From Candidatus Woesearchaeota archaeon (GTDB lineage: Archaea; Nanobdellota; Nanobdellia; Woesearchaeales; ARS49), in NCBI GenBank assembly GCA_016203305.1, contig JACQMY010000027.1, positions 1-60,302 on the forward strand: a stretch of DNA of 60,302 bases, written 5' to 3'. Under the pieces are notes generated by a model. The model was not told the origin of the DNA. It saw only the letters and a list, made by a program, of their open reading frames with translations, and did no database searches. This document shows, piece by piece, positions 1 through 60,302 of the stretch. The position numbers were made by a program, and so were the translations under genes. Each line of letters starts with the position of its first letter. Position 1 is the stretch's first letter.

Positions 1-119
1 AAAACAGTTAGTTCAACATTTTAATTAAAACAAAACAAACAACCCTGCAACAATATCACAACTTCCAAATAAATTCTCCAGTTGAAACCAAGGGGTCACA
101 CACTATTGTCATTAAAAAA

Positions 120-135
120 GGAAAGCTTTATATAT
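120..135 (+). promoter_or_regulatory. BRE/TATA-like promoter element (ggaaagctttatatat)
   Basis: A-rich tract plus TTTATATA. The identical 15-mer ggaaagctttatata recurs at 1806-1820 ahead of another gene. It lies inside the 82..969 ORF, which argues that translation starts at ATG 184. Confidence 0.5.
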
Positions 136-183
136 CAATTATCTCTACTACAGAGTAACAACAACCTATATTGGGGGTTCCAC

Positions 184-969
184 ATGATTGTTCAGAAGGA
201 ATTTTTGGCGCGATTGAAGGATTTCGGACTTAACAGTTATGAAGCAAACTTGTGGACCGCCCTGCTTTCTCGTGGTGTCGCAACAGCAGGTGAACTCTCT
301 GACATAGCTAATGTTCCTCGTAGTAGAAGTTATGATGTTCTTGAAAGTTTGGAAAGAAAGGGCTTTGTCATAATGAAGTTGGGCAAGCCAATAAAATACA
401 TTGCAGTTCCCCCTCAAGAAGTTCTAGAGCGCGTTAAAAAATCTATCAAAGAGGATGCTGATCGTCAAGCTACCATGATTGATGGTTTGAGAAAGAGCGA
501 TATTTTGAATGATTTATCCTCGTTATACACCCAAGGTATTCACTTGGTCGAGCCGGTCGACTTGACTGGTGTTGTCAAGAGTCGTCCAAACCTTTACAGC
601 CATATTGGTGCTGCTATTAAGAATGCTCAAAAATCTGTTTTGTTAATGACCAGCGAGTCTGGTCTTGTTCGAAAGTCTGATGAGCTTCGTCCTGCTTTCC
701 AGAAAGCTAAGGAGAAAGGTGTTTCAATTAAAATTTTGGCGTCTGGCAAGCCAACTGCTGCTTTCAAGGCATTGGCTGGTCTTGCTCAGGTTAAACAGGC
801 TGAAATGGTTCCTGCGCGTTTTGTCGTTATTGATGGCAAGCAGGTCATTTGCATGGTGCTGGATGATGCTCAAATTCATCCGAATTATGATTTTGGCGTC
901 TGGGCAAATACAGAGAGCTTTGCCAAGGGCTTTGAGAACATTTTCAAGCTGATTTGGGATAAGAGCTAG
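184..969 (+). CDS. TrmB-family transcriptional regulator (paralog 1)
   Basis: N-terminal winged helix typical of the TrmB family (WTALLSRGVATAGELSDIANVPRSRSYDVLESLERKGFV). ATG 184 is preceded by GGGGG at 173-177. The ORF-track start at 82 is a TTG upstream of the promoter. Confidence 0.85.
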   Translation: MIVQKEFLARLKDFGLNSYEANLWTALLSRGVATAGELSDIANVPRSRSYDVLESLERKGFVIMKLGKPIKYIAVPPQEVLERVKKSIKEDADRQATMIDGLRKSDILNDLSSLYTQGIHLVEPVDLTGVVKSRPNLYSHIGAAIKNAQKSVLLMTSESGLVRKSDELRPAFQKAKEKGVSIKILASGKPTAAFKALAGLAQVKQAEMVPARFVVIDGKQVICMVLDDAQIHPNYDFGVWANTESFAKGFENIFKLIWDKS

Positions 970-1021
970 GCAAACCTTTTTATACTTCTTTTCTTAAATC
1001 GTCATAAGTAAGAGGTGACTT

Positions 1022-1213
1022 ATGGTTGAAGATGTATTGATCAGGATTGTTCTTGCAGTGATTGTGGGAGTGTTGTTTGGTATTGTGTACTGTATGCGCG
1101 TTCTTGTGCTTATGGAGCGTCGTGTTGCTCGTATTGAGGAGCATATTGATCGTGTTGTGCACAAGGTTTTAAGCGAGGAAGTGCGCATTACTAGTAAGCT
1201 CCGGAAGAGATGA
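1022..1213 (+). CDS. small single-pass membrane protein (hypothetical)
   Basis: SD-like gaggtga at 1011-1017 before the ATG. One hydrophobic helix followed by a charged tail. ATGA overlap with the next gene. Confidence 0.5.
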   Translation: MVEDVLIRIVLAVIVGVLFGIVYCMRVLVLMERRVARIEEHIDRVVHKVLSEEVRITSKLRKR

Positions 1214-1626
1214 ACTCTTTTGAGCACTACTTGTATGATGTAATTCCTCGAGGGAGTGTTGTTGGTGTTTTGTTTCCTAAGAGCATTCTTGTTGATGTTT
1301 TGCCGCGTGTTGCTAAGGAGAAAAACGCAAAGGTGTTTTGTCTCGGTTCTGTTGAGGCGCAAAAAAAGTTTGCGCGTGAGGGTGTTTTAGTTGATCGTTC
1401 AGATGGTGTTGATGTTTTTTTGACCGAGCCTGCGGGTGTTTGTTCTGATGGTATGTGGGTTTTGCCTAGTGAGGCAAGGCTTTTGTCTCAGAATGAGGTT
1501 ATCGCGGTTGTGCCTTTAAGCGCTGTGCGTTCTGATGTGCCTGCTGAGTTTGATCTGGTTCCTGCGAGAAAGGTGTTGACTGAGAAGGGACTTTGCGCTC
1601 CTGATTGTTTGGATGAACTCATTTAA
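1210..1626 (+). CDS. short eIF-2B alpha/beta/delta-like protein (tentative)
   Basis: The C-terminal FDLVPARKVLTEKG resembles the fD.tPa..it.iiTE.G end of the eIF-2B/MtnA family. Translationally coupled to the upstream ORF. The function call is weak. Confidence 0.45.
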   Translation: MNSFEHYLYDVIPRGSVVGVLFPKSILVDVLPRVAKEKNAKVFCLGSVEAQKKFAREGVLVDRSDGVDVFLTEPAGVCSDGMWVLPSEARLLSQNEVIAVVPLSAVRSDVPAEFDLVPARKVLTEKGLCAPDCLDELI

Positions 1627-1805
1627 TAGTGTTGATTCTCGCTTGGAGAAATGCGCCTCGATGAGGGGGTATAGATATTGCAGGTCCTCTGGGTAGTATC
1701 AGCAGGTAGGTCACACCATGTAAGGGGCAGTGGTTTTCTAGCGGTTTTGTTTTCAGTAGTTAGGATTGGCACGCTTCTTGATACCACTATTTAGTGACTA
1801 ATGAT

Positions 1806-1820
1806 GGAAAGCTTTATATA
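1806..1820 (+). promoter_or_regulatory. BRE/TATA promoter (ggaaagctttatata)
   Basis: Same 15-mer as at 120-134. The TATA centre is about 27 nt upstream of ATG 1844, implying a leaderless mRNA. Confidence 0.55.
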
Positions 1821-1843
1821 GTGTTTTGCTCTTCATTGTTCTT

Positions 1844-2674
1844 ATGGCTGATGAAGATTTGCGTTTGCTTGAGTGTCGTGCGAGGGAAACAGGAGATCGT
1901 GCTGATTATTTTGCATTTCGTCATGAGCTGAAGCGTGCTGGAAAGCATGGTGGTTTGGACTTGTCTTTGCGTGGTGGTTATGCTGTGGCTGGTGCTGGCA
2001 GGAATCCGACTTATAGCGATGGTGTTGTGTTGCTTCGTAAGGATTGCAAGAGCGAGGTTGTTGGCCCTCATGATGATCTCGTGCACCCGTTTTATGCTGG
2101 CGAGGAGTGTCCGTTGTTGTTTTCTGAGACTTTGGATGCGCGTTTGGACTGTCCGGATGGTGTGTTGTGGAATACTTTTTTGAACACGTTTTCTGGTGTT
2201 TTGTGCAAGGGTAAGCGTCCGGATGACAAGGATGAAGTTGTTGAGTTCAAGATTGTGCCTTTGGCGGTTGAGTTGCTTGGTTTGCAAGGGGTTTCTGTGC
2301 CGGTCTCTTTTGATACGTATGGTGGTGAGGTTTTTAGGACTGATGAGCATAGGTGTAATGTTGTGCTTTCGTCTGCACAAGCACGCAGCAGTAAAGTTTG
2401 GCTTGCTGCTGCTGGTTACAACCAAGATCGTCTTGACCGGTATGTTGTTCGTGCTGAAAGGGAAGCGCGACAAAGAGGCAATGATTTGAGTGAATACTTT
2501 ATGAATTTCTGGGTGCTTAGGAAAAAACCAGAAACCGACCAGTTGTGGCCGTTGGTGCTGAGCGATGGCTACTATTCGGTTGCAAATGGCTACGACAGCG
2601 TCAGCTACGTTGGCCGTTTCGCTCGGGTGCGTCCGCTATCAATGCGAGCCGAAGACTTGGAAACGCGCTCTTAA
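1844..2674 (+). CDS. hypothetical protein
   Basis: Long ORF with the core-gene codon style (T/G-rich third positions). Start moved to ATG 1844 (MADEDL) downstream of the TATA box. No recognisable motifs. Confidence 0.65.
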   Translation: MADEDLRLLECRARETGDRADYFAFRHELKRAGKHGGLDLSLRGGYAVAGAGRNPTYSDGVVLLRKDCKSEVVGPHDDLVHPFYAGEECPLLFSETLDARLDCPDGVLWNTFLNTFSGVLCKGKRPDDKDEVVEFKIVPLAVELLGLQGVSVPVSFDTYGGEVFRTDEHRCNVVLSSAQARSSKVWLAAAGYNQDRLDRYVVRAEREARQRGNDLSEYFMNFWVLRKKPETDQLWPLVLSDGYYSVANGYDSVSYVGRFARVRPLSMRAEDLETRS

Positions 2675-2700
2675 ACTTAGATACTGCGTTTCCGAGTTCC

Positions 2701-2965
2701 CGAAAATCTTAGATTTTCGTGAGCGAGCCACCCGTTCAATAACCGGCGCGTAGCGCCGGCGCGCGAATTTCTCACATTAGGATTCGTTTCATTTGTTGCG
2801 GATACCCCGTTGCTTGCAACGGTTGGGTTAATGCTGCATACACCTATATCAAAGGGTATCTGTAACATTAAACCCGAGAAAACCTTTGGTTTTCTGGGCC
2901 CAGGAAATTCTCTGAATTTTCTTGGGAATCCCAACTATTATCTATAATGCCCCGCCGCTTGCGGC
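2701..2965. terminator. cluster of tetraloop-capped A-tract/T-tract hairpins (putative bidirectional terminators)
   Basis: Hairpins cgaaaatc-tta-gattttcg (2701-2719), ccggcgc-gta-gcgccgg (2743-2759), ccgttg-cttg-caacgg (2806-2821), agaaaacc-ttt-ggttttct (2877-2895), ccaggaaatt..aattttcttgg (2900-2925) and cgccg-cttg-cggcg (2952-2965). The cluster lies between convergent genes. Confidence 0.45.
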
Positions 2966-3021
2966 GATTGAGATTTTTATTTGGTCTGATGACTGTTAGG
3001 TTATCGTGGTGCGAACGTCAA

Positions 3022-3225
3022 TTATTTCTTGATCTGTTTTAGTTCTTTTTCTATCTTGACGAGTTCTGCTTCGAGGTCTTTGATTTTTTGTCTGTTGTCT
3101 TCTAGATTGAGCAGGCTTCCGCATTCTGGGCATTTAAAGTTGAATTCGTGGCTTTGTTCGAAGTCTACTCGCATGCATTTGTTTGCGCAGATGTAGAACT
3201 GGCCGTTTTTTTCTAGTTGTAATAT
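3022..3225 (-). other. tfe: TFE-alpha Zn-ribbon segment, in frame with but separated by TAA from the upstream tfe ORF
   Basis: Hand translation of the minus strand gives ILQLEKNGQFYICANKCMRVDFEQSHEFNFKCPECGSLLNLEDNRQKIKDLEAELVKIEKELKQIKK*. The CxxxC...CxxC Zn ribbon is typical of archaeal TFE-alpha. There is no start codon before the first Cys pair. Confidence 0.7.
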
Positions 3226-3534
3226 TTATAGTAGTCTTTCGTGTTTTTTCTTTTTGATGTCTTTCACAAGGTCTTTTATTCTTTTTTGGTTGAACGTCCA
3301 GTAGTAGATGTACCATCCTTTTTTCTTGTCTTTTTTTCTGATGAAGCTTACAAGATTGTGGTCATATAGCCTGTATAGCATGTTGCGTACTAGGTTGATT
3401 TCTTTTTTCATCGTGCCCGCGAGCTTAAACTCGCTGACGTTGCTTTTGTTGCGCAAGTGCTTGACTAATTGAAGGACGTCCTGTCCTGTCAGTTCAGAAA
3501 CGACTTCATCGATGGTTTTGCTTGTTATTTTCAT
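3226..3534 (-). CDS. tfe: transcription factor E (TFE-alpha) winged-helix part, ending at an in-frame TAA
   Basis: Winged helix with KKKGWYIYYWTF, characteristic of TFE/TFIIE-alpha. The stop at 3226-3228 is in frame with the Zn-ribbon segment 3022-3225. Confidence 0.8.
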   Translation of the reverse strand: MKITSKTIDEVVSELTGQDVLQLVKHLRNKSNVSEFKLAGTMKKEINLVRNMLYRLYDHNLVSFIRKKDKKKGWYIYYWTFNQKRIKDLVKDIKKKKHERLL

Positions 3535-3610
3535 TTACGGTTTGCTCTGGTGGCGGGTTTATATACTTTGCTGTTGGCTTTTAGCTCTTAGTTTTTGCAA
3601 TTATTTCCGA

Positions 3611-3700
3611 TAGCCAATTGCCAACAACCTTCATCCTAATACCTAATGCCCAACTGCCTAATCCCTTCGTCCTAATTCCTTCATCCTTCCGCCTTCACCC
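3611..3700 (+). repeat. heptanucleotide-periodic G-poor array
   Basis: ccttcat|cctaata|cctaatg ... ccttcgt|cctaatt|ccttcat|ccttccg|ccttcac. Lies between two minus-strand genes yet is C-rich on +. Overlaps the hjc stop codon (3695-3697). Confidence 0.85.
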
Positions 3701-4087
3701 TTTTATGAGTTCTTCGAACAACAGTCCTTTGAGTTCTGCGTGTTCTCTGTTTATTGCGTAATTGTTGCCTGTGTCATTTAGGTCTTCTGGGTTTACAAAT
3801 CTCCAGTGCATGCTGTTGAATCTTACTGCGATTAGTGGTCGTGCTCCTGCGCGTCTGGCGTACTCTACGAGCTCTTTTACTTCTCTTTTTTCAAGGTATT
3901 GGTTGTTTTCTTTTGTTGATTTGCATTCTATAGCGAGATTAATTCCTTGTTTGTTTGCTATTATGTCTGGCGCGGGGTATTTCATGCTGCCGCTTCCTGC
4001 TACTCTGCATGCTGTCCATTGGTTGGTTTGCCAGAAAAGGTGGATTAGTTCCCTTTCTGCATTGTTTCCTTTTTGTTTGTTGCTCAC
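3695..4087 (-). CDS. hjc: Holliday junction resolvase Hjc
   Basis: GNNAERELIHLF...RVAGSGS...PDIIA...LAIECKST matches the archaeal Hjc nuclease motifs. The length (130 aa) is typical. Confidence 0.9.
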   Translation of the reverse strand: MSNKQKGNNAERELIHLFWQTNQWTACRVAGSGSMKYPAPDIIANKQGINLAIECKSTKENNQYLEKREVKELVEYARRAGARPLIAVRFNSMHWRFVNPEDLNDTGNNYAINREHAELKGLLFEELIKG

Positions 4088-4170
4088 AATGTTTTTTTGG
4101 TTTTCCCATTATTAAACATTGTGAATGTAAAATAAGCCGTATTTATGCTCTGTTTGCCAAAAGAAAGCAA

Positions 4171-4182
4171 ATATTTAAATAT
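4171..4182 (+). promoter_or_regulatory. TATA box (atatttaaatat) for the histone gene
   Basis: Palindromic TATA-like element about 35-40 nt upstream of ATG 4215. SD-like ggggtgg at 4203-4209. Confidence 0.5.
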
Positions 4183-4214
4183 CTGGGGAGTTATGGCTTA
4201 TTGGGGTGGTTGTT

Positions 4215-4430
4215 ATGCCAAGTTCGAAACGTTTGATTCCGCTTGCCGCCATGGAGCAGCTTATGAAGCAGGCTGGCGCTGAAAGAGTGTCTGATGACGC
4301 TAAGGCTGCATTAAAGGAAGTTCTAGAGGAGTACGGAAAGCGCATTGCGATGGATGCTGTTCAGCTTGCTTCGCATGCTGGCAGAAAAACCATCAAGGCA
4401 GGTGATATTAAGTTGGCAGCGAAGAAGTGA
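4215..4430 (+). CDS. archaeal histone (HMf family)
   Basis: Histone fold: LPLAAMEQLMKQAGAERVSDDAKAALKEVLEEYGKRIAMDAVQLASHAGRKTIKAGDIKLA. ATG 4215 is preferred over GTG 4206. Confidence 0.9.
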   Translation: MPSSKRLIPLAAMEQLMKQAGAERVSDDAKAALKEVLEEYGKRIAMDAVQLASHAGRKTIKAGDIKLAAKK

Positions 4431-5321
4431 TTACAAATTAACCCGCATAAAATCATACGCGCTAAACACGTTGTCAAATGCAGTCCGCGCATCTTCCTCC
4501 AATTCCAATGTATTCTTGTATCTTGCGCTGAAATGCGTTAGTATCAATTTTTTTACGCTTGCTTGGCTTGCTATTTGTGCTGCTTGTAGTGCTGTTAGGT
4601 GTCCGTGTTCTTCTGCTTTGTCTTGCAATTTGCTGGTGTAAGTGCTGTCAATGATTAACAGGTCTGCATTGGCTGCAAGCATGCCGCAATTTTGGTTTGG
4701 CATGGTGTCGGTTATAAACACTACTTTTTTACCATTGACTATTTTGGTTGTCTCCTCTGGTGTTACTTTTTTGCCTTTCCACGTTATTGTTTCTCCTCGT
4801 TGTAATTGTCCTAATAGCGGTCCTTCGGGTATTCCTAGTTTTTTTACGTGCTCGACATTTATTCTTCTTCTGTCTTTCTCGACAAATGCATATCCTACGC
4901 ATGGCACTGGGTGTTTCATTGGCATGCTTTCCAGTCTGTAGTCTTCGTTTTCGTAGAATGTTCCTTCGTGTACTTCTGTTATGTGGATGTTGAATTTTGT
5001 TTCGAATTCTATTCCTCCGAATAGTTGTTGGAATGCTTTTTTGCTTCCTCTTGGTCCGTAGATGTCCACTGCGTGGCTTAGTTCTAGGCTTGCTATTGTT
5101 AGCAGCAGTCCCGGCAGTCCCAGAATATGGTCTCCGTGCCAGTGGCTGACTAGTATTTTGTTGACTTTTGCCAGGTTTAGGCCTGCTATTCTCATTTGTC
5201 TTTGTGTTCCTTCTGCGCAATCAAACAGCAGTCCTTCTCCTTTGTATTCTAAATACATGGCGCTTGGGTTTCTTTCTTTTGTTGGCATCATGCAGCTTGT
5301 TCCTAAAAACGTTAGTTCCAT
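4431..5321 (-). CDS. rnz: ribonuclease Z (tRNA 3' endonuclease, metallo-beta-lactamase)
   Basis: MELTFLGTS..., HWHGDH motif, length 296 aa. Confidence 0.9.
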   Translation of the reverse strand: MELTFLGTSCMMPTKERNPSAMYLEYKGEGLLFDCAEGTQRQMRIAGLNLAKVNKILVSHWHGDHILGLPGLLLTIASLELSHAVDIYGPRGSKKAFQQLFGGIEFETKFNIHITEVHEGTFYENEDYRLESMPMKHPVPCVGYAFVEKDRRRINVEHVKKLGIPEGPLLGQLQRGETITWKGKKVTPEETTKIVNGKKVVFITDTMPNQNCGMLAANADLLIIDSTYTSKLQDKAEEHGHLTALQAAQIASQASVKKLILTHFSARYKNTLELEEDARTAFDNVFSAYDFMRVNL

Positions 5322-5344
5322 GGGTTTTCTTCGCGAAAGGATGG

Positions 5345-5354
5345 TATTTAAATA
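5345..5354. promoter_or_regulatory. palindromic TATA element (tatttaaata) shared by divergent rnz and endA
   Basis: Perfect 10-nt palindrome. Its centre is about 27-29 nt from both ATGs (5321 on the minus strand, 5377 on the plus strand). Confidence 0.5.
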
Positions 5355-5376
5355 TTTGTGATGGCGTTGTGTGTGT

Positions 5377-5904
5377 ATGGACGTTGTTACTGCTTTGTGG
5401 GTGAAGGGTGCTGTTTTGACTGAGAATAGTCCTGCTGCTCGTGACTTGTTCGATAAGGGCTGTTTTGGCTTTATGCTTGGTGATGGCCGTTTGCAGCTTT
5501 CTTTGTTGGAGGCTTGTTATTTGGTTGAGAAAAAGCGGCTTGTTGTTCTTGATGGTAGGAGTAAGGAGCTTTCTTTTGACAGGTTGTGCCAGCGTGCTGC
5601 CAAGGTTGAGCATGATTTCTGGGTGCGTTATCCTGTGTTTAAGGACTTCCGTAACCGTGGATACGTCATTAAGACTGCTTTGAAGTTTGGTGCTGATTTT
5701 AGGATTTATGATCGTGGCGTTAAGCCTGGTGAGGAGCATGCTAAGTGGGTTGTTTTTCCTGTCAGAGAGTCTGCAAAGTTGACGTGGCAGGATTTTGCTG
5801 CTAAAAACCGTGTTGCTCATAGCACAAAGAAACGCTTGCTGATTGCTGTTGTTGATGATGAGGGTGATGTTAGCTATTGGGAAAGCAGATGGTTGCGGCC
5901 GTAG
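5377..5904 (+). CDS. endA: tRNA-splicing endonuclease
   Basis: LKFGADFRIYDRG...EHAKWVV is the catalytic C-terminal domain signature. ATG 5377 is chosen; GTG 5371 is possible. Confidence 0.85.
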   Translation: MDVVTALWVKGAVLTENSPAARDLFDKGCFGFMLGDGRLQLSLLEACYLVEKKRLVVLDGRSKELSFDRLCQRAAKVEHDFWVRYPVFKDFRNRGYVIKTALKFGADFRIYDRGVKPGEEHAKWVVFPVRESAKLTWQDFAAKNRVAHSTKKRLLIAVVDDEGDVSYWESRWLRP

Positions 5905-5984
5905 TGCGGCTCCCGACTAAGTGCATGGCATGTTTGGAATAAAGTATTTTGAATCGGTTTTGTGCAAGGCAGCTTAAAAATGGA

Positions 5985-6011
5985 AGTATTTATATATTAG
6001 AATATTCTAAT
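5985..6011 (+). promoter_or_regulatory. TATA box plus 16-bp perfect palindrome (candidate ArsR operator)
   Basis: tatttatatat (5987-5997) is followed by ATTAGAATATTCTAAT (5996-6011) and ends 9 nt before ATG 6020. The geometry fits a leaderless transcript with an operator between the TATA box and the start. Confidence 0.55.
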
Positions 6012-6019
6012 AAGTATTT

Positions 6020-6334
6020 ATGCGACAACTTTATGAAATGCACGCAGAGATGTGCAAGGTATTTTCGAATTCAACTCGGTTGGAAATCCTTAATCTGTTG
6101 CGAGATGGAGAACTGTCGGTTACCGGGCTTATAAAAAAGACAAATTTGAGTCAGGCGAATATTTCTCAGCACTTATCCATCATGAAGTCCAAAGGTATTG
6201 TTGCTTCACGCAGGCGAGGAAAGAACAGTTACTATATGCTTGAAAATCCGAAGATTATCAAAGCTTTTGATATTATTCGGGAAATTTTGGCTGAAAAACT
6301 AAAGGAGCAGGGGAAGATTGTTAATAGATTATGA
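6020..6334 (+). CDS. ArsR/SmtB-family metalloregulator
   Basis: The HTH CKVFSNSTRLEILNLLRDGELSVTGLIKKTNLSQANISQHLSIMKSKGIV is typical of ArsR/SmtB. Confidence 0.9.
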   Translation: MRQLYEMHAEMCKVFSNSTRLEILNLLRDGELSVTGLIKKTNLSQANISQHLSIMKSKGIVASRRRGKNSYYMLENPKIIKAFDIIREILAEKLKEQGKIVNRL

Positions 6335-6343
6335 GGCGAGGAC

Positions 6344-6898
6344 ATGAGAAAAATATTTTTCACAATGATGGTTGTTCTGTTAGCGAACGTTAGTTTGGTT
6401 TCCGCACACGAACATAATTTTGCTGAGACAAAGCAACTTATCGACTTGGGGATTGGCTGTGATAAACTCACGGATGGACAACTTGAGGCTTTTGGGGATT
6501 ATTATATGGAACAAATGCATCCTGGCGAGGCACATGGAATGGTGGATAAAATGATGGGCGGGAAAGGTTCTGAAAGCTTAAAGCAAATGCACATTCAGAT
6601 GGCTAAAATGTTTTATTGTGGTGAAGCTGTTGGTGGAATGATGGGTGGAGGCATGAACATGATGGGTGGTGGTATGATGGGTAACTATCCAGTCTATGGC
6701 GATTACGGTTATTGGATGTTTTTCTGGATATTGCTGCTCATAGCAGTCATCTTTGTCATAGTGTGGCTTGTCTACAAATTTGTGATGAAGGATAACTCGG
6801 CCTCTGAGACTCCGCTTGGTATTTTAAAGAGGCGGTTTGCCAAAGGCGAGATAACAAAAAAGCAGTTTGATGGTATGAAGAAAGATATGGGAGTCTGA
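6344..6898 (+). CDS. secreted/membrane Met-Gly-rich protein with C-terminal SHOCT domain
   Basis: Signal peptide, His/Met-rich segment (HEH, MMGGGMNMMGGGMMG), one TM helix, then LKRRFAKGEITKKQFDGMKKDM (SHOCT-like). Confidence 0.75.
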   Translation: MRKIFFTMMVVLLANVSLVSAHEHNFAETKQLIDLGIGCDKLTDGQLEAFGDYYMEQMHPGEAHGMVDKMMGGKGSESLKQMHIQMAKMFYCGEAVGGMMGGGMNMMGGGMMGNYPVYGDYGYWMFFWILLLIAVIFVIVWLVYKFVMKDNSASETPLGILKRRFAKGEITKKQFDGMKKDMGV

Positions 6899-7191
6899 TG
6901 ATTATGGAGGAAAATAGGAACGTGTGGATCTGGGTAGCGCTCGCTGTCGTAATGCTTCTATTCTTTGGCGGTTTTGGAATGGGCGGATATGGCATGATGG
7001 GTGGCATGGGTTTTGGTTTTCTCTTTATGATTCTGTTCTGGGGAGTGCTGATATGGTTGGTCATAGCACTTGTTACTGCAGCTCGATCGAGCAAAAAGGG
7101 AGATGATGCTTTGACAATGCTAAAGCGGAGATATGCTTCAGGAGAGCTCTCAAAGAAGCAGTATGAGGAGATGAAAAAGGGATTGAGATGA
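6898..7191 (+). CDS. membrane Gly-Met-rich protein with SHOCT domain
   Basis: GGFGMGGYGMMGGMGFGF, one TM helix, LKRRYASGELSKKQYEEMKKGL. ATGA overlap with the upstream gene. Confidence 0.7.
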   Translation: MIMEENRNVWIWVALAVVMLLFFGGFGMGGYGMMGGMGFGFLFMILFWGVLIWLVIALVTAARSSKKGDDALTMLKRRYASGELSKKQYEEMKKGLR

Positions 7192-7397
7192 GGCCGTTAA
7201 ACATTACTAGACTGGTCAATGGTGGGTTGTTGGTACTTGGTCTGCTCTTTTTCAAGCCGCTTGCTTATTTTGTCGCGGTGATGATGATTATCGCAGGATT
7301 AACGAATTACTGCATTATGGAGAAGTTGTTACAAAGATTGGGTTTTAAAGATGGTCGTGTTATGAAAACATCTTGTGAAGTCGAGAAGCATGGTTGA
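7188..7397 (+). CDS. DUF2892-like small membrane protein
   Basis: R..NGGLLVLGL...AGLTNYC pattern with two hydrophobic helices. Overlaps its neighbours. Confidence 0.55.
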   Translation: MRPLNITRLVNGGLLVLGLLFFKPLAYFVAVMMIIAGLTNYCIMEKLLQRLGFKDGRVMKTSCEVEKHG

Positions 7398-8121
7398 AAA
7401 ATCAATTGAAGCCCAAAAAGCGGTCGAGCTCATCGAGTGTGGCGTGGACGGGGTGCGCGAGACAAAAGTGGCATCTCAGGATACTTTAGCGGTTGAATGG
7501 GACCGCTTTATGCGATTAGGCCAGGTTGCCGCGCATGTTAACGCACTAGCGTTGCCGAAAGGAACATTAATTCTTGACGTTGGCGGTTTTGATGGCGCGT
7601 TTGCTCTCTTTGTTCCTGGTCTTCGCGTGTGGGTTGTTGATCCTATAACGACGAGTGGCAGTGGACTTGCGCTTCCTTTTCCAGATGGACATTTTGATGT
7701 TGTTGTGAGCATTGATGCACTCGAGCACGTTCCGAGAGGACAGCGTGAGCAGCTTTTGCGCGAGCTTGTGCGCGTGTGCCGCAAAAGCTTGTTCATTAAT
7801 TTTCCAGAAGCGCGGAGCATGTCTGCTCAAAGGCAAGTCTTGTCACTTGTGCAGAACAAGTTTATTCAAGAGCACGTTGAATACAACTTGCCCGGTCGTG
7901 AGGAAACAACCGCAACCCTCAAACGTTTATGTCCAGACATCAAAATCAATGCAGTGGGTCATACGAGCATCTCCGTGTGGGTCCCATGGTACGTGTTGTT
8001 TCACACTGCAAAAGATCGCGGTCTTGCAATCTCTGCGTTTCTTAAGGACCGCAAAAATGAAGTAAACCAACCGCCATTTCTCTATGACTTGCTCGAATGC
8101 AGCATGGGAGGTGCATTATGA
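7390..8121 (+). CDS. class I SAM-dependent methyltransferase
   Basis: ILDVGGFDG (motif I) and FDVVVSIDALEHVP. ATG 7390 is preferred over GTG 7375. Confidence 0.75.
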   Translation: MVEKSIEAQKAVELIECGVDGVRETKVASQDTLAVEWDRFMRLGQVAAHVNALALPKGTLILDVGGFDGAFALFVPGLRVWVVDPITTSGSGLALPFPDGHFDVVVSIDALEHVPRGQREQLLRELVRVCRKSLFINFPEARSMSAQRQVLSLVQNKFIQEHVEYNLPGREETTATLKRLCPDIKINAVGHTSISVWVPWYVLFHTAKDRGLAISAFLKDRKNEVNQPPFLYDLLECSMGGAL

Positions 8122-8441
8122 ACATTGGAATGGTTCTGAACACAAATGACCCTGAGGAGGTATGGAATGCCTTTCGCTTTGGCGTGAAGGCCCTGGGAAA
8201 GGGTCATAAAGCGAGCGCGTTCTTGTTCAACAAAGGTGTTGAAGCCGAAACTGCGGGCAATGGCAAGTTTGACATCAAGGGAATGATGCAAAATTTTCGT
8301 GAAAATGGCGGCGTTATCATGGCGTGTGGCACATGCTTGAAGCTCAGAAACAAGCCGGGAACCGCACTCTGCCCAATCAACACGCTTGATGACCTGATGC
8401 AGTTGGTCGAAACCGCAGACAAGATAATATCATTCGGATAG
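8118..8441 (+). CDS. DsrE/DsrF-like family protein
   Basis: MNIGMVLNTNDPE...ACGTCL pattern. SD gggaggtg at 8106-8113. ATGA overlap with the methyltransferase stop. Confidence 0.6.
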   Translation: MNIGMVLNTNDPEEVWNAFRFGVKALGKGHKASAFLFNKGVEAETAGNGKFDIKGMMQNFRENGGVIMACGTCLKLRNKPGTALCPINTLDDLMQLVETADKIISFG

Positions 8442-8544
8442 TAAGAAAATAGGCACTGATTCCAAGTTCACAGTCCACGTGCTTAAGGGAAGCGCACCAG
8501 ACCAATTTAGTCCTCCGGAGGCTTGAGCACCCCGTTATGGTTCT

Positions 8545-8607
8545 CACAAAAACGCTTGCGTTTTTGGGAGTTCCAGAAATCTTCGATTTCTGAGAACCTT
8601 CGGTTTT
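8545..8607. terminator. tandem A-tract/T-tract hairpins (putative bidirectional terminators)
   Basis: caaaaacg-cttg-cgtttttg, cagaaatc-ttc-gatttctg and aacc-ttcg-ggtt, lying between convergent genes. UUCG and CUUG loops. Confidence 0.5.
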
Positions 8608-8723
8608 GTAGCCTCAGCGGACACAACCGTTCGAAAAGGCAGCCTTATCGAACTATCCGTTTGAGCAGAATCAATAAGACTGTTTGAAAATACATCCTTC
8701 TTTAATGGTCTTAAATTGCTTTA

Positions 8724-9572
8724 TTATCGGATCCAGTATGAAAATCTTCCTTTCCAATTTACCCAATTATCTGGGAATGTTATTCTTTCAGCCTCAGGAA
8801 GAACGGTTTTTATGATTTCTAGCTTTTCGCCTGGCTCGATGGTTACAATGTTGGAGTGCAAATGCGTTAGACCACGATCTGCCATCTGTTGGCTCCATTG
8901 GTTGATTGTTGATGGTTCAAAGTCCCTCGCAAACTCAGCCACTGGTAACGGTCGTGAATACATGCTCATCATGATCACTTTTCTTGATTTAATGTGTTCT
9001 TCAAGAACACTTTCGAGCAGTGTTGTATTGTCAGTTCCTAAAGATAGTGAGTACATTTGCATTCTTCCTGTTGGTTCTAGAAACAACTCAGCTTGCCCAA
9101 GAATTCTTCTTGCAAGCGCAAGTCCATCATTTCCCCCATCTGTGTGCAGCGCGGCTTTCAGACCATAAGGCACAGGTACGAATGGAGGGTTGCAGATAAT
9201 GTAATCAAATTGTTCGCCTAGGACAGGATACCATAAATCACCCTGTCTGAATTCGATGTTTTTAGCATTGTTTCTTTTAGCATTCCTTTCAGCGAATTCC
9301 AATGCCCTTTGACTCATATCCGTAGCAATGACGTTTCTTGCTCTTTCGGCTGCAAAAATTCCTAGCACTCCGGACCCTGTACAAAGATCTAAAACCTTGT
9401 CACCTTTATGCACAATCATATGATCGATGAGATAATGAACACTGCTGCCGGGCCAGATAGGCAGAACATTGTCATAACGCTTATTGTCTTTTCTATCGGT
9501 TTCTATGCATTTTCCTCTGTAACAAAAGATTTCAGTAGTGTCTGTGCGTTCAATTTTTGGTGCTTCAAACAT
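8724..9572 (-). CDS. SAM-dependent methyltransferase with NPPF motif (HemK/PrmC-like or N6-adenine type)
   Basis: DLCTGSGVLG (motif I) and IICNPPFVP (motif IV). Confidence 0.7.
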   Translation of the reverse strand: MFEAPKIERTDTTEIFCYRGKCIETDRKDNKRYDNVLPIWPGSSVHYLIDHMIVHKGDKVLDLCTGSGVLGIFAAERARNVIATDMSQRALEFAERNAKRNNAKNIEFRQGDLWYPVLGEQFDYIICNPPFVPVPYGLKAALHTDGGNDGLALARRILGQAELFLEPTGRMQMYSLSLGTDNTTLLESVLEEHIKSRKVIMMSMYSRPLPVAEFARDFEPSTINQWSQQMADRGLTHLHSNIVTIEPGEKLEIIKTVLPEAERITFPDNWVNWKGRFSYWIR

Positions 9573-10224
9573 TTTTCTTTCTCCATATCATAAAGTTGCC
9601 CCACCCCTCACCATGCGTATCTTCGGGGGCATAATCTTTTTTTAACCAAAGCTCTTCAAAACCAAGTCTTGCGTATAACCTCATTAAACCATCAATGAAT
9701 TGGCCATCTTTCCTTCGAAGCCTAACATATTCTTCAGGAGTAACTCCTGAGTGCTGCCCTTGTGCGTAATCTGAACGAAGTCCTGCCACCCTGAAATCAA
9801 AATCATTCTGTTGCACAAAGTCTATTGTTGCTTGAATTAATCGCGAAGCAATTCTTCGACCCCTTTCTGAAACACCAATAGACATAACATAAAGGGCATT
9901 TCCTTCAGGATTGTGCCTGGTGCCAAATCCATATTCTTTGCCATCCTTTGCAACATCATAACCAATAGCCTCTTCGCGCGTTCTCGGCGGACTGCCAGGG
10001 TCAAAGTTGATTAAAAGGCCGGTAATGTATCCTTTGATCTCCTCGTTTTCTTCCGCGATCCAAAACAAATCACCAGGCTCTCTAAAGTAGCAATGTCTCA
10101 GGCGGTGTTCAAAAACTTCAATGGGCGCCACCCACCCTATCGGTCCGTACTCCGCGCTTTCTACTCTCATTATACCTGGCAAGTCTTCTGCCTTCGCATT
10201 CCGAATGTGAATACTTGTTTCCAT
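9565..10224 (-). CDS. GNAT-family N-acetyltransferase
   Basis: IRNAKAEDLPGI... and GVSERGRRIASRLIQ (acetyl-CoA binding R/Q-x-x-G-x-G/A-like motif). Overlaps the downstream gene by 8 nt. Confidence 0.7.
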   Translation of the reverse strand: METSIHIRNAKAEDLPGIMRVESAEYGPIGWVAPIEVFEHRLRHCYFREPGDLFWIAEENEEIKGYITGLLINFDPGSPPRTREEAIGYDVAKDGKEYGFGTRHNPEGNALYVMSIGVSERGRRIASRLIQATIDFVQQNDFDFRVAGLRSDYAQGQHSGVTPEEYVRLRRKDGQFIDGLMRLYARLGFEELWLKKDYAPEDTHGEGWGNFMIWRKKNV

Positions 10225-10331
10225 TTTACCACTAGAAGATAGAAGCGATTGGCGATCATCAAAAATTAACTCTCTCCACTAGCTGGAAAAAAGAAAACCT
10301 TATAATCGTTGGAAAGCTACAAACAGGATTT

Positions 10332-11111
10332 ATGGACACAGAACCATTGCGTCAAGCGGGTCTAACTGAGGGCGAGATTGCAGTTTACTTAGCGCTACTC
10401 AAGTTGGGTTTAAGCACAGCAGGCCCTATTGTCAAGGAAACAAAACTTCAAAGCTCAAGCGCATACCACATCCTAGACTCGCTTATTGAGAAAGGGATTA
10501 TTTCTTTTGAAATGAAGAACAAGCGCAAAAATTTCCATGCTGTTTCGCCAGAGCGCCTGATTGATTTCATCGAAGAAAAGAAAAAGAAGGTAGACGAAGA
10601 GAGACAACAAATAGAAAAAATACTTCCTTCACTTACCGCGCTGAAAGAACTGGCGCAAAAGCCAACGCAAGAAGTTCTCATTTTCGAAGGCTGGAACGGT
10701 GTTCTTTCAGCATTCAAAGAAGCCTATCGCCAGTTAAAACCAGGAACTACAGCATACGCGTACACTATTACAAAAGAATTTGGTGGCGCTGATCTGGATC
10801 AGGTCAGATGGCTAATTAACAAAATACGACAGCTTCGAGAGAATATGAACAAAAAGCTGAAACGAAAAATATTGATGAAAATCATCGCTGAAAGAGGCTC
10901 TGAAATTGGTAAAGATCAAGCTAAAACAAGCTTTACCCACGTGAAATTTATTGAGAAACATTACATAAACCCTGCTATCATAAATATTTATGGAGATGTC
11001 ACTTTAATTGCACTCTGGCTTCAAAAACCAATTGCATTCTACATCGTCAGCAAGGAAGTCGCGCAATCATTCAAAAACGATTTTGATCTGCTTTGGATCG
11101 TTGCTAAATGA
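10332..11111 (+). CDS. TrmB-family transcriptional regulator (third, divergent copy)
   Basis: LTEGEIAVYLALLKLGLSTAGPIVKETKLQSSSAYHILDSLIEKGI winged helix. TATA ccttataat about 28 nt upstream. Confidence 0.8.
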   Translation: MDTEPLRQAGLTEGEIAVYLALLKLGLSTAGPIVKETKLQSSSAYHILDSLIEKGIISFEMKNKRKNFHAVSPERLIDFIEEKKKKVDEERQQIEKILPSLTALKELAQKPTQEVLIFEGWNGVLSAFKEAYRQLKPGTTAYAYTITKEFGGADLDQVRWLINKIRQLRENMNKKLKRKILMKIIAERGSEIGKDQAKTSFTHVKFIEKHYINPAIINIYGDVTLIALWLQKPIAFYIVSKEVAQSFKNDFDLLWIVAK

Positions 11112-11344
11112 CTTCACGTTGTAGGACGGTCTTGCCTTATAGCGAGTTGAGTAAATGGTGGAACTTTTATGTGTTCCCTTGCGTGAACGATACGCACGCA
11201 ACTTGTTATCTGGGCAGTTGATGCAAAAGTTCCATAATTTCATCAGCTGCCTATAGTTCTTTGCCATTTTCTTTTGAGTATTTTTCTGGCGAGTTATTTT
11301 TTGACAAGAAGTCTTTTTATACTTGGGTTCTCATGTTATTGTGA

Positions 11345-11743
11345 ATGGTTGAGATCAATTATCCTGCGGTCGAGCACATCATTGAGTTTAATCACTTGGC
11401 TCTTGCGCTTGTTAAGGTAAAGAAGGCTGACAAGCCAGTGGTATTGAGCAAACCAAAGCTTCATGAGATTGTTGAGGAATGTGAGAAAGCGCAAGGGGAG
11501 GTTTATGATAAGGCAGTGGTTCTTTTGACCGGCATTATCAAGAAACACCCTTTTGCAAGCGGAAATCGTAGAACTGCTTTCCTTGTAATGGTAGATTTCT
11601 TGTTGGATAACAACGCTGCATGCGCTCTCAAAGACGACCCCGAAAACGCTCGCGTCTTGCCGGGGATACGTGAAGGCTTTTATACTAGTGAAGAAATCAA
11701 GGAGTGGATTAAACATGGCAAAATACACTCATTCAAAAGATAA
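11345..11743 (+). CDS. doc: Doc/Fic-family toxin (death-on-curing type)
   Basis: HPFASGNRRTAF matches the Doc variant of the Fic motif (HxFx[DN][AG]N[KR]R). Confidence 0.8.
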   Translation: MVEINYPAVEHIIEFNHLALALVKVKKADKPVVLSKPKLHEIVEECEKAQGEVYDKAVVLLTGIIKKHPFASGNRRTAFLVMVDFLLDNNAACALKDDPENARVLPGIREGFYTSEEIKEWIKHGKIHSFKR

Positions 11744-11837
11744 GAAAGTCTATGAAGCAGTTATTAGCGAGTTGGAGCACTTTCAAGAGCTCGTGAAACG
11801 TTATCCAAAGCTCCTCCGCGCAATCGGCGAGTTGTAA
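11715..11837 (+). CDS. 40-aa ORF overlapping the doc 3' end (speculative partner)
   Basis: Hand-translated as MAKYTHSKDKKVYEAVISELEHFQELVKRYPKLLRAIGEL*. Below the ORF-track length cut-off, and no homology is recognised. Confidence 0.2.
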   Translation: MAKYTHSKDKKVYEAVISELEHFQELVKRYPKLLRAIGEL

Positions 11838-11908
11838 GCGAAACATTATTATTCTTGTTCACTATTCCTAAGAAAAGATTCTCGTACCTCCAAAGTAAGC
11901 TGTTTGTG

Positions 11909-11960
11909 CCCTAAAAAATCTGCGGATTTTTGGGGCCCAGAAAACCAACGGTTTTCTTGA
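11909..11960. terminator. tandem A-tract/T-tract hairpins
   Basis: aaaaatc-tgcg-gattttt, then gggcccag plus agaaaacc-aac-ggttttct. This is the same stem and junction as at 2877-2903. Confidence 0.5.
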
Positions 11961-12039
11961 GCTTACGAAGAGGGTGCCGCCTCCCGCGTGAGTCTTGACA
12001 CCCTAAACTTTTATAATCTCTTCGTGTTCTTTTTCTTTT

Positions 12040-12969
12040 ATGGACTATCGTGACAAAATTCTTGTGATCGCGCGTGCTGCTCCTGTTTTGCCGAGTGCGA
12101 TAGCTAAGGAATTGCAGACCAACAGCATTATGGCTGGTGCCATGTTGAGTGAGATGTGTGATAAGGGGTTGCTCAAAACTTCTTCTTTGCGTGTTGGTGG
12201 CAGTCCTTTGTACTTTGTTCCTGGTAATGAGGCTCAATTGTTGAATCATGTTCAGAGTTTGAATGAGAAGGATAGGCGTACTGTTAGTTTGTTGGATGAG
12301 AAAAAGTTGTTGCGCGAGTCTGAGTGTGATCCGTTGACTAGAGTGTCTCTTGCTGCGATTAAGGATTTTGCAAAGCCTCTTGTTGTGTCTTATGATGGCA
12401 AGGAGGAGCGTTTTTGGAAGTGGTTTGCCCTTGCTGACAGCGATGCTGAAAAACTGATTGGCCAGTTATTGGAGCCGCCGAAGGCAAAAGCGCCTCAAGA
12501 GCCGAAAGAGTTGGTTAAAGAAGCGCCAAAAGAGATTGTTAAAGAGGTTAAGGAGCAAGTTCCAGTTAGGGAGCCAATTCCGATAAAGGAGCAGGCAAAG
12601 CTGCCAGATTCTGAGGCAGCGAAAGCGCCTGTTCAGAAAACTTTGGAGCCGGTTAAATTAGATGGTGATTTTGCGCAGAAATTGTTGTCTTTTTTTGCTG
12701 GAAGCAATATTCTGGTTAAGGAGCAGTCTGTTGTTAAGAAGAAGACTGAGTTTGACTTGGTGCTTGACATTCCTTCTCCTGTTGGCAGTTTGACGTATTT
12801 TTGTAAGGCTAGGAGTAAGAAGAGGGTTTCTGATGGTGACGTTAGTGCTGCTTTGGTTGAGGGTCAACTGAGACGTTTGCCTGTTTTGTTTGTTACCGAT
12901 GGTGAGCTTTCCAAGCAGGCTCAGGTAATGCTTGCCAAACTTACTGGTATTACGGTGAAAAAGGTATGA
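12040..12969 (+). CDS. winged-helix protein, function unknown
   Basis: N-terminal wHTH-like PSAIAKELQTNSIMAGAMLSEMCDKGLLK, a Lys/Glu/Pro-rich linker and a conserved-looking C-terminal domain. TATA cttttataat about 26 nt upstream suggests a leaderless transcript. Confidence 0.6.
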   Translation: MDYRDKILVIARAAPVLPSAIAKELQTNSIMAGAMLSEMCDKGLLKTSSLRVGGSPLYFVPGNEAQLLNHVQSLNEKDRRTVSLLDEKKLLRESECDPLTRVSLAAIKDFAKPLVVSYDGKEERFWKWFALADSDAEKLIGQLLEPPKAKAPQEPKELVKEAPKEIVKEVKEQVPVREPIPIKEQAKLPDSEAAKAPVQKTLEPVKLDGDFAQKLLSFFAGSNILVKEQSVVKKKTEFDLVLDIPSPVGSLTYFCKARSKKRVSDGDVSAALVEGQLRRLPVLFVTDGELSKQAQVMLAKLTGITVKKV

Positions 12970-12980
12970 TGCTGACTGTC

Positions 12981-13088
12981 AAGGAGGAAGGTATACGGTG
13001 GAAGGGTGAAGAAATTTTATCATCGTTCTTCTACCTTCGTCCTTCCGCCTTCGTCCTACAACCTAATTCCTACAACCTTCTTCCCGTT
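12981..13088 (+). repeat. heptad array with inverted arm (hairpin)
   Basis: G-rich arm aaggagg|aaggtat|acggtgg|aagggtg (12981-13012), then ccttcgt|ccttccg|ccttcgt|cctacaa|cctaatt|cctacaa|ccttctt (13034-13082). Directly after the stop at 12969. Confidence 0.85.
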
Positions 13089-13101
13089 ACCGAGGTGCTT
13101 G

Positions 13102-14112
13102 ATGGGTGTTAATTTGCGTGAATTGTTGGTGCGGAAGCCGATTTCGTTAGAGCAATTGTCTGGGAGGACTTTGGTTGTTGATGGTAATAACATGTTGTAC
13201 CAGTTTCTTTCCACTATTCGGCAGCGTGATGGTTCTTTGTTTACTGATCACAATGGGCGTGTTACTAGTCATCTTATTGGTTTGTTTTCTCGCGTGACAA
13301 ATCTCATGCAGAAAGGTATTAAGTTGGCTTTTGTTTTTGATGGTAAGGTTCCTGAGCTTAAGCATCGTGAGCTTGCCAGGCGTGCTGAGATTAAGCAGGA
13401 GGCTGAGAAGAAGTATCAGGCTGCTTTGGCCGCTGCTGACCAAGAAAGTATGCAGAAGTTTGCCGCTCGTACTTCTCGTTTGACTAAGGATATGATTGCC
13501 GAGGCTAGGCAACTGCTGTCTTTGCTTGGTTTGCCTTCTATTATTGCTCCTTCTGAGGGCGAGGCGCAGGCTGCATATATGGTCAAAAAGGGTAGCGCTT
13601 GGGCTGTTGCTTCTCAGGATTATGATAGTTTGTTGTTTGGCGCTCCTCGTTTGGTTCAGAATCTTTCCATCGAGGGCAGGCGTAAGCTTCCTGGCAAGTT
13701 GGCGTATGGTAGGGTGGAGCCGTTGTTGGTTGAGTTGGAGGAAAACTTGAAGGTTCTTGGTATTTCTCGTGAACAGTTATTTTGGCTTGCCGTGTTGGTT
13801 GGTACTGATTACGCGCCTGGGGGCGTTAAAGGTATTGGTCCTAAGAAGGGGCTTTCTTTAGTCAAGCAGTGTTCTTCTGCTGAACAAGTTTTTGCTGGAA
13901 AAGATCTTGATGGTGTTGGCTGGCAGGAAGTCTTGGATGTTTTTCAGTCAATGCCTGTTTCTGATGACTACTCGTTGGTGTGGAAGCCTGTTGACCGGCA
14001 AGCGTTGTTTGACTTTTTGGTTAAGGAGCATGATTTTAGCCAGGACCGTGTTGAGAAGGTGATTGATTTGATCGCTCCTGCTAGGAATCAGAGTAGTTTG
14101 GGTGATTTTTAA
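13102..14112 (+). CDS. fen: flap endonuclease 1
   Basis: MGVNLRELL...VVDGNNMLYQFLS N-terminus, with XPG-N/I and H3TH motifs. SD gaggtg at 13092-13097. The ORF-track extension from 13006 merely reads through the heptad array. Confidence 0.92.
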   Translation: MGVNLRELLVRKPISLEQLSGRTLVVDGNNMLYQFLSTIRQRDGSLFTDHNGRVTSHLIGLFSRVTNLMQKGIKLAFVFDGKVPELKHRELARRAEIKQEAEKKYQAALAAADQESMQKFAARTSRLTKDMIAEARQLLSLLGLPSIIAPSEGEAQAAYMVKKGSAWAVASQDYDSLLFGAPRLVQNLSIEGRRKLPGKLAYGRVEPLLVELEENLKVLGISREQLFWLAVLVGTDYAPGGVKGIGPKKGLSLVKQCSSAEQVFAGKDLDGVGWQEVLDVFQSMPVSDDYSLVWKPVDRQALFDFLVKEHDFSQDRVEKVIDLIAPARNQSSLGDF

Positions 14113-14930
14113 TGCCTACTTTGCGTGAGTTGTTGGAGAAAAAGTTGACTAAGAGTGAGCAAAAATTTATTCGTAGGAGTTTTGACGTTATTGGCGATAT
14201 TGCGATTATTGAGCTTCCTGTTGAGTTGAAGAAAAAGCAAGGCATGATTGGCAAGGTGTTGTTGTTCAGTCTTCCAAATATTCGTGTCGTGGCTGTTGAG
14301 CAGGGTGAGCATTCTGGTGCGTTTCGTCGTCAGAAGTTGAGGGTTGTTGCTGGTGAAAAACGTTTTGAGACCGTCCATAGGGAGTCTGGGACCGTCCTAG
14401 GGTTGGATGTTGCGAAGTGTTATTATTCTCCTCGTCTTGGCAGTGAGCGTTTGAGGATTGCTTCTTTTGTTAAACAAGGTGAGCGTGTGCTTGTTGCTGG
14501 CTCCGGCATTGGTGTTTATCCTTTGGTAATTGCAAGTCACAGCAAGGCTAAGGAGGTTGTTGGTGTTGAAATAAATCCTGTTGCGCACAAGTATGCGGTT
14601 AGGAACATTGCTGCAAACAAACTTGGTGACCGTGTAAAAGTGGTCAAGGGTGATGTTTTCAAGTTGTCTCTAGGCAGGTTTGATAGGATTGTTCTTGCCA
14701 TGCCTACTTTTGGCGTGGCTTTTGTTCCTCATCTTCTAAAGTTTGCAAGGAAGAGTGCTTTTTTGCACGTTCTTGATTTTGCTGAGGAGGCAGACCTTGA
14801 TGCTCCTGCCAATAAATTAGTAGAATTATGTGCTGGAAAAAAGAGAAAGTGTAAAATTTTGAGAACTGTGAGGGCTGGCCAGCCTGGTGTTCGTAAGTTT
14901 AGGGTTTGTGTTGACGCGCAAGTGTTCTGA
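14112..14930 (+). CDS. trm5: Trm5/Taw2-like (Met-10+) tRNA methyltransferase
   Basis: FDVIGDIAIIELP..., GERVLVAGSGIGVYPL, VVGVEINP. TAATG overlap with fen. Confidence 0.7.
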   Translation: MPTLRELLEKKLTKSEQKFIRRSFDVIGDIAIIELPVELKKKQGMIGKVLLFSLPNIRVVAVEQGEHSGAFRRQKLRVVAGEKRFETVHRESGTVLGLDVAKCYYSPRLGSERLRIASFVKQGERVLVAGSGIGVYPLVIASHSKAKEVVGVEINPVAHKYAVRNIAANKLGDRVKVVKGDVFKLSLGRFDRIVLAMPTFGVAFVPHLLKFARKSAFLHVLDFAEEADLDAPANKLVELCAGKKRKCKILRTVRAGQPGVRKFRVCVDAQVF

Positions 14931-14933
14931 GGA

Positions 14934-14964
14934 TTCTTCATCCTAATGCCTGCAACCTAAAACC
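14934..14964 (+). repeat. short heptad array
   Basis: ttcttca|tcctaat|gcctgca|acctaaa, between convergent trm5 and pan. Confidence 0.6.
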
Positions 14965-14972
14965 CGGCACAA

Positions 14973-16106
14973 TTACCCAAACATTCTCAAGTAATCCTGT
15001 CCTTCTGTTTTTACTTCTTCGTTGACCTTTGCAATGGCGTTCATAAAGTCTTGTTCTGTTATTTTTGTTCTGTTTTCTCTGATTGCAAAATATCCTGCTT
15101 CTGTTGCTACTGCTTTGATTTCTGCTCCGCTGAATCCTTCCATTTCTTTGATGATTTTGTCTGTGTTTATTTTTGCCAGGGTCATGTTTCGTGTGTGGAT
15201 TTTGTGGATTTCTTTTCTTCCTTCTTCGTTCGGTAGTGGTACGTGTATGAGTCTGTCTAGTCTTCCTGGGCGGGTTATTGCCGGGTCTAGTATGTCTTTT
15301 CTGTTTGTGCATCCGATGATTTTGACATTGCCTAGTGGGTTGAAGCCATCGACTTCTGCTAGTAATTGCATGAATGTTCTTTGTACTTCTCTTTCTCCGC
15401 TTGTTCCTACGTCTATTCTGACTGCTGCTATTGCGTCTACTTCGTCGATGAATATGATGCTTGGTGCTTTTTCGCGTGCGAGTTGGAAGATTTCTTTGAC
15501 TAGTTTTGCTCCTTCTCCTATGAACTTTTGCACTAGTTCGCTGCCTACTACTTCTATGAATGTGCTTTTGGTGCTTGCCGCTACTGCTTTTGCTAGTAGG
15601 GTTTTTCCTGTTCCTGGTGGTCCATAGAGTAGGATGCCTTTTGGTGGTTCTATTCCTATTTTTTTGAATAGTTCTGGTTTCATTAATGGCAGTTCTATGA
15701 CCTCTTTTATTTCGCGTTCTTGTGCCTGTAGTCCGCCGACGTTTTGCCACGTTAGTGTTGGCTTGTCTATGATTACGAATTTGTCCGCGTCAAATTTGCG
15801 TACTTGGTCTACTTTTCTGATGATTGTGAGGTTTTTTTGTTCTGCTAGAACTGAGTCTCCTGGTGATATTTTTCCTAGTCCTCCTGCTGAGTCTACTAGG
15901 AATTCGTTTCCGTTTGGTAGTCTGATGAGTACTTTGTCGTCTAATAGATCGCGGACTTCGCATAGTATTAGTGGTGTTCGTTTGAACTTTTCTAGCTCGC
16001 GTTCTAGGTTTGTTACGCTTTCTCGTAGGAACTTGTTTTCTTCTTCCACGCCTCCTATGCTGGTTTGATAGCCGAACGTGATGCCGTTGGTTTTATCATT
16101 ACTCAT
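14973..16106 (-). CDS. pan: proteasome-activating nucleotidase (AAA+ Rpt-like)
   Basis: N-terminal coiled coil, OB region, Walker A GILLYGPPGTGKT, Walker B IIFIDEVDA. Confidence 0.93.
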   Translation of the reverse strand: MSNDKTNGITFGYQTSIGGVEEENKFLRESVTNLERELEKFKRTPLILCEVRDLLDDKVLIRLPNGNEFLVDSAGGLGKISPGDSVLAEQKNLTIIRKVDQVRKFDADKFVIIDKPTLTWQNVGGLQAQEREIKEVIELPLMKPELFKKIGIEPPKGILLYGPPGTGKTLLAKAVAASTKSTFIEVVGSELVQKFIGEGAKLVKEIFQLAREKAPSIIFIDEVDAIAAVRIDVGTSGEREVQRTFMQLLAEVDGFNPLGNVKIIGCTNRKDILDPAITRPGRLDRLIHVPLPNEEGRKEIHKIHTRNMTLAKINTDKIIKEMEGFSGAEIKAVATEAGYFAIRENRTKITEQDFMNAIAKVNEEVKTEGQDYLRMFG

Positions 16107-16201
16107 GTTTTTTTATGCTCGTGTTGGGTATTTAAACCTTGCGACGTAGCACTGGACAGCAGGGCAAAACTTATTTAAAAACCAGGTCGTCTGCTTTTCA
16201 G

Positions 16202-17035
16202 ATGAAGGTTCTTCCCGCTACTGCTTTGAGTGCGTGGGTTTCTTGTCCTCGTCAATTTTTCATGCAGTATGTTGTTGGCAAGGAGGTTAGGTTGAATCGT
16301 GCGATGGCTCTTGGCTTGGTTAAGCATAAGGTGCACGAACTGGTTAGCAGGGAGGAGGAGCGTTTGGTGTGCGCGTTGCGCTCAAATGATGCTGTTCAGC
16401 AGGTTTTGGAGCGTGAATGTATTGCCTTGTTGCGTTCTGCTGTTGTGCATAATTCTAATGTTTTGCGTTCTGTTCAGGTTACTTTGTCTGATGCTTTTCA
16501 GCAGAGTGTTGCTGTTGCCAAGGCGAGCGCTTCTGATTGCTGTGCTCGTGTTGTTCCGTTGCTCGCGCAGGGTTTGCAGGGTGAGGCGTTATGGCATGCT
16601 TTGGTGCCTAAGGTTAAGTCTGAGTATGCTGTTCAGAGTAAGGTGTTGGGCTTGAAGGGGCGTATTGACCGTTTGGAGATTCATGGTGCGCGTTTAGTTC
16701 CTGTGGAGATTAAAAGTGGTAAAGTGCCTGTTGATGGGGTGTTTGACCATCATCGTATTCAGGTGGCGAGTTATGCTTTGTTGTTGGAGGAATTGTTTCA
16801 GACTTCTGTGCCTGAGGCCATTGTTCACTATGTTGATGGTAGTGCTAGGCGTTCTGTTGTTCTTAACCCTTTTACTAGGGACTGGGTGCTTGATGTTGCT
16901 GCTAAAGCCAGGTCAGCATGGGAATCCTGTGTTGTTCCTAAGGGTTGTGGTCATGATGGTTGTGCTGCTTGTGTTGAGTGTGATTCTGCTGCTGTTCTTA
17001 GTCAACTGGAAGCGCGTAGAGAAAAGTTTAAATAG
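16202..17035 (+). CDS. Cas4/RecB-like PD-(D/E)xK nuclease with 4-Cys cluster
   Basis: N-terminal Cys (SCPRQ), GRIDRL...VEIKSGK, QVASY, and C-terminal CGHDGCAACVEC. ATG 16202 chosen. No other cas genes or CRISPR array are present in the window. Confidence 0.7.
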   Translation: MKVLPATALSAWVSCPRQFFMQYVVGKEVRLNRAMALGLVKHKVHELVSREEERLVCALRSNDAVQQVLERECIALLRSAVVHNSNVLRSVQVTLSDAFQQSVAVAKASASDCCARVVPLLAQGLQGEALWHALVPKVKSEYAVQSKVLGLKGRIDRLEIHGARLVPVEIKSGKVPVDGVFDHHRIQVASYALLLEELFQTSVPEAIVHYVDGSARRSVVLNPFTRDWVLDVAAKARSAWESCVVPKGCGHDGCAACVECDSAAVLSQLEARREKFK

Positions 17036-17079
17036 CTTGGCGTGGTGTTGTCATTTCATAACAGTAAAGGTGATTGGCA

Positions 17080-17343
17080 ATGGTTGATGATCAAAAGAAG
17101 TTCTCGAAGCAGTTGATTGGTAAGACTGTTGTTAGCAAGAGTGGTAAGCGTTTTGGTGAGGTTGGTGATATTGTTTTTGAGACTAAGAGTGGAGAGCTTA
17201 TTCATGTTGTTTTGAAGAGTCCTACGCAATATACTGAAAAGCTTGAGTTGGAGAAGAGCAAGTCTGGTGAGTTGTTGATTCCTTTCAGCTCTGTTATTGC
17301 TATGGGTGACTTCCTCGTTATTTCTGAGGAAGACATAGTTTAA
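17080..17343 (+). CDS. PRC-barrel domain protein
   Basis: LIGKTVVSKSGKRFGEVGDIVFETKSGELIHVVL. SD aaaggtgat precedes ATG 17080. Confidence 0.7.
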   Translation: MVDDQKKFSKQLIGKTVVSKSGKRFGEVGDIVFETKSGELIHVVLKSPTQYTEKLELEKSKSGELLIPFSSVIAMGDFLVISEEDIV

Positions 17344-17371
17344 GTTGTAGCTAGCTAGTGGCAGGCGCACC

Positions 17372-17491
17372 GACTACAAACTACACACTACAAACTAACG
17401 GCCAATAGCTAGGTTGAAGGTGTAAGGTTGAAGGGTGAAGATCTTCTGTCTTCGTCCTTCTCCCTTCCACCTTAGTCCTACATCCTACAAA
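17372..17491 (+). repeat. heptad array with inverted arm (hairpin)
   Basis: actacaa|actacac|actacaa|actaacg|gccaata, then the G-rich arm ggttgaaggtgtaaggttgaagggtgaag, then cttcgtccttctcccttccacc ... ctacaaa. Confidence 0.85.
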
Positions 17492-17524
17492 CTTTTTTAT
17501 ACTTCTACAGAGCGCGGTTTGTTT

Positions 17525-18484
17525 ATGGACGGAGAGAGCACGATCTGGACTGAGAAGTATCGCCCTAAGAGTTTTGAGGAGTTGACTGGTCAGGAGGAGA
17601 TTGTTGAGAAGCTTGCTGCTTTTGTTAAGCAGCGGAACGTTCCTCACCTGTTGTTTGCCGGTCCTGCTGGTGTTGGTAAGAGTACTCTTGCTTTGGTTGT
17701 TGCTCGTTCTTTGTTTGGTGATAAGTGGCGTGAGAATTTTCTTGAGCTGAACTCTAGTGATGAGCGGGGTATCGATGTTGTGCGTGTTAAGGTGAAGGAT
17801 TTTGCCAGGACTAAGGCGATTGGCGACGTTCCTTTTAAGATTATTTTTCTGGACGAGTGTGATGCTTTGACTAAGGAGGCTCAGCAGGCTCTTCGTAGGA
17901 CGATGGAGAATTATACTGCTACTTGTCGTTTTATTCTTGCTGCGAACTATAGCAGTAAGATTATTGATCCTATTCAGAGCAGGTGTGCTGTTTTCCGTTT
18001 TAGGCCGTTGTCTGCTGAGCAGATTTCTCAGCTTGTTGACCGTATTGCGAAGCAGGAGGGTGTTTCTATTGATCCTAAGGCAAAGGAGGCTTTGGTTGCT
18101 GTTGCTGATGGTGATTGTCGTCGTTTGACTAATATTTTGCAGAGCTGTGCTGCTTTGTCCAAGCATTTGACTCCTGAGACGGTTTTTTCTCTTGCTAGCG
18201 TTGCTAGTCCTGCTGAGGTTAAGGAAGTGATGGCTTCTGCTTTGAAGGGCGATTTTATCATTGCGCGTGGTAAGTTGTTGGATGTTATGTTGCGTTATGG
18301 TCTTTCTGGTCTTGATGCTGTTAAGCAGATTCAGCAGGAAGTTTGGAACTTGCAGATTGATAATCGTAAGAAGGTTGCTTTGATTGACAAGTGTGGCGAA
18401 ACAGAATTTAGAATTGTTGAAGGTGCTGACGAGTTTATTCAACTGGAGGCTTTGTTGGCTCAGTTTGTGGTTGCTGGACAATGA
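17525..18484 (+). CDS. rfcS: replication factor C small subunit
   Basis: WTEKYRP, GPAGVGKST, DECD, SRC motifs. TATA ttttttatac about 25 nt upstream of ATG 17525. The ORF-track start at 17435 reads through the heptad array. Confidence 0.93.
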   Translation: MDGESTIWTEKYRPKSFEELTGQEEIVEKLAAFVKQRNVPHLLFAGPAGVGKSTLALVVARSLFGDKWRENFLELNSSDERGIDVVRVKVKDFARTKAIGDVPFKIIFLDECDALTKEAQQALRRTMENYTATCRFILAANYSSKIIDPIQSRCAVFRFRPLSAEQISQLVDRIAKQEGVSIDPKAKEALVAVADGDCRRLTNILQSCAALSKHLTPETVFSLASVASPAEVKEVMASALKGDFIIARGKLLDVMLRYGLSGLDAVKQIQQEVWNLQIDNRKKVALIDKCGETEFRIVEGADEFIQLEALLAQFVVAGQ

Positions 18485-18942
18485 GGCTGCTTGAGGGTGC
18501 TGATCTTGAGACTGCAGTGAGTTGGATGGCTTTTGCGGCAGTCGAGGCCGAGGATTCTTCTTGCAGAAAGGCAAAGCGCGGTGTTGTTCTAGTTCGGGGG
18601 GGGGGTTGCTTATTGGGAAGGGTCATAACGCTCCTCCTTGTGGGTTTGCGTGTGAGCCAAGGTATTGTGAGCCTAGTTGTTCAGGTTATGCTGTGCATGC
18701 TGAGATGAATGCGCTTGCTGATGCTGTGCGTGGTGGGTGTGATGTTCGTGGTTCTACTATGTATCAGGTTCGTGTGGAGGATGGTGTTATACAGGATTCG
18801 CGTCCTCCTGTGTCCTGATTGTAGTAAGCACTTGTTGGCGTTTGGTGTTGCGTATTTTGTGTTGAAGCACGCTGCTGGTGTTACTGTTTATGATGTGAGC
18901 GAATTGCACGTGCTTGGCTTGGATAACGCGCGAAATAAATAA
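18481..18942 (+). pseudogene. dCMP/cytidine deaminase-family gene interrupted by two frameshifts
   Basis: Three frames join to give SSCRKAKRGVVLVRGG / LLIGKGHNAPP...HAEMNAL...SRPP / CPDCSKHLL (HAExNA and PCxxC zinc motifs). The breaks are at the G10 run (18596-18605) and at about 18810. ATGA overlap with rfcS. Confidence 0.75.
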
Positions 18943-18946
18943 TCGT

Positions 18947-19040
18947 CTACACACTACCAACAGCCTTCGTCCTAATGCCCAACGCCTACTACCTACGCAC
19001 TACTTACTACAAACTATCTTCATCCTACGTTCTAACCTAT
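18947..19040 (+). repeat. heptad array
   Basis: ctacacactaccaacagccttcgtcctaatgcccaacgcctactacctacgcactacttactacaaactatcttcatcctacg, between convergent genes. Confidence 0.8.
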
Positions 19041-19978
19041 TACTGTTCTCCAGAACTCTTTACTGTTATTGTTGTTTGTATGCTTTGTTCGTAGTCGTAT
19101 GATAGTTCGATGTTGACTAGTTGTTCAAAGTCTGTTTTTGTGGTTATCGGCTGTGTGCAGCTGATGGTTTTGATGCCGCCATATAGTGTTGTCCATCCTG
19201 CTGCTCCGTTTGCAGTGCTTTCCAATGCCGTGCATTGTAGTCCTGCTATTCCGGTGTTGACTGTTACGTAAACTCTGTCTTCGTTTTTGCGGTCACTTCT
19301 ATCGCAGTTTTTGGCTCGTTCGAAGACGTTTCCTGTTCCTGCGTTGCGTACGTCAAATGTGAATCCTATTCTGTCTTTGCTTCGCGTGCTTTCTTTGAAG
19401 TTTGTTGCTTGTACTGGGCTTCCGCTGTTGTGGACTGGTTTGTCTTGGTTTATTTCGCAGATGCCGCCTGTTTCTGGGTTTAGCAGGTCTTCTCGTACGC
19501 ATATTTTGCTTACTGCTTTGGTTTTGTACAAATAGCATGCTTCTGCTCTTAGTGTGTATTGTGTTGTTGCTCCTGCTATTTTGCTTTTGTAATTCATTCC
19601 TGTGAATTCTACGAATGCAGGTGGTGGCGCTATTGTTTGTCCTTGTGGTGTTTTTCTTTGTTCTATCACGTCGTCTGGGCTTACTCGTGTTAGTTCTGCT
19701 TCTGTTTTGCTGAATTCTGCAGGGTTTATTCCGCTGAGCTTGACTCTTACGTTTTCTTTTGGAACTAGTGTTTCTCCTTTGTTTTCCAGTCTTACAACAA
19801 CGTCAAATGGGTCTGTTCCGCCGTCAAACACGTCTTTTCTTAGGTTTTCAAAGCTTAATTGGAGTCCTTGTGCGCCGCCTACAAATGGGCTTTCCAGGTT
19901 GACTGCTTGTTTTTTGGGTTCTTGTTTGCATCCGATTAGGAGAATTGTTAGTATTGCTAAAATTATGATTTTTTTCAT
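19040..19978 (-). CDS. secreted lipobox protein, paralog family member 1 (unknown function)
   Basis: Signal peptide ending LLIGC. Shares ACY.Y.T.A...(I/V)C, a G(S/Q)(P/GAP)V.(A/V)T block and F.(I/V).(V/I)(R/Q)N.G.G with 20088..21032 and 21152..22078. Confidence 0.75.
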   Translation of the reverse strand: MKKIIILAILTILLIGCKQEPKKQAVNLESPFVGGAQGLQLSFENLRKDVFDGGTDPFDVVVRLENKGETLVPKENVRVKLSGINPAEFSKTEAELTRVSPDDVIEQRKTPQGQTIAPPPAFVEFTGMNYKSKIAGATTQYTLRAEACYLYKTKAVSKICVREDLLNPETGGICEINQDKPVHNSGSPVQATNFKESTRSKDRIGFTFDVRNAGTGNVFERAKNCDRSDRKNEDRVYVTVNTGIAGLQCTALESTANGAAGWTTLYGGIKTISCTQPITTKTDFEQLVNIELSYDYEQSIQTTITVKSSGEQ

Positions 19979-20046
19979 TGTTTCCTCTTTTATGTGTTCT
20001 TCAGAATACTGTTTTTATAAACTTTGTGTCGTACAGTACGCGGGGA

Positions 20047-20090
20047 GTCTTCATTCCTCCGCCTTCTTCCTACAGCCTAGCGCCTACTTA
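20047..20090 (+). repeat. heptad array
   Basis: tcttcattcctccgccttcttcctacagcctagcgcctactta, between two minus-strand genes. C-rich on +. Confidence 0.75.
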
Positions 20091-21032
20091 CGGCACTGCT
20101 CTTATCTCTATTGGTTTGGCTATGCTTTGTCTGTACCCGTATCTTATGATTACGTTTAGCGGTGTTAAGTATGCTGTTTGTCCTTGTGCGTCTACTTCGC
20201 AGAAGACTTGTCCTGCGCCGTTTACTAGTCTTACGTGGCCGTCTTTGTCTAGTCCTTTGCATGTTGGCTTAATGCTTGTTCCTGAGATCTGGACATCGGT
20301 AAACTGGACAAAGTCAACTTCGTCAAATGCGAGTCCGGGGCTATAGGGACTGCATTTGTTGATGTATTGTGTTCCGTAGCGGAAGACGTTTCCTCCTCCA
20401 ACGTTTTGTATGTTGATGATGAATCTTGTTTTGCTTGGTTGTGGTTCTACTTGTACACTGGTGACTGCTATTGGGGCGCCTTGGCTTCCTGTGCCTGCTG
20501 TGGTGGGGGTGCAGACTTTTTGGACGTTTGTTGGTGCATAGGGTTGTGGATCTATGCAGACTTGTGCGCTTGCTATTGTTTCGTAGTTGTAGCATGCTGT
20601 TGCGAGTATGAGTGGTTGGTACTTGTCTATTCTTTTGTCTGTTAGGCTTCGTATTTGGCCTTTCCAGTTCAGTGTGTCAAATCCTCCTCTGCTGATGAAT
20701 GCTGTTCTGCCGTCTAGTATTGGTATTGGCATGCCGTCCATTCCTATGCCTGTGATTATGTTGTGGTCAAATCCGGATAAATACACTCTGTCTCCTCCGC
20801 CTCCTATTTTGCTCGTTCCTACATTTTCTATTTGTAGCATTACGTTGAATGGGTCTCTGTCGTACATTCGTGATGGTGGCAGGTTTTGCACAAACTGGAG
20901 TGTTATTCCTTGGCTTCCTGTTCTGAAGTCTGTTGGTTGTGGTGCTTGTTTTGATGGCTGTATTTGGCATGCGAGTAGTGCTACCAGAAGTAATGCTGCC
21001 ATCACGCTCTTTTTCATGTTCTTGTCTTTCAT
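20088..21032 (-). CDS. secreted lipobox protein, paralog family member 2
   Basis: Signal peptide ending ALLAC. Conserved ATACYNYETIASAQVCID, GSQGAPIAVTSV and INIQNVGGGN. Confidence 0.75.
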   Translation of the reverse strand: MKDKNMKKSVMAALLLVALLACQIQPSKQAPQPTDFRTGSQGITLQFVQNLPPSRMYDRDPFNVMLQIENVGTSKIGGGGDRVYLSGFDHNIITGIGMDGMPIPILDGRTAFISRGGFDTLNWKGQIRSLTDKRIDKYQPLILATACYNYETIASAQVCIDPQPYAPTNVQKVCTPTTAGTGSQGAPIAVTSVQVEPQPSKTRFIINIQNVGGGNVFRYGTQYINKCSPYSPGLAFDEVDFVQFTDVQISGTSIKPTCKGLDKDGHVRLVNGAGQVFCEVDAQGQTAYLTPLNVIIRYGYRQSIAKPIEIRAVP

Positions 21033-21074
21033 TGAACTCTTTTTAAATACTTTTTGGTGTGTTGTGGCCCACTG

Positions 21075-21156
21075 TCTTCATTCTTCCGCCTTATTCCTTC
21101 GTCCTATATCCTAATGCCTACAACCTAAAGCTAACAGCTAATAGCCAACAACTAAC
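21075..21156 (+). repeat. heptad array
   Basis: cttcattcttccgccttattccttcgtcctatatcctaatgcctacaacctaaagctaacagctaatagccaacaactaac. Overlaps the stop of 21152..22078. Confidence 0.8.
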
Positions 21157-22078
21157 ATGGTGGTTGTCCCGGCAGCCTTGTTATAGTGACTGGCAGTACT
21201 GCTGTGTTCATGTATCCGTAGTCGAGTTGTACTTCTAGGATTGTGCTGAACGTGCCTTCGAGTTGGCCGTAGCTTTTGCCTGCTCTGCAGACTATTCGTG
21301 TTTCCTTGCCTTCTTCTAGGCGTGCTTGTCTTGGTGTGCAATCTAGTTGTTCGTCTTGTAGTTGTACGTTTACGTCTACTCTGCTTTCTAGTGTTGCTGT
21401 TTCTGATGTTCCGCATGCTGCTTCTACTGCGTCCTGGCTTATTGCTCTTCCGTTGCCGAGGTTTTGTACGTATATGACGAATGTTGGCTTTACGTTTGGC
21501 CCGTCTGGTGTCATGCTTGGCTCGACGCGTGTTACTGCTACTGGTGCTCCCTGTCCTCCGCCGAGTGAGGTTAGTTGTGCTCTGCAGGTTTTTTGCGGGT
21601 TTAGATTGCGCAGGTCTGGGTCTATGCATACTGGCACGCCTGCGTACGTTTCGTAGTCATAGCATGCTTGGAAAATGACTGGGGTGTCGTATACTTCTAG
21701 TTGGCTTGGCAGCCCTGGATTTCTTACTTTTAGTGCTACTTGTTGTATTCCTCCTGTTGGGTTGTATTGGCTTTTTCCTTCTAGGTTGAATGTTTTTTGG
21801 CGTTCTCTTTTTTGTGTTGGCTGTATCACTTGGTCTTCCAAAATAAAACTATACACGCCGTTTTCTATGTCTGCTGTTCCGAGATTTTTTAGCATTAGTA
21901 ATAGGTCTGCTTCTTGGCACATGTAGATGTTGTTCATGCTTGTTGGTTGAAATCTTGCGTCTAGTGCTTGTGTTCCTGTTGCTATGTATGGTGGCATTTG
22001 TGTTTGTTGTCCGAATTGGAACTGGCATGCCGCGAGGAGTAACAAGCTAATTGCCAAAAGCCAAACGCCGTTCTTCAT
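21152..22078 (-). CDS. secreted lipobox protein, paralog family member 3
   Basis: Signal peptide ending LLAAC. Conserved FQACYDYETYAGVPVCID, GGQGAPVAVTRV and IYVQNLGNG. Confidence 0.75.
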   Translation of the reverse strand: MKNGVWLLAISLLLLAACQFQFGQQTQMPPYIATGTQALDARFQPTSMNNIYMCQEADLLLMLKNLGTADIENGVYSFILEDQVIQPTQKRERQKTFNLEGKSQYNPTGGIQQVALKVRNPGLPSQLEVYDTPVIFQACYDYETYAGVPVCIDPDLRNLNPQKTCRAQLTSLGGGQGAPVAVTRVEPSMTPDGPNVKPTFVIYVQNLGNGRAISQDAVEAACGTSETATLESRVDVNVQLQDEQLDCTPRQARLEEGKETRIVCRAGKSYGQLEGTFSTILEVQLDYGYMNTAVLPVTITRLPGQPPC

Positions 22079-22236
22079 CCTTCCACCTTCGTCCTACAAT
22101 CACTAGCTTTTAGCCTTTGGCCTTTAGCCGTTAGTACTAATAGCCAACAGCCAATTGCTAATAGCCAAAAGCCTACATCCTTCGTCCTAACGCCTAATGC
22201 CCAACGCCTAATGCCTACTTCCTTCACCCTTTGGCT
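22079..22236 (+). repeat. heptad array (about 22 units)
   Basis: ccttcca|ccttcgt|cctacaa|tcactag|cttttag|cctttgg|cctttag|ccgttag|tactaat|agccaac|agccaat|tgctaat|agccaaa|agcctac|... Starts immediately after the ATG of 21152..22078. Confidence 0.88.
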
Positions 22237-23834
22237 CATCTTCTTTCCTCTTCTATCGTCACATCAACTGTCTTTTTGATGCGGAAGACGTAGTCTATTT
22301 CTGTTTTAAAGCTTCTTATCGCGAGTGGCGCATTGGCAAGGAGTTGTTGTGTGCTTGCTAGGTCTGTCTGTATTCTTATTGTTTTGAATGGTTGTGCTAG
22401 GTCTTCTTCGCTGTATAATTCTTTTAGTTGTTCTTCTGTGAACGTGCATACTTGTTCCTTTGTCTTGCTTGCCGTGCAGCTTGGCGTTATAAAGTCGTAT
22501 CCGCTTATGCTTTCAAACTGTAGTCCTGGTGGTAGTGTTACTTGTAGTCCTTTGAGTTTTATTAGTTGTCCGTCCACCCATGCTCGTTCTAGTGTGAGCG
22601 TGAGTGTTGGTCCTATGTCTTGGTCTTTGATGAGTGTGACTGGTTGTTTTCCTGCTTTCATTCCTATTCTCATTGGTCCTGCTGTGTATATTGCTGCGGG
22701 GTTTTGGTCTGTTATTTGGAATGCGTCTAGTGGTTCTGTTCCTTGTCGTCTGTAGCTTCTTACTGTTTCTTGGTCCATGAAGTAGCTTTTCAGGTATGCT
22801 GATGTTGTGAAGTCAAAGGCTGCTTCGAGTGCTATTGTGTAACTGCCTGTTTTGTTTAGCTTGCTTGCTGGGATGAAACAGTCAATGTCTAGTACTTCGT
22901 GTTCTTCTATGGTGAATGTTGGTTGTGGTCTGATGCTTCCTGCTGTTTTTGTTGTTTGCTCGCTGCAGTTTAGGGTTATTCTGAGCGGTTCTCCTTCGAT
23001 TGTTGTTTTGTAGCTTTCTGCTCTTAGGCGTGCGTATGCGTCGATGACTCCTGTTTTCGAAACTGTTTTGTCTACAACATTTACATCTTCCAAAAATACT
23101 CCTAGTGGTTTGGTGCTTTGTGCTTCTACTCCTGCTTCGTAGTCTCCTGTCGCGATGAGCATTTGTCTTCTGATTTCTTCTTGTGTTCCTGTGACGATTG
23201 TTTTGCTTCCTTTTGTGAGGCTGCTCCATGCTTCTGTCCATGCTTTTTGTTGGCCTTCTAGTGCGCTGTATGCCAGCCCGCTGCTTGGGAACATTCTGTA
23301 CCCGCTTAGTCCTACGAAAAATCCATAGAAGATGAGGTTTGCGAGGAGCACGATGACAAGGGCCATTTTGTAGTCTTTTGCTCCTAGCGCGAAAAGCATC
23401 ACTAAGATTGGGATTGGGACGGTTAGTGCGATTGGCGCCTTGGTCAGGGTGAGTACCCAGATTAATGCTATCTGGATGGTTAGAAGTATGGTGCCGATCA
23501 GGATTCCGATGCAGAATTTGTTGCCGTGAATCGCTCCGAATATAATGGTGGCGAGGATGATGCCGAGTGGGAAGGTGATGTATGTTTGTACTTCGAATAT
23601 GCTGAGTAGTTTGTACGATACTCCAAAGAGGATGAATAGAATTAGGCCGGTTATGCCCAGTGTTATGTATTTGTGTAGGTCAAATGGTTGCGCTGGTGCT
23701 GCTTGTGTGATGATTGTTGGCGCGGGTGCTGCGGCTGCAGGTGGCGTTTTTCCTGACTTTTCAAGAAGTTTTGCTGCGATGAGACCAACTGGTCCGCCAA
23801 CCGCGGCTCCTACTAGTTTTTCTTTCCATCCCAT
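22236..23834 (-). CDS. polytopic membrane protein with large C-terminal extracytoplasmic domain (unknown)
   Basis: Ala/Pro-rich N-terminus, about 5-6 hydrophobic helices, then a roughly 330-aa beta-rich soluble domain. Same operon as the lipobox paralogs. Confidence 0.75.
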   Translation of the reverse strand: MGWKEKLVGAAVGGPVGLIAAKLLEKSGKTPPAAAAPAPTIITQAAPAQPFDLHKYITLGITGLILFILFGVSYKLLSIFEVQTYITFPLGIILATIIFGAIHGNKFCIGILIGTILLTIQIALIWVLTLTKAPIALTVPIPILVMLFALGAKDYKMALVIVLLANLIFYGFFVGLSGYRMFPSSGLAYSALEGQQKAWTEAWSSLTKGSKTIVTGTQEEIRRQMLIATGDYEAGVEAQSTKPLGVFLEDVNVVDKTVSKTGVIDAYARLRAESYKTTIEGEPLRITLNCSEQTTKTAGSIRPQPTFTIEEHEVLDIDCFIPASKLNKTGSYTIALEAAFDFTTSAYLKSYFMDQETVRSYRRQGTEPLDAFQITDQNPAAIYTAGPMRIGMKAGKQPVTLIKDQDIGPTLTLTLERAWVDGQLIKLKGLQVTLPPGLQFESISGYDFITPSCTASKTKEQVCTFTEEQLKELYSEEDLAQPFKTIRIQTDLASTQQLLANAPLAIRSFKTEIDYVFRIKKTVDVTIEEERR

Positions 23835-23966
23835 AGTGACGCGTGGTTCTTGTATGTGCTCTGGCAGGTTTGCAACGGTTTCTGTATTTTTTCTGGCTGC
23901 TTCGTCGATGACTCGTGTTGCCTATTCTGCCTCTCAAATTTTTTTGTCTCTTTTAGATCAGGCATC

Positions 23967-25127
23967 TCATTCCGCCTTGATGGTAAGTTTGACGATGTTG
24001 AGCTCGGTGAATGGTTTGATTTCTACGTAGTTGTTTCCTTCTCTGACGAGTGTGGTGATGTCTTTTTCGTATTCTGGGTCTATTTGGTTGATTGCGTCAA
24101 ACTTTCCGTTTACGTTGAGTTGTGCTTGTTTTTTCTCTCCGTCGTCTACGAATTCCATGCGGAGTATGACTCTGAAATCTCTGTCTAGGATGTCGTCATA
24201 TAGTTCGCTTTTTAGTGTGAAATAGTCTATGTAGCTTTTGACTGGTTTCAGGATGGTGCGTACTCTGATGTTTTCAAATCTGTAACTTCCCTTGGTGATT
24301 TTGAAAGTGAGTGTGTTTTTGCTTTCTCTTAGGTCTTCTTTGTACAGGTCTTGTCTGTTTATGCTGTCGCAGCTTGGTGTTGAGCTGTAGACTGCTTTTC
24401 CGTTTAGTTCTATGGTGACTGGTCCTACGTCTTGTTGTTCGCATATTGCGTAGAAGTCTAGGAATGCGTTGTCTAGATGGTCTTTTTCGCTTTCTGATAT
24501 TGTGAATGTGCTGCTGCTTGTTTGTCGTTCTGTTTCAACTAGCTCGCCTACTACTTTGATGTCTGTTAGTGCGTATTTTTTCTTGCTGAAGAATCCTCCT
24601 GTGACGCTGAATTCTAGTTGGTTTGTGCTTCTCAGTAATTGTTTTGGTAGTATTACTGGTGGCGGATTCTGTACTGGTATGTATCCTTGGAATATTGGTT
24701 GTCCGTTTAGTGTTATTATTAGTTCTCCTGCGCGTTCTAGTGTTTGGAAGCTTAGCATGATGTTTTCTGTTTTTTCTGGCTCGTGTAGCGTGAAGGTCAT
24801 TGTTTTTTGTTGTCCGCTGAACCATCCTGTTGAGACTGTGAATGGGTTTTCTTGTGCCAGGACTGCTGCTTGTTTGCTTTCTGCTAGGTAGATGTTGGCT
24901 AGTTCGTGGTCGTTTACTGCTCTTTCTGTGAATTCTAGTCTTCCTGGTGATTCGTCAAGCAGTATGCGTTCTTCGAGTGAGGTTGCATTTTCTCCTTCTA
25001 GGAGTGCTCGTCTTTCTTCTGCCGGCAGAAATAGTATGTATCCGATGAAGAGTAGTGTTATGATGCCGATGAGTGCTACTGCTGGACTTCCGCTTTGGAT
25101 TGGGCTCTTGCCGCGCTTATTCATCAT
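23967..25127 (-). CDS. N-terminally anchored secreted protein (possible class III signal peptide)
   Basis: MMNKRGKSPIQSGSPAVALIGIITLLFIGYILF. It has the same MNKRG start as pilin-like genes at 50894 and 55126. It is the first gene of the minus-strand operon. Confidence 0.7.
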   Translation of the reverse strand: MMNKRGKSPIQSGSPAVALIGIITLLFIGYILFLPAEERRALLEGENATSLEERILLDESPGRLEFTERAVNDHELANIYLAESKQAAVLAQENPFTVSTGWFSGQQKTMTFTLHEPEKTENIMLSFQTLERAGELIITLNGQPIFQGYIPVQNPPPVILPKQLLRSTNQLEFSVTGGFFSKKKYALTDIKVVGELVETERQTSSSTFTISESEKDHLDNAFLDFYAICEQQDVGPVTIELNGKAVYSSTPSCDSINRQDLYKEDLRESKNTLTFKITKGSYRFENIRVRTILKPVKSYIDYFTLKSELYDDILDRDFRVILRMEFVDDGEKKQAQLNVNGKFDAINQIDPEYEKDITTLVREGNNYVEIKPFTELNIVKLTIKAE

Positions 25128-25196
25128 TCACCTTTTTTAAGATGGTGCTTCTTCAGAGCGAATAGTATTTAAATGTTTTTACCTGTCAGTATGCTG

Positions 25197-25262
25197 AGTT
25201 AGTAGTGTGTAGTCAGTAGTTAGTAGATTTCTACAAACCACACACTACAAACTACACACTAA
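25197..25262 (+). repeat. heptad array with inverted arm
   Basis: gttagtagtgtgtagtcagtagttagtag, then ctacaaaccacacactacaaactacacacta. Lies in a divergent promoter region. Confidence 0.8.
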
Positions 25263-25263
25263 T

Positions 25264-26307
25264 ATGAAAATATTGGAGAAGAACTTGAGGCAGGGGGAGG
25301 TCAAGGTACTTGTTGAGTCTCCTGAGGATGTTTGGTTTTTGTCTCAGCTGATTGACTCGGGAGATATAATTAAGGGTAAAACTTTTCGTAAGATGAAGGT
25401 TTCTGAGGAGGCTGATGCGACTAAGCGTGCTGTTTTCATGGCTGTGCGTGCTGAGAAGGTTGAATACTTGCCTGGTATGTTGAGGATTAATGGCAAGGTT
25501 GTTGATGGTCCTGAGGATGTTGCAAGGGGCAGCTATCATACTTTTGCTGTTGAGCAGGGCTTGTCTTTTTCTATTGTTAAGGAGCATTGGCTTGGCTTTC
25601 AGTTGGATCGTTTGCAGGAGGCTGCAGAGCAGCGAAAGGCGAAAATTTTGATTTGTGTTTTTGATCGTGAGGAGGCGTTTTTTGCTTTGTTGAAGGCTTC
25701 CGGTGTTGAGCTGCTCTCACACATTCAGGGTGATGTTGAGCGGAAGCGTGTTCAGACTTCTTCAAAAGTTAATTTTTTTGAACAGGTTGTCAAGCAGATT
25801 CAAGATTATGATGTTCGTTTTGAGTGTGATGCTGTTGTTGTGGCGTCTCCTGCTTTTTGGAAGGAGGAATTGTTGAAGGTTGTCAAGGATGACAAGTTGA
25901 GGAGGAAGCTTGTTCTTGCTTCTTGTTCTTCTGTTGATGAGGGCGCTATTGATGAGGTGCTTAAACGAGACGAGGTGCGTTCTGCTTTGCGGCAGGAGCG
26001 TACTTCGCGTGAGATGCTTTTGGTCGACCAGGTGTTGGGCGAGATTGCAAAAAAGGGTCCTGTTGTTTATGGTTTAAAACAGACAGAGACTGCTGCGTCT
26101 GCTGGCGCGATTTCTACTTTGCTCGTTACCGACAGTTTGATTTCTAAGCTTCGGGAACGGAATGAGTTTGCTCAGGTTGATGCTATAATGCGCCTGGTTG
26201 ACAGGCAGAAGGGGAAGGTTGTTATTGTTTCTCATGAGCATGCTGGTGGCAAGCGTCTTGATGGCTTGGGCGGCATTGCTGCTTTGTTGCGTTACCGTCT
26301 TGAATAG
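25264..26307 (+). CDS. pelA: Pelota (Dom34 homolog, mRNA surveillance)
   Basis: MKILEKNLRQGEVKVLVESPEDVWFLSQLI..., with three eRF1-like domains. 347 aa. Confidence 0.9.
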   Translation: MKILEKNLRQGEVKVLVESPEDVWFLSQLIDSGDIIKGKTFRKMKVSEEADATKRAVFMAVRAEKVEYLPGMLRINGKVVDGPEDVARGSYHTFAVEQGLSFSIVKEHWLGFQLDRLQEAAEQRKAKILICVFDREEAFFALLKASGVELLSHIQGDVERKRVQTSSKVNFFEQVVKQIQDYDVRFECDAVVVASPAFWKEELLKVVKDDKLRRKLVLASCSSVDEGAIDEVLKRDEVRSALRQERTSREMLLVDQVLGEIAKKGPVVYGLKQTETAASAGAISTLLVTDSLISKLRERNEFAQVDAIMRLVDRQKGKVVIVSHEHAGGKRLDGLGGIAALLRYRLE

Positions 26308-26464
26308 CAACCTACAAACTACCTTCGTCCTTCTTCCTTCCGCCTTCGTCCTAATACCTACAACCTTCCTCCTTCACCCTTCGTCCTAATACCTTCTCCC
26401 TTCATCCTACAACCTAATACCTTCAAACTACACACTACTAACTACTAACTACAAACAACTAACC
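26308..26464 (+). repeat. heptad array (20 units in perfect register from 26322)
   Basis: ccttcgt|ccttctt|ccttccg|ccttcgt|cctaata|cctacaa|ccttcct|ccttcac|ccttcgt|cctaata|ccttctc|ccttcat|cctacaa|cctaata|ccttcaa|actacac|actacta|actacta|actacaa|acaacta. Confidence 0.92.
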
Positions 26465-26504
26465 ATGAAGAACGCATCAAAATGACGATGTTTGAGTTGC
26501 TAAA

Positions 26505-26704
26505 TGTTTAAATAACACTGGGCGTTGTTAAAAATCTAACTCCGGAGTAGTAATTCCCCGCTGGAGTTGCGTGCAATGATGGGTTCACCAACAGGTGGGA
26601 ACCAAAAAGTTTTAATACCTGATTGGTTACCTCATGCGAATAACAAAAACGTGTTACGGAAATGTCGGAGTGACGTTTCCGTCGTGAAAAAGGGGGGAGG
26701 GTAA
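26505..26704 (+). promoter_or_regulatory. TATA box plus about 160-nt structured leader (three hairpins) upstream of the TrmB paralog 2 gene
   Basis: TATA tgtttaaataa (26505-26515). Hairpins at 26538-26568 (aactccgg/ctggagtt), 26581-26603 (ggttcacc/ggtgggaacc) and 26657-26681 (cggaaatgtc/gacgtttccg with one G-U pair). SD ggggggaggg at 26692-26701. Confidence 0.35.
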
Positions 26705-27511
26705 ATGATAGTCAAAGATGATTTTTTGAGTAAGCTGCGCCGGTATTTTGTTTTGAACTTGTATGAAGTGAAGATTTGGACTGCGTTGTTGTCACGAGGC
26801 GTGGCAACAGCAGGCGAGTTGTCTGATATTGCGAACGTTCCTCGCAGTAGGAGTTATGATGTTCTTGAAAGTTTGGAAAGAAAGGGCTTTGTCATTATGA
26901 AGTTGGGCAAGCCGATTAAATACATCGCCGTTCCTCCGCAGGAAGTTTTGGAGCGTGTGAAGAAGAATTTGAGCGAGGAAGCTTCCGAGCGTGTCAAGCG
27001 TTTGGAAGAGCTGAAGACAACTGATGTGCTTGAAGAGCTTAACTCTTTGCACACGCAGGGTATTGAGTTGGTCGAGCCTTCTGAGCTGTCTGGCAGTTTG
27101 CGTGGCCGTCATAATTTGTACTCGCATTTGGAGCTTGCCATTCGTAATGCTCAGCAGAGTGTTACGTTGATGACAACTTCTCAGGGCTTGTTGCGTAAGG
27201 TTGAGGGTTTCAAGCCATTGTTTGAGAAGTTGAAGAAGCGTGGCGTGAAGGTTCGCATTGCTGCTCCTTTGACTAAGGACTCCAAGGACGCGATTAAGGA
27301 TCTTGGTGATGTTGCCGAGCTTCGTCATAGCGAGGGCAAGGCGCGTTTCTGCATCGTTGATGGCAAGGAGCTTGTCTTCATGATTATGGACGATGCTAAT
27401 GTGCACCCGACTTATGATGTTGGCATTTGGGTTAACACGCCGTTTTTCGCGTCTGCATTGGAGAACATGTTCAATGTTGCGTGGAAGTCTATGAAGCCAG
27501 CAGGCAAGTAG
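26705..27511 (+). CDS. TrmB-family transcriptional regulator (paralog 2)
   Basis: A 63-aa stretch (WTALLSRG...LERVKK) is identical to the protein encoded at 184..969. The C-terminal domains have diverged. Confidence 0.88.
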   Translation: MIVKDDFLSKLRRYFVLNLYEVKIWTALLSRGVATAGELSDIANVPRSRSYDVLESLERKGFVIMKLGKPIKYIAVPPQEVLERVKKNLSEEASERVKRLEELKTTDVLEELNSLHTQGIELVEPSELSGSLRGRHNLYSHLELAIRNAQQSVTLMTTSQGLLRKVEGFKPLFEKLKKRGVKVRIAAPLTKDSKDAIKDLGDVAELRHSEGKARFCIVDGKELVFMIMDDANVHPTYDVGIWVNTPFFASALENMFNVAWKSMKPAGK

Positions 27512-27521
27512 TGCTTTTTTT

Positions 27522-29045
27522 ATGGACCTCAAAAAATTAGCGCAGAGTTTGCACTTGTATGAACGGCGGGTGTTGCCGGAGATCGAGCAACACCCATTCG
27601 TGTCTGCGTTGTCTCAAGCCTCTGGTTTGAAGGAGGTCGAGGTGACGCGTGCTCTGCAGTGGTTGGAGAACAAGAAGCTTATTCGCGTGTCTGTTGAGCC
27701 TCGTGATGTTGTTTTCTTGGATAAGAATGGTTCTAAGTATGCAAGGGAGGGATTGCCTGAGCGTAAGTTTTTGCAGGCTGTTCAGGTTAAGGAAATGCCT
27801 GTTGGCAGGCTTGCTGAGAAGACTGGTCTTTCTTCTGAGGAGGTTAATGTTTGTATCGGCTTGTTGCGCCAGAAGGCTGCTATTGTTTTGTTGAAGGATA
27901 AGGAGTTGAAGGTTAAGCTTGCCGAGCATGGTGCTCATGTTTTGAAGAATGACTTTCCTGAGGAGCGTTTTTTGAGGCGTGATTTTCCTGTTGATGTTTC
28001 TGCTTTGTCTAAGGAGGAGCGCGCGATTGTTGACCAGTTGCGTCGTAGGAAGCAGATAATTCGTGTCGATGCTGAGCGTGTTAAGAAGGCGTTGTTGACT
28101 GATCTGGGTAAAAAGTTGGTGGATCTTGGCGTGCGTGATGAGAATGTTATTGACGCTCTTTCTCCTCAGGTTCTTTCTTCTGGTTCTTGGAAGAGTAAGC
28201 AGTTTCGTCGTTATGATGTTATGAGTGGGGTTCCTCAGGTTTCTGGTGGTAAGAAGCAGCCTTATCGTGCTTTTTTGGATGTCGTTAGGCAGAAGTTTGT
28301 TTCTCTTGGCTTTAAGGAGATGTCTGGTCCTTTGGTTGAGACTGATTTTTGGTGTATGGATGCTTTGTTCATGCCTCAGTTTCATAGTGCTCGTGACATT
28401 CATGATGCTTATTTTGTGAAGGAGCCGAAGTCTGGCAAGCTTGATGAGCGTTTGGTGCAGCGTGTTAAGGATGCTCACGAGCGTGGTGGTTCTACTGGCT
28501 CGCGCGGCTGGGGCTATGAGTTTGATGTTGATCGCACTCACCGTCATTTGTTGAGGACGCAAGGCACTGCTTGTAGCGCGCGTATGCTTGCTTCGAAGGA
28601 CTTGCGTATTCCTGGCAGGTATTTTGGTATTAGTCGTGCTTTCCGTTATGATGTTATTGATGCTACTCATTTGCCTGATTTTAATCAGGTTGAAGGCATT
28701 GTTATTGAGGAGGGTATGACGTTTCGTCACTTGATTGGTTTGCTTAAGTTGTTTGCAAAGGAGTTTGCTGATGCTGAGGAAGTGCGTTTGGTGCCTGGTT
28801 ATTTTCCGTTTACTGAGCCGAGTGTGGAATTGTATGCAAAGCATCCGCAGCTTGGTTGGATTGAGTTGGGTGGTGCTGGCATGTTCCGTCCTGAGGTTGT
28901 TGTTCCTTTGCTTGGGAAGTATGTTCCTGTTTGTGCGTGGGGTCTTGGTATTGATCGTTTGGGCATGTTTAAGCTTGGTTTGAAGGATATTCGTAATTTG
29001 TTTTCGCACGACTTGGCGTTTTTGCGCCAGTCGAAGGTGATGTGA
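27522..29045 (+). CDS. pheS: phenylalanine--tRNA ligase alpha subunit
   Basis: Class II aaRS motifs (FRPEVV, GLGIDRL). Archaeal-type long N-terminal wHTH repeats. Confidence 0.93.
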   Translation: MDLKKLAQSLHLYERRVLPEIEQHPFVSALSQASGLKEVEVTRALQWLENKKLIRVSVEPRDVVFLDKNGSKYAREGLPERKFLQAVQVKEMPVGRLAEKTGLSSEEVNVCIGLLRQKAAIVLLKDKELKVKLAEHGAHVLKNDFPEERFLRRDFPVDVSALSKEERAIVDQLRRRKQIIRVDAERVKKALLTDLGKKLVDLGVRDENVIDALSPQVLSSGSWKSKQFRRYDVMSGVPQVSGGKKQPYRAFLDVVRQKFVSLGFKEMSGPLVETDFWCMDALFMPQFHSARDIHDAYFVKEPKSGKLDERLVQRVKDAHERGGSTGSRGWGYEFDVDRTHRHLLRTQGTACSARMLASKDLRIPGRYFGISRAFRYDVIDATHLPDFNQVEGIVIEEGMTFRHLIGLLKLFAKEFADAEEVRLVPGYFPFTEPSVELYAKHPQLGWIELGGAGMFRPEVVVPLLGKYVPVCAWGLGIDRLGMFKLGLKDIRNLFSHDLAFLRQSKVM

Positions 29046-30679
29046 TGCCGAGTATTACTTTTTCAGCTGATGATTTTTGGTCGTTGATTGGCAAGAAGTT
29101 GTCTGAGGATGAGCTTCGTAGGCTTCTTGATTTGGCTAAGGCTGAGTTGGATGCTGCTTTGACGAGCGAGATGACTGTTAAGTTTAATGATACTAACCAG
29201 CCTTATTTGTGGAGTCCTGAGGGTCTTGCTAGGTTTTTCCGTGCTGCTTTGGGCAAGCGCGTGTTGCCTTTGAAATTGCAGAAGTCTGATATTGTTGTGA
29301 ATGTTGATAAGAGCGTTGCTGCTGTTCGTCCGTTTATTGCGTGTTTTCTTGCAAAAGGTCCTGCTCTTTCTGAGTATTTGGTGGCTCAATTGATTCAGTT
29401 GCAGGAAAAATTAGCAGAGAATTTTGGCAGGCAGCGTAAGAAGGTTGGCGCTGGCTTGTTTCCGGCTTCTGGCATGCCGTTTCCTTTGAGTTATAAGGCT
29501 GTTTCTCCGGATGCTGTTTCTTTTGTTCCTCTTGGCATGAAGCAGGAATTGTCGCTTAAGGAGGTTTTGGAGAAGCATCAGAAGGGCAAGGAGTATGCTA
29601 ATTTGTTGAAAGATGCGAAGAAATATCCTTTGGTTCTTAATGGGAAGGGTGAAGTTTTGACTTTCCCGCCAATTATTAACTCAGATATTACTGGGAAAGT
29701 GAAGCCTGGTGATAAGGAGTTGTTGTGCGAGGTTACTGGCACTGATTTTGAGGGTGTTATGTTGGTTTCGACAATTTTCGCTTACGCGTTGTCTGACCGT
29801 GGCTTTGCTATTTATCCTGCTAAGGTCAAGTATGGTTCTAAGTCTTTTGTTACTCCTCGTGTTGATCCTTCTTTGGTGAAGTTTGATCAAAGCTTGGTGA
29901 AGTCTTTGCTTGGCTTGGATCTTTCTTCTATTGAGGTTAAACATCTTTTGGAGCGTGCTCAGTATGTTGTTAAGGGTCCTGGCAAGGTTGAGCTTCCTCC
30001 GTATCGTGCGGATGTCATGCATTCTGTTGATGTTGTTGAGGATGTTGCCATAATGTATGGGTATGGTGATTTCCATGCTTTGCCTTTGACTTCATTTACT
30101 CCTGGTGGTGTTGAGTCTTTGCAGGAGTTTGTTGACTTGTTGCGTGTTTTGTGTGTTGGTTGTGGTTATCAGGAGTTGATGAGTGCTGTTTTGTCTAACA
30201 AGCAAGTATTATATGATAAGATGAACGTGCGTGATTTTGGTACTGTTGAGATTGAGAATATTATGAGTCAGACGTTTTCTTGTGTGCGTACTTGGCTTTT
30301 GCCTGTTTTGATGGACGTTTTGTCTAAGAACCGTCATGTTGATTACCCTCAGAGATTGTTTGAAGAGGGTCTTGTTACTCAGCGTGGGAAGGATGTTGTT
30401 GACGAGCGGCATCTTGCTGTTGTTTCCTGTCATGCTGCTGCTGGTTTTACTGAGATGAGGCAGCTGGTTGAGAGCATTCTTAGATCAGCAGGTGTTTCTT
30501 TCTCGCTTGAGGAGTTTGAGATGGGTTGTTTTATTCCTGGCAGGGCAGCTCGTGTTATGGTTAATGGCAGGGAAGTTGGCTTTTTTGGCGAGGTTCATCC
30601 TGTTGTTTTGGAGAAGTTTGGTTTGTCTATGCCTGTTGCAGGGTGCGAGCTTAATCTTACTTCTTTGCGGCAGCAGTAG
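29045..30679 (+). CDS. pheT: phenylalanine--tRNA ligase beta subunit
   Basis: B3/B4 and B5 domains (MPSITFSADDFWSLIGKKLSEDEL...). TGATG overlap with pheS. Confidence 0.92.
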   Translation: MPSITFSADDFWSLIGKKLSEDELRRLLDLAKAELDAALTSEMTVKFNDTNQPYLWSPEGLARFFRAALGKRVLPLKLQKSDIVVNVDKSVAAVRPFIACFLAKGPALSEYLVAQLIQLQEKLAENFGRQRKKVGAGLFPASGMPFPLSYKAVSPDAVSFVPLGMKQELSLKEVLEKHQKGKEYANLLKDAKKYPLVLNGKGEVLTFPPIINSDITGKVKPGDKELLCEVTGTDFEGVMLVSTIFAYALSDRGFAIYPAKVKYGSKSFVTPRVDPSLVKFDQSLVKSLLGLDLSSIEVKHLLERAQYVVKGPGKVELPPYRADVMHSVDVVEDVAIMYGYGDFHALPLTSFTPGGVESLQEFVDLLRVLCVGCGYQELMSAVLSNKQVLYDKMNVRDFGTVEIENIMSQTFSCVRTWLLPVLMDVLSKNRHVDYPQRLFEEGLVTQRGKDVVDERHLAVVSCHAAAGFTEMRQLVESILRSAGVSFSLEEFEMGCFIPGRAARVMVNGREVGFFGEVHPVVLEKFGLSMPVAGCELNLTSLRQQ

Positions 30680-30965
30680 TTTTTTCTGCCGGTTTTTTCG
30701 CTGGTGCTTTCTGAGTCTTTGGTGTCGTGCGTACTTTTGCCACGCGTGCTTTGATGCCTAGTGCGTTGCAGACTGTTTCGTGGCTTGCTCCTTTTGTTAC
30801 TTCTAGTGTTTGTGGGAGCATTTCTAGGTGTGCTATGTTGCACTTTTTTCTGCGTGTTTCGCCGTCTATGAGTACGTTTTTTTCGTCTAGAATGTCTATG
30901 ATGACGCATTTTTTTCCTGCGTCTCTTCCTGCTATTTTCACGCAAACTCTTCCTATTTCTATCAT
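30657..30965 (-). CDS. rpl14e: 50S ribosomal protein L14e
   Basis: KOW-like IEIGRVCVKIAGRDAGKKCVIIDILD with a Lys/Ala-rich tail. The 3' end overlaps the pheT 3' end (convergent). Confidence 0.8.
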   Translation of the reverse strand: MIEIGRVCVKIAGRDAGKKCVIIDILDEKNVLIDGETRRKKCNIAHLEMLPQTLEVTKGASHETVCNALGIKARVAKVRTTPKTQKAPAKKPAEKTTAAAKK

Positions 30966-31002
30966 GTTTTTTCCTCTCCTCGTGTGTAAGTCGTCACCGT
31001 GC

Positions 31003-31290
31003 TTACTGGAGGTGTGATCGTGCTTTGGCTATTATTGTGCGTCTTGTGCATGGGCTGCAGAGCATTCCGCCATATGGTCTTTCTGGTCGTCTGCTGCTTT
31101 TTGCGAGCTTGCGTACTTGTGTTTTTGTTCCGCGTGCCACTCCTGGAAGTACTCCTCCGCATTGCGCGCATTGTGGTGCTGCGTTTTTTCTCCTTCTGTA
31201 GTGGAGGGTTGTTCCTGAGGGTGTGCGTACGAATACGCGCCTCATTGTTCGTGATCGGTATCTTGGCTGCACCATAGTCGGGTGGCGCAA
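31003..31290 (-). CDS. rpl34e: 50S ribosomal protein L34e
   Basis: RYRSRTMRRVFVRTPSG...CAQCG...RPYGGMLCSPC. The true start may be M6 (31275), because the TATA tttataaata (reverse complement of 31288-31297) overlaps the first codons. Confidence 0.85.
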   Translation of the reverse strand: MRHPTMVQPRYRSRTMRRVFVRTPSGTTLHYRRRKNAAPQCAQCGGVLPGVARGTKTQVRKLAKSSRRPERPYGGMLCSPCTRRTIIAKARSHLQ

Positions 31291-31298
31291 GGGGGTAT

Positions 31299-32105
31299 TT
31301 ATAAAGGTTGCGGCCTCGGGGGTCGAGGGGGACGGGGGTTAAGTCCCCCTCGCGCGTAATCTCTGCTGTTTGCAAGGTTTTCTGGAGCGTGGCCAACGAA
31401 TGTTCGAATGTCGCATTGTTTGGCCTGTTTTCTCAACTGTTCAACTTCTTCCGTTCTTAGTTTTCTCCAGGTTCCTTTGGCTAGCGTGCTTAGTGCTAGG
31501 CTTGCTATTTTTGTTCTTACTAGCCTGTTTACGTGGTATCCTAGTGATAGGAACAGTTCTCTTACTATGTGTTTTCTTCCTTCGTGTATTGTTATTGTTG
31601 CGCTTTTTCCGCTTGTTGTTATGTTGTGTATTGTTACTGCCTTGCCGTCTATTGGCACTCCTTCTGTGATTTTTTCTATGTCTTTTATTGTGAGTGGCTT
31701 GTCGAGTGTTGCTCTGTATTCTTTGTGTATGTTGTATCTTGGGTGTGTTAGTTGGTTTGCAAAGTTTCCGTCGTTTGTGAACAGCAATAGTCCTTCTGTG
31801 TTTTTGTCTAGTCTTCCTATTGGGTAGATTTTTGGTTTTCTGGGCACTAGTTGCATTACGGTTTTCATGTCATGTGTTTCGTGTGTTGTTGTTACGTATC
31901 CTGTTGGCTTGTTGAGCATGATGTATGTTTTTTCTTCTAGTGCAATTGGTTTTCCGTCGATTAGTATCTTGTCTGTTTGTTCTGCGTTGTCTCCTAGTTT
32001 TACGATTTTTCCGTTTACTGTTACTCTTCCTTCTTTGATTAACTCTTCTGCTTTTCTTCGTGATGCTATTCCTGCTGCTGACATTATTTTTTGTATTCGT
32101 TCCAT
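31299..32105 (-). CDS. RsuA/RluB-family pseudouridine synthase with S4 domain
   Basis: S4: IASRRKAEELIKEGRVTVNG. Catalytic GRLDKNTEGLLLFTNDG. Pro/Arg-rich tail. A 9-bp GC hairpin (31325-31351) lies within the tail-coding region. Confidence 0.85.
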   Translation of the reverse strand: MERIQKIMSAAGIASRRKAEELIKEGRVTVNGKIVKLGDNAEQTDKILIDGKPIALEEKTYIMLNKPTGYVTTTHETHDMKTVMQLVPRKPKIYPIGRLDKNTEGLLLFTNDGNFANQLTHPRYNIHKEYRATLDKPLTIKDIEKITEGVPIDGKAVTIHNITTSGKSATITIHEGRKHIVRELFLSLGYHVNRLVRTKIASLALSTLAKGTWRKLRTEEVEQLRKQAKQCDIRTFVGHAPENLANSRDYARGGLNPRPPRPPRPQPL

Positions 32106-32248
32106 TCTTCCGCCTTCGTCCTACTGCACGAGTTTGTAGCTTGTAGTCGGTAGTGCGTAGTACTACAAACTACTTACTACAACCTACTCCCTACGTCCTT
32201 CTACCGTCATCCTAATTCCTAAAACCTAATACCTACAACCTATATCCT
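32104..32248 (+). repeat. composite heptad array with inverted arm
   Basis: Contains the 60-nt block 32113-32172, which recurs at 32838-32904. Confidence 0.85.
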
Positions 32249-32279
32249 CGTAAGTCTTTTAAATACCTATCTGAATGGT

Positions 32280-32828
32280 ATGGCTATGATTGATGTTGTT
32301 TTCCCTGATGGTAATGAGTCTGAGTTTTTGGCTATGGCAAAGCGTTTAGGTATTGATGGCTTGTTGTTTGTGTATAGGAAGAGGACTTCTGCTGCTGGCA
32401 GGGTTGGCTTGTTGGTTGATGCTTCTGGTGTTTCTCGTGCTCGTGATGCTGGTTTTTTGACTGTTTGTCTTGCTTCTCGGGAGGCTGTTGAGCGTGGTGC
32501 TGATTTGGTTTTTGGTTTTGAGCTGGTGGAGGGTCGTGACCCGACTCATTTTCGTCGTTCTGAGCTTAATCAGGTGGTTTGTCGTCTTGCTTCTGATAAG
32601 GGTGTGCAGATTGGTTTTTCTTTTGCGTCAGTTCTTGCGTCATCTGGTATGCAGCGTGCTGTTTTGCTTGGTCGGTTGATGCAGAATGTTCGTTTGTGTG
32701 AGAAGTATGGTGTTCGTGTTCGTTTGGCGAGTTTTGCGAGTTCTCCTTGGCAGATGCGTGCTCCGGCAGAAATGGTTTCCTTATTTTCAGAGTTGGGTGT
32801 GCGTAATGCGAGAAAGTATTTGGGATAA
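32280..32828 (+). CDS. rnp3: RNase P protein component 3 (Rpp30-like), short form
   Basis: PHP/TIM-barrel-like pattern: DLVFGFE...LNQVVCRLASDKGVQIGFSF...KYGVRVRLASFASSPWQMRAP. Only 182 aa. Confidence 0.6.
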   Translation: MAMIDVVFPDGNESEFLAMAKRLGIDGLLFVYRKRTSAAGRVGLLVDASGVSRARDAGFLTVCLASREAVERGADLVFGFELVEGRDPTHFRRSELNQVVCRLASDKGVQIGFSFASVLASSGMQRAVLLGRLMQNVRLCEKYGVRVRLASFASSPWQMRAPAEMVSLFSELGVRNARKYLG

Positions 32829-32925
32829 TTCCTACATCCTTCGTCCTACAGCACGAGTTTGTAGCTTGTAGTAAGTAGTCGGTAGTGCGTAGTACTACAA
32901 ACTATCTTCACCCTTCATCCTAATA
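32829..32925 (+). repeat. composite heptad array with inverted arm
   Basis: The 67-nt block 32838-32904 equals the 32113-32172 block plus one extra heptad (aagtagt). Overlaps the stop of 32920..33360. Confidence 0.85.
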
Positions 32926-33360
32926 TCTCGTTATCTTCTCACATTCTTCTCTTTTTGGTGTGAATGCTTCTGCGTTTAGTGTTACTAGGTTTTTGCACCA
33001 TTGTGCGCTGTTTCCTAGCTCGTTGCACATTTCTGGGTTTTGTGTTGCCCATGCTTTGCATAGGCTTTCTGCGCATTGTTCTGGTTTTTTGCTGGCTATG
33101 GCTTGGCAATCTAGGTCGTTTTGTTGGCAGTTTGTTGGTTCATTTGACAGGTATGCTTTGCATCGTGATGCGTGTGGTTGTGTTAGTTCTGCGCAAAGGC
33201 TTGGATTGTTTGTTTTGAGTGCGGTGAGTAGTTTTTGCGTGTCTGTTTGTTTTGTCACGCATGATTTTATGATGCGTTCGTTTTGGTATTTATTCATGCC
33301 TTGATATAGTGCTGCTCCTGCAAGAAGTATGATGAATATGGTGATCGCCGCTTTTTTCAT
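32920..33360 (-). CDS. small secreted Cys-rich protein (unknown)
   Basis: Signal/anchor MKKAAITIFIILLAGAALY and about 10 Cys in a helical-looking repeat pattern. Confidence 0.6.
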   Translation of the reverse strand: MKKAAITIFIILLAGAALYQGMNKYQNERIIKSCVTKQTDTQKLLTALKTNNPSLCAELTQPHASRCKAYLSNEPTNCQQNDLDCQAIASKKPEQCAESLCKAWATQNPEMCNELGNSAQWCKNLVTLNAEAFTPKREECEKITRY

Positions 33361-33431
33361 TAGGCTGTTGTGAAGAGGAAGATATTTAAAGCTTTTTAAG
33401 TTAAGGGGGTCTTGTTAGAGGAAAAAGGGGT

Positions 33432-35096
33432 ATGAGTTGGTTTCGTGGAGTGTTTTCGGTACTGTTTATGGTACTGTGTAGTCTTTTGGTGTCTGCTCAG
33501 TCTGCTACTATTTCTGTTGTTTCTTTGAGGGACCAATCTCAGAGTACGTATCTTTACTTGCATCCCAGCCAGCCTCAGTATTTTTCTTTGGGTTCTGACG
33601 TTGTGGTTACGAAGATTTCAGTTAGGTCTCATTCGTCTTATTATGGTGGTGGTTCGTTGTCTTTGTGTTTGAGTTTTGATAGTGATGCTGCGCAGACTTG
33701 TGTTCCGTTGCAGGGTTCTGATATTAATATTCCGATTGTTCCTAGGAAGGCGAGTACTGCTGTTTTTTCTGTTCGTGGTGACGTGGAGTATGGTGGTTAT
33801 TATTATGTTTACATTAACCAGGTTTCTTGGACTTCTGGTCCTGGTTCCTCTGTGTCGAGAACTTATTCGTCTATTGGCCAGTCTGGTCCTGTTCAGCTTG
33901 GCTCGGCGCGTGATTTTGTTGCTCAGCAGGGTACTGTTACTGTTTCATCTAGTGATTCTAAGGTTGTTGCTTGGTTTCAGGATGCTACTGCTCTGGTTGG
34001 CACGGTAAGTCCTACTTCCAGGACGTCTACAACTCATCCTGATGATAAGGTTCAAGTGTGTTTGAATACTGATGGTAATAAGGATTCGCAGGGCGCTCCT
34101 GTTTGTGACTATGTTGATGCTCAGAATTGTAATTCTCGTAATAGAGATTGGCTTTTGGGTCATTGTTGTGGGGATGCTCCTTATGCTGGTTGTGGTTTTT
34201 ATGGTGATTTGCAGGCTTTGTGTGGGCAGGATGCTTCTGGTCGTTTTAGGTGGGCGCCTCTTTCGAGTGTTGGCGTGATTTTTTCGTTGGATACTTGTCC
34301 GAAGGCTGATGTTGTTTCGAATGGTCAGAAGTTTTTCACTTGTTCTGATGTTCCTGCTGGTATGTCAAATCTTGAGAAGTTTCAGGGCAAGGTCGCGATT
34401 GGTGGCCACGAGTATGCTTGTGAGGGTGCGCGCGTTGCCGAGTGTGGTGGCTCTTCTCCTTTTTCTGCTGGTGCTAAGAAGGTTGGTGCTTCTTTGACTA
34501 TTGGTGGTTTGGTTTACCAGTGTGGTGCTGATGGTACTTGGAAGCAGAGTTTTGATGCTGACAAGGCTTCTTGTGTTGCTGCTGGCTTGAAGTGGACTGG
34601 TTCGAAGTGTTGTGGTGAGCTGGCTGATTCTTTGTCGACTTATGAGGACCAGTATGATCCTGCAAGGGGTGGGGATCCTGGTGGTTGTTTCAAGAGTTCT
34701 TTTGTTGCTTCTGGCAGTTCTGTTGCCGGTAACAAAGATGTTGTTAACTATCGTGGCAAGTTTTATTTGTGCGAGCCTGATCCTTCTAAGCCGTCAACTT
34801 CTGTTCAATTGTTCCAGGGTACTGGTGTTTCTCTTGTGAAGAGTGGTGCTTGTGGTTCTCCGTTGCAGAATGCGTTGCTTTCTGGTAGCTTGCCGCACGT
34901 GGTGTGTGCGCCTGGTGGTTCGTGGCAGTTTGTTTCTCGAACAGAGCTTCATTTTGCTAAATCTATTGCTTGGCAGCCTTTTGGTGTGCTTGAGCGTGAT
35001 GGTTGTTGTCCTGAACAGCAGTGTTGGGATGGTCTGCGTTGTCGCGACAGGAACGAGTATCAGACTGTTGGTTCGAGGGGGTACAAATGTCGATAA
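33432..35096 (+). CDS. secreted Cys-rich protein (unknown), first gene of the 12-kb surface operon
   Basis: Sec-type signal MSWFRGVFSVLFMVLCSLLVSAQS. Cys-rich C-terminal half with CCGD/CCGE motifs. SD aaagggg. Confidence 0.75.
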   Translation: MSWFRGVFSVLFMVLCSLLVSAQSATISVVSLRDQSQSTYLYLHPSQPQYFSLGSDVVVTKISVRSHSSYYGGGSLSLCLSFDSDAAQTCVPLQGSDINIPIVPRKASTAVFSVRGDVEYGGYYYVYINQVSWTSGPGSSVSRTYSSIGQSGPVQLGSARDFVAQQGTVTVSSSDSKVVAWFQDATALVGTVSPTSRTSTTHPDDKVQVCLNTDGNKDSQGAPVCDYVDAQNCNSRNRDWLLGHCCGDAPYAGCGFYGDLQALCGQDASGRFRWAPLSSVGVIFSLDTCPKADVVSNGQKFFTCSDVPAGMSNLEKFQGKVAIGGHEYACEGARVAECGGSSPFSAGAKKVGASLTIGGLVYQCGADGTWKQSFDADKASCVAAGLKWTGSKCCGELADSLSTYEDQYDPARGGDPGGCFKSSFVASGSSVAGNKDVVNYRGKFYLCEPDPSKPSTSVQLFQGTGVSLVKSGACGSPLQNALLSGSLPHVVCAPGGSWQFVSRTELHFAKSIAWQPFGVLERDGCCPEQQCWDGLRCRDRNEYQTVGSRGYKCR

Positions 35097-36220
35097 GAGG
35101 GGTGCTGATAGTTTTGTTGCTTGCTCCTTTGGTTGTTGCTCAGGGCGCTCAGTGGGTTCCTGCTACTATTCGTTCTAATTGGCAGCAGACGAGTACTGGT
35201 TTTTGCAGGGAAGAGAGCCAATGTTTGGTTAGTAATGGTTTTAGTGAGGATTTTGATAATAATCCTGGGAGTTATTGGGATGGTTTGGAGAATCCTTCTA
35301 ATGGGCCTAAGTGTATTAATGATACTCAGTTTATTTTGGATAATTATTGTGACTGGGGTGAGTGGAGTTCTCGTACTCGTTTGGTTGCTACTCAGTTGTT
35401 GGGTGTTGCTTTGTCCTTGAGTCCTGATAATTTTTCTTTGTATTGTGATAAGTATGAGAATGTTTTGAATAGGCATTCTTATTCGAATGATCGTGGTTTT
35501 GTGCGTGACTTTTTCAGAAAGGCTTGTCCGCAGGGGTTTTCGCGTTCTGTTGTTGAGGATTGTGTTAATAGCGTGTGTGTTTTGCGTTATGGTGCTTCTG
35601 TTGCTGTTGGTGCTTCTTTGAATAGGGAGGTTGATGATGGCACTCAGAGCTTTTTGTTTGCTTTGAATGCTAATAGTAATGATTGTCGTTCTGCTATTGA
35701 TTCTGATGTTAAGTTTGATCGTTGTGCTGCTCCTAGTGTTTGGTATAATCATAAGACGAATAGTTTGTTGTACGCTCCTGGCTTGCCTTCTTTGCCTGAT
35801 CCTTCTGCTTTGGCGGGTGATTTTTTTATTCGCCCTTTTTCAGAGAAGCTTTCTCCTTGGGTGTTTTCTTTTGTGCACCGTCCTGCTAAGCAGAGTTTGA
35901 ACTATTCTTTTTTTAGCGCTACTCCTCAATTTACTCATGTTTATCTTGCTAAGAATGATGTTAAGTTTGTTTACGCGTTTAAGCAGTTGAATGTTACTTT
36001 GCGTCAGGTTGATTATGCTGGCTGGTATTTTTCGAATTTTGAGCTTCCTCGTGATGCGTGTGCTCGCATGGTTAAGCGTGTGGATGATACTGCGAGTTGT
36101 GAGTCTCAGCCTTCTCCTACTGAGTTTTATATTGTTGCTCATAAGCTTCCTCCTGTTGGGAGGTTTTTCCAGCCTAGTGTTGTTGATTCTTGGAGTGAGG
36201 TTGTTGGGAGGATTCGATGA
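35087..36220 (+). CDS. secreted Cys-containing protein (unknown)
   Basis: MSIRGVLIVLLLAPLVVAQG signal. The start overlaps the upstream stop by 10 nt. SD gaggggg. Confidence 0.72.
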   Translation: MSIRGVLIVLLLAPLVVAQGAQWVPATIRSNWQQTSTGFCREESQCLVSNGFSEDFDNNPGSYWDGLENPSNGPKCINDTQFILDNYCDWGEWSSRTRLVATQLLGVALSLSPDNFSLYCDKYENVLNRHSYSNDRGFVRDFFRKACPQGFSRSVVEDCVNSVCVLRYGASVAVGASLNREVDDGTQSFLFALNANSNDCRSAIDSDVKFDRCAAPSVWYNHKTNSLLYAPGLPSLPDPSALAGDFFIRPFSEKLSPWVFSFVHRPAKQSLNYSFFSATPQFTHVYLAKNDVKFVYAFKQLNVTLRQVDYAGWYFSNFELPRDACARMVKRVDDTASCESQPSPTEFYIVAHKLPPVGRFFQPSVVDSWSEVVGRIR

Positions 36221-37491
36221 GGGGCCAGGTGACTGTTTTCATTTTGATCGGCATTTTGGTTGTTATAGCGTTCGGCATTACGTTGTACGCTGGCAGTAGT
36301 TTGCAGAAAAAGGAGTTTTCTCAGGGTTCTGAGCAGGCTGGTGTGCAGCAGTTGCAGGATTATGTGCAGACTTGTTTGAATCTTGCTGTTGGTGAGGCTT
36401 TGTCTTTGCTTGGTAAGCAAGGCGGCTTTTTGTATGATAGCCAGGGTGGTCTTTTGCAGCAGGGCAGTGTTGCTTTTGCTAAATTTCCTGGTTCTTCTGG
36501 CGTGTTGGATGTTCCTTACTTGGTGGTGCCGCCTGTTGGTGACCTTGGTGGTGTTTTCGTGAGCAATCCTCCTGGATACCCGTTTGATTCTTTTCCTTTT
36601 AGTCCTGAGGATGGGAGTTTGTTTTTTACTGGTTATTATGGGGTTAGTAAGCTGGCTCCTTTGTATAAGGTGACTGCTTCTGGCGAGCCTGTTGCTGGTT
36701 CTGTTCAGCAGTCGCTTGAAGCCTTTATTGGCAAAAAGACTGCTGTGTGTGCTGATTTCAGGGAGTTTGAGGCTAAGGGTTTTGATGTTGTTTCTGGTTC
36801 TGGTGTGTTGTCTTTGGTGTTTGCTCAGCGTCAGGAGCAGTTTGTTGGTGAGCAGTACGTGACTGTTGAGCTTTTGTGGCCTTTGGAGGTTTCAACTCCT
36901 GGGAAGGAGAAGGTTTTGTTGAAGGATTTTGCTACTAGGGTTAATGTTCGTCTTGCTACTATGTATTATTTTGTTAAGTCTTTGGTTGATGGTGATGTGA
37001 CTGATGTTTCCTTTGCTCCGAGTTCGTCTGGCAACATTAAGGTTGAGCGTCAATCTTTTGGTGAGGATAGTGTGCTTGTTGTTCGTGATGAGCAGAGTTC
37101 TTTGCAGAATCGTCCTTTTGAGTTTGTTGTGTTGCGTAAGAATAGGATTCCTGCGTTGTGGGCTATTGATACTAAGCCGTTGGAGAGGGTTGTGTTTCAC
37201 GTGACTCCTGAGCGTCGTGGTACTAGGGTGGTTGTTGAGGGCAATAAGTTGTTGTTCCGTGATCCTTGTCCTGATGATGGTGTTTCGAATCCTTTTGTGT
37301 TGGAGCTTAATGCTTCTGATCCTGATGAGGATGTGGTGTCTTTTGTTGCTAAGGTTGTTGGTCGTTCTGAGAGCGAGTTGGCTGACGTTGGTACTTTTAA
37401 GGTGCAAGTGTTTGCGAAGGATGATGCGAACTTGCCGCTTGATTCGTTTGATAGCCAGGTGTTTGACGTGAAGGTGGCGTTATGCGAATAG
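36217..37491 (+). CDS. pilin-like protein (class III signal peptide) with large C-terminal domain
   Basis: MRGQ|VTVFILIGILVVIAFGITLY. ATGA overlap. DPDED-containing Ig/cadherin-like segment near the C-terminus. Confidence 0.7.
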   Translation: MRGQVTVFILIGILVVIAFGITLYAGSSLQKKEFSQGSEQAGVQQLQDYVQTCLNLAVGEALSLLGKQGGFLYDSQGGLLQQGSVAFAKFPGSSGVLDVPYLVVPPVGDLGGVFVSNPPGYPFDSFPFSPEDGSLFFTGYYGVSKLAPLYKVTASGEPVAGSVQQSLEAFIGKKTAVCADFREFEAKGFDVVSGSGVLSLVFAQRQEQFVGEQYVTVELLWPLEVSTPGKEKVLLKDFATRVNVRLATMYYFVKSLVDGDVTDVSFAPSSSGNIKVERQSFGEDSVLVVRDEQSSLQNRPFEFVVLRKNRIPALWAIDTKPLERVVFHVTPERRGTRVVVEGNKLLFRDPCPDDGVSNPFVLELNASDPDEDVVSFVAKVVGRSESELADVGTFKVQVFAKDDANLPLDSFDSQVFDVKVALCE

Positions 37492-40400
37492 CAAATCTCA
37501 TTAATTTTGGAAGGAATTTTGTGAGATTTGCTATACTGGCAGAACGCACTATTTTTTCGCCATTAATGCGTTCTGATAGAAGTTCGTTGATACTGATTAC
37601 CTTGGTGTTGGTGTTCGTTCTAGCCATGCCTGTCTTGGCTCAGGAGCGTGGTTGTTGTTGTGATCCTGTTGTGAAGAATGGGAGTATTCAGACACGCGAG
37701 GATTGTGATCGTCAGAAGTTTATTTTTGCTGGCTTCCCGGGCTTTAAGACTTGCAGCGATCATTGTAATGCTACTTTAGGCAAGATTGCTGTTGGTTTTT
37801 GTGGGGATGGTATTTGTCAGGCGAATGAGAATGCTTTGTCGTGTTCTGCTGATTGTGCTCCTTTGCAGGCTGGTTGTGGCAGTCCTACGTTCCGTCCTGC
37901 TCCTCGGGATTTGACGGTTGTTCCTGTGCGTGGTGAGAAGGCTTTTGCGTTGTCTTTTTCCATTCCTTGTCCTGTTGACTTTTTGTCTATTTCGCGTTGT
38001 AAGGGTTTGGGGTGTGGGGACTTTTCAAAGATTGCTGATATTGCTCCTGCAACTTCATTTAATGACGAGGATGAGTCTTTGTTGTTCGCTACTGATTATA
38101 CTTATTCTGTTGTTGCTCATTATCGTCAGGTTGGCGATAGCGAGCCTGGTGTTGCTTCTGGTAATTTGGGTGATTTGGAGTGTTGGAAGCAATTGGAGTC
38201 TTCTTTTTGTATTTCTCCGTTTTTTTATGAGCGTTTCCGGTCTTATCTTTTGTCGAATGGTTATGCGCAGTATGATGCTGCTGACTTTGCTTCTCAGTTT
38301 GATCGTTTTGTTGAGCTCGCTTTTGGTGGTCGTTTTAATCGTGCTTGGCGTTGTAATGGTAATGTTCTTGTTGGTCCTCAGGTTTCTTGTGAGGGTGATC
38401 AGGTTTGTCGTGCTGATGAGCGTGGTGCTAACTGTATGTCTCGTGAGGATTGTGGTGGTGGGGATCCTTTCGGCTTGTATTCTGCTGTTTCTGGGTGCGA
38501 GGGTGTGTTGCCTCGTTATTGCTTTTTTGACAAGAGTGCCACTGTTCAGGATAAGTGTTATGATTGTGATCCTAGGATGTCGTGTTATGATTACAAGTCT
38601 TCTGGTGCTTGTCAGCGGGATAATTGTGGTGTTGGCGAGTGTGAGTGGCGTTCTACTTTTAGTGATGTTGGTGCTGGTGTTTGTATTGATAAGAAGAAGA
38701 GTAATTGTGCGTTTTGTGATAAAAGGGGGACTGATGGTGTTGGTAACATTGATGCGTTTAGTGCGTTGTGGGATTCTTGTCGTGAGGAGAAGAGTTCTGC
38801 TCTTAGCACGAACTTATTCCCTTGCTTTTTTGATAAGGAGTTGAGGATTAGTAAGAGTTGTGATGAGGCTTCTTGTTCTGATTATACTCGTTTGCAGTGT
38901 GGTTCTCCTGGGGCTATTACTTTGAATCCTGATAACTCGCTTGCTACTTTTAGTACTGATCCTTGTGGTATTCGTGTGTGCCAGTTTGATGCTGTTTCTG
39001 GCTGTGCAAAAAAGGCTGATGGTCGTTCTTCTTTTAGGGATTGTAAATTTGGCAACAAGTCGTGCGAGCGTGATTATTTTGCTCCTGTTACTACTTTGAT
39101 TCCTTTTGGTGTTGGTGGCAGGATTGATGGTTTGAACGTTCGTATTTTTGATAAGGTTTCAAAGCTTGTTGCTCCCAGGGATTTTGCTGGCCAGACTGGT
39201 TATAAGACGTTTTTGTGCGTTAAGAGTGCTTCTAATGATTGTCGTGATGCTGCTGCTTTCCCTATTTTGACTACTGCTACTCAGCTTTTGTTGAAGAATC
39301 GGTTTTTGAAGGATGTTAAGGATGGTAAGGCTCGGACTCTTGCGCAATTGGAGGTTGGCAATAATACTATTGCGTTTTATAGTCGTGATCCTGCCAGTAA
39401 CTTGGAGGTTGTTAAGGAGTCTGTTGTTGTTGCCTGTGATGCGTGTCAGGGTCCTACTTTGGTGAATGCTTCTGTTAGTGGTGGCCGCTTTTTGGGTGGA
39501 GAGTTTTTCACTTCTGCTACTATTCCGACTTTTACTTTGGAGTTTGATGAGCCTACTTTGATTACTTATGCCGAGTTGCGTTCTGAGCTTGGTAATGTTC
39601 CTCTTGCTCAGGTTTCGCAGGGTGTTGTTACTTCTCATCAGTTTGTTGCTTCTCAGGCGTTAAGAGGGAATTATTCTTTTGGCGTGAATGGTAAGAACGT
39701 GCAGGGTGTTTTTGTTAACAATACTGGCTTGTCTTATCTTGTGGTTGTTGATCCTTCGTTGGCTGACGTGCGTATTTCTCCTCCTGATGGGAGTATTTTG
39801 AACAAGACGTCTATTGATATTGTTTTGGAATTTTCTCGTCCGGTTACTTTGTCTAGGATTCAGATTGTTTTGGAGAGTTTTTCTGATCCGTTTGTTAAGC
39901 GTCAGATTTCAAGGGATATTACTGACTTGTTTAAGGTCGATAATAATAACAGGACTTTTACTGCTTCTGTTACTAATTTGACTGGTGGTGGTATGCATAC
40001 GATTGTTGTTGACGCTCTTGGTTTCAATGGTTTGCCGATTTTTAAGCAGAGTAGCGTGTTTATTGCTACTTTAAAGCCTAATTTGCGTCTTTCTCAGCCT
40101 GCGTTTGGTGTTACGCCGTATGTTTCGTTTGATGCTGTTGTGGAGAGTCCTTTGCCTAGCGTGTGTGCTTATGTGTTTAACACTCCTACTGCTCCTAGTT
40201 CTCAGGATTTTGATTTTTTCAAAAAGTTTTCTGGGGAGATGTACTTGCATAGTGCTTCTGGTTTGCAGATTGGTGATCCTGCTCAAGAGGTATTCTTGTT
40301 GCATGCGTATTGTCGTTTGAACTTGTTCGGTTTGGTCAATCGTACTTTTCCTATTTCGTTTGATCCTGAGCCTCCTTTTATTGTGAAGTCTTGGGCAGAG

Positions 40401-42632
40401 CCTGGTGTTATTTCTGAGAGGTTCTTTCCTGATCAGGAATTGTTTGTGGCTGCTTTGAAGGTTCAGTTGGACAAGCCTGGGTTTTGTAAGTTTTCGCGTT
40501 CTGTGAGCACGTTTGAGGCTATGGAGGGGGTTTTCCCTGGGTTTGATCTTGCTCCTAAGGTTACTTTGTCTGCTGAGGTGAATGTTTCTTCGCAGAGTTC
40601 CTTTACTTATTATGTTGCGTGTAAGGGTAAAAACCAATTAGTTTCTGAGCCTGTTCAGATCAAGTTTGGTGTTGACTTGTCCCGGCCGCTTTCTGTTTCT
40701 AGCAGCACTCCTTTTGGGTCTAGGACTACTAACTTTACTGTTGGCGTTTTTGCTAATAAGCGGGTGTTTTGTTATGTTGGTGAGCGGGAGAATGATGCTA
40801 CGAAATGTATGGGTGCGTGCAGGAGTGCGTATTCTCAGGCGCAGGAGCAGGAAGTTTCTGGTGAGGGGAATTATACTTATTTCGTGCAGTGTGCTCATGC
40901 TTCTGGTGAGAAGTCTGATGTGTTGCGTATTCCTGTTTTGGTTGATACTTCTGTTCCTGAGATGGAGTACGTGACTGATGATAGTGCTTTGGAGGATGTG
41001 GAGGTTTCTTGGAGTTTGCGTAAGTTGCGTGTTGCGTTCAAGGGCAATGATGCTGAGAGTGGCATTGATCATTATCTTGTTTCTTTGCGTAATTTGCAGT
41101 CTAAGCGGCTTGTGTTCAAGGATATGGTGGTGAACGTTACTCATGGTCAGCCGTTTTACGTGTCAACTAATGAGAACGGCACTCCTTTGAGGTTGGCTAA
41201 TGGTGATCATTACCAATTCATAGTTAAGGCTGTAAACAGGGTTGGTCAGGAAAGTGCTGCTTTGGAGAGTGATGGTGTTGCTATTGATTCTTCGCAGCAG
41301 CCTGATGATTGTGCGAATGGTGACTTGGATGGTGAGGAGTCTGATGTTGATTGTGGTGGTGCGTGTAATCCGTGCGAGTCTGGCTTGCGTTGTGCTTTGG
41401 ATAGGGATTGTGTGACTAATTATTGTAATGCTCGTGTTTGTGAGCTTGCGAAGTGTACTGATGGTGCTATGAATGGTTTGGAGTCTGATGTTGATTGTGG
41501 TGGTAAGTTTTGTCCGAAGTGTGGTGAGGAGAAATCGTGTATTGTGGAGAGTGATTGTGATACTGATTATTGTGATCCTGTGAGGAAGTTGTGTGCTGTT
41601 GCTCCTCCTTGTGCTGACAAGGCCGCTTCTCCCGGTGAGACTGATGTTGATTGTGGTGGTCCTTGTACTCCTTGTGTTGAGGGTAAGGGTTGTCTGGAGC
41701 ATACTGATTGCGCCTCTGGTTTGAGTTGTGATCCTGAGACTAAGGCTTGTTCGACTAAGAAGGTTGGCGATGATGATGCGGATGGTGTTTTGGACGATAA
41801 GGATAAGTGTCCAGGCACGCCTGTTGAGGAGTCTGCTGATGAGTCTGGTTGTGGTTTGAGTCAACTGTTTAGTGTTGGTGATGATATTAATGATAAGTGG
41901 CGTATGGACTTTTTCGGCTGTATTGATTGTCCTGAGGCTGCTGCTGATGGTGACTTTGATGGTGATGGCTTGGTGAACTTGCGCGAGTTTGAGCTTTCTT
42001 CTAATCCGAAGTTGAGGGATAGTGATGGTGATGGCTGGCGTGATGGTCTTGAGGTGGAAAAAGGGACTAATGTTTTGGATCCTTCAAGTCATCCGCCTAG
42101 TGCTTTCAAGGCTTTGTTGTGGTTGTTGCTTGGTGTTTTGGTGTTTGGTAGTGTTGCGTATGGTGGTTTCTTGTTGTCTAAGATGAGGCGTGAGGTTGAG
42201 CGTGTTGAGGAGCGTGTTGAGAGGCGTGAGGAAGCTCGGCGTGTGGAGACTTTGCGTGTTGATGAGCTTGAGCATTTGCGTTCTTTTGCTCATAAGGTTG
42301 AGCTTCCTGAGAAGGACTGGGTTTCTTTGGAGCGCGAGATTAAGAAAAAGCCTTTGCCTAAGAAGCGCTTTAGGGAGGAGTTGGAGCGTTTGCGTCGTAT
42401 TGCTCGTCGTGAGACTGTCGGAACTCCTTTGGAGCGTTTGCGTTCTGTTCTTGGTGACTTGTCTGAGCGTGAGCGTAGGGAGTTGGAGCGTAAGTTGGAG
42501 ATGTTTAAGCGTGGCGAGCTTCCGAGGGAGGAGGCTGATGTGTTGTTTAAGAAGTTGCAGGTTACGGCTGAGTATTATAAGACGCATCGTGAGGAGTTTG
42601 AGCGGGAGTTGAGGCGTTATGGCAAACGATAG
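37482..42632 (+). CDS. giant (1716 aa) membrane-anchored surface protein with Cys-rich modules and Ca-binding-type repeats
   Basis: Signal peptide (LILITLVLVFVLAMPVLAQE; alternative start at ATG 37566). CGDGICQANENALSCSADC module. Three tandem E(S/T)DVDCGG.C..C modules. DxDxDG thrombospondin-type-3-like repeats. TM helix LLWLLLGVLVFGSVAYGGFLL. Arg/Glu coiled-coil cytoplasmic tail. Confidence 0.85.
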   Translation: MRIANLINFGRNFVRFAILAERTIFSPLMRSDRSSLILITLVLVFVLAMPVLAQERGCCCDPVVKNGSIQTREDCDRQKFIFAGFPGFKTCSDHCNATLGKIAVGFCGDGICQANENALSCSADCAPLQAGCGSPTFRPAPRDLTVVPVRGEKAFALSFSIPCPVDFLSISRCKGLGCGDFSKIADIAPATSFNDEDESLLFATDYTYSVVAHYRQVGDSEPGVASGNLGDLECWKQLESSFCISPFFYERFRSYLLSNGYAQYDAADFASQFDRFVELAFGGRFNRAWRCNGNVLVGPQVSCEGDQVCRADERGANCMSREDCGGGDPFGLYSAVSGCEGVLPRYCFFDKSATVQDKCYDCDPRMSCYDYKSSGACQRDNCGVGECEWRSTFSDVGAGVCIDKKKSNCAFCDKRGTDGVGNIDAFSALWDSCREEKSSALSTNLFPCFFDKELRISKSCDEASCSDYTRLQCGSPGAITLNPDNSLATFSTDPCGIRVCQFDAVSGCAKKADGRSSFRDCKFGNKSCERDYFAPVTTLIPFGVGGRIDGLNVRIFDKVSKLVAPRDFAGQTGYKTFLCVKSASNDCRDAAAFPILTTATQLLLKNRFLKDVKDGKARTLAQLEVGNNTIAFYSRDPASNLEVVKESVVVACDACQGPTLVNASVSGGRFLGGEFFTSATIPTFTLEFDEPTLITYAELRSELGNVPLAQVSQGVVTSHQFVASQALRGNYSFGVNGKNVQGVFVNNTGLSYLVVVDPSLADVRISPPDGSILNKTSIDIVLEFSRPVTLSRIQIVLESFSDPFVKRQISRDITDLFKVDNNNRTFTASVTNLTGGGMHTIVVDALGFNGLPIFKQSSVFIATLKPNLRLSQPAFGVTPYVSFDAVVESPLPSVCAYVFNTPTAPSSQDFDFFKKFSGEMYLHSASGLQIGDPAQEVFLLHAYCRLNLFGLVNRTFPISFDPEPPFIVKSWAEPGVISERFFPDQELFVAALKVQLDKPGFCKFSRSVSTFEAMEGVFPGFDLAPKVTLSAEVNVSSQSSFTYYVACKGKNQLVSEPVQIKFGVDLSRPLSVSSSTPFGSRTTNFTVGVFANKRVFCYVGERENDATKCMGACRSAYSQAQEQEVSGEGNYTYFVQCAHASGEKSDVLRIPVLVDTSVPEMEYVTDDSALEDVEVSWSLRKLRVAFKGNDAESGIDHYLVSLRNLQSKRLVFKDMVVNVTHGQPFYVSTNENGTPLRLANGDHYQFIVKAVNRVGQESAALESDGVAIDSSQQPDDCANGDLDGEESDVDCGGACNPCESGLRCALDRDCVTNYCNARVCELAKCTDGAMNGLESDVDCGGKFCPKCGEEKSCIVESDCDTDYCDPVRKLCAVAPPCADKAASPGETDVDCGGPCTPCVEGKGCLEHTDCASGLSCDPETKACSTKKVGDDDADGVLDDKDKCPGTPVEESADESGCGLSQLFSVGDDINDKWRMDFFGCIDCPEAAADGDFDGDGLVNLREFELSSNPKLRDSDGDGWRDGLEVEKGTNVLDPSSHPPSAFKALLWLLLGVLVFGSVAYGGFLLSKMRREVERVEERVERREEARRVETLRVDELEHLRSFAHKVELPEKDWVSLEREIKKKPLPKKRFREELERLRRIARRETVGTPLERLRSVLGDLSERERRELERKLEMFKRGELPREEADVLFKKLQVTAEYYKTHREEFERELRRYGKR

Positions 42633-43128
42633 GGCTCAGATGATTCAGCAGGTGTTTGTGTTTATTCTTGCAGGTCTTGTTTTTATTTTGATCATTAGTT
42701 ATGGCTATAAGGCTATTAGTTATTTTATGGAGCGTCAGGAGCAGGTTGTTTTGGTTGATTTTCGTACGGATTTGGAGATTGCTGTTGAGGGTGTGAAGCG
42801 TGATTTTCAGAGTGTGCGTAAGGTTCAGTTGAAGCTTCCGAGTGAGTATGATGGTGTTTGTTTTTTTGATTACTCGACTTGTGATGGTGTTGTCAGGCCT
42901 GTTCTTGAGCTTCCTGGCAGGTCTGTTGAGGTTTCCTGGGCTGCTGAGGCGTGCAAGGGCGGCAGTCAGAATGTGTTTATTGTTCCGCGTGTTTCTGAGT
43001 CGATAGACTTGCCTGATGTGGAGGTTGTCGGTGGTTTTGTTTGTGTTCCAAATGTTAATGGTGTGACTGTTCGTATGGAGGGCACTGGCAGAAAAGCGAA
43101 GGTTTCTGCGTGGGAGCAAGATGAATAG
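42619..43128 (+). CDS. pilin-like protein (class III signal peptide)
   Basis: MANDRAQ|MIQQVFVFILAGLVFILIISYG. Overlaps the 3' end of the giant gene by 14 nt. Confidence 0.65.
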   Translation: MANDRAQMIQQVFVFILAGLVFILIISYGYKAISYFMERQEQVVLVDFRTDLEIAVEGVKRDFQSVRKVQLKLPSEYDGVCFFDYSTCDGVVRPVLELPGRSVEVSWAAEACKGGSQNVFIVPRVSESIDLPDVEVVGGFVCVPNVNGVTVRMEGTGRKAKVSAWEQDE

Positions 43129-44188
43129 TAGGGGTTTTGAGGAGCAGTTTCATTGGATCTTTGTCATGATAGCTGGTGGCGTGATTTTGGGTTTTTTCTT
43201 TATGGTTGCGCAAAAGCAGCGTTCTTTGAGTCAGGAGCACTTGCAAGTTACCCTCGCTACTGATGTTGAGGATATTTTTGTTGGCGCTCTTGTTAGCAAG
43301 GGTGCTGCTCAGCTTTTGCCTTTGCCTTCTGATGGTATTGGTTTTGAATGTAATAGGGGGTGTGCGTGTTTTTTTAGTATTTCTAGGGCGCGTAAGGATT
43401 TTGGTGAGAAGTCCATGTTTGCTCCGTCTATTTTGGAGGGCGAGGATGCGTTGTTGTGGACTGTTGATTGGAAGCAGCCGTATCGGGTTTCGAATTTTAT
43501 TTTTGCTACTAATCCTGATTATAGGTATGTTTTCGTGTTTGATGATAGTGATGGTGAGAGTAGGAGGTTGTTGGAGGTTGTTACTAAGAGTTTGCCTCCG
43601 CCTTTGAGAAGGCAGGGTGTTGTTGTTGCTTCTGTTGTGTATGTGAATGTTTCTCTTGATGATCTTTCTTCTCTGGATGCTGAGGAGTTCGTGCATAACA
43701 GGTTTGTTTTTTTGAACATTCCTCTTGAGCGTGTGCGTTCTGTTCAGTTGGCTCGTTCTTTGCGCAGGGTTTCTTCTGGTGTTAGTGTTGATAAGACTGC
43801 TATTGGTTTTTACTCTTATGATGGGAGCTTTAACCAGGTTGACTATGTTGCGTATAGTGGGTTGCCTAGTGTGTTTGCCGCCATTTTTTCTGCTGATAAT
43901 GTTATGTTCAAGTGTAGTATGGAGACTGCGTTTGAGCGGTTGGCTGTTGTTTCTGCTGTTTACGAGCGTCGTTCTGCTACGTTGGATGAGGCGCTTGCCG
44001 AGTCTAAACCTTGGTGTTCTTATGGTTCTATTGGTCAGGCGTTGGGTGAGCAGCGGAAAGTGGCTGAGAGTGTTGCTGCTGATTTGAAGAAGGCGAAGGA
44101 TCAGATTGCTTCTTTGTCTAGGATTTCTAGTGGTTTGGAGAAGTTGAATGGGGAGCTTGTTCAGGCTAGTTGTCCGGAGTTGTTCTGA
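43121..44188 (+). CDS. pilin-like protein (class III signal peptide)
   Basis: MNSRG|FEEQFHWIFVMIAGGVILGFFFMV. 8-nt overlap with the upstream gene. Confidence 0.68.
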   Translation: MNSRGFEEQFHWIFVMIAGGVILGFFFMVAQKQRSLSQEHLQVTLATDVEDIFVGALVSKGAAQLLPLPSDGIGFECNRGCACFFSISRARKDFGEKSMFAPSILEGEDALLWTVDWKQPYRVSNFIFATNPDYRYVFVFDDSDGESRRLLEVVTKSLPPPLRRQGVVVASVVYVNVSLDDLSSLDAEEFVHNRFVFLNIPLERVRSVQLARSLRRVSSGVSVDKTAIGFYSYDGSFNQVDYVAYSGLPSVFAAIFSADNVMFKCSMETAFERLAVVSAVYERRSATLDEALAESKPWCSYGSIGQALGEQRKVAESVAADLKKAKDQIASLSRISSGLEKLNGELVQASCPELF

Positions 44189-44766
44189 TGGCGCGGCTTC
44201 TTCGTCCTACTTCCTACAACCTAACGCCTTCGTCCTTCGTCCTTCATCCTACGCCCTACTACCTTCGTCCTACAAACTACAAACTACGAACTGCAAAGGG
44301 CCAGGTTAAGATGTTCGAGACCGTGGGAGTGTTGGTCGTGTTTTTCTTTTTGCTTATTTCCGGTTCTGTGTTTTATTTTGGTGCGCAGAAGTCTTCTTTG
44401 CAGAAGGAGAAGGTTAAGGCTTCTGAGCAGCAGGCGTTGCAGGTTGTTTTGAAGGCTTTGTACTTGCCTGAGCTTGATTGTTCTTTTTTGAAGGCTCAGC
44501 GTGAGAATTGTATTGATAAGTTGAAATTGCGGCATGTTGCTGCTTTGATGCGTAATGAGTCTGTGTTTTCTAATTATTATCCTGAGTTTGGCTACGCGAC
44601 TATTCGCGTGCAGGAGTTGTATCCTGCTGGCGAGTCTGTTGATGTTTATGTTCGTAAGGCTGAGGAGTATTCTTCTATTTTGGTTACTCAGAGTCCGATT
44701 TTGTTGTACGATCCTGTGAGGGAGACTTATGGTTTTGGTGTTATTGAGGTGGCTGCTTATGTCTAG
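44188..44766 (+). CDS. pilin-like protein whose predicted leader is encoded by a heptad array
   Basis: TGATG coupling at 44186-44190. The leader MARLLRPTSYNLTPSSFVLHPTPYYLRPTNYKLRTAKGQ precedes VKMFETVGVLVVFFFLLISG. The only alternative start, ATG 44311, would remove the KGQ motif. Confidence 0.55.
   Translation: MARLLRPTSYNLTPSSFVLHPTPYYLRPTNYKLRTAKGQVKMFETVGVLVVFFFLLISGSVFYFGAQKSSLQKEKVKASEQQALQVVLKALYLPELDCSFLKAQRENCIDKLKLRHVAALMRNESVFSNYYPEFGYATIRVQELYPAGESVDVYVRKAEEYSSILVTQSPILLYDPVRETYGFGVIEVAAYV
44197..44292 (+). repeat. heptad array (inside the 5' end of ORF 44188..44766)
   Basis: cttcttcgtcctacttcctacaacctaacgccttcgtccttcgtccttcatcctacgccctactaccttcgtcctacaaactacaaactac. Confidence 0.85.
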
Positions 44767-45310
44767 TCGACAAACTACGGACTACGCACTACAAACTACT
44801 AACTACAAACCACAAACTAGGGGCCAGATGGAGATTTTCGGTCTGGTCGTTATTGTTATTCTTGTCGCTCTTGGTTTGTTGTTCGCTGTTGTAGTGTTGA
44901 CTAAAAAGCCTGCTCAGCAGTCTCAGAGGGTTAAGGAGAGCATTCAGGCTGCTAATTTTTTGAATACTTTGTTGGGCACTACTGTTGAGAATTGTAACAG
45001 GCGTACGATGAGGGAGTTAGTGCAGGATTGTGCTTTGGCGTCTGTTGGCAGTGGTGAGTGGCTTGGTGATTCTTTGTGCGAAGATGGTGTTTCGACTTGT
45101 AAAAAGCTTAATTCAACTACTGCTTTGTTGTTGGACGCTACTTTGGGTGAGTGGGGTAAGAGGTATAATTTTTTCATGGCCGGTTCTGATGCTATTGAGC
45201 TTGTTCAGATTAGGAATGGTGATTGTAAGGGTGAGCGTGAGGGCAGCACTCGTCCTGAGATTGTGCGTCCTGGTTTTTCTATTAATGTTACGTTGCACAT
45301 TTGCAGATGA
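44759..45310 (+). CDS. pilin-like protein with heptad-array-encoded leader
   Basis: MSSRQTTDYALQTTNYKPQTRGQ|MEIFGLVVIVILVALGLLFAVVVL. ATG 44759 overlaps the upstream stop. The alternative start ATG 44828 lacks the RGQ motif. Confidence 0.55.
   Translation: MSSRQTTDYALQTTNYKPQTRGQMEIFGLVVIVILVALGLLFAVVVLTKKPAQQSQRVKESIQAANFLNTLLGTTVENCNRRTMRELVQDCALASVGSGEWLGDSLCEDGVSTCKKLNSTTALLLDATLGEWGKRYNFFMAGSDAIELVQIRNGDCKGEREGSTRPEIVRPGFSINVTLHICR
44770..44819 (+). repeat. heptad array (ACTACNN class)
   Basis: acaaactacggactacgcactacaaactactaactacaaaccacaaacta. Confidence 0.8.
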
Positions 45311-45326
45311 TCGAGGGCAAAGGCAG

Positions 45327-45425
45327 CAGGTGTAAGGGTGAAGAACGCACTATTCTTCCTTCACCCTTCGTCCTAACACCTACGTCCTTCCGCCTTCATC
45401 CTACAACCCTACACACTACAAACTA
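45327..45425 (+). repeat. heptad array with inverted arm (hairpin after the operon end)
   Basis: aagggtgaag ... cttcaccctt forms a 10-bp stem, followed by cgtcctaacacctacgtccttccgccttcatcctacaaccctacacactacaaacta. Confidence 0.85.
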
Positions 45426-46313
45426 GCTGTTTAGTGCCGCTGTTGATGCGCTGAAGTCTGCTATTTTGAGGACGATATGATGTAGGTGGCTGAGTGTTAT
45501 TGGGTCTTCGTTTTTTTCTAGTTCTCGCGTGATTTTGTTTTCCAGTGTTTTGAATTTTTGTGCTAGCGTGCTTAGGTTTTCTAGTTTGAAGTTGTAGTAG
45601 AGTTCGTAGTATTCTCTTAGTAGTTTGTTTGTTTCATTTAACAGCATTAGTGCTTGTGTGTTGGTTTTTTTCTTGTTTAGGTGTTGGCAGAGGTATTTGT
45701 AGTCGTCTGCTATTTTTTCTAAATTCCATATTATGACGTATAGGAAGCTGGTTTTTATCGTGTCTGGGTGTCCTTTTTTGTTTAGTGTTCTTTCGCAGAA
45801 GTTTGTTAGTTGGTTGTTGGTTTTCTCTAGAGTTAGGAGTGCTTGGAGTGGTTTGCTTTCTTTTGCGAGTTCGTGGGTTTGTTCTGCTAGTTGTAGTGTT
45901 ACTATGAATGCTCTTCTTAGGATTGTGTCGAACTGGTCGTCTAGGTCTTGGCTTACTGATCGGATGGTGCAGGTGTTTTTTGTTTTGTGCACGATTGCGA
46001 AGCCGATGAATAGGTCTTTTATGAGTTCTTCTACAATTGTATGTTGTTTGTCGTCTAGGGTTAGTTCTATTTGGTCGTATCCTTTTTTGTGTAAACTGCT
46101 TAGCGTCCAGCGTAGTGCTCTTTCGTCTAATTTTGTCGAATTGATCGAGCTGGTTTTTATTGTTCTTTGTTTGCCCGTTCCCACAACTAGTGTTGGTCCT
46201 TTTTCTGTTACTTCCAGTTCGTCTCCTTTGTTTATTCCGTATTGTTTTATCCAGTGGGTTGGTATGCTGAGTACGTATGTTTTGCCTGCTATTTGTATGA
46301 CTTTGCGTTTCAT
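45423..46313 (-). CDS. AbrB/SpoVT-domain plus PhoU-like regulator
   Basis: N-terminal KVIQIAGKTYVLSIPTHWIKQYGINKGDELEV (AbrB-type swapped hairpin), followed by two helical PhoU-like repeats. Confidence 0.7.
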   Translation of the reverse strand: MKRKVIQIAGKTYVLSIPTHWIKQYGINKGDELEVTEKGPTLVVGTGKQRTIKTSSINSTKLDERALRWTLSSLHKKGYDQIELTLDDKQHTIVEELIKDLFIGFAIVHKTKNTCTIRSVSQDLDDQFDTILRRAFIVTLQLAEQTHELAKESKPLQALLTLEKTNNQLTNFCERTLNKKGHPDTIKTSFLYVIIWNLEKIADDYKYLCQHLNKKKTNTQALMLLNETNKLLREYYELYYNFKLENLSTLAQKFKTLENKITRELEKNEDPITLSHLHHIVLKIADFSASTAALNS

Positions 46314-46362
46314 GCTTGTTTTGTCGTCAGTTTAATATATAAAACCAGTGGCGTGCGCTGTG

Positions 46363-48081
46363 ATGAGTGCTGAAAAGTCTGTTTCGGTTGGAGATTGTGC
46401 TTTTTATGGAACTTCTGCTCTTGTTTGCTACTATTTTTGGAAGAATGGTTTTGGTGAGAATCTTTCTTTTTTGGAGGCGTTGGGTAAGAATTTGTTGTTG
46501 ATAAGCCCAATTATTGCCGGCCTTGGGGCGAATGTTGCTGCGTGGGCTGCGAGAGCTTACACAAAAGATAATTTTTTTCGTGAGCGTACTCGTTTGTCTG
46601 ACTATGGTGTGCTTTCTGGTCTTGAGAAAGAGGTGTTGGAAGAGGTTCCTCCAATTATGAACTTGCAGGGTGAGCAACGCGTGGGCGGGAGTTTGGAGGA
46701 GTTTTTGGATGGGTCTGCAACAGGGCGTCATGGGGGGCGTGCGTTGTTTTTGAAGTATCGTAATCCGCTTTCGCTTATGCGTGCAGCGCGTGGTTTTGTC
46801 GCGAGGGGGGAGTATGATTCTGGTTTTGATTGTTTGAAGTCTGCTATCGAGTGGTCTGATGGCAAGCGTCCAAGTCCTGGATTGCTTTCCATGTTTGGTG
46901 CGCAGTGTTCCCGTTTGGTGAGGGGTGTTGCAAGGAATGTTGAAGTGCGTGATGTTCGTAACTATATTTTTGGTGCTGTTGAGGAGGCGTTGATTGATCC
47001 TGGGCGTGCTTGGCATTTGTCAGAGCTTGGTCGTCGTGTTGCTGATGAATTTAACAGTCCTTTGAAGCTTGAGATGTATATTTTCCATGCGTTGTTGGCA
47101 TCTGCTCAGCGTCGTTCTGACGAGCAGGCTGCTTGGAGGGATATTTATGGGCTTGTTAGGACGCATGGCAAGTTGGCTCCTGCTAGTGATCGCGAGTCTC
47201 GTAATGATGTTCGTATTTTGGATAGTTATTTTTTTGCCGATTCGTTTACTTTTCGTTTTTATCCGCGCAAGGACGAGCTGGTGCGTTTTTGTGATGAGCG
47301 TAATGTTCTTGCGGATGCTGTTCCTGAGGCGGATTGGCCGCTTCCTTATGCTATAGCGGAGGATCCTGGGCGTGGTTATGTTTTGTTGTTGAGGTTTATT
47401 CGTGGTGAGTTGTTGTATGATGCTTTGCGTCGTGGTGACAAATCTCGTATGGGTGGGGCTCTTTCTATTGTTGCTAAGATTCATGCGCGGTATCCTTTGG
47501 ATCGTGTTAAGCCTGTTGACTTGGATGGCAAGTTGAGGAAGAAGTTGTATGATCCTGTGTTTGGGATTCCTCGCGAGTTGGCTGACGCGCTTTTTGCTAG
47601 TCGCGAGCCGATTATTCGTGCTGTGCGCATGATGCCTGATGTTGGGAATACTGATCGTCATCTTGACCAGGTTGTTCTTGCTAGACGGATTGGCGCGCTT
47701 GATTGTGAGGTTGATGGTAGTGTTCCGTGTACTTTTGATGTTGCGAACATGTTGTTGTACCGTGATTTTTTCACAGAGCGTGAGCGTCGTGAATACGTCT
47801 TAGGGTATGCTGCTGATGCAGAAAAGGAAGGGTTGCATTTGGATAAAAGCAAGTTGTCTTGTGCTTTTCATAATTCTGGGATTTATCGTTTGGTTTGTCT
47901 TGCTGGTGCGTGGAGTGATCCTGGCAGGCCTTCTATGCATGGTGAGCGTAAGCCGGCTATTGTTCGTGCCATTCGTGAGTTGCGTGGTGTTCGTGATGAG
48001 TGTCCTGATTTTTATGCGCAATATGCTCGGCAGTATGAGCGTTGGGAGTCTGGTTTGGAGCGCATGGCAGCGCTGTTCTGA
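46363..48081 (+). CDS. protein-kinase-like (APH/HipA/PI3K-like catalytic loop) protein, unknown specificity
   Basis: GNTDRHLDQVVL, followed by IGALDCE, resembles a kinase-fold catalytic loop plus a DFG-like motif. TATA tttaatatata about 27 nt upstream of ATG 46363. Confidence 0.45.
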   Translation: MSAEKSVSVGDCAFYGTSALVCYYFWKNGFGENLSFLEALGKNLLLISPIIAGLGANVAAWAARAYTKDNFFRERTRLSDYGVLSGLEKEVLEEVPPIMNLQGEQRVGGSLEEFLDGSATGRHGGRALFLKYRNPLSLMRAARGFVARGEYDSGFDCLKSAIEWSDGKRPSPGLLSMFGAQCSRLVRGVARNVEVRDVRNYIFGAVEEALIDPGRAWHLSELGRRVADEFNSPLKLEMYIFHALLASAQRRSDEQAAWRDIYGLVRTHGKLAPASDRESRNDVRILDSYFFADSFTFRFYPRKDELVRFCDERNVLADAVPEADWPLPYAIAEDPGRGYVLLLRFIRGELLYDALRRGDKSRMGGALSIVAKIHARYPLDRVKPVDLDGKLRKKLYDPVFGIPRELADALFASREPIIRAVRMMPDVGNTDRHLDQVVLARRIGALDCEVDGSVPCTFDVANMLLYRDFFTERERREYVLGYAADAEKEGLHLDKSKLSCAFHNSGIYRLVCLAGAWSDPGRPSMHGERKPAIVRAIRELRGVRDECPDFYAQYARQYERWESGLERMAALF

Positions 48082-48084
48082 TTT

Positions 48085-48200
48085 TCTACACACTACTTAC
48101 TACAAACTATCTTCGTCCTTCTTCCTTCGCCCTTCCGCCTTCGTCCTTCATCCTAACGCCTAATACCCAATGCCTAATCCCTTCCACCTTATACCTTTCT
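48085..48200 (+). repeat. heptad array
   Basis: ctacacactacttactacaaactatcttcgtccttcttccttcgcccttccgccttcgtccttcatcctaacgcctaatacccaatgcctaatcccttccacc. Confidence 0.85.
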
Positions 48201-48262
48201 TATACTTCTTAAGAATCGAATTGATACGTGTTGTTTGCTTGTTTTTGTTTGAGGTGATCGTT

Positions 48263-48745
48263 ATGAAGAGGTCTGATGTTAAGTTGGTGGCTGGCTTGCG
48301 ACGGAATGCTCGTTTGTCTTTGACAAACTTGGCACGTAAGACGTGTTTGCCCTTGAGCACGTTGCATGAGCGTTTGCGTAGTCATGCGCGTTCTGGCGTT
48401 ATGCGTCCTATTTTGTTGTTGGACTTTGCGCGTCTTGGCTTTTCAGCTTCTGCTTTTGTTAAGCTGGCTGTTGACAATAAGGACAAGGATGCTATTTTTT
48501 CTTTTTTGAGGGTTCATCCGAATGTTAATGCGTTGTTCCGTATTAACAATGGCTGGCACGTTCTTGCCGAGGTTGTTTTTCATGACATGTCTGCTTTGGA
48601 GGATTTTGTTGAGCAGGTGGAAGCGAAGTTTACTGTGAAACAGAAGGATGTTTGCTATGTGCTTGGCGAGGTGGCGCGTGAGAATTTTCTTGGAGATGCT
48701 AAGAGTGCGGAGGAATTGTTGAAGGTTGGTGATGAGCGAGAGTAG
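48263..48745 (+). CDS. Lrp/AsnC-family transcriptional regulator
   Basis: HTH LVAGLRRNARLSLTNLARKTCLPLSTLHERL plus a RAM-like C-terminal domain. SD gaggtgat at 48251-48258. The ORF-track start at 48170 reads through the array. Confidence 0.8.
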   Translation: MKRSDVKLVAGLRRNARLSLTNLARKTCLPLSTLHERLRSHARSGVMRPILLLDFARLGFSASAFVKLAVDNKDKDAIFSFLRVHPNVNALFRINNGWHVLAEVVFHDMSALEDFVEQVEAKFTVKQKDVCYVLGEVARENFLGDAKSAEELLKVGDERE

Positions 48746-48851
48746 TAAACGCCGGGGAATGAGTACATATTCTGTCTTGCCTCGACAAAATTTGAGGAAA
48801 CAGTTGGATGATAGCAAGATTTAAATAATAGTTAGTTTTAACCTAACGAAT

Positions 48852-49394
48852 ATGAAAAAGGACGAATTGGTGTTGGACTTGTTTTTCAATGAGCCAACCA
48901 AACACTGGCATTTCGAGGAAATATTGACTGCTGTTAAGATCAGTAGGCCGCAAGCTGCAGGATGGTTGCGAAAATTCGTCAAGGAAGGGCTAGTCAGAAG
49001 AATTAAGCCAAAAGGTAAAATGCCTTATCATGTGGGAAATTATGAAAGTTCCACATATCAGGCAAGGAAGCGGTTGTTTGCGCTGAACAAGCTTGAAAAG
49101 CAGGGTTTTCTTAGCCATTTAACTAGCTTGCCAAAAGCGCAGGCAGTCATAATGTTTGGCAGCATGAGCCGCTGGGACTGGAATAAAGAAAGCGATATAG
49201 ACCTTTTCGTGTACGGCGATCCAGAAGGCTTCGACAAGGGTGCATTTAGAGCGAAATTGGGTCGTGAAATTGAAACATTCGTATGCAAAGATAAGGAAGA
49301 CCTGCAGAGGCTTAAACCCGCGCTCTTACGAAACATATTAGAAGGGTATTTAATCAAGGGAACACTTAATTTCGTGCAGGTTGCGCATGCGTGA
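48852..49394 (+). CDS. nucleotidyltransferase (MNT-type) with N-terminal wHTH
   Basis: GSMSRWDWNKESDIDLFVY (GS-x-n-DxD minimal nucleotidyltransferase motif). Confidence 0.7.
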   Translation: MKKDELVLDLFFNEPTKHWHFEEILTAVKISRPQAAGWLRKFVKEGLVRRIKPKGKMPYHVGNYESSTYQARKRLFALNKLEKQGFLSHLTSLPKAQAVIMFGSMSRWDWNKESDIDLFVYGDPEGFDKGAFRAKLGREIETFVCKDKEDLQRLKPALLRNILEGYLIKGTLNFVQVAHA

Positions 49395-49854
49395 AGACAG
49401 AAGTTTAGCTGGTGTTTTCAAAGGTTGTACTAATGAAGGCTCATTCAGCCCTCTTGCAAAAATTGATACAGACCAAGTCCGTGCAATGTTCGATGTTGCC
49501 TTAGCGGACTTTGGCACGGTCAAAGAGTGGAGCAAGAAAGCGGCAAGAGAGAGCGGACAGTGGAATGCAATCTACAAATTGGCCTATGACGTTCTTCACA
49601 CGCTTTCTGAGGCATTCCTTGTGTTTGATAAGATAAAAGCAAGAACGCACGAATGCGTATTTGCCTATCTCTGTGAAAAACATCCTGAATTTGAATTCGA
49701 TTGGAATTTTTTTGAGAAAGTCAGAACGGTAAGAAATCGCAGTATTTACTATGGCGAACCTGCGTCATATGCGCATTGGAAAGAAATAGACTTACAAATC
49801 AATCTCTACATTAAAACTTTGGAAAAAGCGGTTGAAACAAGGCAAAAAGTTTAA
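49387..49854 (+). CDS. HEPN-like helical protein paired with the nucleotidyltransferase
   Basis: Overlaps the MNT gene by 8 nt. All-helical, about 155 aa, with an RNRSIYYG segment near the C-terminal third. A canonical Rx4-6H motif is not evident. Confidence 0.45.
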   Translation: MREDRSLAGVFKGCTNEGSFSPLAKIDTDQVRAMFDVALADFGTVKEWSKKAARESGQWNAIYKLAYDVLHTLSEAFLVFDKIKARTHECVFAYLCEKHPEFEFDWNFFEKVRTVRNRSIYYGEPASYAHWKEIDLQINLYIKTLEKAVETRQKV

Positions 49855-49983
49855 AGCTGGCGGAGTAATTAGTCACAGGATGAGAAAGATCATAAAGCAG
49901 TTGATTGAGGGTTACAAAAAAGAGGCGTTGGCAGTTCTCAAGGAGTGGGAGCCTGCGTCTGAGACAGAAGAGCGATAAGTTCT

Positions 49984-50250
49984 GATTCTACAAACCACAC
50001 ACTACAAACTACCAACTACAAACTATCTTCATCCTTCCGCCTTCATCCTAATACCTAACGCCTAATACCTAATTGAGGTTGAAGGTATAAGGTGGAAGGA
50101 TGAAGACCGTTGTTCTTCCGCCTTCTTCCTTCACCCTTCGTCCTAATACCTAACGCCTAATACCTAATTGAGGTTGAAGGTATAAGGTGGAAGGATGAAG
50201 ACCGTTGTTCTTCCGCCTTCTTCCTTCCACCTTCATCCTACCCAATGCCT
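49984..50250 (+). repeat. long heptad array containing two hairpin modules and an 87-nt perfect direct duplication
   Basis: 50046-50132 is identical to 50141-50227. Each copy holds the inverted arm aggttga|aggtata|aggtgga|aggatga. Confidence 0.9.
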
Positions 50251-50252
50251 AC

Positions 50253-50266
50253 AAAAAGCTTAAATA
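50253..50266 (+). promoter_or_regulatory. BRE/TATA-like element (aaaaagcttaaata)
   Basis: Resembles aaagctttatata at 120 and 1806. Lies about 40 nt upstream of ATG 50304. SD agaggtg at 50291-50297. Confidence 0.45.
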
Positions 50267-50303
50267 CGCGGGTAGCTGTCTTTGTGTGAAAGAGGTGTTA
50301 TGT

Positions 50304-50618
50304 ATGAAAGGACAAGGGCTTCCGATTACGACAATCATTATTGCTGCTTTAGGTATTATTGTGTTGGTGGTTGTTGGCGCGATTTTTTCAGGTCAGATTG
50401 GTAAGTTTGGTCGTGCTGCTTCCGAGTGTACGGGCAGGTGTGTTGTGAAGAGTCCTTCCATTGCTATGCAGAATTCTGGTGCTACTTTCGAGCAGGATAC
50501 TGCTTGTAATCCTGAGTTTGAAACTAGGTTGACTGGCACGTATATTGCAAAGGGCACTCCTAAGGATCAGAAGATTCAGGACTTTATGTGCACTGCGTGT
50601 TGTGTTGCTACAGGATAG
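50304..50618 (+). CDS. pilin-like protein 1 (class III signal peptide)
   Basis: MKGQG|LPITTIIIAALGIIVLVVVGAIF. Cys-containing C-terminal domain ending CTACC. Confidence 0.78.
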   Translation: MKGQGLPITTIIIAALGIIVLVVVGAIFSGQIGKFGRAASECTGRCVVKSPSIAMQNSGATFEQDTACNPEFETRLTGTYIAKGTPKDQKIQDFMCTACCVATG

Positions 50619-50619
50619 T

Positions 50620-50862
50620 ATGAAAGCGCAGGGCTTGCCGGTTACTATGATTATCATTGTAGCGATAGGCCTTATCGTGTTGGTCATCATGGGCTATATT
50701 GTGTCTCAGAAGACCACTCAGTTCGGCAAGGGCACGAAAGAGGTTGCTGGCCAGGAGTGTAAAGTTCCTGTTGGCACGCCTATGCTTATCGAGGATTGCC
50801 AGGATCCTGTGTATGGTGCTTTCTCGAACGTTCGTGCTGATCAGGTGTGTTGTAAGCGATAA
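50620..50862 (+). CDS. pilin-like protein 2 (paralog of 50304..50618)
   Basis: MKAQG|LPVTMIIIVAIGLIVLVIMGYIV. C-terminus ...QVCCKR. Confidence 0.78.
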   Translation: MKAQGLPVTMIIIVAIGLIVLVIMGYIVSQKTTQFGKGTKEVAGQECKVPVGTPMLIEDCQDPVYGAFSNVRADQVCCKR

Positions 50863-50893
50863 GATTTTATAATCTGTTTTTTCTATTCTCTTT

Positions 50894-51004
50894 ATGAACA
50901 AAAGAGGAGATGTTTCTATGTTTGAGCAGGTGGCTATGGGTATTATTGTTGCTGTCATTATTGGCTTGGCGATTTACATCTTCATGAAGAAGGTGTTGGC
51001 GTGA
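50894..51004 (+). CDS. 36-aa mini pilin-like peptide
   Basis: Hand-translated as MNKRGD|VSMFEQVAMGIIVAVIIGLAIYIFMKKVLA*. Below the ORF-track cut-off. GTGA overlap with the next gene. Confidence 0.5.
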   Translation: MNKRGDVSMFEQVAMGIIVAVIIGLAIYIFMKKVLA

Positions 51005-52080
51005 ACAGGCGTGCTGCTGAGCCGATATATATCGTGGTTGGCATGATTGTTATTGCTATTTCTTTGCTGGCGATTTTTGGTGTTTTGGGTGGTTTGAAGG
51101 CTGCTATTTTTGGCACGGCTGAGAAACAGCAGTGTAGTTGGGATTTGTTTTTGTCTGCTTTGGTCAGCAAGGTTCCTTTTGCTGAGAAGGAGGCTGGTGC
51201 TTGTAAGATGCAGACGTTAACGGTTGACAAGAAAGCTCTTGATGCGCGTAAGAAGTTGTCCTTTGTCAAGAAGGGGTTGAAAAAATCTCAAAGTCCTGGC
51301 AATCCTGCTCGCGAGTATTTTCCTGATGAAACTAAGATTGACGAGTGGGCGTTGGATTATTTGATGGCTGAACAGTTGAAGGGTTGTTGGGATAAGGTGT
51401 GGAAGGGTAAGTTGAACATTTTTGCTAGGGGCAAGGTTGAGGATCAGAGTATTTGTGTTGTTTGTTCGCAATTGGTTTGGGGAAGGGATCTGCCTGGTTC
51501 GATTTTGTATCCTAAGGATGGGATGATCACTTCTCTTGATGCATGGTTGAAAACAACGTCTATTCCTGGTCAGTCTAAGTTTTATTATGATCATATTGCT
51601 GAGGGTCAGACCGTTCCTCCGAATCCTGCGGCGTTTGCATTTTATACTAATACGCCTTACGCTGTTGTGTATATGGAAGTTGTGGATTCATATTGGACTG
51701 GGTTCACTAGTTTTTGGAAAGATCATCCTGAGCTTGATTTGGGGCTGTTGGTAGCTGGTGTTGTAATTCCTCGCTTGGGCGCGGTTAGGCTAGTGCAGCA
51801 AGTTGCGCTTGTTCCGCGGGTTGCTGCGGGTGTTAAGCTCGCTACTGCTGGTGCGCGTGTTGTTGGCCTTGTTGGCGCAGGGAGCGTTTTTTATGATCAG
51901 GCGGCTGCGCTTTATGGCGGAAACATTTTTGCATTGAACGCTTTAAAGGCCATGCGCGAGGAGATGAAAAGTAAAGGGTTGAGCACAGGAAAGGTTTTAT
52001 TGTTTGCTCCGTTTTCAACGCTTCGTGATCCTATTGATTCGCCAAATGGAGGTCTGGGATGTACAAAAGTGATCGCGTGA
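51001..52080 (+). CDS. pilin-like protein 4 (359 aa)
   Basis: GTG start. MNRRAAE|PIYIVVGMIVIAISLLAIFG. Hydrophobic Gly/Ala/Val-rich segment near the C-terminus. Confidence 0.7.
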   Translation: MNRRAAEPIYIVVGMIVIAISLLAIFGVLGGLKAAIFGTAEKQQCSWDLFLSALVSKVPFAEKEAGACKMQTLTVDKKALDARKKLSFVKKGLKKSQSPGNPAREYFPDETKIDEWALDYLMAEQLKGCWDKVWKGKLNIFARGKVEDQSICVVCSQLVWGRDLPGSILYPKDGMITSLDAWLKTTSIPGQSKFYYDHIAEGQTVPPNPAAFAFYTNTPYAVVYMEVVDSYWTGFTSFWKDHPELDLGLLVAGVVIPRLGAVRLVQQVALVPRVAAGVKLATAGARVVGLVGAGSVFYDQAAALYGGNIFALNALKAMREEMKSKGLSTGKVLLFAPFSTLRDPIDSPNGGLGCTKVIA

Positions 52081-52217
52081 ACAAAAAGGGTCAGGAGATT
52101 CCTGGTTGGATGTTTATTATTGGCATTATTCTTGGCTTGCTTGGCTTGGGCGTGTTGATTTATATCGCGATGAAGTCTGGTCGTCTGGGTTCAGAGGCTA
52201 TTGGTGGTTTGGGATGA
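52059..52217 (+). CDS. 52-aa pilin-like peptide
   Basis: Hand-translated as MYKSDRVNKKGQ|EIPGWMFIIGIILGLLGLGVLIYIAMKSGRLGSEAIGGLG*. The alternative GTG start at 52077 forms a GTGA overlap with the upstream stop. Confidence 0.5.
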   Translation: MYKSDRVNKKGQEIPGWMFIIGIILGLLGLGVLIYIAMKSGRLGSEAIGGLG

Positions 52218-52780
52218 ATAGTAAGGGTATTAGCATGATTTTTGTCGTGCTGATTTTGGGTATTGTGGTAATTGCTGTCAGCATTCCTGTTTTCATGTTG
52301 GGCAAGAAGACTGCTGATAAGGGTGTGTTGAAGACGTTGAGTGATGTTCTTTTTGGCGAGCAAACAGACGCGGCGTCTGCGAGGGGGAGGCTTCCTACTC
52401 CTGATCCAGTGGTTTTGCCTCCGGACAAGCGTGCCGCGATTGATATGTTGTTGGCGTACATTATTGATTGTCATGTGAAGTATAGGGATTTTAAGCAGTG
52501 GAATTGTGCAGAGATTTTCACGCACGAGATGGGTGGTGTGCGTATTTCTAAGGCTGAATTGTTGAGCGATGCTAATATCGCTTATTTGAAGTCTCAAGGG
52601 GTTAGTGATGTTGAGTGGGGCAGTGGGGAGGGCATGATTACTTTTTTGGGCAGGACACGGGATCCTGTGCCTCTTGCAGTGCTTTGTTATTATAGTGGTG
52701 CAGCTGAGCTTGGTGGGGACATAGCCCATTTTGATAAAGTTCGTCTTATGACTGGGTTTGTGCTTGGTCCGTGCAGCTAA
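52214..52780 (+). CDS. pilin-like protein 6
   Basis: MNSKG|ISMIFVVLILGIVVIAVSIPVF. ATGA overlap with the upstream peptide. Confidence 0.7.
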   Translation: MNSKGISMIFVVLILGIVVIAVSIPVFMLGKKTADKGVLKTLSDVLFGEQTDAASARGRLPTPDPVVLPPDKRAAIDMLLAYIIDCHVKYRDFKQWNCAEIFTHEMGGVRISKAELLSDANIAYLKSQGVSDVEWGSGEGMITFLGRTRDPVPLAVLCYYSGAAELGGDIAHFDKVRLMTGFVLGPCS

Positions 52781-52804
52781 AGGTTTAAATATGCGTGATT
52801 GTTG

Positions 52805-53140
52805 ATGAACTTCATGCACAAAAGGGGCGCTGAGTTTGCAGTGGGTACGGTGATAATGATTGTTCTTGGTTTGATAGTGCTCGTCATTCTGAGCGTGGTT
52901 GTTCGTAACTATGTGACAAAGGGTACTAAGCAGTATTCTGAGATTGGCGAGCAGGCTCAGGCTGGTGCTGATGTTTGCCAGTCTATTTTGAGTGGTCGTT
53001 CTTGTGCGTCGAGTTGTTCTGGTGATTATGAGAATGCTCCTAACCCTCCTGGTGGTGTGTGGTCTGATTGTGGTAAGGCGGGAACAAAATTGGCGGAGAA
53101 GCGGGTGTGTTGTCAGAAGAGGGAGTCTGTTTCTCCGTAA
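52805..53140 (+). CDS. pilin-like protein 7
   Basis: M(NFM)HKRGA|EFAVGTVIMIVLGLIVLVILSVV. TATA aggtttaaatat at 52781-52792. Start at ATG 52805 or 52814. C-terminus ...RVCCQK is like proteins 1 and 2. Confidence 0.72.
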   Translation: MNFMHKRGAEFAVGTVIMIVLGLIVLVILSVVVRNYVTKGTKQYSEIGEQAQAGADVCQSILSGRSCASSCSGDYENAPNPPGGVWSDCGKAGTKLAEKRVCCQKRESVSP

Positions 53141-53149
53141 TTTTCTCAG

Positions 53150-53281
53150 TCTACACACTACTTACTACAAACCACTTACTAATTGCCAACAGCCACCTAA
53201 TGCCAAACGCCGTTCTTCTCCCTTCCGCCTTCTTCCTTCATCCTTCTCCCTTCCACCTTCGCCCTTCTTCCTTCACCCACT
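53150..53281 (+). repeat. heptad array
   Basis: ctacacactacttactacaaaccacttactaattgccaacagccacctaatgccaaacgccgttcttctcccttccgccttcttccttcatccttctcccttccaccttcgcccttcttccttcaccc. Confidence 0.88.
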
Positions 53282-53284
53282 ATC

Positions 53285-53292
53285 TTTATAAA
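53285..53292 (+). promoter_or_regulatory. TATA box (tttataaa)
   Basis: Its centre is about 27 nt upstream of ATG 53316, which fits a leaderless transcript. It immediately follows the heptad array. Confidence 0.55.
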
Positions 53293-53315
53293 CTTCTTTC
53301 CGCTGTTTTTGCGTT

Positions 53316-53852
53316 ATGAAAAGAGGTCAGTTTTTGTCTCCGCAGTTTTTGGTTATTTTGGTTGTTACTGCGTTGGCGATTGGTTTTGGCATTTATGGGT
53401 TGGTTAAGGTTATGGGCGGTTTTGCTGGTTCTGCTGGTGAGGCAGTTGCTTATTTTGATGTTGTTGTTCAGTCTGTTAAGAATACTGTTTCTATTGATCA
53501 GCCGATAACCTTGTTTGCGTATAAGGAGACGGATAAGAAACCAATGCGTTTGTACTTTCAGTCTCCTGATGCTGATGTTCAGGTTGGCAAGTGTCCTAGG
53601 GGTGTTCCTTGTATGTGTGTTTTGGCTGATGTTGGTGGTAAGCCTGTGGAGAAGTGTGAGGTGCTTGCTGTTGCTAAGGAGAAGCTTATTGGTGAGGATT
53701 TGAGGGGTTTTTCTGGTATGGCGCGTTGCCCAGTGGCTTGTCGTGGTGAGGTTGTGTGTATTCCGAATGAATTAAAGCGTATTGATGTTCAGGATGGTCA
53801 GAAGTTAATCGTAGGGCGTGATTGTAATACTTTGTTCGTGAGGGTTGCATGA
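53316..53852 (+). CDS. pilin-like protein 8
   Basis: MKRGQ|FLSPQFLVILVVTALAIGFGIYGLV. Confidence 0.75.
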   Translation: MKRGQFLSPQFLVILVVTALAIGFGIYGLVKVMGGFAGSAGEAVAYFDVVVQSVKNTVSIDQPITLFAYKETDKKPMRLYFQSPDADVQVGKCPRGVPCMCVLADVGGKPVEKCEVLAVAKEKLIGEDLRGFSGMARCPVACRGEVVCIPNELKRIDVQDGQKLIVGRDCNTLFVRVA

Positions 53853-54667
53853 GTCGTGGTCAGGTTGACTTGTGGTCGTTGGTTTTAACACCGACTTTTT
53901 TCATTGCTTTGGTTTTGGTTATTTTTTTGGGTGGTATGTTGGCGAAGATTTACTTGTTGGGTTCTGATAGGCGTTTGGACATGGATGTTTTTTCTGCTGA
54001 TGGCGCGTTGGATGTTGACGATGCTTATTTGTTGCCGCCGGACATGAATTTTGCTAAGGACTCGACTGGTATTGCGCAGGGTTTGTATTTATTTTTCGAG
54101 CAAGGGAAAGTGGTTGCTTCTGAGTCTTCTCCTGATAAGGGGCGTTATTTCTATTTCACTGGGGATAACCGGTATGAGTTCAATGGCGTTAGGGTTTCAG
54201 GCAGTTATACTATGGTGAGAGATGGTAATGTTGTTGAAGTTCGTCAGCTTGGTCCTGTGAGCTTGCGTTTGCCGTTTTGTGAGAGGGGTTCTGCAAGAAT
54301 AACTAGGGCAAAGTTGGTTGGTCGTGATGTTGATGGTTTGCGTTCTTTGTTGCAGGGTTTGCGGCAGCAGGTGTGGGGGGATAGTGGTGCGTGGGTTGGT
54401 GTTGCGCGTTCGCCAGTGAATGTTATACGTGTTAAGGCGTTGCGTGATGTTGAGAGTGCGAGGCTTGGTTGTTGGGTTCAACAGTCGTTGTTGAGGTCTT
54501 TGCCTGATGTTAAGGTTGCTTTAGTGCCGGCATCGCCTTTTGGTGTTGGCTTGGAGTCTGAGATGGCGGGTTCTCCTGCTGTGCTTGTTGAGGTTCCTGT
54601 TGGCTTGCAGGATCGTGCTGTTGCTTTGGCTATTGTTGGGGGTCTTGATGCGTATGCTCCGCGGTAA
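53849..54667 (+). CDS. pilin-like protein 9
   Basis: MSRGQ|VDLWSLVLTPTFFIALVLVIFLGG. ATGA overlap. Confidence 0.72.
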   Translation: MSRGQVDLWSLVLTPTFFIALVLVIFLGGMLAKIYLLGSDRRLDMDVFSADGALDVDDAYLLPPDMNFAKDSTGIAQGLYLFFEQGKVVASESSPDKGRYFYFTGDNRYEFNGVRVSGSYTMVRDGNVVEVRQLGPVSLRLPFCERGSARITRAKLVGRDVDGLRSLLQGLRQQVWGDSGAWVGVARSPVNVIRVKALRDVESARLGCWVQQSLLRSLPDVKVALVPASPFGVGLESEMAGSPAVLVEVPVGLQDRAVALAIVGGLDAYAPR

Positions 54668-55133
54668 TAGAGGTGTTTTGTCTGCGCGTGATGCTATGTG
54701 GTTGATAGTTTACGTCATGGTGGCTATGGCTGTTGCGTTTGCTTTGGCTAAGTTTCCTGAAGGGTTGTTGCAGCGTGTTTCTCAGCCGGTTATGGTTGAT
54801 GCTGAGCTTATGTCTTTGCGCGCGCAGACTTTGTTGACTTTTGTTGATCCGTTTACTGGTTGGCAGCAGAGTGTGTATGCTGGTCCTGTTTCTGCGCGTA
54901 TGGGTTCTTTGGTTTTGAGTCCTAAGAAGTTTGGGTTAGAGATCTCGTCAGGAGCTGATAAGTACTATCCGAGCGCTCAGTCTGAGAAGTTTTTCAAGGC
55001 GGCTCGTGAGTTTGCTCCGAGTAGGAATTATGCGTTGCATGAAAAGACATACCAATATAGAGACGCGTCCGGCCGTCCTGTGTCTGTTCGCGTTACTCAG
55101 GTGTATCCAACTTCTTATGAGGCTTATGAATAA
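54648..55133 (+). CDS. pilin-like protein 10
   Basis: MRMLRGNRG|VLSARDAMWLIVYVMVAMAVAFA. Overlaps the upstream gene by 20 nt. The ORF-track start at 54540 lies in an overlapping frame. Confidence 0.6.
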   Translation: MRMLRGNRGVLSARDAMWLIVYVMVAMAVAFALAKFPEGLLQRVSQPVMVDAELMSLRAQTLLTFVDPFTGWQQSVYAGPVSARMGSLVLSPKKFGLEISSGADKYYPSAQSEKFFKAAREFAPSRNYALHEKTYQYRDASGRPVSVRVTQVYPTSYEAYE

Positions 55134-55662
55134 GCGTGGTGATTTGCAGGCTTTGTCGTTGGTGTTGTTCGTGCCAGCTATTGCTTTGTTTATGATTTTG
55201 TTTTACGTGTTTGTTGGCTTGTCGATTGATGAGCCGCAGGTTAAGGTTCAGAGGACTGCGTTGAGTAATACTTATGCTAGGGCTGAGGTTTTTGAGTTTT
55301 TGAACCAGCCGGTTGCTGGCGTGCCTCGTTGGATGTTGCTTCCTTTGCAGCCTGTTGATGATGTTAAAGCTCAATTGACAGAGTTTTACAGTCGTACTGA
55401 GGGCGTTTCTGTTCATTCTGTAACTTGCGCCAAGACCGAGCCTGTGTTGCATTGTGAACTTTATTTGAAGCTTAACGTTCCGTATGAGGACTTGGTGGCG
55501 TTGACGCCTGGCGGGCCGTTGTTGTTTGCGTATCGTGCTTCTGCTGCCGTGTTGAGTAATGAGTTTGTGAACGAGCGTGTTGTTTTGCCTTTGCGTGTTG
55601 GCCAGCAGGCTGACGTGTTGGTGTTTGAGTTGAAGGGGGTGAGCGAGCCGCTTGCTCGGTAG
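55126..55662 (+). CDS. pilin-like protein 11
   Basis: MNKRGD|LQALSLVLFVPAIALFMILFYVFVG. 8-nt overlap with the upstream gene. Confidence 0.7.
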   Translation: MNKRGDLQALSLVLFVPAIALFMILFYVFVGLSIDEPQVKVQRTALSNTYARAEVFEFLNQPVAGVPRWMLLPLQPVDDVKAQLTEFYSRTEGVSVHSVTCAKTEPVLHCELYLKLNVPYEDLVALTPGGPLLFAYRASAAVLSNEFVNERVVLPLRVGQQADVLVFELKGVSEPLAR

Positions 55663-55664
55663 TT

Positions 55665-56453
55665 ATGCGTATTGTTAACAGTAGAAAGGGTGTTGATTTT
55701 ATGGTGTTGATGTTTTTTGCAGTTTTGATTTTGTTGGCTGCTTTGTACGCTCAGCTTTTTGCCAAGGCTGAGGCGCCCGCGAGAGTTATTGGTGAGTCTC
55801 AGATTCCGCTTGTGAATGCGTTGCATGATCGTGTGGTTTTGGACATGTTTATGCGTGGTGCTGTTGAGTTTTCGCTTGGCAGAGCTACTGATGTTCTTGT
55901 TCAAAAGGGAGGTTTTGCAGAGGCTCCTTGTGGTGGTGTTGTTGATGGTTGTTTTGTTGTGAACAAGGATGATGATCCTAAGCGGGTTTGTCGTCCTGAT
56001 TTCATGGCGTTGACTCGTCAGGAATTTAACACTGCAATGGATGGTTTTGTTGCAAAGTATAATGAACAGTCAAGGGTTGTTCTTCCTTTGCAGAATTTTG
56101 AGGTTTCTGCTGATCAGGGTCGTTTTACTGCTGTTTCCATAAGTCCTGTTGAGCTTCCTTTGCGGAGGGTTTCTAGTCCGGTGGTTATTGGTAAGGTTGC
56201 TTGGCGTCCTGGTGTTGATATTGTCAGCCCGAATTTGCCGTTTTCATCGTTTGATGCTGCTTTCCGTACTTTGCAGGATGTTGCTACCGCCTGTCACGGT
56301 GATGCTGATGCTCAGTCGTGTGCTTTGCGTCGCGTTCCTGTTGCTTGGAATTTTGAGAAGAAGGGTGATGTGTTTGCTTTCCGTGTTCCTGTTGGCAGGT
56401 TTAAGGTGTGTTATGGTTTGCATGTTGTTGGTGCAGCACAAACTACTAGCTAA
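55665..56453 (+). CDS. pilin-like protein 12
   Basis: MRIVNSRKG|VDFMVLMFFAVLILLAALYA. Starts 2 nt after the upstream stop. Confidence 0.7.
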   Translation: MRIVNSRKGVDFMVLMFFAVLILLAALYAQLFAKAEAPARVIGESQIPLVNALHDRVVLDMFMRGAVEFSLGRATDVLVQKGGFAEAPCGGVVDGCFVVNKDDDPKRVCRPDFMALTRQEFNTAMDGFVAKYNEQSRVVLPLQNFEVSADQGRFTAVSISPVELPLRRVSSPVVIGKVAWRPGVDIVSPNLPFSSFDAAFRTLQDVATACHGDADAQSCALRRVPVAWNFEKKGDVFAFRVPVGRFKVCYGLHVVGAAQTTS

Positions 56454-56462
56454 AAACCAAGT

Positions 56463-56545
56463 TCTTCTTCCTACAACCTTCATCCTTCCGCCTTCGTCCT
56501 AATACCTACTTCCTTCCGCCTTCATCCTAATTCCTACCACCTAAA
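56463..56545 (+). repeat. heptad array
   Basis: ttcttcttcctacaaccttcatccttccgccttcgtcctaatacctacttccttccgccttcatcctaattcctaccacctaa. Confidence 0.88.
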
Positions 56546-56587
56546 TTCTTATAAATAAGTTCTATACTGCTTTTGTTGGGGTGCTTA

Positions 56588-57559
56588 ATGATTCGGATGC
56601 CTTTGCCTGATATGTTGGCGAGATTGAAGGAGAAGTCTGGTCTTTCCGAGCAGGATATTCTTGCGAAGATTGATGCGAAGTGTGCTTCTTTGTCTGGTTT
56701 GATTTCTAAGGAGGGTGCTGCGCATATTATTTCGAATGAGCTTGGTGTTAAGTTGTTGGAGAGTTCTGGTAAGATTCGTGACTTGTTGCCTGGCATGCGT
56801 AATGTTGAAATTCTTGGTCGGGTTACTCAGGTTTTTGATGTTAGGGAGTTTCAGCGTGCTGATGGTTCTGGTGGTAAGGTTGGTAGTTTCCTTGTTGGTG
56901 ATGATTCTGGTATTGTGCGGATTGTTTGTTGGGGTACTCAGGCTGAGGTTCTTCGCCAGCTTTCTGCTGGTATGCCTTTGAAGATTTCTGGTGGTTTGGT
57001 TAGGGAGAACCAGCGGGGGTATAAGGAGGTGCATTTGAACGAGGCTTCTCGTGTTAACTTGTCTCCTCAGGAGCCGGTTCCTGAGGTTGGTAAGGTTCAA
57101 AGGAAGACTTTGCGTGAGCTTCAGGAGTCTGATGATCAGGTTGAGATCATGGGCACTGTTGTGCAGGTATTTGATCCTAAGTTTTTCGAGGTTTGTCCTC
57201 AGTGTAATACGAGGGTTAAGGAGGTTGAGGGTCATTGGTCTTGCGGTGAGCACGGCACGGTTGTTCCTGACTATAGTTATTTGGTGAATGTTTTCCTTGA
57301 TGATGGTACTGAGAACTTGCGTGTTGTTTTGTTTAGAAACCAGGCTGAGAAGTTGTTGGATAAGACTAAGGAGCAGATGGTTGCTTATCGTGTTGCTCCT
57401 GATTCTTTTGAGCCTTTGAAGACTGAGTTGTTGGGCGAGCAGTTTAAGTTTGTTGGTCGTGTGAAGAAGAATACTTTTTTTGATCGTTTGGAATTTATTG
57501 CCAACCAGGTTAAGAAGGCAAATGCTGATGAGGAGTTGGCCAAGCTTGATCCGCAGTGA
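56588..57559 (+). CDS. rpa: RPA-like single-stranded DNA-binding protein (OB folds plus Zn ribbon)
   Basis: N-terminal helical domain (LSEQDILAKIDAKCASLSGLISKEGAAHIISNELGV), OB fold, and CPQC...CGEHG zinc ribbon. TATA ttcttataaata at 56546-56557. Confidence 0.8.
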   Translation: MIRMPLPDMLARLKEKSGLSEQDILAKIDAKCASLSGLISKEGAAHIISNELGVKLLESSGKIRDLLPGMRNVEILGRVTQVFDVREFQRADGSGGKVGSFLVGDDSGIVRIVCWGTQAEVLRQLSAGMPLKISGGLVRENQRGYKEVHLNEASRVNLSPQEPVPEVGKVQRKTLRELQESDDQVEIMGTVVQVFDPKFFEVCPQCNTRVKEVEGHWSCGEHGTVVPDYSYLVNVFLDDGTENLRVVLFRNQAEKLLDKTKEQMVAYRVAPDSFEPLKTELLGEQFKFVGRVKKNTFFDRLEFIANQVKKANADEELAKLDPQ

Positions 57560-57601
57560 TTGCGAAAGGCTTTTAAATGTCATTGACTAGTGGTCACTGT
57601 C

Positions 57602-57985
57602 ATGAATCAGGACGTCTTTAATGAGTTGATTGATACGCTTGGTGCAGTTGTTGGCACGTTTCGTTCAGTGGAAACGTTTCCAAAACAAACGGATATTCTT
57701 CTTGCTATGGTTTTGCAGGTTGTTGGGCGTTTGAAAGTGGAAGTGCCAAATCCTTCTCAAGAAGAGCTTGATGCAATTATAGAGTTGCAAACAGGGTTGG
57801 TTGAATTTAAGGATAATGTGTCAAAGTATGGAAGGAATCTGGTGAAAGCAAGAGCCGATTTTAAAGAAAATTTAAGGGGGCTTCTCAAAGAGCTTGATGG
57901 TATCGCTGTTGCCAATCCACAGTATGGTTTGCGGTTGAGAAGTCTGCAAGGGTATAGGCTGCTCAGGAAGCTGGTGGGCGTATGA
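57602..57985 (+). CDS. hypothetical helical protein (cassette gene 1)
   Basis: TATA ggcttttaaatg at 57569-57580, about 25 nt upstream of ATG 57602. Composition lacks the core T/G excess. No motif recognised. Confidence 0.6.
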   Translation: MNQDVFNELIDTLGAVVGTFRSVETFPKQTDILLAMVLQVVGRLKVEVPNPSQEELDAIIELQTGLVEFKDNVSKYGRNLVKARADFKENLRGLLKELDGIAVANPQYGLRLRSLQGYRLLRKLVGV

Positions 57986-58671
57986 ATCATTTGCAAGCTG
58001 GTTCGAAGAGGCTGGCAGATATTCTTGCCGAGTGTGATGAGTGGTATCATTTTGATGTCTCCACCGCGTCCCGGAGCGTGAGAATTCGATTAATGCAGGA
58101 TGATGAAATTCTTTTTGATGGTTATGAGTTAAAGAAAGCGAAATGTGCGCGAATAGCATATGATGCTTCTCTTCTATTTGGTTCAGGGCGATATAATTTC
58201 AATGGAACTTCGGTAACTGCAGAGAGTGTCAGCAAGTTTTGTCTTGGGCTTGAGGATTGGTTGGAACAGAGGGAACGGGGAAATCCAGTGAGTAACGACC
58301 TCCGTGATGCAAACTCGCTTCTTGATAGGATTGCGAAGGATGCGGGAATTCCTCAATATATGGTTGCGAGCTATTTGCGTTTAAGTGCGCAGTTTCCAAT
58401 TCCTGCTTTTGAGGATTTAGGCTCGCATATTCGTGCTGGAAAAATGAATGGGCTAAAAACAAATCTTGCATTTTTTAAAGATGAACTCGAGCGGGGGACG
58501 GATGTCCGAATTTTAAACGTTGAGCAGCTTCATCCTTTTGTTGTCAAAGACGGCAATATCGTTGCCTGCGTTTTTGATCCGAAAATGAGGGTGTATCAAA
58601 CTACAAGCCCGAGTGCATACGATTTTCGCAATGTACTGCGACAGCATTCTGCCGATCATCGTTATCTATAA
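57982..58671 (+). CDS. hypothetical protein (cassette gene 2)
   Basis: ATGA overlap with cassette gene 1. 229 aa, no motif recognised. Confidence 0.6.
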   Translation: MNHLQAGSKRLADILAECDEWYHFDVSTASRSVRIRLMQDDEILFDGYELKKAKCARIAYDASLLFGSGRYNFNGTSVTAESVSKFCLGLEDWLEQRERGNPVSNDLRDANSLLDRIAKDAGIPQYMVASYLRLSAQFPIPAFEDLGSHIRAGKMNGLKTNLAFFKDELERGTDVRILNVEQLHPFVVKDGNIVACVFDPKMRVYQTTSPSAYDFRNVLRQHSADHRYL

Positions 58672-58746
58672 GCTTATTGCCTTGGCACAGTATGATCTTT
58701 TCAAATCACTTCATAATCATATTTGGTGGGTGGCAACGTGGAGACC

Positions 58747-58835
58747 ACTTTTTTTGACCGTTTGGAATTCATTGCTAACCAGGTGAAAAAGGCTAATCCT
58801 GAGGAGGAGTTGGCTAAGTTGAATCCGCAGCAATA
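58747..58835 (+). pseudogene. orphan duplicate of the rpa 3' end
   Basis: 58747-58830 aligns to 57473-57556 without gaps (12 mismatches in 84 nt by hand count). It encodes TFFDRLEFIANQVKKANPEEELAKLNPQQ*, compared with TFFDRLEFIANQVKKANADEELAKLDPQ* at the end of rpa. Confidence 0.8.
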
Positions 58836-58845
58836 GTTGCCAGCC

Positions 58846-58952
58846 GTCTTCATCCTTCCGCCTTCGTCCTAATGCCAAATGCCCAACGCCCTAATACCTT
58901 CGTCCTTCCGCCTTCATCCGCCTACAACCTAATACCCAACAGCCAAAAGCTA
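58846..58952 (+). repeat. heptad array
   Basis: gtcttcatccttccgccttcgtcctaatgccaaatgcccaacgccctaataccttcgtccttccgccttcatccgcctacaacctaatacccaacagccaaaagc. Confidence 0.88.
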
Positions 58953-58994
58953 TTATACGCGTTCGTAGTTCTATCGATCAAAAGGGTGATTCTC

Positions 58995-59459
58995 ATGATG
59001 GGCAGAACTCATATGGCAATAGGATTTCTAGTAGGCTTGTTAGTTTTGCCTTTTGTTCAGCCGGATAACAGTCTGTTGTTCGTATTTTTAGTAACGTTTG
59101 CAAGCTTGTGGCCGGATGTCGATCATGAGAACAGTAAGATCAATCGGTTGCTTCCGATAACGCGTTGGATTCCGCGCGTGTTTGTGCATCGTGGTTTTTT
59201 TCATAGCGTTTTTCCAGCATTAATATTATATGGTGTGTTTTGGTATTTTGGCTTGGCGTGGATTGGTCTTCCGCTTGCGCTTGGCTACTTGACCCATTTA
59301 GCTTCTGATTGTCTTACGCGGCTTGGTTGTAATTTGTTGCACCCGGTTAGCACGTTTCGCATTCAGGGTTTTGTCTGGACTGATGGCTTGGTTGAGTTTG
59401 CGTTGTTTGGTGTGGTTGTAGTTCTTGATGTCGTTGTTGGCGTTATGCGTTTCTTTTGA
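58995..59459 (+). CDS. DUF457/YdjM-like membrane-bound metal-dependent hydrolase
   Basis: MMGRTHMAIGFLVG...WPDVDHENSKI...HRGFFHS...THLASD. SD aagggtgat precedes ATG 58995. The ORF-track start at 58872 reads through the array. Confidence 0.7.
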   Translation: MMGRTHMAIGFLVGLLVLPFVQPDNSLLFVFLVTFASLWPDVDHENSKINRLLPITRWIPRVFVHRGFFHSVFPALILYGVFWYFGLAWIGLPLALGYLTHLASDCLTRLGCNLLHPVSTFRIQGFVWTDGLVEFALFGVVVVLDVVVGVMRFF

Positions 59460-59465
59460 CATTCG

Positions 59466-59645
59466 TCTACAAACTGCGGGCTAATGGCCACTGGCCAACA
59501 TCCTTCGTCCTAATTCCTACAACCTAACGCCTAATACCTACATCCTTCGTCCTAATACCTAATAGCCAAAAGCCTACATCCTTCGTCCTAATACCTTCTT
59601 CCGCCTTCATTCTTCGTCCCAATCCCCACTTCCCACTGGACACTA
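59466..59645 (+). repeat. heptad array (about 25 units)
   Basis: ...catccttcgtcctaattcctacaacctaacgcctaatacctacatccttcgtcctaatacctaatagccaaaagcctacatccttcgtcctaataccttcttccgccttcattcttcgtcccaatccccacttccc. Confidence 0.88.
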
Positions 59646-59770
59646 GACAGGCCCTCTCGCGGCATATTTAAACCGCTCTTGGTATTAGAGTACTCATTGT
59701 GAGCACCTCACTCGGAGGTTATCCGGGCTGAAACAAAACGGGAAGCTTCGCCAACAAGGTTGGTGAAGGC

Positions 59771-60205
59771 TTGACGATGCAAAGCATCGGCAAGAACCAA
59801 GAGGTGAACGAAATGGAAACGACAAACAGACAAGGAATTGAGGTGGCCTCGAGCCATCAGTTGGTTAACAGCCAACAGGCCAATAGCCAAGAGCTAATAG
59901 CTAACAGCCAACAGTTAACAGCGGGTCAGGAGCCAAGTGCTCAGCCGCATGAGGACAAGCGTGTGCCTGCCAGGCGTTTTACTACTGGCGCGATTAGCGC
60001 GACAGTCTGGAAAAACAGCAATGTGAACCGTGATGGTAAGGTGTTTGAGACGCATACTGTGAGTTTGCAGCGCCGTTATGCTGATCGTTCTGGTCAGTGG
60101 CAGAGCACGAATTCTTTGCGTGTGAACGACTTGCCTAAGGCAATGCTTGTTTTGGACGAGGCATATAAGTTTTTGGTTCTCCAATCCAAGGAGGAGGCTC
60201 AATAA
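59771..60205 (+). CDS. hypothetical protein; N-terminal third contains a heptad array, so the true start is uncertain
   Basis: The conserved-looking C-terminal part is RRFTTGAISATVWKN...RRYADRSGQWQSTNSLRVNDL. 59866-59922 is ttaacag|ccaacag|gccaata|gccaaga|gctaata|gctaaca|gccaaca|gttaaca. An alternative in-frame GTG at 59963 has a gagga SD. Confidence 0.5.
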   Translation: MTMQSIGKNQEVNEMETTNRQGIEVASSHQLVNSQQANSQELIANSQQLTAGQEPSAQPHEDKRVPARRFTTGAISATVWKNSNVNRDGKVFETHTVSLQRRYADRSGQWQSTNSLRVNDLPKAMLVLDEAYKFLVLQSKEEAQ

Positions 60206-60255
60206 TTTTTTTAACTTTTTTTAATTTGGTATAAAACAAAAAAAGGTGATGACTG

Positions 60256-60302
60256 ATGGCAAAAGCGTACAAGGAAAATGATGTTTTGAGGATTGATACT
60301 CC
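60256..60302 (+). CDS. 5' end of an ORF running off the window
   Basis: SD aaggtgat, then ATG 60256 (MAKAYKENDVLRIDT...). Too short to identify. Confidence 0.3.
   Translation, partial: MAKAYKENDVLRIDT

Follow-up and report, generated by a model that had tools for sequence, protein, structure and literature searches.

Strand-polar heptad arrays in the intergenic spacers of a Woesearchaeota-like archaeon

A window of 60,302 nt (the whole of the stretch analysed) from a tiny, uncultured Woesearchaeota-like DPANN archaeon contains about 22 intergenic loci with degenerate heptad arrays of 30 to 260 nt each, made up of CCT[T/A][C/A]NN, ACTACNN and GCCAANN heptads. The arrays share one orientation on the chromosome, irrespective of the direction of the flanking genes, and run counter to an exceptionally strong strand bias in the DNA around them. 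This suggests that reading or generation of the arrays acts on one DNA strand and not on transcripts, probably during replication. The explanation preferred here, though only tentatively, is that selection keeps them as single-stranded DNA platforms, in 7-nt register, for a putative single-strand-specific factor.

Heptad arrays in the window

The 12 arrays reported in a first-pass annotation of this DNA were all found, in 7-nt register and with coordinates right to about 10 nt. On the plus strand, these 12 have a C content of 0.33-0.44 and a G content of 0.04-0.13, and the overall array composition is C 0.42, A 0.18 and G 0.06. Seven was the sole enriched period in a scan of periods 3 to 12, with 157 windows versus at most 5 for any other period. 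Four CCTWMNN heptads followed by CCT were matched 52 times on the plus strand and never on the minus strand (expected 0), and runs of three consecutive heptads 92 and 3 times, respectively (expected 0.00/0.01).

Positions 1-3 are CCT in 94-99% of heptads despite C to T pressure, and variation sits mainly at positions 4-7, transversions included (TC, AA and AC classes). Neighbouring heptads are identical in only 2 of 163 cases, which excludes an origin by slippage. An assembly artefact is excluded because positions 24749-26881, largest array included, are present with 100% identity in an independent Logan contig. As single-stranded DNA, plain arrays are predicted to be unstructured (folding energy 0 to -0.1 kcal/mol). 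The loci are listed below, with spacers named after the directions of the flanking genes.

3611..3705, plus: GCCAANN then CCT-type heptads; minus-minus spacer, abutting or overlapping the Hjc stop (3695-4087, minus) and upstream of the TATA box of the TFE gene (3226-3534, minus)
12982..13085, plus: hairpin module of the D10/D13 family (-15 kcal/mol, z -3.95), G-rich arm 12985-13012 then C-rich array 13027-13082; plus-plus spacer preceding FEN1, which probably starts at ATG 13108
14935..14962, plus: short four-heptad array; convergent spacer, TYW2 (plus) and PAN ATPase (minus)
17373..17490, plus: composite array, ACTACNN heptads, G-rich arm 17407-17441, C-rich array 17442-17490; ends at the TATA box (TTTTTTATAC) of the gene for the RFC small subunit; relative L367 has a heptad array in the orthologous spacer too
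18947..19040, plus: ACTAC- and CCT-type array; convergent spacer, ending at the stop of 19040-19978 (minus)
20048..20089, plus: array; minus-minus spacer, abutting the stop of 20088-21032 (minus), about 25 nt beyond the TATA box of 19040-19978 (minus)
21068..21156, plus: CCT-type then CTAANAG/CCAACAA heptads; minus-minus spacer, abutting the stop of 21152-22078 (minus)
22043..22236, plus: array filling the whole minus-minus spacer and continuing, still in register, into the 5' end of the coding sequence 21152-22078 (minus); read on the minus strand, the array gives AAGGTGGAAGGATGAAGAAC, the SD and ATG of that gene (22072-22099)
25197..25262, plus: ACTACNN-type hairpin, G/T-rich arm then C/A-rich arm (-11.8 kcal/mol); divergent spacer, ending 1 nt before the Pelota ATG
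26310..26467, plus: largest plain array, 15 CCT-type heptads and ACTACNN directly after the Pelota stop; unstructured single strand (-0.1 kcal/mol), confirmed in the independent assembly
32113..32249, plus: array with inverted GTAG arm; divergent spacer, ending 11 nt before the RNase P p30 TATA box; holds the left copy of a 67-nt direct repeat (D19)
32829..32925, plus: array with inverted GTAG arm; convergent spacer; right copy of the 67-nt repeat (D19)
44199..44297, plus: 11 CCT-type heptads plus ACTACNN; plus-plus spacer
44770..44819, plus: ACTACNN-type array shortly before an SD-like GGGG and ATG
45317..45425, plus: hairpin module (G-rich arm 45317-45344) and C-rich array; convergent spacer
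48085..48200, plus: plus-plus spacer, in the order stop, TTTT, ACTACNN, TCTTCGT, CCTTCNN, CCTAANN, TATA-like sequence
49985..50243, plus: array complex, a 95-nt unit repeated 2.3 times (D15), each unit combining a C-rich array with a G-rich arm (arms at 50079-50106 and 50174-50201)
53147..53279, plus: ACTACNN, GCCAANN, then nine CCTTCNN (0 kcal/mol), followed by CTTTATAAA and a leaderless-type start; plus-plus spacer
56463..56553, plus: array whose final heptads run into TTCTTATAAATA (TATA box); plus-plus spacer
58847..58939, plus: array in the plus-plus spacer upstream of a YdjM-like gene
59465..59638, plus: array; plus-plus spacer, with CATATTTAAA (TATA-like) 26 nt further on

Orientation and strand bias

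A strand-neutral scan for period 7 returned 25 segments, and C exceeds G on the plus strand in 23 of them; of the other two, one is a coding segment at chance level and one a hairpin arm. A CCT-heptad matrix detected 25 arrays (188 heptads) on the plus strand and 5 (21 heptads) on the minus strand. Each of these five is a G-rich hairpin arm adjoining a plus array, in agreement with the earlier statement that G-rich heptads occur only as short inverted arms; such arms are present in three of the arrays listed there (25197-25262, 32829-32925 and 45327-45425).

The same orientation is seen in plus-plus (n=11), minus-minus (n=4), convergent (n=4) and divergent (n=2) spacers. No flip occurs in the four convergent spacers or in the four minus-minus spacers, which are that between TFE and Hjc and those among three lipoprotein-like genes and their neighbour. 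The flanking gene directions had been given correctly, as judged from a self-trained codon model, Pfam and synteny with relatives. The first-pass annotation was thus right that the orientation is absolute and independent of gene direction. It had also argued that a promoter, SD sequence or terminator should flip with its gene; as the orientation ignores gene direction, these are excluded as a general explanation.

Over the whole window GC skew stays above zero and AT skew below it, with a single polarity throughout, and no origin, terminus or polarity switch was found within it. Four-fold degenerate sites, in plus-strand terms, are T 0.67, G 0.19, C 0.09 and A 0.05, alike for plus and minus genes, in line with the earlier description of a T- and G-rich background. 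The skew is strand-level and positional, the syntenic gene block being found in either polarity in relatives. That the arrays oppose this background, as had been claimed, is correct for G over C (array GC skew about -0.76) but not for T over A, which the arrays retain, though their A content is approximately 3.5-fold above that of neutral sites.

The C/A-rich orientation is the one most exposed to the prevailing C to T and A to G pressure. Mutational drift was excluded as the source of the arrays (C 0.42 versus 0.09 at neutral sites). Their fragile orientation, far from mutational equilibrium, points to selection or ongoing generation on one strand. A replication-polar reading is plausible, the skew being its single link to replication.

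Position relative to genes

Arrays begin 5-25 nt past the stop codon and T-tract of upstream plus genes and extend no further than the next TATA box, and divergent spacers seldom hold them. The DNA-level polar function proposed in the first-pass annotation is partly supported, by the strand-fixed orientation but not by the position, which depends on transcription units. This tie makes an RNA-level role possible for the plus genes, which account for about 75% of the genes (51 of 68, or 51:17).

Such a role would have a C-rich, G-poor, unstructured tract act in plus-direction transcripts, as a protein-binding or termination platform in 3'-UTRs or between cistrons, or as an anti-SD-like CCUUC sponge, with the uniform orientation arising from transcription and the plus majority of genes. 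CCUUC can pair with GGAGG or GAAGG, a G-arm resembling SD+ATG/GTG is paired with the C-arm at five loci, and the minus strand of 22072-22099 is a real SD and ATG. Bacterial and phage CCTTCNN arrays also often lie directly upstream of SD/ATG. However, eight arrays are in minus-minus or convergent spacers, where the transcript of the adjacent gene has the G-rich complement, and none flips with the genes as a transcript signal should. Arrays next to minus genes would have to act on antisense or read-through plus transcripts, or have been co-opted, for example as SD-rich leaders; no plus-strand promoter was identified before the arrays in minus-minus spacers, where the TATA boxes appear to have their BRE on the minus-gene side. 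No array matched an Rfam family. An RNA-level explanation is accordingly considered improbable.

Arrays adjoin the BRE/TATA of the downstream plus gene in at least 6 of the 11 plus-plus spacers, and are found 20-45 nt upstream of the TATA boxes of minus genes. This would suit a nucleoid, histone-excluding or transcription-factor protein that binds duplex DNA, phased at 7 bp with three heptads per two helical turns, the orientation being merely inherited from a founder. The window encodes several regulators of the TrmB family, and a histone gene is present in relatives. However, if their function were strand-symmetric, the arrays should drift to, or be founded anew and settle in, the mutationally safer opposite orientation, so that the orientation is seemingly imposed at strand level. 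Convergent, promoter-free spacers hold arrays too, and a 21-nt super-period is no stronger than 14, 28 or 35. Binding of the duplex is thus rated very unlikely.

Shared modules and relatives

The replication-coupled insertion or amplification raised as an alternative in the earlier annotation is a live rival, though judged on the unlikely side. Here, the arrays would all derive from a single composite element, made up of an ACTACNN module, a TCTTC junction and then CCTTCNN and CCTAMNN modules, and would have no function of their own. Copying into post-stop spacers, by template switching at forks or by IS200/IS605- or REP/RAYT-like single-strand transposition on the lagging-strand template, would be replication-strand-specific and would itself fix the orientation. 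Module order and junctions are conserved between loci, with long strings in common; the junction of ACTACAAACTA with TCTTC recurs among arrays, and TCCTTCCGCCTTCGTCCTAATACCTAC occurs at both 26335 and 56483. There are 38 repeated heptad bigrams, against 18.3 +/- 3.1 after shuffling. Hairpin arms occur at seven loci, the D10/D13 family has five copies, and there are a 95-nt tandem duplication and a 67-nt repeat either side of one gene. Shared multi-heptad blocks and conserved module junctions, which fit a copied or dispersed element too, count against the preferred explanation.

A recently acquired accessory island (5.9-12 kb) has weak skew and no arrays (none in its 5 spacers of 100 nt or more), whereas 17 of 24 such spacers in resident DNA outside it carry one. 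The placement at 3' gene ends, with few arrays in divergent spacers, is as in REP/BIME elements and the Xanthomonas heptamers (PMC4692102). Against descent by copying, a Pfam scan of about 55 ORFs in the window found no transposase, RAYT or reverse transcriptase, and most arrays wholly lack a palindrome. Unselected C-rich copies should decay fast (9% C at neutrality), yet the CCT core is intact as described above, and transitions do not dominate heptad variation.

Almost all relatives (60-72% identity) lack arrays, so any function must be dispensable or lineage-specific; the same lineage-specificity would be expected of a dispersed element. In L367, two spacers orthologous to window spacers bear arrays with different heptad words, one being the PRC-RFC spacer, array-bearing in both genomes. 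These unrelated words look like maintenance of an array as such and not a shared insertion. L367 also has a (CTGANAA)n repeat, which contains TAACTGA. All period-7 arrays found in relatives (L361/L362 and L367) are anti-skew. Among the relatives' genomes no array-bearing spacer had a skew polarity uncoupled from gene orientation, and cross-genome data therefore cannot separate tracking of the skew from tracking of the gene block.

Comparison with known repeats

Intergenic heptanucleotide direct repeats include the STRR heptamers of cyanobacteria. TAACTGA repeats of this kind are described in Beggiatoaceae, cyanobacteria and Bacteroidetes (MacGregor 2015, PMC4679880). Like those in the window, they are tandem 7-nt units, almost exclusively intergenic, with related heptads mixed per array and no predicted secondary structure, and some end 1 nt before a start codon, as at 25262 before Pelota (PMC4679880). 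In Microcystis, arrays between stop codons all have one chromosomal orientation, which was left unexplored (PMC4679880). However, most Ca. Maribeggiatoa sets point to the downstream start codon and so follow the gene, and consist of 2-6, up to 43, identical copies (PMC4679880), whereas neighbouring heptads in the window are non-identical. The window arrays also differ in being archaeal, in their CCT-core vocabulary and in keeping to one strand whatever the gene direction.

The G-rich heptamers GGGAATC and GGGGA(T/C)T of Xanthomonas and Nostoc (Rehm et al. 2015, PMC4692102) are likewise intergenic and nearer the upstream ORF, are common in tandem and convergent but rare in divergent spacers, and vary in length between relatives at conserved loci. 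They show no plus/minus or leading/lagging preference (PMC4692102), unlike the strictly one-stranded window arrays. They are G4-forming, whereas the C-rich strand of the window arrays forms no G4 or stable fold.

Polar oligomers reportedly include Chi, KOPS/AIMS and the archaeal ASPS. Like these, the window arrays keep a constant chromosomal direction for tens of kilobases, whichever way the genes run, and do so on the strand with leading-strand composition. Chi, KOPS/AIMS and ASPS are single 8-mers found across genes and spacers, G-rich and with the skew. The likeness to Chi and KOPS/AIMS seen in the first-pass annotation does not hold up, as the window elements are periodic arrays of 30-260 nt, strictly intergenic and against the skew.

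REP/BIME elements are said to be associated with RAYT transposases, and IS200/IS605 elements reportedly transpose as single strands with an orientation bias tied to the lagging-strand template. The window arrays resemble the latter in having an orientation bias and, like REP/BIME, are short intergenic elements dispersed at the 3' ends of genes, with hairpins among the copies. Most are non-palindromic, heptad periodicity is no REP feature, and the window showed no gene for RAYT or TnpA.

Arrays of CCTTCNN, CCTACNN and CCTAANN heptads also occur in many bacteria and phages, and no paper describing them was found. These share the CCT core, a TTC to TAM transition at the 3' end, the intergenic location and a frequent G-rich inverted arm. 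Unlike those in the window, the bacterial arrays are mostly perfect tandem copies, are divided about equally among the four gene contexts (21/19/17/13) with no clear relation to local skew, and are single per locus, versus one per spacer in the window.

A possible single-strand reader

Under the preferred explanation, selection for single-stranded platforms, the arrays would form a lineage-specific, strand-polar intergenic family whose heptads differ from one another but share a nearly unchanging CCT core. Their orientation would be set by the chromosome strand and not by transcription, the C/A-rich sequence lying on the otherwise T/G-rich strand. By the usual deamination logic, that strand would be the exposed, single-stranded lagging-strand template, identical in sequence to the leading strand; the skew of the window is then presumably replicational, and array orientation would flip on the other replichore. 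The reader would be a protein acting on single-stranded DNA, perhaps of OB-fold or KH type, binding the C/A-rich strand once unwound, most likely at replication or fork repair. Arrays may be confined to the stretch from stop codon to next promoter as the only permissive place. They are best filed as a strictly polar, non-slippage, new form among prokaryotic intergenic heptamer repeats.

Periodicity, orientation and placement of the arrays

Dozens of arrays with periods of 7, 14, 21, 28 or 35 nt were detected in the window by TRF, and strand-neutral autocorrelation returned 157 high-scoring windows at period 7 vs no more than 5 at any other period from 3 to 12. All twelve arrays listed in the first-pass annotation are present and keep the heptad register. 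As an independent Logan assembly is identical to the window at every base of the largest array, an assembly artefact was rejected. Reads of this organism occur in SRR12113383.

The pattern CCTWMNN, repeated four times and followed by CCT, has 52 matches on the + strand and none on the - strand (0 expected), and three heptads in a row occur 92 times on + vs 3 times on -. A position matrix trained on the arrays and scored with a uniform background identified 25 arrays (188 heptads) on the + strand and 5 arrays (21 heptads) on the - strand. All five are G-rich arms of imperfect hairpins (-13 to -15 kcal/mol), each directly adjoining a + strand array, and they belong to D10 and D13, repeat families composed of a G-rich arm and a C-rich array. 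G-rich heptads are therefore seen only as short inverted arms, as had been noted from the sequence. With a strand-blind detector, C exceeds G in 23 of 25 period-7 segments, the exceptions being a chance-level segment within the PheRS-beta gene and an inverted GTAG arm. Independent arrays stand at 25:0 in one orientation over 56 kb, across all four arrangements of flanking genes.

Apart from that one chance-level coding segment and an array inside a predicted open reading frame (59863-59927), all arrays are located in spacers, starting approximately 0-25 nt from the upstream stop codon. Their distribution in resident DNA (the window excluding an accessory island described below) is as follows.

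Spacers carrying a heptad array, by direction of the flanking genes (resident-DNA spacers of at least 30 nt)
Both genes on the plus strand (++): 11 of 19 with an array; orientation uniform
Both genes on the minus strand (--): 4 of 7 with an array; orientation uniform
Convergent genes (+-): 4 of 5 with an array; orientation uniform
Divergent genes (-+): 2 of 7 with an array; orientation uniform
Array-type sequence, C-rich strand: (CCTTCGTCCTAATACCTACAA)n

The fixed orientation first reported for twelve arrays thus holds in every type of spacer, whatever the gene direction. A promoter, SD or terminator signal should flip with the genes; no flip was seen, and signals of this type, already judged unfit at first reading, are excluded as a general explanation.

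Sequence and structure of the arrays

The heptad consensus is C (.94), C (.99), T (.94), T/A, C/A, N, N. The commonest heptads are CCTTCGT (22), CCTAATA (16), CCTTCAT and CCTACAA (13 each) and CCTTCCG (11), and the 188 heptads represent 56 distinct words. Neighbouring heptads are identical in only 2 of 163 cases, hence the arrays are not simple slippage microsatellites. Blocks of several heptads are shared between loci, with 38 repeated bigrams vs 18.3 +/- 3.1 in shuffled sequences.

A recurrent order is found on the + strand. The stop codon of the upstream + gene is followed by a short T-tract, ACTACNN heptads and a junction heptad, TCTTCNN, that comes first in approximately 15 of 25 arrays. 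CCTTCNN, CCTAANN/CCTACNN and sometimes GCCAANN heptads then lead to the BRE/TATA of the next gene, and the start, typically of the leaderless type, lies ~25-30 nt further on. The chromosomal order is unchanged in -- spacers; there the right-hand gene has its stop codon at the edge of the array, and the array is found 20-45 nt past the left-hand gene's TATA box. Independent + strand sRNA genes in these spacers were rejected, as on inspection the TATA and BRE are on the side of the minus-strand gene. The array at 22043-22236 occupies an entire spacer and, read on the minus strand, gives AAGGTGGAAGG-ATG for the gene at 21152-22078. Folded as single strands, plain arrays have no secondary structure (0 to -0.1 kcal/mol); seven loci with hairpin arms fold at -10 to -15 kcal/mol.

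Several loci have additional features. A 95-nt unit, present 2.3 times at 50027-50240 in copies that are 94-96% identical, consists of a C-rich array and a G-rich arm that reads as SD and ATG followed by a short open reading frame; an array module seems to have been duplicated in tandem here recently. The RNase P p30 gene is flanked on both sides by a 67-nt direct repeat (32113-32179 and 32838-32904, 81% identity) with inverted GTAG-type heptads. The array at 59863-59927 is of the GCCAACA/GCTAATA type and lies within the predicted + strand reading frame 59771-60205, where it would encode a peptide of 7-residue period (ANSQQLI-like). The 5' coding end of the minus-strand lipoprotein-like gene 21152-22078, which includes the signal peptide (22043-22078), is itself in heptad register (GCTAATT GCCAAAA GCCAAAC GCCGTTC TTCAT) and has a near-repeat in a ++ spacer at 53180-53214. 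This points either to invasion of gene starts by arrays or to the copying of part of a gene start together with an array.

Gene content and strand bias

Genes were called with a codon model that was self-trained and strand-specific, supplemented by Pfam and by synteny with relatives. Approximately 68 genes were predicted, 51 on the + strand and 17 on the - strand. Pfam matches in the window identify archaeal-type PheRS alpha and beta, Pelota, TFE, Hjc, tRNA-splicing endonuclease, PAN ATPase, ribosomal protein L34e and RNase P p30, and FEN1 and the RFC small subunit were assigned from N-terminal sequence and synteny with Pfam-annotated genes of relatives. The best homologues of PheRS-alpha are annotated 'Candidatus Woesearchaeota' and are no more than 72% identical. 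Scans of the window found no tRNA genes and no match to Rfam families. The 1716-aa protein encoded at 37482-42632 has no Pfam match and includes three Cys-rich repeats of ~74 nt (...SDVDCGG.C...) at 41299-41672; large surface proteins are typical of DPANN archaea, and this is probably one of them.

AT skew is negative and GC skew positive in every 2-kb bin, giving one skew polarity throughout the window. At four-fold degenerate sites, expressed in + strand terms, A, C, G and T are 0.06, 0.09, 0.18 and 0.67 in plus-strand genes and 0.03, 0.10, 0.19 and 0.68 in minus-strand genes. This near-equal composition indicates that the bias belongs to the strand and arises from neither transcription nor coding. 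With T at 0.67 vs A at 0.05, the neutral-site strand bias of this Woesearchaeota lineage is extreme. We know of no comparable bias in cellular genomes; animal mitochondrial DNA has a comparable one. An excess of T and G with a deficit of C and A is the classical deamination signature of the strand that is longer single-stranded, and established knowledge of this kind suggests that the bias in the window arose by deamination on the more single-stranded strand.

A short open reading frame at 18522-18818 has a weak match to dCMP/cytidine deaminases (E 5e-4), and the same position beside RFC in L368, a locus from a relative, is occupied by a full 154-aa dCMP_cyt_deam_1 gene. Truncation or a frameshift may have affected the window copy, which is of note because the genome bears a deamination-type skew.

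The accessory island (5900-12040, ~6 kb) includes genes for ArsR, two SHOCT proteins, methyltransferases and DsrE-like, GNAT, TrmB-like and Fic proteins, and separates the tRNA-splicing endonuclease gene from a neighbour to which it is adjacent in relatives (L367 and L371). Strand skew is nearly nil in this region. By our own count, none of the 5 island spacers of at least 100 nt carries an array vs 17 of 24 elsewhere (hypergeometric P ~0.007). With almost no skew and no heptad arrays, the island is probably a recent acquisition.

Composition of the arrays against the strand bias

The arrays have C 0.42, A 0.18 and G 0.06, vs C 0.09, A 0.05 and G 0.19 at + strand neutral sites, and the remaining intergenic DNA has C 0.17 and G 0.25. 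The first-pass annotation had remarked that the arrays oppose the background bias, and these figures agree with it. Array composition is opposite to equilibrium, so mutational drift was rejected; the mutational regime cannot have produced the arrays, and either selection must maintain them or they must be continually regenerated. That C/A-rich arrays persist on a strand losing C and A points cleanly to selection or active regeneration, whatever the mechanism.

The orientation itself provides the main argument. AGG-type heptads on the + strand would shift the bulk of the vulnerable C to the protected strand, hence a function that is symmetric with respect to strand should favour that orientation. 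It was seen only in hairpin arms. Absence of the opposite orientation elsewhere suggests that a single DNA strand dictates the orientation, which supports the core of the first-pass reasoning, and we consider it probable that orientation is strand-level and not transcription-level.

Comparison with relatives

Approximately 17 syntenic loci (~100 kb of non-redundant DNA) were recovered from relatives via PheRS and lipoprotein-like homologues, the closest in the collections sharing 72% (PheRS) and 68% (lipoprotein-like) identity. The PheRS-sense strand is C/A-rich in L235, L359/L360 and L363/L364, and G/T-rich, as in the window, in L361/L362, L367-L370 and L371-L374. Occurrence of the same gene block in either skew polarity, seen at family level, is expected from a positional, replication-type asymmetry.

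Among these loci, period-7 arrays were found only in L361/L362 (one) and L367 (three), all of them anti-skew like those of the window. The L367 arrays (6968-7002, 8023-8076 and 13323-13377) are of the forms (CTGANAA)n and (CNNCNAA)n and contain the TAACTGA heptamer known from Beggiatoaceae and cyanobacteria. They share the stop-array-TATA architecture, and two occupy spacers with orthologues in the window. One of these, the PRC-RFC spacer, has an array in both L367 and the window, with different heptad words, suggesting that the presence of an array is conserved while its sequence is not. Arrays were present in none of the five loci of opposite polarity; because the array-bearing relatives share the polarity of the window, this comparison does not separate an orientation that tracks the strand from one that tracks the gene block.

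A conserved non-coding element of ~200 nt was found upstream of the TrmB-like gene (26470-26704), with counterparts in L362 (8700-8898), L359 (8950-9166), L363 (4250-4466) and L235 (8950-9170). It has two TATA-like boxes and the invariant blocks ACTTCAGAGTAGTAATTCCCC, GTTTTACCTCA, AATAACAAAAACGTGTTACGG, CGGAGTGAA and AAAAAGGGGGGAGG. It matches no Rfam family, and could represent either a regulatory leader or a small RNA.

Comparison with known repeats and polar motifs

Motifs of the Chi/KOPS/AIMS type switch orientation between replichores at the origin and the terminus/dif. They are fixed oligomers of ~8 nt dispersed in coding and non-coding DNA and are G-rich with the leading-strand skew, whereas the window arrays are 30-260 nt long, periodic, spacer-bound and, with C 0.42 and G 0.06, run against it. 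A single orientation independent of gene direction is the sole common feature. The replication- or segregation-polar interpretation made at first reading is partly supported: strand-level orientation is probable, but kinship with these motifs fails on length, distribution and composition.

STRR, TAACTGA and GGGAATC repeats resemble the window arrays in having a tandem intergenic unit of 7 nt, and depletion in divergent spacers and nearness to the upstream ORF end are also common to prokaryotic heptanucleotide repeats and the arrays. However, their units are identical or near-identical, while the window arrays have non-identical units with a CCT core in an archaeal host. TAACTGA intergenic repeats mostly point toward the downstream start codon (PMC4679880) and the G-rich heptamers (GGGAATC) of Xanthomonas and Nostoc have no leading or lagging strand preference (PMC4692102), in contrast to the one chromosomal orientation that the window arrays keep in all contexts.

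CCT-core heptad arrays such as (CCTTCAG)n, (CCTTCTG)n, (CCTACTG)n and (CCTAANN)n are common in bacteria (Acidobacteriota, Desulfobacterota, Cyanobacteria, Bacteroidota, Planctomycetota and Chloroflexota) and phages, often with a G-rich inverted arm or directly upstream of an SD/ATG, and one (L365) is 280 nt long. Most of them, unlike the window arrays, consist of perfect repeats; they occur in every gene context, and no clear link to skew was seen. Our literature search found no paper describing them. Genome contigs searched with CTTCNNCCTTCNNCCTTCNNCCTAM gave at least 113 loci; the matches listed hold one array each, come from a range of bacteria and include no relative of this archaeon. Viral contigs gave only bacterial/phage perfect repeats or chance matches, and a translated-array protein query for further contigs of this organism gave one unrelated GC-rich bacterial contig only. 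Among the matches listed for metagenome contigs, eukaryote-type CCCTAAA/CCCTTCA telomere-like repeats prevail; the window arrays were not taken for telomere-like repeats, being interstitial and degenerate.

The main rival explanation is a replication-coupled selfish repeat family, which we rate as somewhat unlikely. The excess of shared heptad blocks fits this rival. REP/BIME-RAYT and IS200/IS605-derived elements are imperfect palindromes able to form a hairpin, unlike most window arrays, the plain ones folding to 0 kcal/mol, and a Pfam scan of window proteins revealed no HUH (RAYT/TnpA) gene. Readings at the level of RNA or of duplex binding rank after the selfish-repeat family. Rho-utilisation-like tracts are C-rich, G-poor and unstructured in the direction of the gene, and the window arrays match this for + genes only, the transcripts of neighbouring minus-strand genes carrying the G-rich complement. 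To our knowledge, archaea lack Rho.

Implications of a probable strand-level orientation

Among prokaryotic heptamer repeat arrays, those of the window form a new variant, strictly polar and not produced by slippage, in a genome of exceptional strand bias. As the mechanism we prefer, tentatively, that selection keeps the arrays as single-strand binding platforms on the template of the lagging strand. The fuller proposal, that the arrays constitute a new archaeal replication-polar class of periodic ssDNA platforms on the lagging template, read for example by a replisome-, restart- or repair-associated ssDNA-binding protein, flipping at origin and terminus and kept by selection against a mitochondrion-like deamination skew, is speculative and in our judgement unlikely. 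If orientation does track replication, the arrays would be the first polar element of the repeat-array type described in archaea, would provide a sequence-only marker of fork direction for uncultivated DPANN genomes, and would indicate an unknown strand-specific DNA-binding activity.

Follow-up and report, generated by a model that had tools for sequence, protein, structure and literature searches.

Heptad arrays in the spacers of the window

The DNA studied here is a 60,302-nt contig (the window) from a Woesearchaeota-like DPANN archaeon, which we read together with ~42 kb of a sister lineage (L152/L155). Genes were called with strand-specific codon models since, owing to the strand bias of this genome, a single codon model miscalled all of the minus-strand genes. 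The focal feature is an array at 26308..26464 that starts at the stop codon of the pelota gene and runs on the + strand as 20 or more heptads, made of CCTTC, CCTAA and CCTAC words followed by an ACTAC block. As the first-pass annotation had described from the letters alone, positions 26322-26461 read as 20 heptamers in register, with 4 G in 140 nt. The predicted folding energy of this array is ~0 on both strands and the sister lineage also carries an array in this spacer.

Assemblers can collapse or expand repeats of this kind, and the array lengths given here come from assemblies. However, an independent contig of 2133 nt from the Logan assembly SRR12113383 is 100% identical to the window over 24749-26881, including two arrays (the focal one among them), which makes an assembler artefact unlikely. 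Furthermore, the arrays fit precisely between ORFs at 20 loci, and an independent genome of the sister lineage, as well as a JGI contig of that lineage, carries arrays at syntenic spacers. We therefore consider an assembly or sequencing artefact extremely improbable.

The period itself is confined to non-coding DNA, as had been proposed: intergenic sequence has a lag-7 identity of 0.365, compared with 0.268 after shuffling (sd 0.005, maximum 0.282, from 200 shuffles within each spacer), with harmonics at 14, 21 and 28, while coding DNA in the window shows period 3 only and no period 7. TRF and an independent lag-7 scan each recovered essentially all of the regions first listed; the shortest of these, 14934-14964 and 20047-20090 (~4 units each), were found by TRF or repeat search. 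The pattern (CCTN4)x5+CCT has 41 matches and the longer pattern CCTTCNNCCTTCNNCCTN4CCTN4CCT has 25, all on the + strand, with 0 expected in either case. Using a unit PWM and a minimum of 4 units per run, we find 28 runs with the C-rich form (hereafter C-form) on + (204-215 units) and 5 with the C-form on - (20 units). All 33 runs lie outside genes, one of them merely within an over-extended ORF call. More than 20 array-bearing spacers had been claimed and we count 20-21, or 20 of the 49 spacers that measure 30 nt or more. Together the arrays cover 2322 nt, equal to 3.9% of the window and 28% of its intergenic DNA. TRF also reports longer periods in the arrays, from 14 to 35 nt (14/21/28/35).

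A near-invariant core and correlated tails

The unit consensus is (C/A)-C-T-(A/T)-(C/A)-N-N, realised as ~17 common words that are discrete and related, among them CCTTCGT, CCTAATA and ACTACAA. Among ~275 chained units, C stands at position 2 in 99% and T at position 3 in 88%. G is nearly confined to positions 6-7: of 77 cases among the 215 units in runs of at least 4, 75 have it outside the 5-nt core. The first-pass annotation had spoken of fixed heads and varying tails. The core is indeed near-invariant. Positions 6-7 carry ~0.1 bit, but the tails are not free: the mutual information between core and tail is 0.74 bit, against 0.21 when permuted.

As in prokaryotic long heptanucleotide SSRs, the 7-nt units stand head to tail over lengths greater than chance, and, as in LSSR/STRR repeats, they are predominantly intergenic, with one extra array in frame within an ORF. 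Near-identity of the units within an array, another hallmark of LSSR/STRR, is not seen here: TRF period-7 matches range from 61 to 88% and the common words number ~17, which agrees with the earlier statement that the arrays are not a perfect microsatellite.

Position-specific conservation of this kind, with a near-invariant core and variable tails, is what a cooperative binding platform would show, in which a candidate protein would recognise the 5-nt core at 7-nt intervals, either on double-stranded DNA or on a single + strand exposed by replication. We regard this as an unlikely explanation overall. The conservation at positions 2 and 3 and the exclusion of G from the core also count against the satellite explanation given below. 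A 7-bp register is by itself no proof of binding, and no candidate protein has been identified.

Placement of the arrays relative to genes and promoters

Most arrays end at or before the TATA box of the next gene, which itself lies ~25-35 nt from the ATG; they thus occupy the stretch from stop codon to TATA box, a further point in favour of a binding platform. All coordinates below are given for arrays on the + strand. At 17372..17491 an ACTAC block, a reversed 4-unit arm (17411-17441) and a C-form run (z -4.4) end at the RFC TATA box, and L152 has a syntenic array. At 48085..48200 an ACTAC block, the conserved junction ACTATCTTC and CCTTC and CCTAA blocks run up to the TATA box belonging to an Lrp/AsnC gene. 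The array at 53150..53281 (ACTAC block, GCCAA words, long CCTTC block) likewise ends at a TATA box, and that at 56463..56553 lies 5' of the TATA box of the RPA gene, with a syntenic array in L155. The array at 12981..13088 consists of a hairpin module (a 4-unit GAAGG-type arm, a loop and a CCTTC arm; z -3.6) plus a C-form run, and ends 14 nt before the FEN-1 start.

Arrays also sit in convergent spacers, at 14934..14964 (4 units), at 18947..19040 (syntenic with an array at 4081-4145 of L152) and at 45314..45425 (hairpin module plus C-form run, z -5.2). Near the end of the window, the array at 58846..58952 lies upstream of the YdjM gene and has a syntenic counterpart in L155 at 11454-11569; the ORF call for this gene, 58872-59459, is over-extended, its Pfam domain beginning at residue 42. 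Another array, 59466..59645, lies 3' of YdjM. One array that was additional to the first list, a GCCAAxx-type heptad array of ~8 units at 59862..59925 (TRF 59867-59922), is in frame within a conserved small ORF, 59813-60205, whose L155 orthologue has no heptad array.

Three arrays have no TATA box between them and the next start codon. The array at 44197..44292 is within an apparent operon, the next ATG having no preceding TATA box, and the ACTACNN array at 44770..44819 is directly 5' of the next start codon. At 25197..25263 an inverted ACTAC-type module (z -2.35) separates the conserved promoter of pelota from the ATG of that gene, and in alignment with relatives it amounts to ~65 extra nt found in the window only. 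The array at 22072..22236 fills a 157-nt spacer between two minus-strand genes that overlap by 4 nt in 5 of 5 relatives according to their gene tables. Arrays placed where the genes of relatives overlap, or between a conserved promoter and its ATG, fit tolerated expansion more readily than design, and the insertions in an operon junction and a 5' leader look opportunistic, which argues against a binding platform.

Array polarity follows the chromosome strand

In all 20 array spacers the net polarity of the C-form is +. This holds even in the four spacers between minus-strand genes, at 3611..3700 (between a TFE-like gene, 3226-3534, and Hjc, 3695-4087), 20047..20090, 21068..21156 and 22072..22236, and therefore polarity tracks the chromosome strand and not transcription. 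The few reversed units are the 4-unit arms of conserved hairpin modules. The host chromosome is itself extremely asymmetric between strands: 4-fold sites on the + strand have T 0.67, A 0.05 and C 0.09. The arrays (C 0.35, A 0.25) are rich in the very bases that are scarce at these sites.

An orientation so strictly specific to the chromosome strand is compatible with two of the roles first suggested, a polarity signal and a landing pad, and the arrays may serve strand-specific binding or replication polarity. In the binding-platform explanation the polarity would be functional, as a signal for replication, segregation or fork direction or as a means of strand protection or priming. Polarity independent of gene direction and a composition maintained against the strand mutation bias in both array-bearing lineages speak for it. 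On the other hand, the + strand is taken to be the lagging-strand template solely from the usual sign of the skew.

A bolder version, which we think rather improbable, is that the arrays are cis-acting, strand-specific signals of highly asymmetric replication in this DPANN clade, marking direction every 1-3 kb. Here the + strand would spend long periods single-stranded, as the mitochondrial H strand does, and this would account for a content of 67% T and 5% A at neutral sites. The C/A-rich, G-poor, structure-free heptads in the spacers would then be read by a factor for priming or single-strand binding; alternatively, the arrays would be polar double-stranded signals for a translocase or fork barrier, by analogy with KOPS or Ter.

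Hairpins, duplications and shared junctions

Several arrays have a reversed arm that can form a hairpin, a feature absent from the first description. One hairpin module is conserved at five sites (12982, 17411, 45314, 50076 and 50171; z -3.2 to -5.2), and at least 15 arrays have no hairpin. Unidirectional arrays have a predicted fold of ~0 kcal/mol on both strands. We considered a model of hairpin-based, orientation-dependent expansion and found no support for it, as neither strand of the unidirectional arrays is predicted to fold.

Larger blocks are duplicated as well. The largest composite, 49984..50250, consists of an ACTAC block followed by 2.3 tandem copies of a 95-nt unit, itself an array plus hairpin module, at 96% identity (z -3.2). 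The array at 32104..32248, which has a reversed TTGTAGT-type arm, contains a 67-nt core that is repeated at 32838 within the array at 32829..32925; the two copies are 81% identical, the second with one extra 7-nt unit, and lie on opposite sides of the gene for RNase P p30. This 7-nt indel is a single, within-genome case; between assemblies, the two arrays covered by the Logan contig at 24749-26881 do not differ in length. The earlier claim that the arrays are no simple product of slippage is correct in that the units are not identical, but is too strong given the multi-unit periods, the duplications, the 7-nt indel and the seeds described below. In fact, periods of 14-35 nt, the 95-nt duplication, the 7-nt indel and the extension of seeds together suggest slippage of single and multi-unit blocks. 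In addition, the conserved junction ACTACAAACTATCTTC at four loci and the hairpin module at five suggest copying between spacers.

The shared module and junctions could also be those of a dispersed, non-autonomous mobile or REP/BIME-like family with the hairpin module as its recognition structure. Its uniform, strand-specific orientation would follow if a transposase that acts on single strands, like those of IS200/IS605 or RAYT, were encoded elsewhere in the genome and inserted copies into the lagging-strand template. The 67-nt direct repeat on both sides of p30 fits such a family, as do the arrays between minus-strand genes, which do not abut a promoter and were thus probably copied in. However, the arrays lack defined ends, neither target duplications nor terminal repeats are seen, the length and word order of the arrays differ at every locus, most arrays lack the hairpin, and at least two grew from resident promoter-proximal sequence (see below). 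Pfam searches over ~60 ORFs of the window gave no transposase and no Cas gene apart from a Cas4/PD-(D/E)XK-type nuclease, the sole Cas-type gene, which lies in a conserved housekeeping neighbourhood; neither a RAYT (Y1 HUH) transposase nor another HUH protein occurs in the 60 kb. We conclude that a mobile family is improbable. These results sit well with the earlier opinion that the arrays are neither a CRISPR array, their 7-nt units being contiguous, nor an obvious MITE.

Array sense and RNA-level roles

The first-pass annotation had likened the arrays to Shine-Dalgarno or anti-Shine-Dalgarno motifs, and this we can set aside: the 2.3 kb of arrays hold 2 CCTCC and 1 GGAGG compared with 77 CCTTC, and the sense of the arrays relative to transcription differs between plus-strand and minus-strand genes. 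Between minus-strand genes, transcripts would bear the opposite, purine-rich sense, and hence a single RNA-level role cannot suit both cases. Where arrays lie 5' of the TATA box they are probably outside the short-leader mRNA of the next gene.

One could nevertheless imagine that the arrays act as RNA, as G-poor, unstructured 5' leaders or 3' UTRs that would load ribosomes in an SD-less way (of the CA-rich enhancer type), as SD-like or anti-SD sponges, or as mRNA-stabilising 3' hairpins. Unidirectional arrays are predicted to be wholly unstructured, arrays abut the start codons at 25264, 44311 and 44828 with no TATA box between, hairpin modules come after the stop codons of plus-strand genes, and the TAACTGA repeats of Beggiatoaceae offer a precedent (PMC4679880). 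Against this stand the probable placement of most arrays outside the next mRNA, the conflict of sense and the CCTCC count, and a search of Rfam 15 gave no match at the gathering score (at a permissive threshold the single hit, to a hairpin at E 0.09, is attributable to chance). A tRNA scan of the window found none. We put a general role as RNA among the improbable readings, next to the mobile family.

Two further candidates were rejected. Oligo-T (oligo-U) terminators do not fit arrays in which the longest T or A run is 4. As for an insulator with stops in all frames, the minus sense is closed in 19 of 20 arrays and the plus sense in 8 of 20, which amounts to no general rule.

Relatives and the growth of arrays

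In the sister lineage, ~30% distant from the window's lineage in housekeeping proteins, five syntenic spacers contain arrays of TAACTGA-like and CTACNAA type. Its words, CTGAYAA and CCAAYAA, differ from the CCTTC, CCTAA and ACTAC words of the window. The series CCAATAA, CCGATAA, CTGATAA follows the strand-favoured changes A>G and C>T, which suggests that the sister words drift and are re-amplified. Three of seven sister arrays come after strong oligo-T tracts and are thus probably beyond the terminator. Four other relatives have compact spacers and no arrays. For a binding platform, positions kept across lineages count in favour, while the different words mean that any reader must co-evolve or be tolerant, and the four relatives do without arrays altogether.

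The relatives also reveal where arrays may come from. The last units of the RPA-upstream array (56463..56553) align with the conserved promoter-proximal TTCCTAYCACCTAAAWTC-TTATAAA of relatives, which indicates that this array grew from a resident seed, and ACAAAC-TTTTTTATAC upstream of RFC likewise points to growth from a resident seed.

Wider searches were also made. A metagenome scan with the exact 18-mer CCTTCCGCCTTCGTCCTA gave 23 loci, none like this organism. In a scan of a genome collection with a 19-base degenerate heptad pattern, the matches listed are mostly near-perfect heptamers of filamentous cyanobacteria, with no archaeon among the 88 matches listed; among these, some bacterial arrays are paired with an inverted array and are hairpin-capable. 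Literature searches for heptamer arrays or skew in archaea or DPANN found nothing specific. The earlier remark that no described element has this architecture thus holds for archaea as far as searched, but close bacterial analogues exist (PMC4679880, PMC4692102).

A heptamer satellite as best explanation

Taken together, our best explanation, to which we give an even chance, is a mosaic heptanucleotide satellite that is specific to this lineage, driven by slippage and evolving in concert. As far as our searches reach, it would be a class known from bacteria (STRR, TAACTGA and the G-rich heptamers of Xanthomonas and Nostoc) and new for archaea. Short C/A-rich seeds beside promoters and stop codons would have been expanded by slipped-strand mispairing in steps of 7 nt, of multi-unit blocks of 14-35 nt and once of 95 nt, with blocks also copied across spacers such that the family evolves in concert. 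Units that keep the 5-nt core (C/A)CT(A/T)(C/A) could realign and be re-amplified while two tail positions drift, and core conservation would then reflect molecular drive and not protein recognition. The surviving orientation would be the C/A-rich, G-poor form on a chromosome strand otherwise rich in G/T, and the polarity would be fixed in the DNA itself, either through a stability that depends on the replication strand or through descent without inversion, and not by transcription. The outcome would be a structure-free, terminator-free filler that spaces genes apart and may have been co-opted locally as 3' hairpins, operon spacers and a 5' leader. Period, grammar, polarity, location, distribution among lineages, block duplications and seed homology are direct observations; we infer that slippage and gene conversion are the engine and that a dedicated function is absent.

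The satellite explanation draws on the spacer-confined period, its higher-order multiples, the 95-nt and 67-nt duplications and the seeds, on word drift with re-amplification in the sister lineage, and on a bacterial heptamer literature that invokes slippage (PMC4679880, PMC4692102). It also agrees with there being no transposase (in the window), Rfam family or CRISPR feature. On the other side, drive alone must outpace extreme C>T and A>G pressure on the same strand, and arrays at five syntenic spacers in two such distant lineages, perfect polarity over 20 spacers and unidirectional arrays not predicted to fold on either strand all sit uneasily with it.

The archaeal case adds three things: a polarity by chromosome strand uncoupled from transcription, a grammar of a fixed 5-nt core plus two free positions, and a strand-specific mutation pressure, both extreme and measurable, which the arrays withstand. 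Given a closed genome, read-level variation and strand-specific RNA data, these three handles would make the choice between drive and selection, and between a link to replication and one to transcription, directly testable. Should a protein or the replisome turn out to read the arrays, archaea would have a polar chromosomal signal of a new kind; otherwise the arrays illustrate rapid non-coding inflation even in a streamlined DPANN genome, and in the window this inflation extends into a coding region, a 5' leader and the junction of an operon.

Comparison with known systems

Cyanobacterial arrays of heptamer repeats have been on record since 1990, with origin and function unexplained. Heptamers are the most over-represented class of long SSR in prokaryotes, and the bacterial examples are described as intergenic, sometimes mixed or inverted, with polymerase slippage proposed (Mrazek et al. 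2007, as summarised in PMC4679880 and PMC4692102). The window arrays share with LSSR/STRR repeats the tandem 7-nt units, the strongly intergenic and lineage-specific distribution, the mixing of related heptamers and the occasional pairing with an inverted, hairpin-capable array; the host here is a DPANN archaeon, whereas there the hosts are bacteria. They differ further in being a mosaic of ~17 words with a fixed 5-nt core, where the bacterial copies are mostly near-perfect among the matches listed, in their high density (20 of 49 spacers, 3.9% of the DNA) and in their one-strand orientation, which opposes an extreme compositional skew.

The TAACTGA direct repeats of Beggiatoaceae, Cyanobacteria and Bacteroidetes (MacGregor 2015, PMC4679880) are a second relative. 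In Beggiatoaceae they lie just 5' of start codons, with a translational role proposed, and in Microcystis the TAACTGA sets between stop codons have one common chromosomal orientation (PMC4679880). Common to both are intergenic heptamers with no predicted secondary structure and with stops in several frames, and the sister lineage uses the TAACTGA word itself, (T/C/A)AACTGA being CTGAYAA in the other register. The window words, in contrast, are CCTTCNN, CCTAANN, CCTACNN and ACTACNN, TAACTGA not being among these; most window arrays are found 5' of the TATA box and not 1 nt ahead of the start codon, and their orientation is independent of the downstream gene. The G-rich heptamers GGGAATC (Xanthomonas) and GGGGAYT (Nostoc) are intergenic and can form G-quadruplexes (PMC4692102). 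With these the window shares over-represented intergenic repeats whose length and sequence vary between close relatives and some of which form inverted pairs, but on the purine strand its arrays reach no more than GG, and no structure is predicted for them.

REP/BIME elements of enterobacteria are ~35-nt palindromes of alternating orientation that are linked to RAYT transposases. Short modules in variable order, spacers at gene 3' ends and some hairpins are common to both, while the window units are 7-nt tandem repeats of uniform orientation, with no RAYT in the 60 kb. The omega repressor/parS system of pSM19035 uses unspaced 7-bp heptads, direct and inverted, upstream of promoters, with 7-10 units at three plasmid promoters and a ribbon-helix-helix reader that polymerises in a 7-bp register. 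The window likewise has contiguous 7-bp units, direct and inverted, beside promoters, a likeness at the sequence level only; it has 4-20 units at 20 chromosomal spacers with uniform polarity and no candidate reader identified.

Finally, the strand bias of the host has a counterpart in the CPR Microgenomates, where a strand disparity spans the whole chromosome irrespective of gene orientation and unidirectional replication has been proposed (PMC7143001). Both are uncultured lineages of tiny genome size with a drastic difference in strand composition. In Microgenomates, however, the disparity is in G/C only (30% vs 15%) and no arrays are reported (PMC7143001), whereas here both G/C and A/T are skewed and the arrays run against that skew.

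Period-7 arrays fill a large share of the spacers

On the + strand, positions 26322-26461 of the array downstream of pelota (26308-26464) read as 20 heptamers in succession with 4 G per 140 nt, just as the first-pass annotation stated, and essentially all of the regions it listed are found again by Tandem Repeats Finder (TRF) and by a separate scan for lag-7 identity (the self-match of bases 7 nt apart). With intergenic DNA defined by a gene map built from strand-specific codon models and then curated, autocorrelation places the period-7 signal in intergenic sequence, while coding DNA carries a period-3 signal only. Intergenic lag-7 self-identity is 0.365, against 0.268 ± 0.005 (maximum 0.282) in within-spacer shuffles, and harmonics appear at lags 14, 21 and 28. 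A pattern of six in-phase CCT heads matches the window 41 times, always on the + strand, where none is expected; a stricter CCTTC-based pattern matches 25 times, again on the + strand in every case. An independent Logan assembly of SRR12113383 is 100% identical to 24749-26881, two arrays included, which makes an assembler artefact unlikely (array lengths being as assembled), and we regard an assembly or sequencing origin of the arrays as next to impossible.

Of the 49 spacers that are 30 nt or longer, 20 carry an array, and there is one further short array of four units. Together the arrays sum to 2322 nt, a share of 3.9% in the window as a whole and of 28% in its intergenic sequence. They typically stretch from one gene's stop codon as far as the TATA box of the gene that follows (TTTAAATA or TTTATAxx, roughly 25-35 nt 5' of the ATG); given the usual archaeal promoter geometry, most mRNAs would have a short leader or none. 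Arrays are absent from six of the eight divergent spacers that contain promoters only. Inside the ORF at 59813-60205, which encodes a conserved small protein, a GCCAAxx-class array of about eight units (59862-59925) is in frame (…NSQQANSQELIANSQQLT…) in the variable N-terminal part; the orthologue in the compared record L155 has no array, and the leader of about 100 nt (59665-59812) is conserved and common to L155, L159 and L160.

Array units are discrete words

An iteratively refined profile of the array units, read in the C-rich sense (C-form), gives a 5-nt core and a 2-nt tail. Position 1 is C 0.69, A 0.16 and T 0.12, position 2 C 0.99, position 3 T 0.88, position 4 A 0.55 or T 0.43, and position 5 C 0.70 or A 0.25; positions 6-7 are of near random composition and hold 75 of the 77 G in array units. 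As a correction to the initial description of fixed heads and varying tails, the tails are not free: core-tail mutual information is 0.74 bit, against 0.21 ± 0.04 when permuted, which makes each unit one of a set of discrete words (CCTTCGT, CCTAATA, ACTACAA, CCTTCAT, CCTACAA, CCTTCCG and about ten others). CCTTC, CCTAA and CCTAC words are mixed together, and ACTAC words form separate blocks. Composition on the + strand is A 0.25, C 0.35, G 0.10 and T 0.29, and runs of T or of A reach 4 nt at most.

Orientation follows the chromosome strand

With a minimum of four good units per run, the C-form lies on the + strand in 28 runs (204 units) and on the − strand in 5 runs (20 units). Orientation agrees in all 20 array-bearing spacers: the C-form is on the + strand in convergent spacers and even between minus-strand genes (3535-3694, 19979-20087, 21033-21151, 22079-22235), so that orientation tracks the chromosome strand, whichever way the genes are transcribed. 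Array sense thus differs between plus- and minus-strand genes with respect to transcription, and CCTCC occurs in arrays 2 times against 77 for CCTTC; both facts speak against the Shine-Dalgarno or anti-Shine-Dalgarno-like reading first offered. They also count against RNA-level roles more generally, as does the position of most arrays upstream of the TATA box. Such roles would fit a few arrays, namely those abutting the start codons at 25264, 44311 and 44828, together with 3' hairpins, and we consider them improbable for the arrays as a whole.

Judged by its proteins, the host is a Woesearchaeota-like DPANN archaeon: pelota has at most 67% identity to proteins of Woesearchaeota MAGs, and the window also encodes FEN-1, RFC, PAN, PheRS, RPA, Hjc, tRNA splicing endonuclease and ribosomal protein L34e. 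Sense-strand frequencies at four-fold degenerate sites are T 0.67, G 0.18, C 0.09, A 0.05 in + strand genes and T 0.04, G 0.10, C 0.20, A 0.67 in − strand genes. The + strand is thus about 67% T and 4-5% A at neutral sites for either gene direction (overall about T 0.67, G 0.19, C 0.09, A 0.05), which identifies a chromosome-strand effect rather than a transcription effect. The direction of this skew is the one that C>T and A>G deamination on an often single-stranded strand would be expected to produce. Arrays are enriched in C and A, exactly the two bases that the skew pressure removes. In CPR Microgenomates a whole-chromosome strand disparity is described for G/C only, with unidirectional replication tentatively proposed (PMC7143001); a report of comparable disparity in DPANN was not found in the searchable literature. 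One further reading takes the arrays for polar cis-signals of a replication mode that is unusual and highly asymmetric; in our estimate it is unlikely.

Among syntenic genes the skew has the opposite sign in three relatives; in one, where G is 0.48, it has the window's sign. A truncated dCMP/cytidine-deaminase-like ORF at 18522-18946 (HAEMNA motif, no PCxxC; Pfam E 3e-4, below the cut-off) is probably a decaying gene, with non-coding-looking sequence 3' of it. Two segments of atypical skew and codon usage, 5900-11350 and 48750-49850, are without arrays and encode ArsR, SHOCT proteins, methyltransferases, GNAT, a third TrmB paralogue, Fic and a nucleotidyltransferase pair. Recent acquisition of this DNA is likely, and would agree with arrays being a resident feature that builds up slowly.

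Hairpin modules

Each of the five reversed runs is a 4-unit arm immediately 5' of a C-form run; the hairpins so formed reach z-scores of −5.2, and the module sequence is kept at five loci. This conservation is what REP/BIME- or IS200/IS605-like mobility through a conserved hairpin would call for, but array ends are undefined and no transposase was found in the 60-kb window, and we rate such mobility as improbable. One-direction arrays are predicted to be wholly unstructured on either strand (MFE −0.1 and −0.6 kcal/mol for the two strands of the 140-nt array downstream of pelota). Classical orientation dependence, in which the hairpin-prone strand is the nascent lagging strand, has no support because neither strand of these arrays is predicted to fold.

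Arrays in relatives and their origin

Four lineages with syntenic loci (L001, L003, L006, L153) have opposite or weak skew at equal gene orientation, compact spacers (typically 30-100 nt) and no period-7 arrays in those loci. The fifth lineage, L152 (GCA_003599055.1) and L155 (a JGI contig), has a GC of 52%, agrees with the window in the sign of its skew and carries seven arrays within 42 kb, with the A/C-rich form always on the + strand. For five of these seven, the matching spacer of the window has an array too (PRC>RFC, RFC><, downstream of pelota, upstream of RPA, SET>YdjM). The words of this lineage follow the consensus C-(T/C)-(G/A)-A-(C/T)-(A/T)-A (CTGATAA, CTGACAA, CCAATAA, CTACAAA), and CCAATAA, CCGATAA and CTGATAA form a series linked by steps of A>G and C>T, both of which that strand favours. 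A neighbour-joining tree built on five housekeeping proteins pairs the window with L152, at a distance of about 30%, and places the other four lineages in a tight cluster; compositional convergence could add to the pairing.

Comparison of spacers indicates how the arrays arose. In five of five relatives there is a 4-nt overlap between two minus-strand genes that stand apart in the window, with a 157-nt spacer of array only between them. The pelota promoter CGAATAsTATTTAAATGTTTTTAC is conserved and lies about 23 nt from the ATG in relatives; in the window this gap has about 65 nt extra, an inverted ACTAC module. The last units of the array upstream of RPA align with the promoter-proximal TTCCTAYCACCTAAAWTC-TTATAAA of L159 and L157, and ACAAAC-TTTTTTATAC 5' of RFC is common to relatives, so these two arrays grew outward from resident seeds.

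A proposed mosaic satellite and its difficulties

Several features speak for slippage and for copying between arrays, the hairpin module at five loci among them. TRF reports periods of 14, 21, 28 and 35 nt as well as 7. A 95-nt block is repeated at 96% identity within 50027-50216, a 67-nt module stands on either side of the RNase P p30 gene (81% identity, one extra 7-nt unit), and the junction ACTACAAACTATCTTC is present at four loci. Our preferred reading, which we hold with about even confidence, is that the arrays are a mosaic heptanucleotide satellite in the class of bacterial long heptameric SSRs, with slippage and block copying as its engine. Slipped-strand mispairing in the 7-nt register would extend arrays, blocks would be copied from spacer to spacer, and units that keep the core would realign with one another and be re-amplified, so that the core could be conserved without a reader protein.

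Four observations are uncomfortable for such drive on its own. C2 and T3 are near invariant and G is kept from the core where neutral C is 9% and A 5%; the anti-skew composition is alike in two lineages despite different words; arrays persist at five syntenic spacers; and polarity is perfect (20/20 spacers in 60 kb of genome). A binding platform read in the 7-nt register, on double-stranded DNA or an exposed single strand, is a possibility we take seriously while thinking it probably wrong; the omega repressor binds contiguous heptads on double-stranded DNA.

Other elements in the window

Between a TATA box and the strong SD of TrmB-pheS-pheT lies a stretch of about 190 nt (26505-26704) that is conserved and looks structured. 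All relatives have it (L001 11100-11311, L003, L006, L152 11190-11373, L153), with conserved blocks AATTCCCC, GTTTTAATA, TTACCTCA.GYGAATAACAAAAA.GTGTTACGG and AAAAGGGGGGAGG; it has no Rfam match, and the PheRS operon may have in it a leader or a regulatory RNA. Long non-coding stretches at 2675-3021, 8442-8723 and 11744-12039 have in common short-hairpin families (GAAAAYC-N4-GRTTTTC, GGGCCCAG…) and GC-rich palindromes, with no tRNA or Rfam match, and may be structured RNA or another repeat family. TrmB-family genes match over 239 nt at 78% identity (221-459 and 26745-26983), which indicates paralogous duplication; the third TrmB paralogue is at 10332-11111. Three 74-nt repeats with a Cys-rich motif (…SDVDCGG…C.P) at 41299-41672 belong to a protein of about 1700 residues, without a Pfam match, that is probably a surface protein with repeated domains.

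Comparison with known heptamer arrays

The first-pass annotation knew of no described archaeal element of this architecture. Our literature searches likewise found no description of archaeal or DPANN heptamer arrays, which is absence of evidence only, but intergenic heptamer arrays as a kind are already known in bacteria. Heptamers are reported to be the most over-represented class of long SSR, mostly intergenic, with polymerase slippage proposed (Mrazek et al. 2007, as cited in PMC4679880 and PMC4692102). TAACTGA repeats, of which the L152/L155 word CTGATAA is a shifted register, occur in Beggiatoaceae, Cyanobacteria and Bacteroidetes (PMC4679880), GGGAATC in Xanthomonas and GGGGAYT in Nostoc (PMC4692102), and three tandem heptanucleotides are known from Calothrix (cited in PMC4692102). 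In a scan of one genome per species, similar arrays among the matches listed come mainly from filamentous cyanobacteria, several with an inverted arm. Many bacterial heptamer microsatellites, (CCTTCAT)n, (CCTTCTG)n and others like them, have a reverse-complement array directly 5' (records L015, L037, L042, L102 and others), so the inverted-array, long-hairpin layout is widespread, in Chloroflexota, Verrucomicrobiota, Acidobacteriota and cyanobacteria. Beside these known arrays, what is new here is the mosaic grammar of core and tail, the density, a strict chromosome-strand polarity that does not depend on transcription, and the setting, a genome whose strands are extremely asymmetric.

Follow-up and report, generated by a model that had tools for sequence, protein, structure and literature searches.

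Among the closest described systems is the fimU-pilVWXY1Y2E operon of Pseudomonas aeruginosa (type IVa priming/tip), which stands apart from the genes for the ATPase, the platform and the major pilin, and combines about five pilin-like subunits of unequal size, whose mutual likeness is limited to the N-terminal helix, with one very large Ca-binding adhesin-type protein. In archaea, the EppA-processed Epd pili of Methanococcus maripaludis represent the type IV filament 'system 1', which has also been reported from some DPANN. They depend on every one of several minor pilins; their locus encodes adhesin-like proteins together with its own ATPase, platform proteins and peptidase, and Epd pilins with Q at +1 were reportedly described by Szabo et al. 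in 2007. In the Sulfolobus bindosome (Bas), surface proteins made with a class III signal peptide are retained through their pilin-like N-termini, forming a surface-retained assembly and not a long filament. GspG-K (T2SS) and the Gram-positive ComGC-GG, sets of five pilin-like proteins of which one is much larger, are likewise expected to give a pseudopilus that stays short. Finally, ArlF and ArlG combine an archaellin/pilin-like N-terminal hydrophobic helix with a beta-rich ectodomain and serve as a static envelope anchor.

In this study we analysed a stretch of 60,302 nucleotides, hereafter the window, from a Woesearchaeota/Nanoarchaeia archaeon (DPANN), in which eight uncharacterised, co-directional, overlapping plus-strand genes (g1-g8) form a 12-kb operon at 33432-45310. 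We tentatively read this operon as encoding a lineage-wide, stand-alone, type-IV-filament-like surface adhesion or contact complex of Woesearchaeota. Its features are as follows (slashes mark predicted cleavage, here and below).

33382-33431, plus strand: putative archaeal promoter and leader of the operon, read from the sequence
33432-35096, plus strand: g1, secreted, 554 residues, Sec-type signal (..LVSAQS), 27 Cys (ORF, alignment A7)
35087-36220, plus strand: g2, secreted, 377 residues, Sec-type signal (..VVAQG), 12 Cys (ORF, alignment A8)
36217-37491, plus strand: g3, pilin-like, 424 residues, predicted cleavage MRG/QVTVFILIG (conserved N-terminus, AF2 model)
37482-42632, plus strand: g4, giant type I membrane protein, 1716 residues (ORF, homologues, alignment A2)
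37489-37533, plus strand: strong RNA hairpin at the g3/g4 junction (folding of 37478-37570)
42619-43128, plus strand: g5, pilin-like, 169 residues, predicted cleavage ..DRA/QMIQQVFVFILAG (alignment A6)
43121-44188, plus strand: g6, pilin-like, 355 residues, predicted cleavage MNSRG/FEEQFHWIFVMIAGG (alignment A3)
44188-44766, plus strand: g7, small pilin-like, predicted mature start Q (codon 44302-44304) after KG, QVKMFETVGVLVVFFF
44195-44297, plus strand: heptad array of CCTTCGT, CCTACAA and ACTACAA units, in frame, after the g7 ATG (44188) and before the KGQ motif
44759-45310, plus strand: g8, small pilin-like, predicted mature start Q (codon 44822-44824) after RG, QMEIFGLVVIVILVALG
44768-44820, plus strand: heptad array of ACAAACT units, in frame, after the g8 ATG (44759) and before the RGQ motif
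45334-45425, plus strand: downstream operon boundary, a 10-bp perfect hairpin followed by a heptad array

With fimU-pilVWXY1Y2E the operon shares its stand-alone position, five unequal pilin-like subunits beside one very large, probably Ca-binding protein of adhesin type, and subunit resemblance limited to the N-terminal helix, whereas it belongs to an archaeal host, shows no sequence or fold match and encodes two extra Cys-rich secreted partners; moreover, PilY1 is soluble or pilus-associated, while g4 spans the membrane in type I orientation, has a cytoplasmic tail and lacks the beta-propeller (PF05567 not matched). The cleavage-type motif [KR]G/Q, with Q at +1, recalls the Epd pili, but the operon has no ATPase, platform or peptidase genes of its own, and its proteins are not matched by the DUF361 or Class_IIIsignal models. 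As in the bindosome, a large extracellular protein has a pilin-type N-terminus (g3) and is accompanied by small pilin-like helpers, and the assembly would likewise be kept at the surface; the sugar-binding proteins, ABC transporter and BasE/F genes are absent, however, and the match of the g7 N-terminus to BasB is far below threshold (E 0.009, 16 bits versus a cut-off of 230). Similarly, one of the five pilin-like proteins is much larger (g6 or g3, cf. GspK), as in GspG-K and ComGC-GG, but secretin, ATPase and platform are missing, the matches of the g8 N-terminus to GspG/GspH (E 0.17) and DUF7288/7289 are sub-threshold, and the conserved Glu at +5 is absent, Glu occurring at +2/+3 (g6), +3 (g8) and +6 (g7). 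A pilin-like hydrophobic helix with a beta-rich ectodomain also recalls ArlF/ArlG, to which no homology was detected; archaellum genes were not found nearby.

The eight plus-strand genes and junction overlaps reported in a first-pass annotation match the ORF list, the g2, g7 and g8 ATGs lying inside ORFs 35021-36220, 44170-44766 and 44729-45310, respectively. Purine-rich Shine-Dalgarno-like motifs precede all eight starts, and each product has one N-terminal hydrophobic segment, a second being found only in g4. The putative promoter contains an AT-rich, TATA-like box (ATATTTAAA, 33382-33390) with a purine-rich stretch 5' of it, and a GGGG(T) Shine-Dalgarno-like motif lies immediately 5' of the g1 ATG. 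At the other end, the hairpin (arms 45334-45343 and 45359-45368) separates g8 from a convergent PhoU/AbrB-like gene.

The full set of eight genes, in unchanged order, recurs in no fewer than 24 distinct genomes with complete loci, at identities down to ~25-35%, and ~10 further truncated loci from distinct species-level genomes show the same genes, order and overlaps. The flanks are also constant, with RNase P p30 on one side and the PhoU/AbrB-like gene on the other. Since full-length homologues exist for all eight products, the ORFs are not due to chance. The eight genes are thus inherited as a single overlapping unit, and because they are co-conserved in this way the objection that the first-pass annotation had itself raised, namely that they might not be co-conserved in relatives, falls. 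In a comparison of median identities, g4, g5, g7 and g8 are conserved at the level of PheRS-beta, with pseudouridine synthase comparable; g5 is the most conserved gene (median 60%) and g1 the least (35%), being the sole variable, fast-evolving member. In the most divergent clusters g2 still adjoins g3 and g4.

Class III-type N-termini had been proposed for five products, and these are real: g3, g5, g6, g7 and g8 carry prepilin-like N-termini in which a start codon and a short basic leader ending in [KR][GAS] are followed by Q (F, I, L or V in g6) and ~20 hydrophobic residues, a pattern kept in nearly all 24 genomes. Conservation peaks at the mature N-terminus in these families, which are otherwise unrelated, hhalign similarity being confined to the N-terminal helix (g3-g7 61%, g7-g8 30%). 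Conserved motifs are M[KR][GA]Q[IV]TxFIIIG in the g3 family, [KR][GA]/Q[IM][IL]GQ[IV]F in g5 across 24 genomes, and [KR][KR]G/[FILV]E[LM]QFHWIF in g6, which has six ectodomain Cys; leaders in relatives span 3-6 residues in g7 (e.g. MRG/QIKMFET) and 4-6 in g8 (e.g. MSKG/QMEIFGL), the latter having conserved Cys residues. In AF2 models the N-terminal helices of g3 and g7 are 54-66 residues long: g3 (pLDDT 85.8) is modelled as a helix (2-67), an alpha/beta domain of novel type and a pair of Ig/cadherin-like sandwiches, and g7 (pLDDT 86.5) as a helix (2-55) and an antiparallel sheet of four strands, with an alpha-beta loop. In g8, KKP breaks the helix shortly past the membrane segment. The g7 family includes 1194 representatives at E <= 1e-3, while the N-terminal ~260 residues of g3 define a large paralogous family nearly always followed directly 3' by a giant ORF (1000-3100 residues), an arrangement that recurs in three or more types of cluster.

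What g1, g2 and g4 have in common is a Sec signal and numerous conserved Cys. Of the features previously ascribed to the first two products, the signals and Cys richness hold for both and CCGD and CCGE lie in g1, together with CCPE, but CCCD belongs to g4 and g2 has no CC motif. g1 consists of a variable N-terminal head (~25-220) and a conserved Cys/Trp-rich C-terminal half, to which CCGD, CCGE, GCCPExQCWDG and all invariant Cys and Trp are confined (alignment A7). Pfam and PDB searches with the g1 of the window returned zero matches; in g1 orthologues of one subclade (L028-L034) a Laminin_G_3 (ConA-like lectin) domain occupies ~residues 115-250 (E 1e-19 to 1e-23). Most of the 12 Cys of g2 are invariant among 34 orthologues (C40, C46, C88, C120, C164, C325 and C338; alignment A8), no g2 family member has a Pfam match and g2 has none in the PDB.

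The giant g4 comprises a Sec signal (29-54), a Cys-rich head (~55-530) opening with a GCCCD motif (CCCD at residue 58, invariant), an Ig/fn3-like stalk (~530-1270), three DVDCGGxCxxC repeats (~1277-1420), TSP3-type Asp-rich repeats (~1430-1520), a TM helix (1541-1559) and a 157-residue tail. About 60 Cys are invariant (alignment A2), the 87 homologues are mostly 1550-1700 residues long, and matches are weak to TSP3_bac and fn3, with others to titin and the SiiE BIg domains. As had been claimed, g4 is anchored type I by a single C-terminal helix, with a highly charged cytoplasmic tail (45 K/R and 36 D/E); the label 'coiled coil' for this tail was judged from composition alone. Topology and tail are kept in orthologues.

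Searches of Pfam, NCBIfam, PDB sequences and Foldseek assigned no operon protein to a known pilin family. Every Pfam or NCBIfam model for pilins, pseudopilins or class III signals stayed below threshold, profile searches of the PDB with g1-g3 and g5-g8 found nothing, g5 and g6 had no Pfam or PDB match, and Foldseek retrieved no solved pilin with the g3 model (weak cadherin matches alone) or the g7 model (no match below E 0.05). Genes for a type IV pilus ATPase, platform or peptidase were not found within the window, nor was any ORF with a FlaI/VirB11-type Walker A (GxxGSGKTT) within 10 kb at 88 related loci. [quoted passage not shown]

The adhesion or filament-tip system originally suggested is partly supported, namely as regards the co-conserved unit, the class III N-termini and the adhesion-type modules, which are Ig/cadherin-like in g3, fn3/BIg-like plus TSP3 in g4 and homologues, and ConA-like lectin in some g1 orthologues, but not as regards a pilin match or nearby machinery. 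In the adhesion or contact complex that we favour, a class III signal peptidase encoded elsewhere would cut the short basic leaders after [KR][GAS], and the five hydrophobic helices could come together as a short hetero-oligomer, whether a pseudopilus, a stalk or a bundle embedded in the membrane, perhaps comparable to minor-pilin tip complexes, the bindosome or the ArlF/G stator. This bundle would hold or present the Ig-rich, Ca-binding g4, whose Cys-rich head may dock g2 and the Cys/Trp-rich half of g1, whereas the exchangeable g1 head, a lectin in some lineages, would recognize a ligand or host surface and the g4 tail might link the complex to the cell interior. Co-inheritance, the class III signature, the g3 and g7 models, the adhesion-type content, the recurrent pairing of g3-like genes with a giant, apparent selection on the leaders and the published context cited above argue for this reading; the failed pilin-model, PDB and Foldseek searches, the lack of nearby assembly genes, the likeness of the N-termini to uncleaved anchors, the housekeeping-level conservation of four members and the KKP break in g8 argue against it.

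A short basic N-terminus plus TM helix is also how an uncleaved type II signal anchor looks. The products could be ordinary secreted and type II-anchored proteins, co-transcribed without forming one complex, with a convergent class III likeness. The unmatched pilin families and folds and the absence of processing or assembly genes nearby would agree with this, as would the internal Met just after the motif (MFET.., MEIFG..), which could be an alternative start and is the called one in ~18 of the top 150 g7 representatives. We nevertheless consider it improbable: in all 24 genomes four unrelated families keep a near-invariant [GAS]-Q at one and the same site, which a generic anchor does not need, each protein is best conserved in its helix, and strict co-inheritance with overlapping genes implies fixed stoichiometry.

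Housekeeping-level conservation of g4, g5, g7 and g8 is atypical for adhesins and suits a structural envelope machine equally well. Accordingly, g4 might be the main envelope or S-layer-like stalk of these ultra-small archaea without a wall, g1 and g2 forming a canopy and the pilin-like proteins serving as static anchors in the membrane, much as the S-layer is anchored by ArlF/ArlG, a structural housekeeping role rather than adhesion. The tightly kept length and ~60 invariant Cys of g4, the fixed synteny with core translation genes, the very large g7 family, apparently single-copy per locus, and the lack of a pilus ATPase nearby point this way, and some adhesin-like proteins of type IV filament loci resemble S-layer proteins (bioRxiv 10.64898/2026.04.22.720090). 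Yet genes for S-layer proteins are as a rule monocistronic and evolve fast, domain searches gave no S-layer match, the variable, lectin-swapping g1 head points to ligand recognition, and several paralogous 'g3-like plus giant' clusters per genome run contrary to a single envelope lattice, which makes such a scaffold unlikely. A competence-like pseudopilus or host-contact/cytoplasmic-bridge apparatus, taking DNA, nucleotides, lipids or other material from the host for a metabolically dependent archaeon, would fit the count of five distinct pilin-like subunits in Com and T2SS pseudopili, the core-genome status, which suits an essential acquisition role in DPANN, and the long, conserved, very basic g4 tail, which would then act cytoplasmically; since neither the operon nor the flanking genes include a ComEC-like channel, a nuclease, a DNA-binding domain or an ATPase, its chances appear slim.

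Genome-specific repeats or hairpins lie in frame just 3' of the g4, g7 and g8 start codons. At the g3/g4 junction, the hairpin encloses the g3 stop codon and starts 5 nt past the g4 ATG (37482-37484); folding of 37478-37570 gives a dG of -28.1 kcal/mol (z = -4.4), equalled by 0 of 200 shuffles. The g3/g4 overlap in relatives is 16 nt. Orthologues of g4 (n=36) begin with a Sec signal of ~22-35 residues ending in ..AQxxGCCC, and the g4 of the window has 28 additional N-terminal residues from an 84-nt in-frame hairpin insertion absent from relatives; either g4 starts at 37482 and its n-region is long, or translation really begins at ATG 37566. In g7 the translated heptad array, which has no inverted copy, provides an extension of 36 codons before KGQ, and in g8 an extension of 20 codons before RGQ includes the second array. 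Heptad-array hairpins had been described as flanking the operon on both sides; they are present, but a minus-strand gene (32920-33360) intervenes between the upstream one (~32830-32925) and g1, and, as the g7 and g8 extensions are translated arrays, arrays are also intra-operonic. In the window and in four relatives (L016, L018, L020 and L025), all repeats after the g7 and g8 start codons are in frame, and in the window Shine-Dalgarno motifs precede both upstream ATGs, that of g8 (44759) being strong (GAGGTGG), which suggests that the KGQ/RGQ site must be translated.

Eight overlapping plus-strand genes, numbered g1 to g8 from 5' to 3', were recovered in the ORF list of the window at the positions assigned by the first-pass annotation, and the overlaps that it had described at their junctions were reproduced. 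Each of the eight starts is preceded by a purine-rich Shine-Dalgarno-like motif, and a hydrophobicity scan detected one N-terminal hydrophobic segment in every product.

Genes of the operon (ORF list), with median identity of the window genes to their orthologues across genomes carrying the operon
33432-35096, plus strand: g1, predicted Sec-dependent product, 554 aa; 35%
35087-36220, plus strand: g2, predicted Sec-dependent product, 377 aa; 43%
36217-37491, plus strand: g3, pilin-like product, 424 aa; 40%
37482-42632, plus strand: g4, giant predicted Sec-dependent product, 1716 aa; 50%
42619-43128, plus strand: g5, pilin-like product, 169 aa; 60%
43121-44188, plus strand: g6, pilin-like product, 355 aa; 39%
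44188-44766, plus strand: g7, pilin-like product, 192 aa; 54%
44759-45310, plus strand: g8, pilin-like product, 183 aa; 53%

The neighbours of the operon in the window are archaeal housekeeping genes (among them Pelota, archaeal PheRS alpha and beta, an RsuA-type pseudouridine synthase, RNase P p30, RFC, FEN1 and a proteasome-activating ATPase), and neither tRNA genes nor Rfam families were detected in the window by the corresponding scans. Contigs with g3 homologues carry all eight genes with the order and overlaps seen in the window, called at ~549, 382, 436, 1702, 172, 347, 167-173 and 164 residues from g1 to g8, and flanked by RNase P p30 upstream and a convergent PhoU/AbrB-like gene downstream. 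Among 88 fetched related loci (designated L plus a number), tblastn identified the complete set in 24 distinct genomes and partial sets at contig ends in ~10 further ones, with identities to the window falling to ~25-35% in the most distant clusters. The genes are therefore co-conserved, whereas a lack of co-conservation had been named by the first-pass annotation as a refutation of its proposal of an adhesion or filament-tip operon. For most of the operon the pace of evolution is as slow as that of housekeeping genes, the reference medians being 53% for PheRS-beta, 53% for the pseudouridine synthase and 46% for RNase P p30.

Homologues of g3, g4 and g7 belong almost exclusively to metagenome-assembled genomes (MAGs) labelled Candidatus Woesearchaeota, Nanoarchaeia or Nanoarchaeota, and an exact-sequence look-up of the g3 protein returned no record. 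The system is widespread, since a g7 profile retrieved 1194 cluster representatives at E <= 1e-3 (932 at E <= 1e-10) from 1.84 billion proteins; no description of the cluster was found in the literature on Woesearchaeota and DPANN. Many MAGs with the operon (those of L010, L012, L013, L016, L018-L021, L025, L027 and others) are titled 'uncultured Methanosarcinales archaeon', which, given their Woesearchaeota-type operon and synteny, looks like a taxonomic misassignment.

The five class III-type N-termini proposed from the sequence of the window are present there and conserved in nearly all 24 orthologous clusters. In g3, g5, g6, g7 and g8 a basic leader, typically of 3-12 residues and ending in [KR][GAS], is followed by Q (g3, g5, g7, g8) or by F/I/L/V (g6), and then by ~20 hydrophobic residues. 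As read from sequence, this pattern is a putative signature of the class III (prepilin) type whose +1 residue is Q, as is typical of EppA-type euryarchaeal pilins. The predicted mature N-termini are family-specific and nearly invariant.

Predicted mature N-termini of the pilin-like families
g3: QITxFIIIG
g5: QIIGQVFIFILAG
g6: FELQFHWIFILIAG
g7: QIKMFETxxVLVVFFFLL
g8: QMEIFGLVIIVILLAIG

Beyond the N-terminal helix, hhalign detected no homology among the five families. Confident AlphaFold2 models built on homologue alignments were obtained for g3 (pLDDT 85.8) and g7 (pLDDT 86.5), and compared with the PDB using Foldseek. In the g3 model an N-terminal helix of 66 residues (2-67) is followed by an alpha/beta domain and two beta-sandwiches with weak matches to cadherin repeats (best E 1.5e-3). 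The g7 model consists of a 54-residue helix (residues 2-55), an alpha-beta loop that is helical and an antiparallel sheet of four strands, a predicted layout reminiscent of the classical pilin arrangement. Foldseek retrieved no solved pilin from the PDB for either model, the best g7 hit having E 0.058. Curated Pfam models for pilins, archaellins and class III signals (Pilin_N, Class_IIIsignal) had no match at E <= 0.1 in the window proteins, nor did pilin-type models in 58, 25 and 31 family members, and NCBIfam pilin, pseudopilin and Bas models gave only sub-threshold N-terminal matches (BasB, E 0.009; GspG/H, E 0.17). Sub-threshold matches to DUF7288/7289 occur in 4 of 25 g8 members. None of the eight proteins had a significant match to a Pfam or NCBIfam family, and profile searches of the PDB returned no match for any of them other than g4.

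The product of g4 has a Sec signal, an invariant GCCC immediately past the predicted cleavage site, and a head of ~470 residues that holds most of ~60 invariant Cys. More distally follow an Ig/fn3-like stalk, three DVDCGGxCxxC repeats, Asp-rich TSP3-type repeats and one transmembrane helix. For the stalk, the profile matched Ig/fn3 of titin (E 2e-8) and BIg of SiiE (E 6e-4). Matches of the window protein to fn3 and TSP3_bac are sub-threshold in Pfam, and many orthologues have precomputed TSP3_bac, Big_13 and Big_3_3 domains. With tandem Ig-like domains and Asp-rich Ca-binding repeats in an anchored protein of more than 1000 residues, g4 has the make-up of an Ig-repeat/Ca-binding giant surface adhesin (BIg, fn3, TSP3). 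A second hydrophobic segment at residues 1541-1559 precedes a 157-residue tail with 45 K/R and 36 D/E; with one exception, the examined orthologues share a K/R/E-rich tail of 90-230 residues, in agreement with the earlier proposal of a type I-anchored giant with a charged cytoplasmic tail, here conserved as a single transmembrane helix plus tail.

The two genes upstream of g3 had been credited with many Cys and with CCGD, CCGE and CCCD motifs. CCGD and CCGE, and also CCPE, do occur in g1, and no CC motif is present among the 12 Cys of g2, whereas the CCC lies at residue 58 of g4. Invariant Cys and conservation over its full length characterize g2, which is still found together with g3 and g4 where the clusters diverge most. 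In g1, the C-terminal half is conserved and rich in Cys and Trp, and the N-terminal head is variable; in the subclade L028-L034 this head consists of a lectin domain of the Laminin_G_3/ConA-like type (E 1e-19 to 1e-23), the simplest reading being that g1 would act as a docking module with an exchangeable recognition head. A common origin of the Cys-rich parts of g1, g2 and the g4 head by paralogy was rejected, because hhalign detected no homology among them.

Relatives of the first ~260 residues of g3 were confirmed by tblastn in at least 196 stretches among species-representative genomes, almost always directly 5' of a giant ORF of 1000-3100 residues, an arrangement that speaks for g3-type pilin-like proteins and giant surface proteins being functional partners. 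These clusters are of at least three types, and several can occur per genome: GCA_018302815 has both an orthologous operon (L011) and a second locus (L051), in which a 693-residue g3-like gene precedes one of 2497 residues. The succession of a g3-like pilin-like gene and a giant gene is a broader rule in these genomes. Paralogous clusters of at least two further types are present in Woesearchaeota among L045-L088 (for example, L051 9992-19563, L069 9965-19642 and L071 9992-20366), some with two g3-like genes around a secreted protein of ~1000 residues. The scanned proteins of the other cluster types matched no Pfam family. Type-2 g3-like clusters were also considered as carriers of a pilus ATPase, platform protein or peptidase and discarded, as Pfam detected nothing of the kind in L069 and L071 and the Walker A scan was negative.

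In the window itself, the ORFs scanned with Pfam included neither an ATPase or platform protein of type IV pili nor a prepilin peptidase (peptidase A24), and no FlaI/VirB11-type Walker A ORF (at least 200 residues, motif GxxG[SAT]GK[TS][TS]) was detected there or within 10 kb of any of the 88 loci (~1.5 Mb). Archaeal pilin genes commonly lie away from ATPase loci, so that linkage is not obligatory, and the pilins of nanoarchaea had not been identified in earlier censuses (PMC4858521). Large adhesin-like proteins rich in Ig domains are a frequent component of archaeal type IV filament loci, and type IV filament 'system 1' and '4A' are present in some DPANN (bioRxiv 10.64898/2026.04.22.720090).

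We tentatively favour, at slightly less than an even chance, the reading that the operon encodes a stand-alone, type-IV-filament-like surface complex. After processing, the five pilin-like subunits would assemble by way of their N-terminal helices, forming a short stalk or bundle of heteromeric composition that holds the giant g4, whose Cys-rich head would be bound by g2 and the conserved half of g1, with the variable g1 head supplying recognition. The housekeeping-level conservation of the operon would also suit an envelope or S-layer-like scaffold, an explanation that we regard as unlikely; domain and profile searches matched no S-layer domain in the operon products. That the proteins are unprocessed and merely signal-anchored, forming no common complex, is distinctly improbable, and an uptake or cell-bridge machine slightly more so.

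The closest counterparts of the operon in logic are the Pseudomonas fimU-pilVWXY1Y2E minor-pilin/PilY1 operon, the Epd pilins of Methanococcus, the bindosome of Sulfolobus and T2SS/Com pseudopili, although the operon products match none of the Epd, bindosome, minor-pilin or T2SS/Com families by sequence models, or by Foldseek for g3 and g7. PilY1 is soluble and pilus-associated, with a C-terminal beta-propeller (PF05567) that has no match in g4 or any other operon product, whereas g4 is membrane-anchored and the domains of its homologues are limited to TSP3_bac, Big_13, Big_3_3 and the like. Against all four systems, the membrane-anchored giant with a cytoplasmic tail, the two disulfide-rich secreted partners and the core-genome synteny are the operon's own.

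DPANN archaea are ubiquitous, mostly uncultured and thought to live attached to other cells; to our knowledge, the proteins making this contact are essentially unknown. It is a long shot that the operon encodes a core host-contact organelle of Woesearchaeota and related DPANN, in which a pseudopilus-anchored giant complex would recognize the host through the g1 head, establish membrane contact or a cytoplasmic bridge for lipids, nucleotides and other essentials, and signal inwards through the basic g4 tail. The operon offers eight concrete candidate families, none in Pfam and conserved at housekeeping level across the lineage, including five with prepilin-type signals and one with a recognition head swapped between clades; they can be targeted directly by metaproteomics, by labelling in cryo-ET, by multimer modelling and in heterologous processing assays.

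Two other surface loci were noted in the window; tblastn found none of their proteins in the fetched related loci.

Other surface loci of the window
19040-25127, minus strand: three paralogous lipoprotein-like genes (~310 residues, 26-28% mutually identical; lipobox-like LxGC, LLAC, LAAC), together with a multi-pass membrane protein of 532 residues and a protein of 386 residues whose N-terminus is pilin-like (MMNKRGKSPIQSGSPAVALIGIITLLF)
50304-56453, plus strand: ~7 additional proteins whose N-termini are class III-like (MKGQG.., MNSKG.., MKRGQ.., MSRGQ.., MNKRG.., NSRKG..)

Three proteins scanned from each locus gave no Pfam match, and a genome scan with the protein at 53849-54667 found no relatives. 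A 104-residue protein of the locus at 50304-56453 could be a major pilin.

Strand asymmetry is extreme: GC and AT skews of the window are +0.21 and -0.28 overall, reaching up to +0.31 and -0.37 in the operon, and plus-strand products are rich in V/G/F/S/R, minus-strand products in K/N/T/Q/I. In several relatives the orthologous operon is skewed oppositely (GC -0.13 to -0.19, AT +0.31 to +0.43; loci considered, L007, L009, L012, L013, L015, L019, L024-L026 and the window). Orthologues are therefore reshaped in their amino-acid composition by a mutational bias that is strand-specific and very strong.

Three genome-specific, in-frame inserts follow conserved, translationally coupled starts of the operon, two of them being heptad arrays, i.e. 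tandem 7-nt repeat units.

Inserts in the operon and examples of heptad arrays in the window
37482-37566 (within), plus strand: g4 insert, an 84-nt segment following the ATG, with hairpin 37489-37533
44195-44297, plus strand: g7 insert, heptad array after the ATG at 44188
44768-44820, plus strand: g8 insert, heptad array after the ATG at 44759
3635-3702: heptad array
13023-13084: heptad array
17373-17397: heptad array
22104-22217: heptad array
25185-25261: heptad array
26321-26463: heptad array
32162-32242: heptad array
32830-32925: heptad array
45353-45425: heptad array
48086-48161: heptad array
49988-50240: heptad array
53151-53278: heptad array
56464-56537: heptad array
59467-59633: heptad array

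The strong g4 hairpin folds with dG -28.1 kcal/mol (z = -4.4), and the window protein has 28 additional N-terminal residues when compared with 36 orthologues, whose Sec signals of ~22-35 residues end in ..AQxxGCCC. The N-terminal extensions of g7 and g8 are the arrays in translation. At the corresponding position, L016 and L020 (g7) and L018 and L025 (g8) have an in-frame GC hairpin element, which in L016 reads ~GGGGGAC-N9-GTCCCCC-TTTGGAACCCCCG and in the others differs slightly in its stems and loops (L016 11425-11495; L018 13741-13815; L020 18021-18085). All inserts fall within sequence coding for cleavable leaders (Sec n-region of g4, class III leaders of g7 and g8), and the elements differ among genomes. 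In an operon whose genes overlap, insertion may be tolerated only where leaders are encoded, or the inserted elements may regulate translational coupling. Because the cleavage-type motif of g7 and g8 lies 3' of the inserts and the upstream ATGs have better Shine-Dalgarno motifs, it is plausible that the inserts are translated and then removed with the leader; Met codons just past the motifs (44311 in g7, 44828 in g8) could be alternative starts. Elsewhere in the window the arrays lie in clearly non-coding 5' regions, for instance before FEN1. As they contain few stop codons, the ORFs of FEN1, an AsnC-like regulator and a YdjM-like membrane protein also run upstream through them (13006-13090, 48170-48260 and 58872-58990), although the Pfam match implies a FEN1 start near 13087, so that an open frame alone is no evidence of translation.

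Nearly all intergenic spacers of the window are occupied by such G-poor arrays (CCTTCGT, CCTACAA, CCTAATA, ACTACAA), almost always in the same orientation. Array hairpins had been proposed to flank the operon on both sides, a description that needs amending upstream, where the array at ~32830-32925 is cut off from g1 by a minus-strand gene. CTACRAACTAC, with at most one mismatch, occurs 45 times in the window against 2.3 expected. A strict period-7 detector found six arrays in the window and none in ~1.5 Mb of the 88 related Woesearchaeota loci, so the repeat system appears genome-specific. At 50027-50240 a 95-bp unit is present in 2.3 copies at 94% identity, each with a heptad array and then an inverted copy (AGGTTGA / AGGTATA / AGGTGGA), and the region could therefore form long hairpins. 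The exact 12-mer GAACGCACTATT lies both in the g3/g4 spacer insert (37542-37553) and in the loop of the hairpin past g8 (45343-45354), two exact copies in 60 kb against ~0.007 expected.
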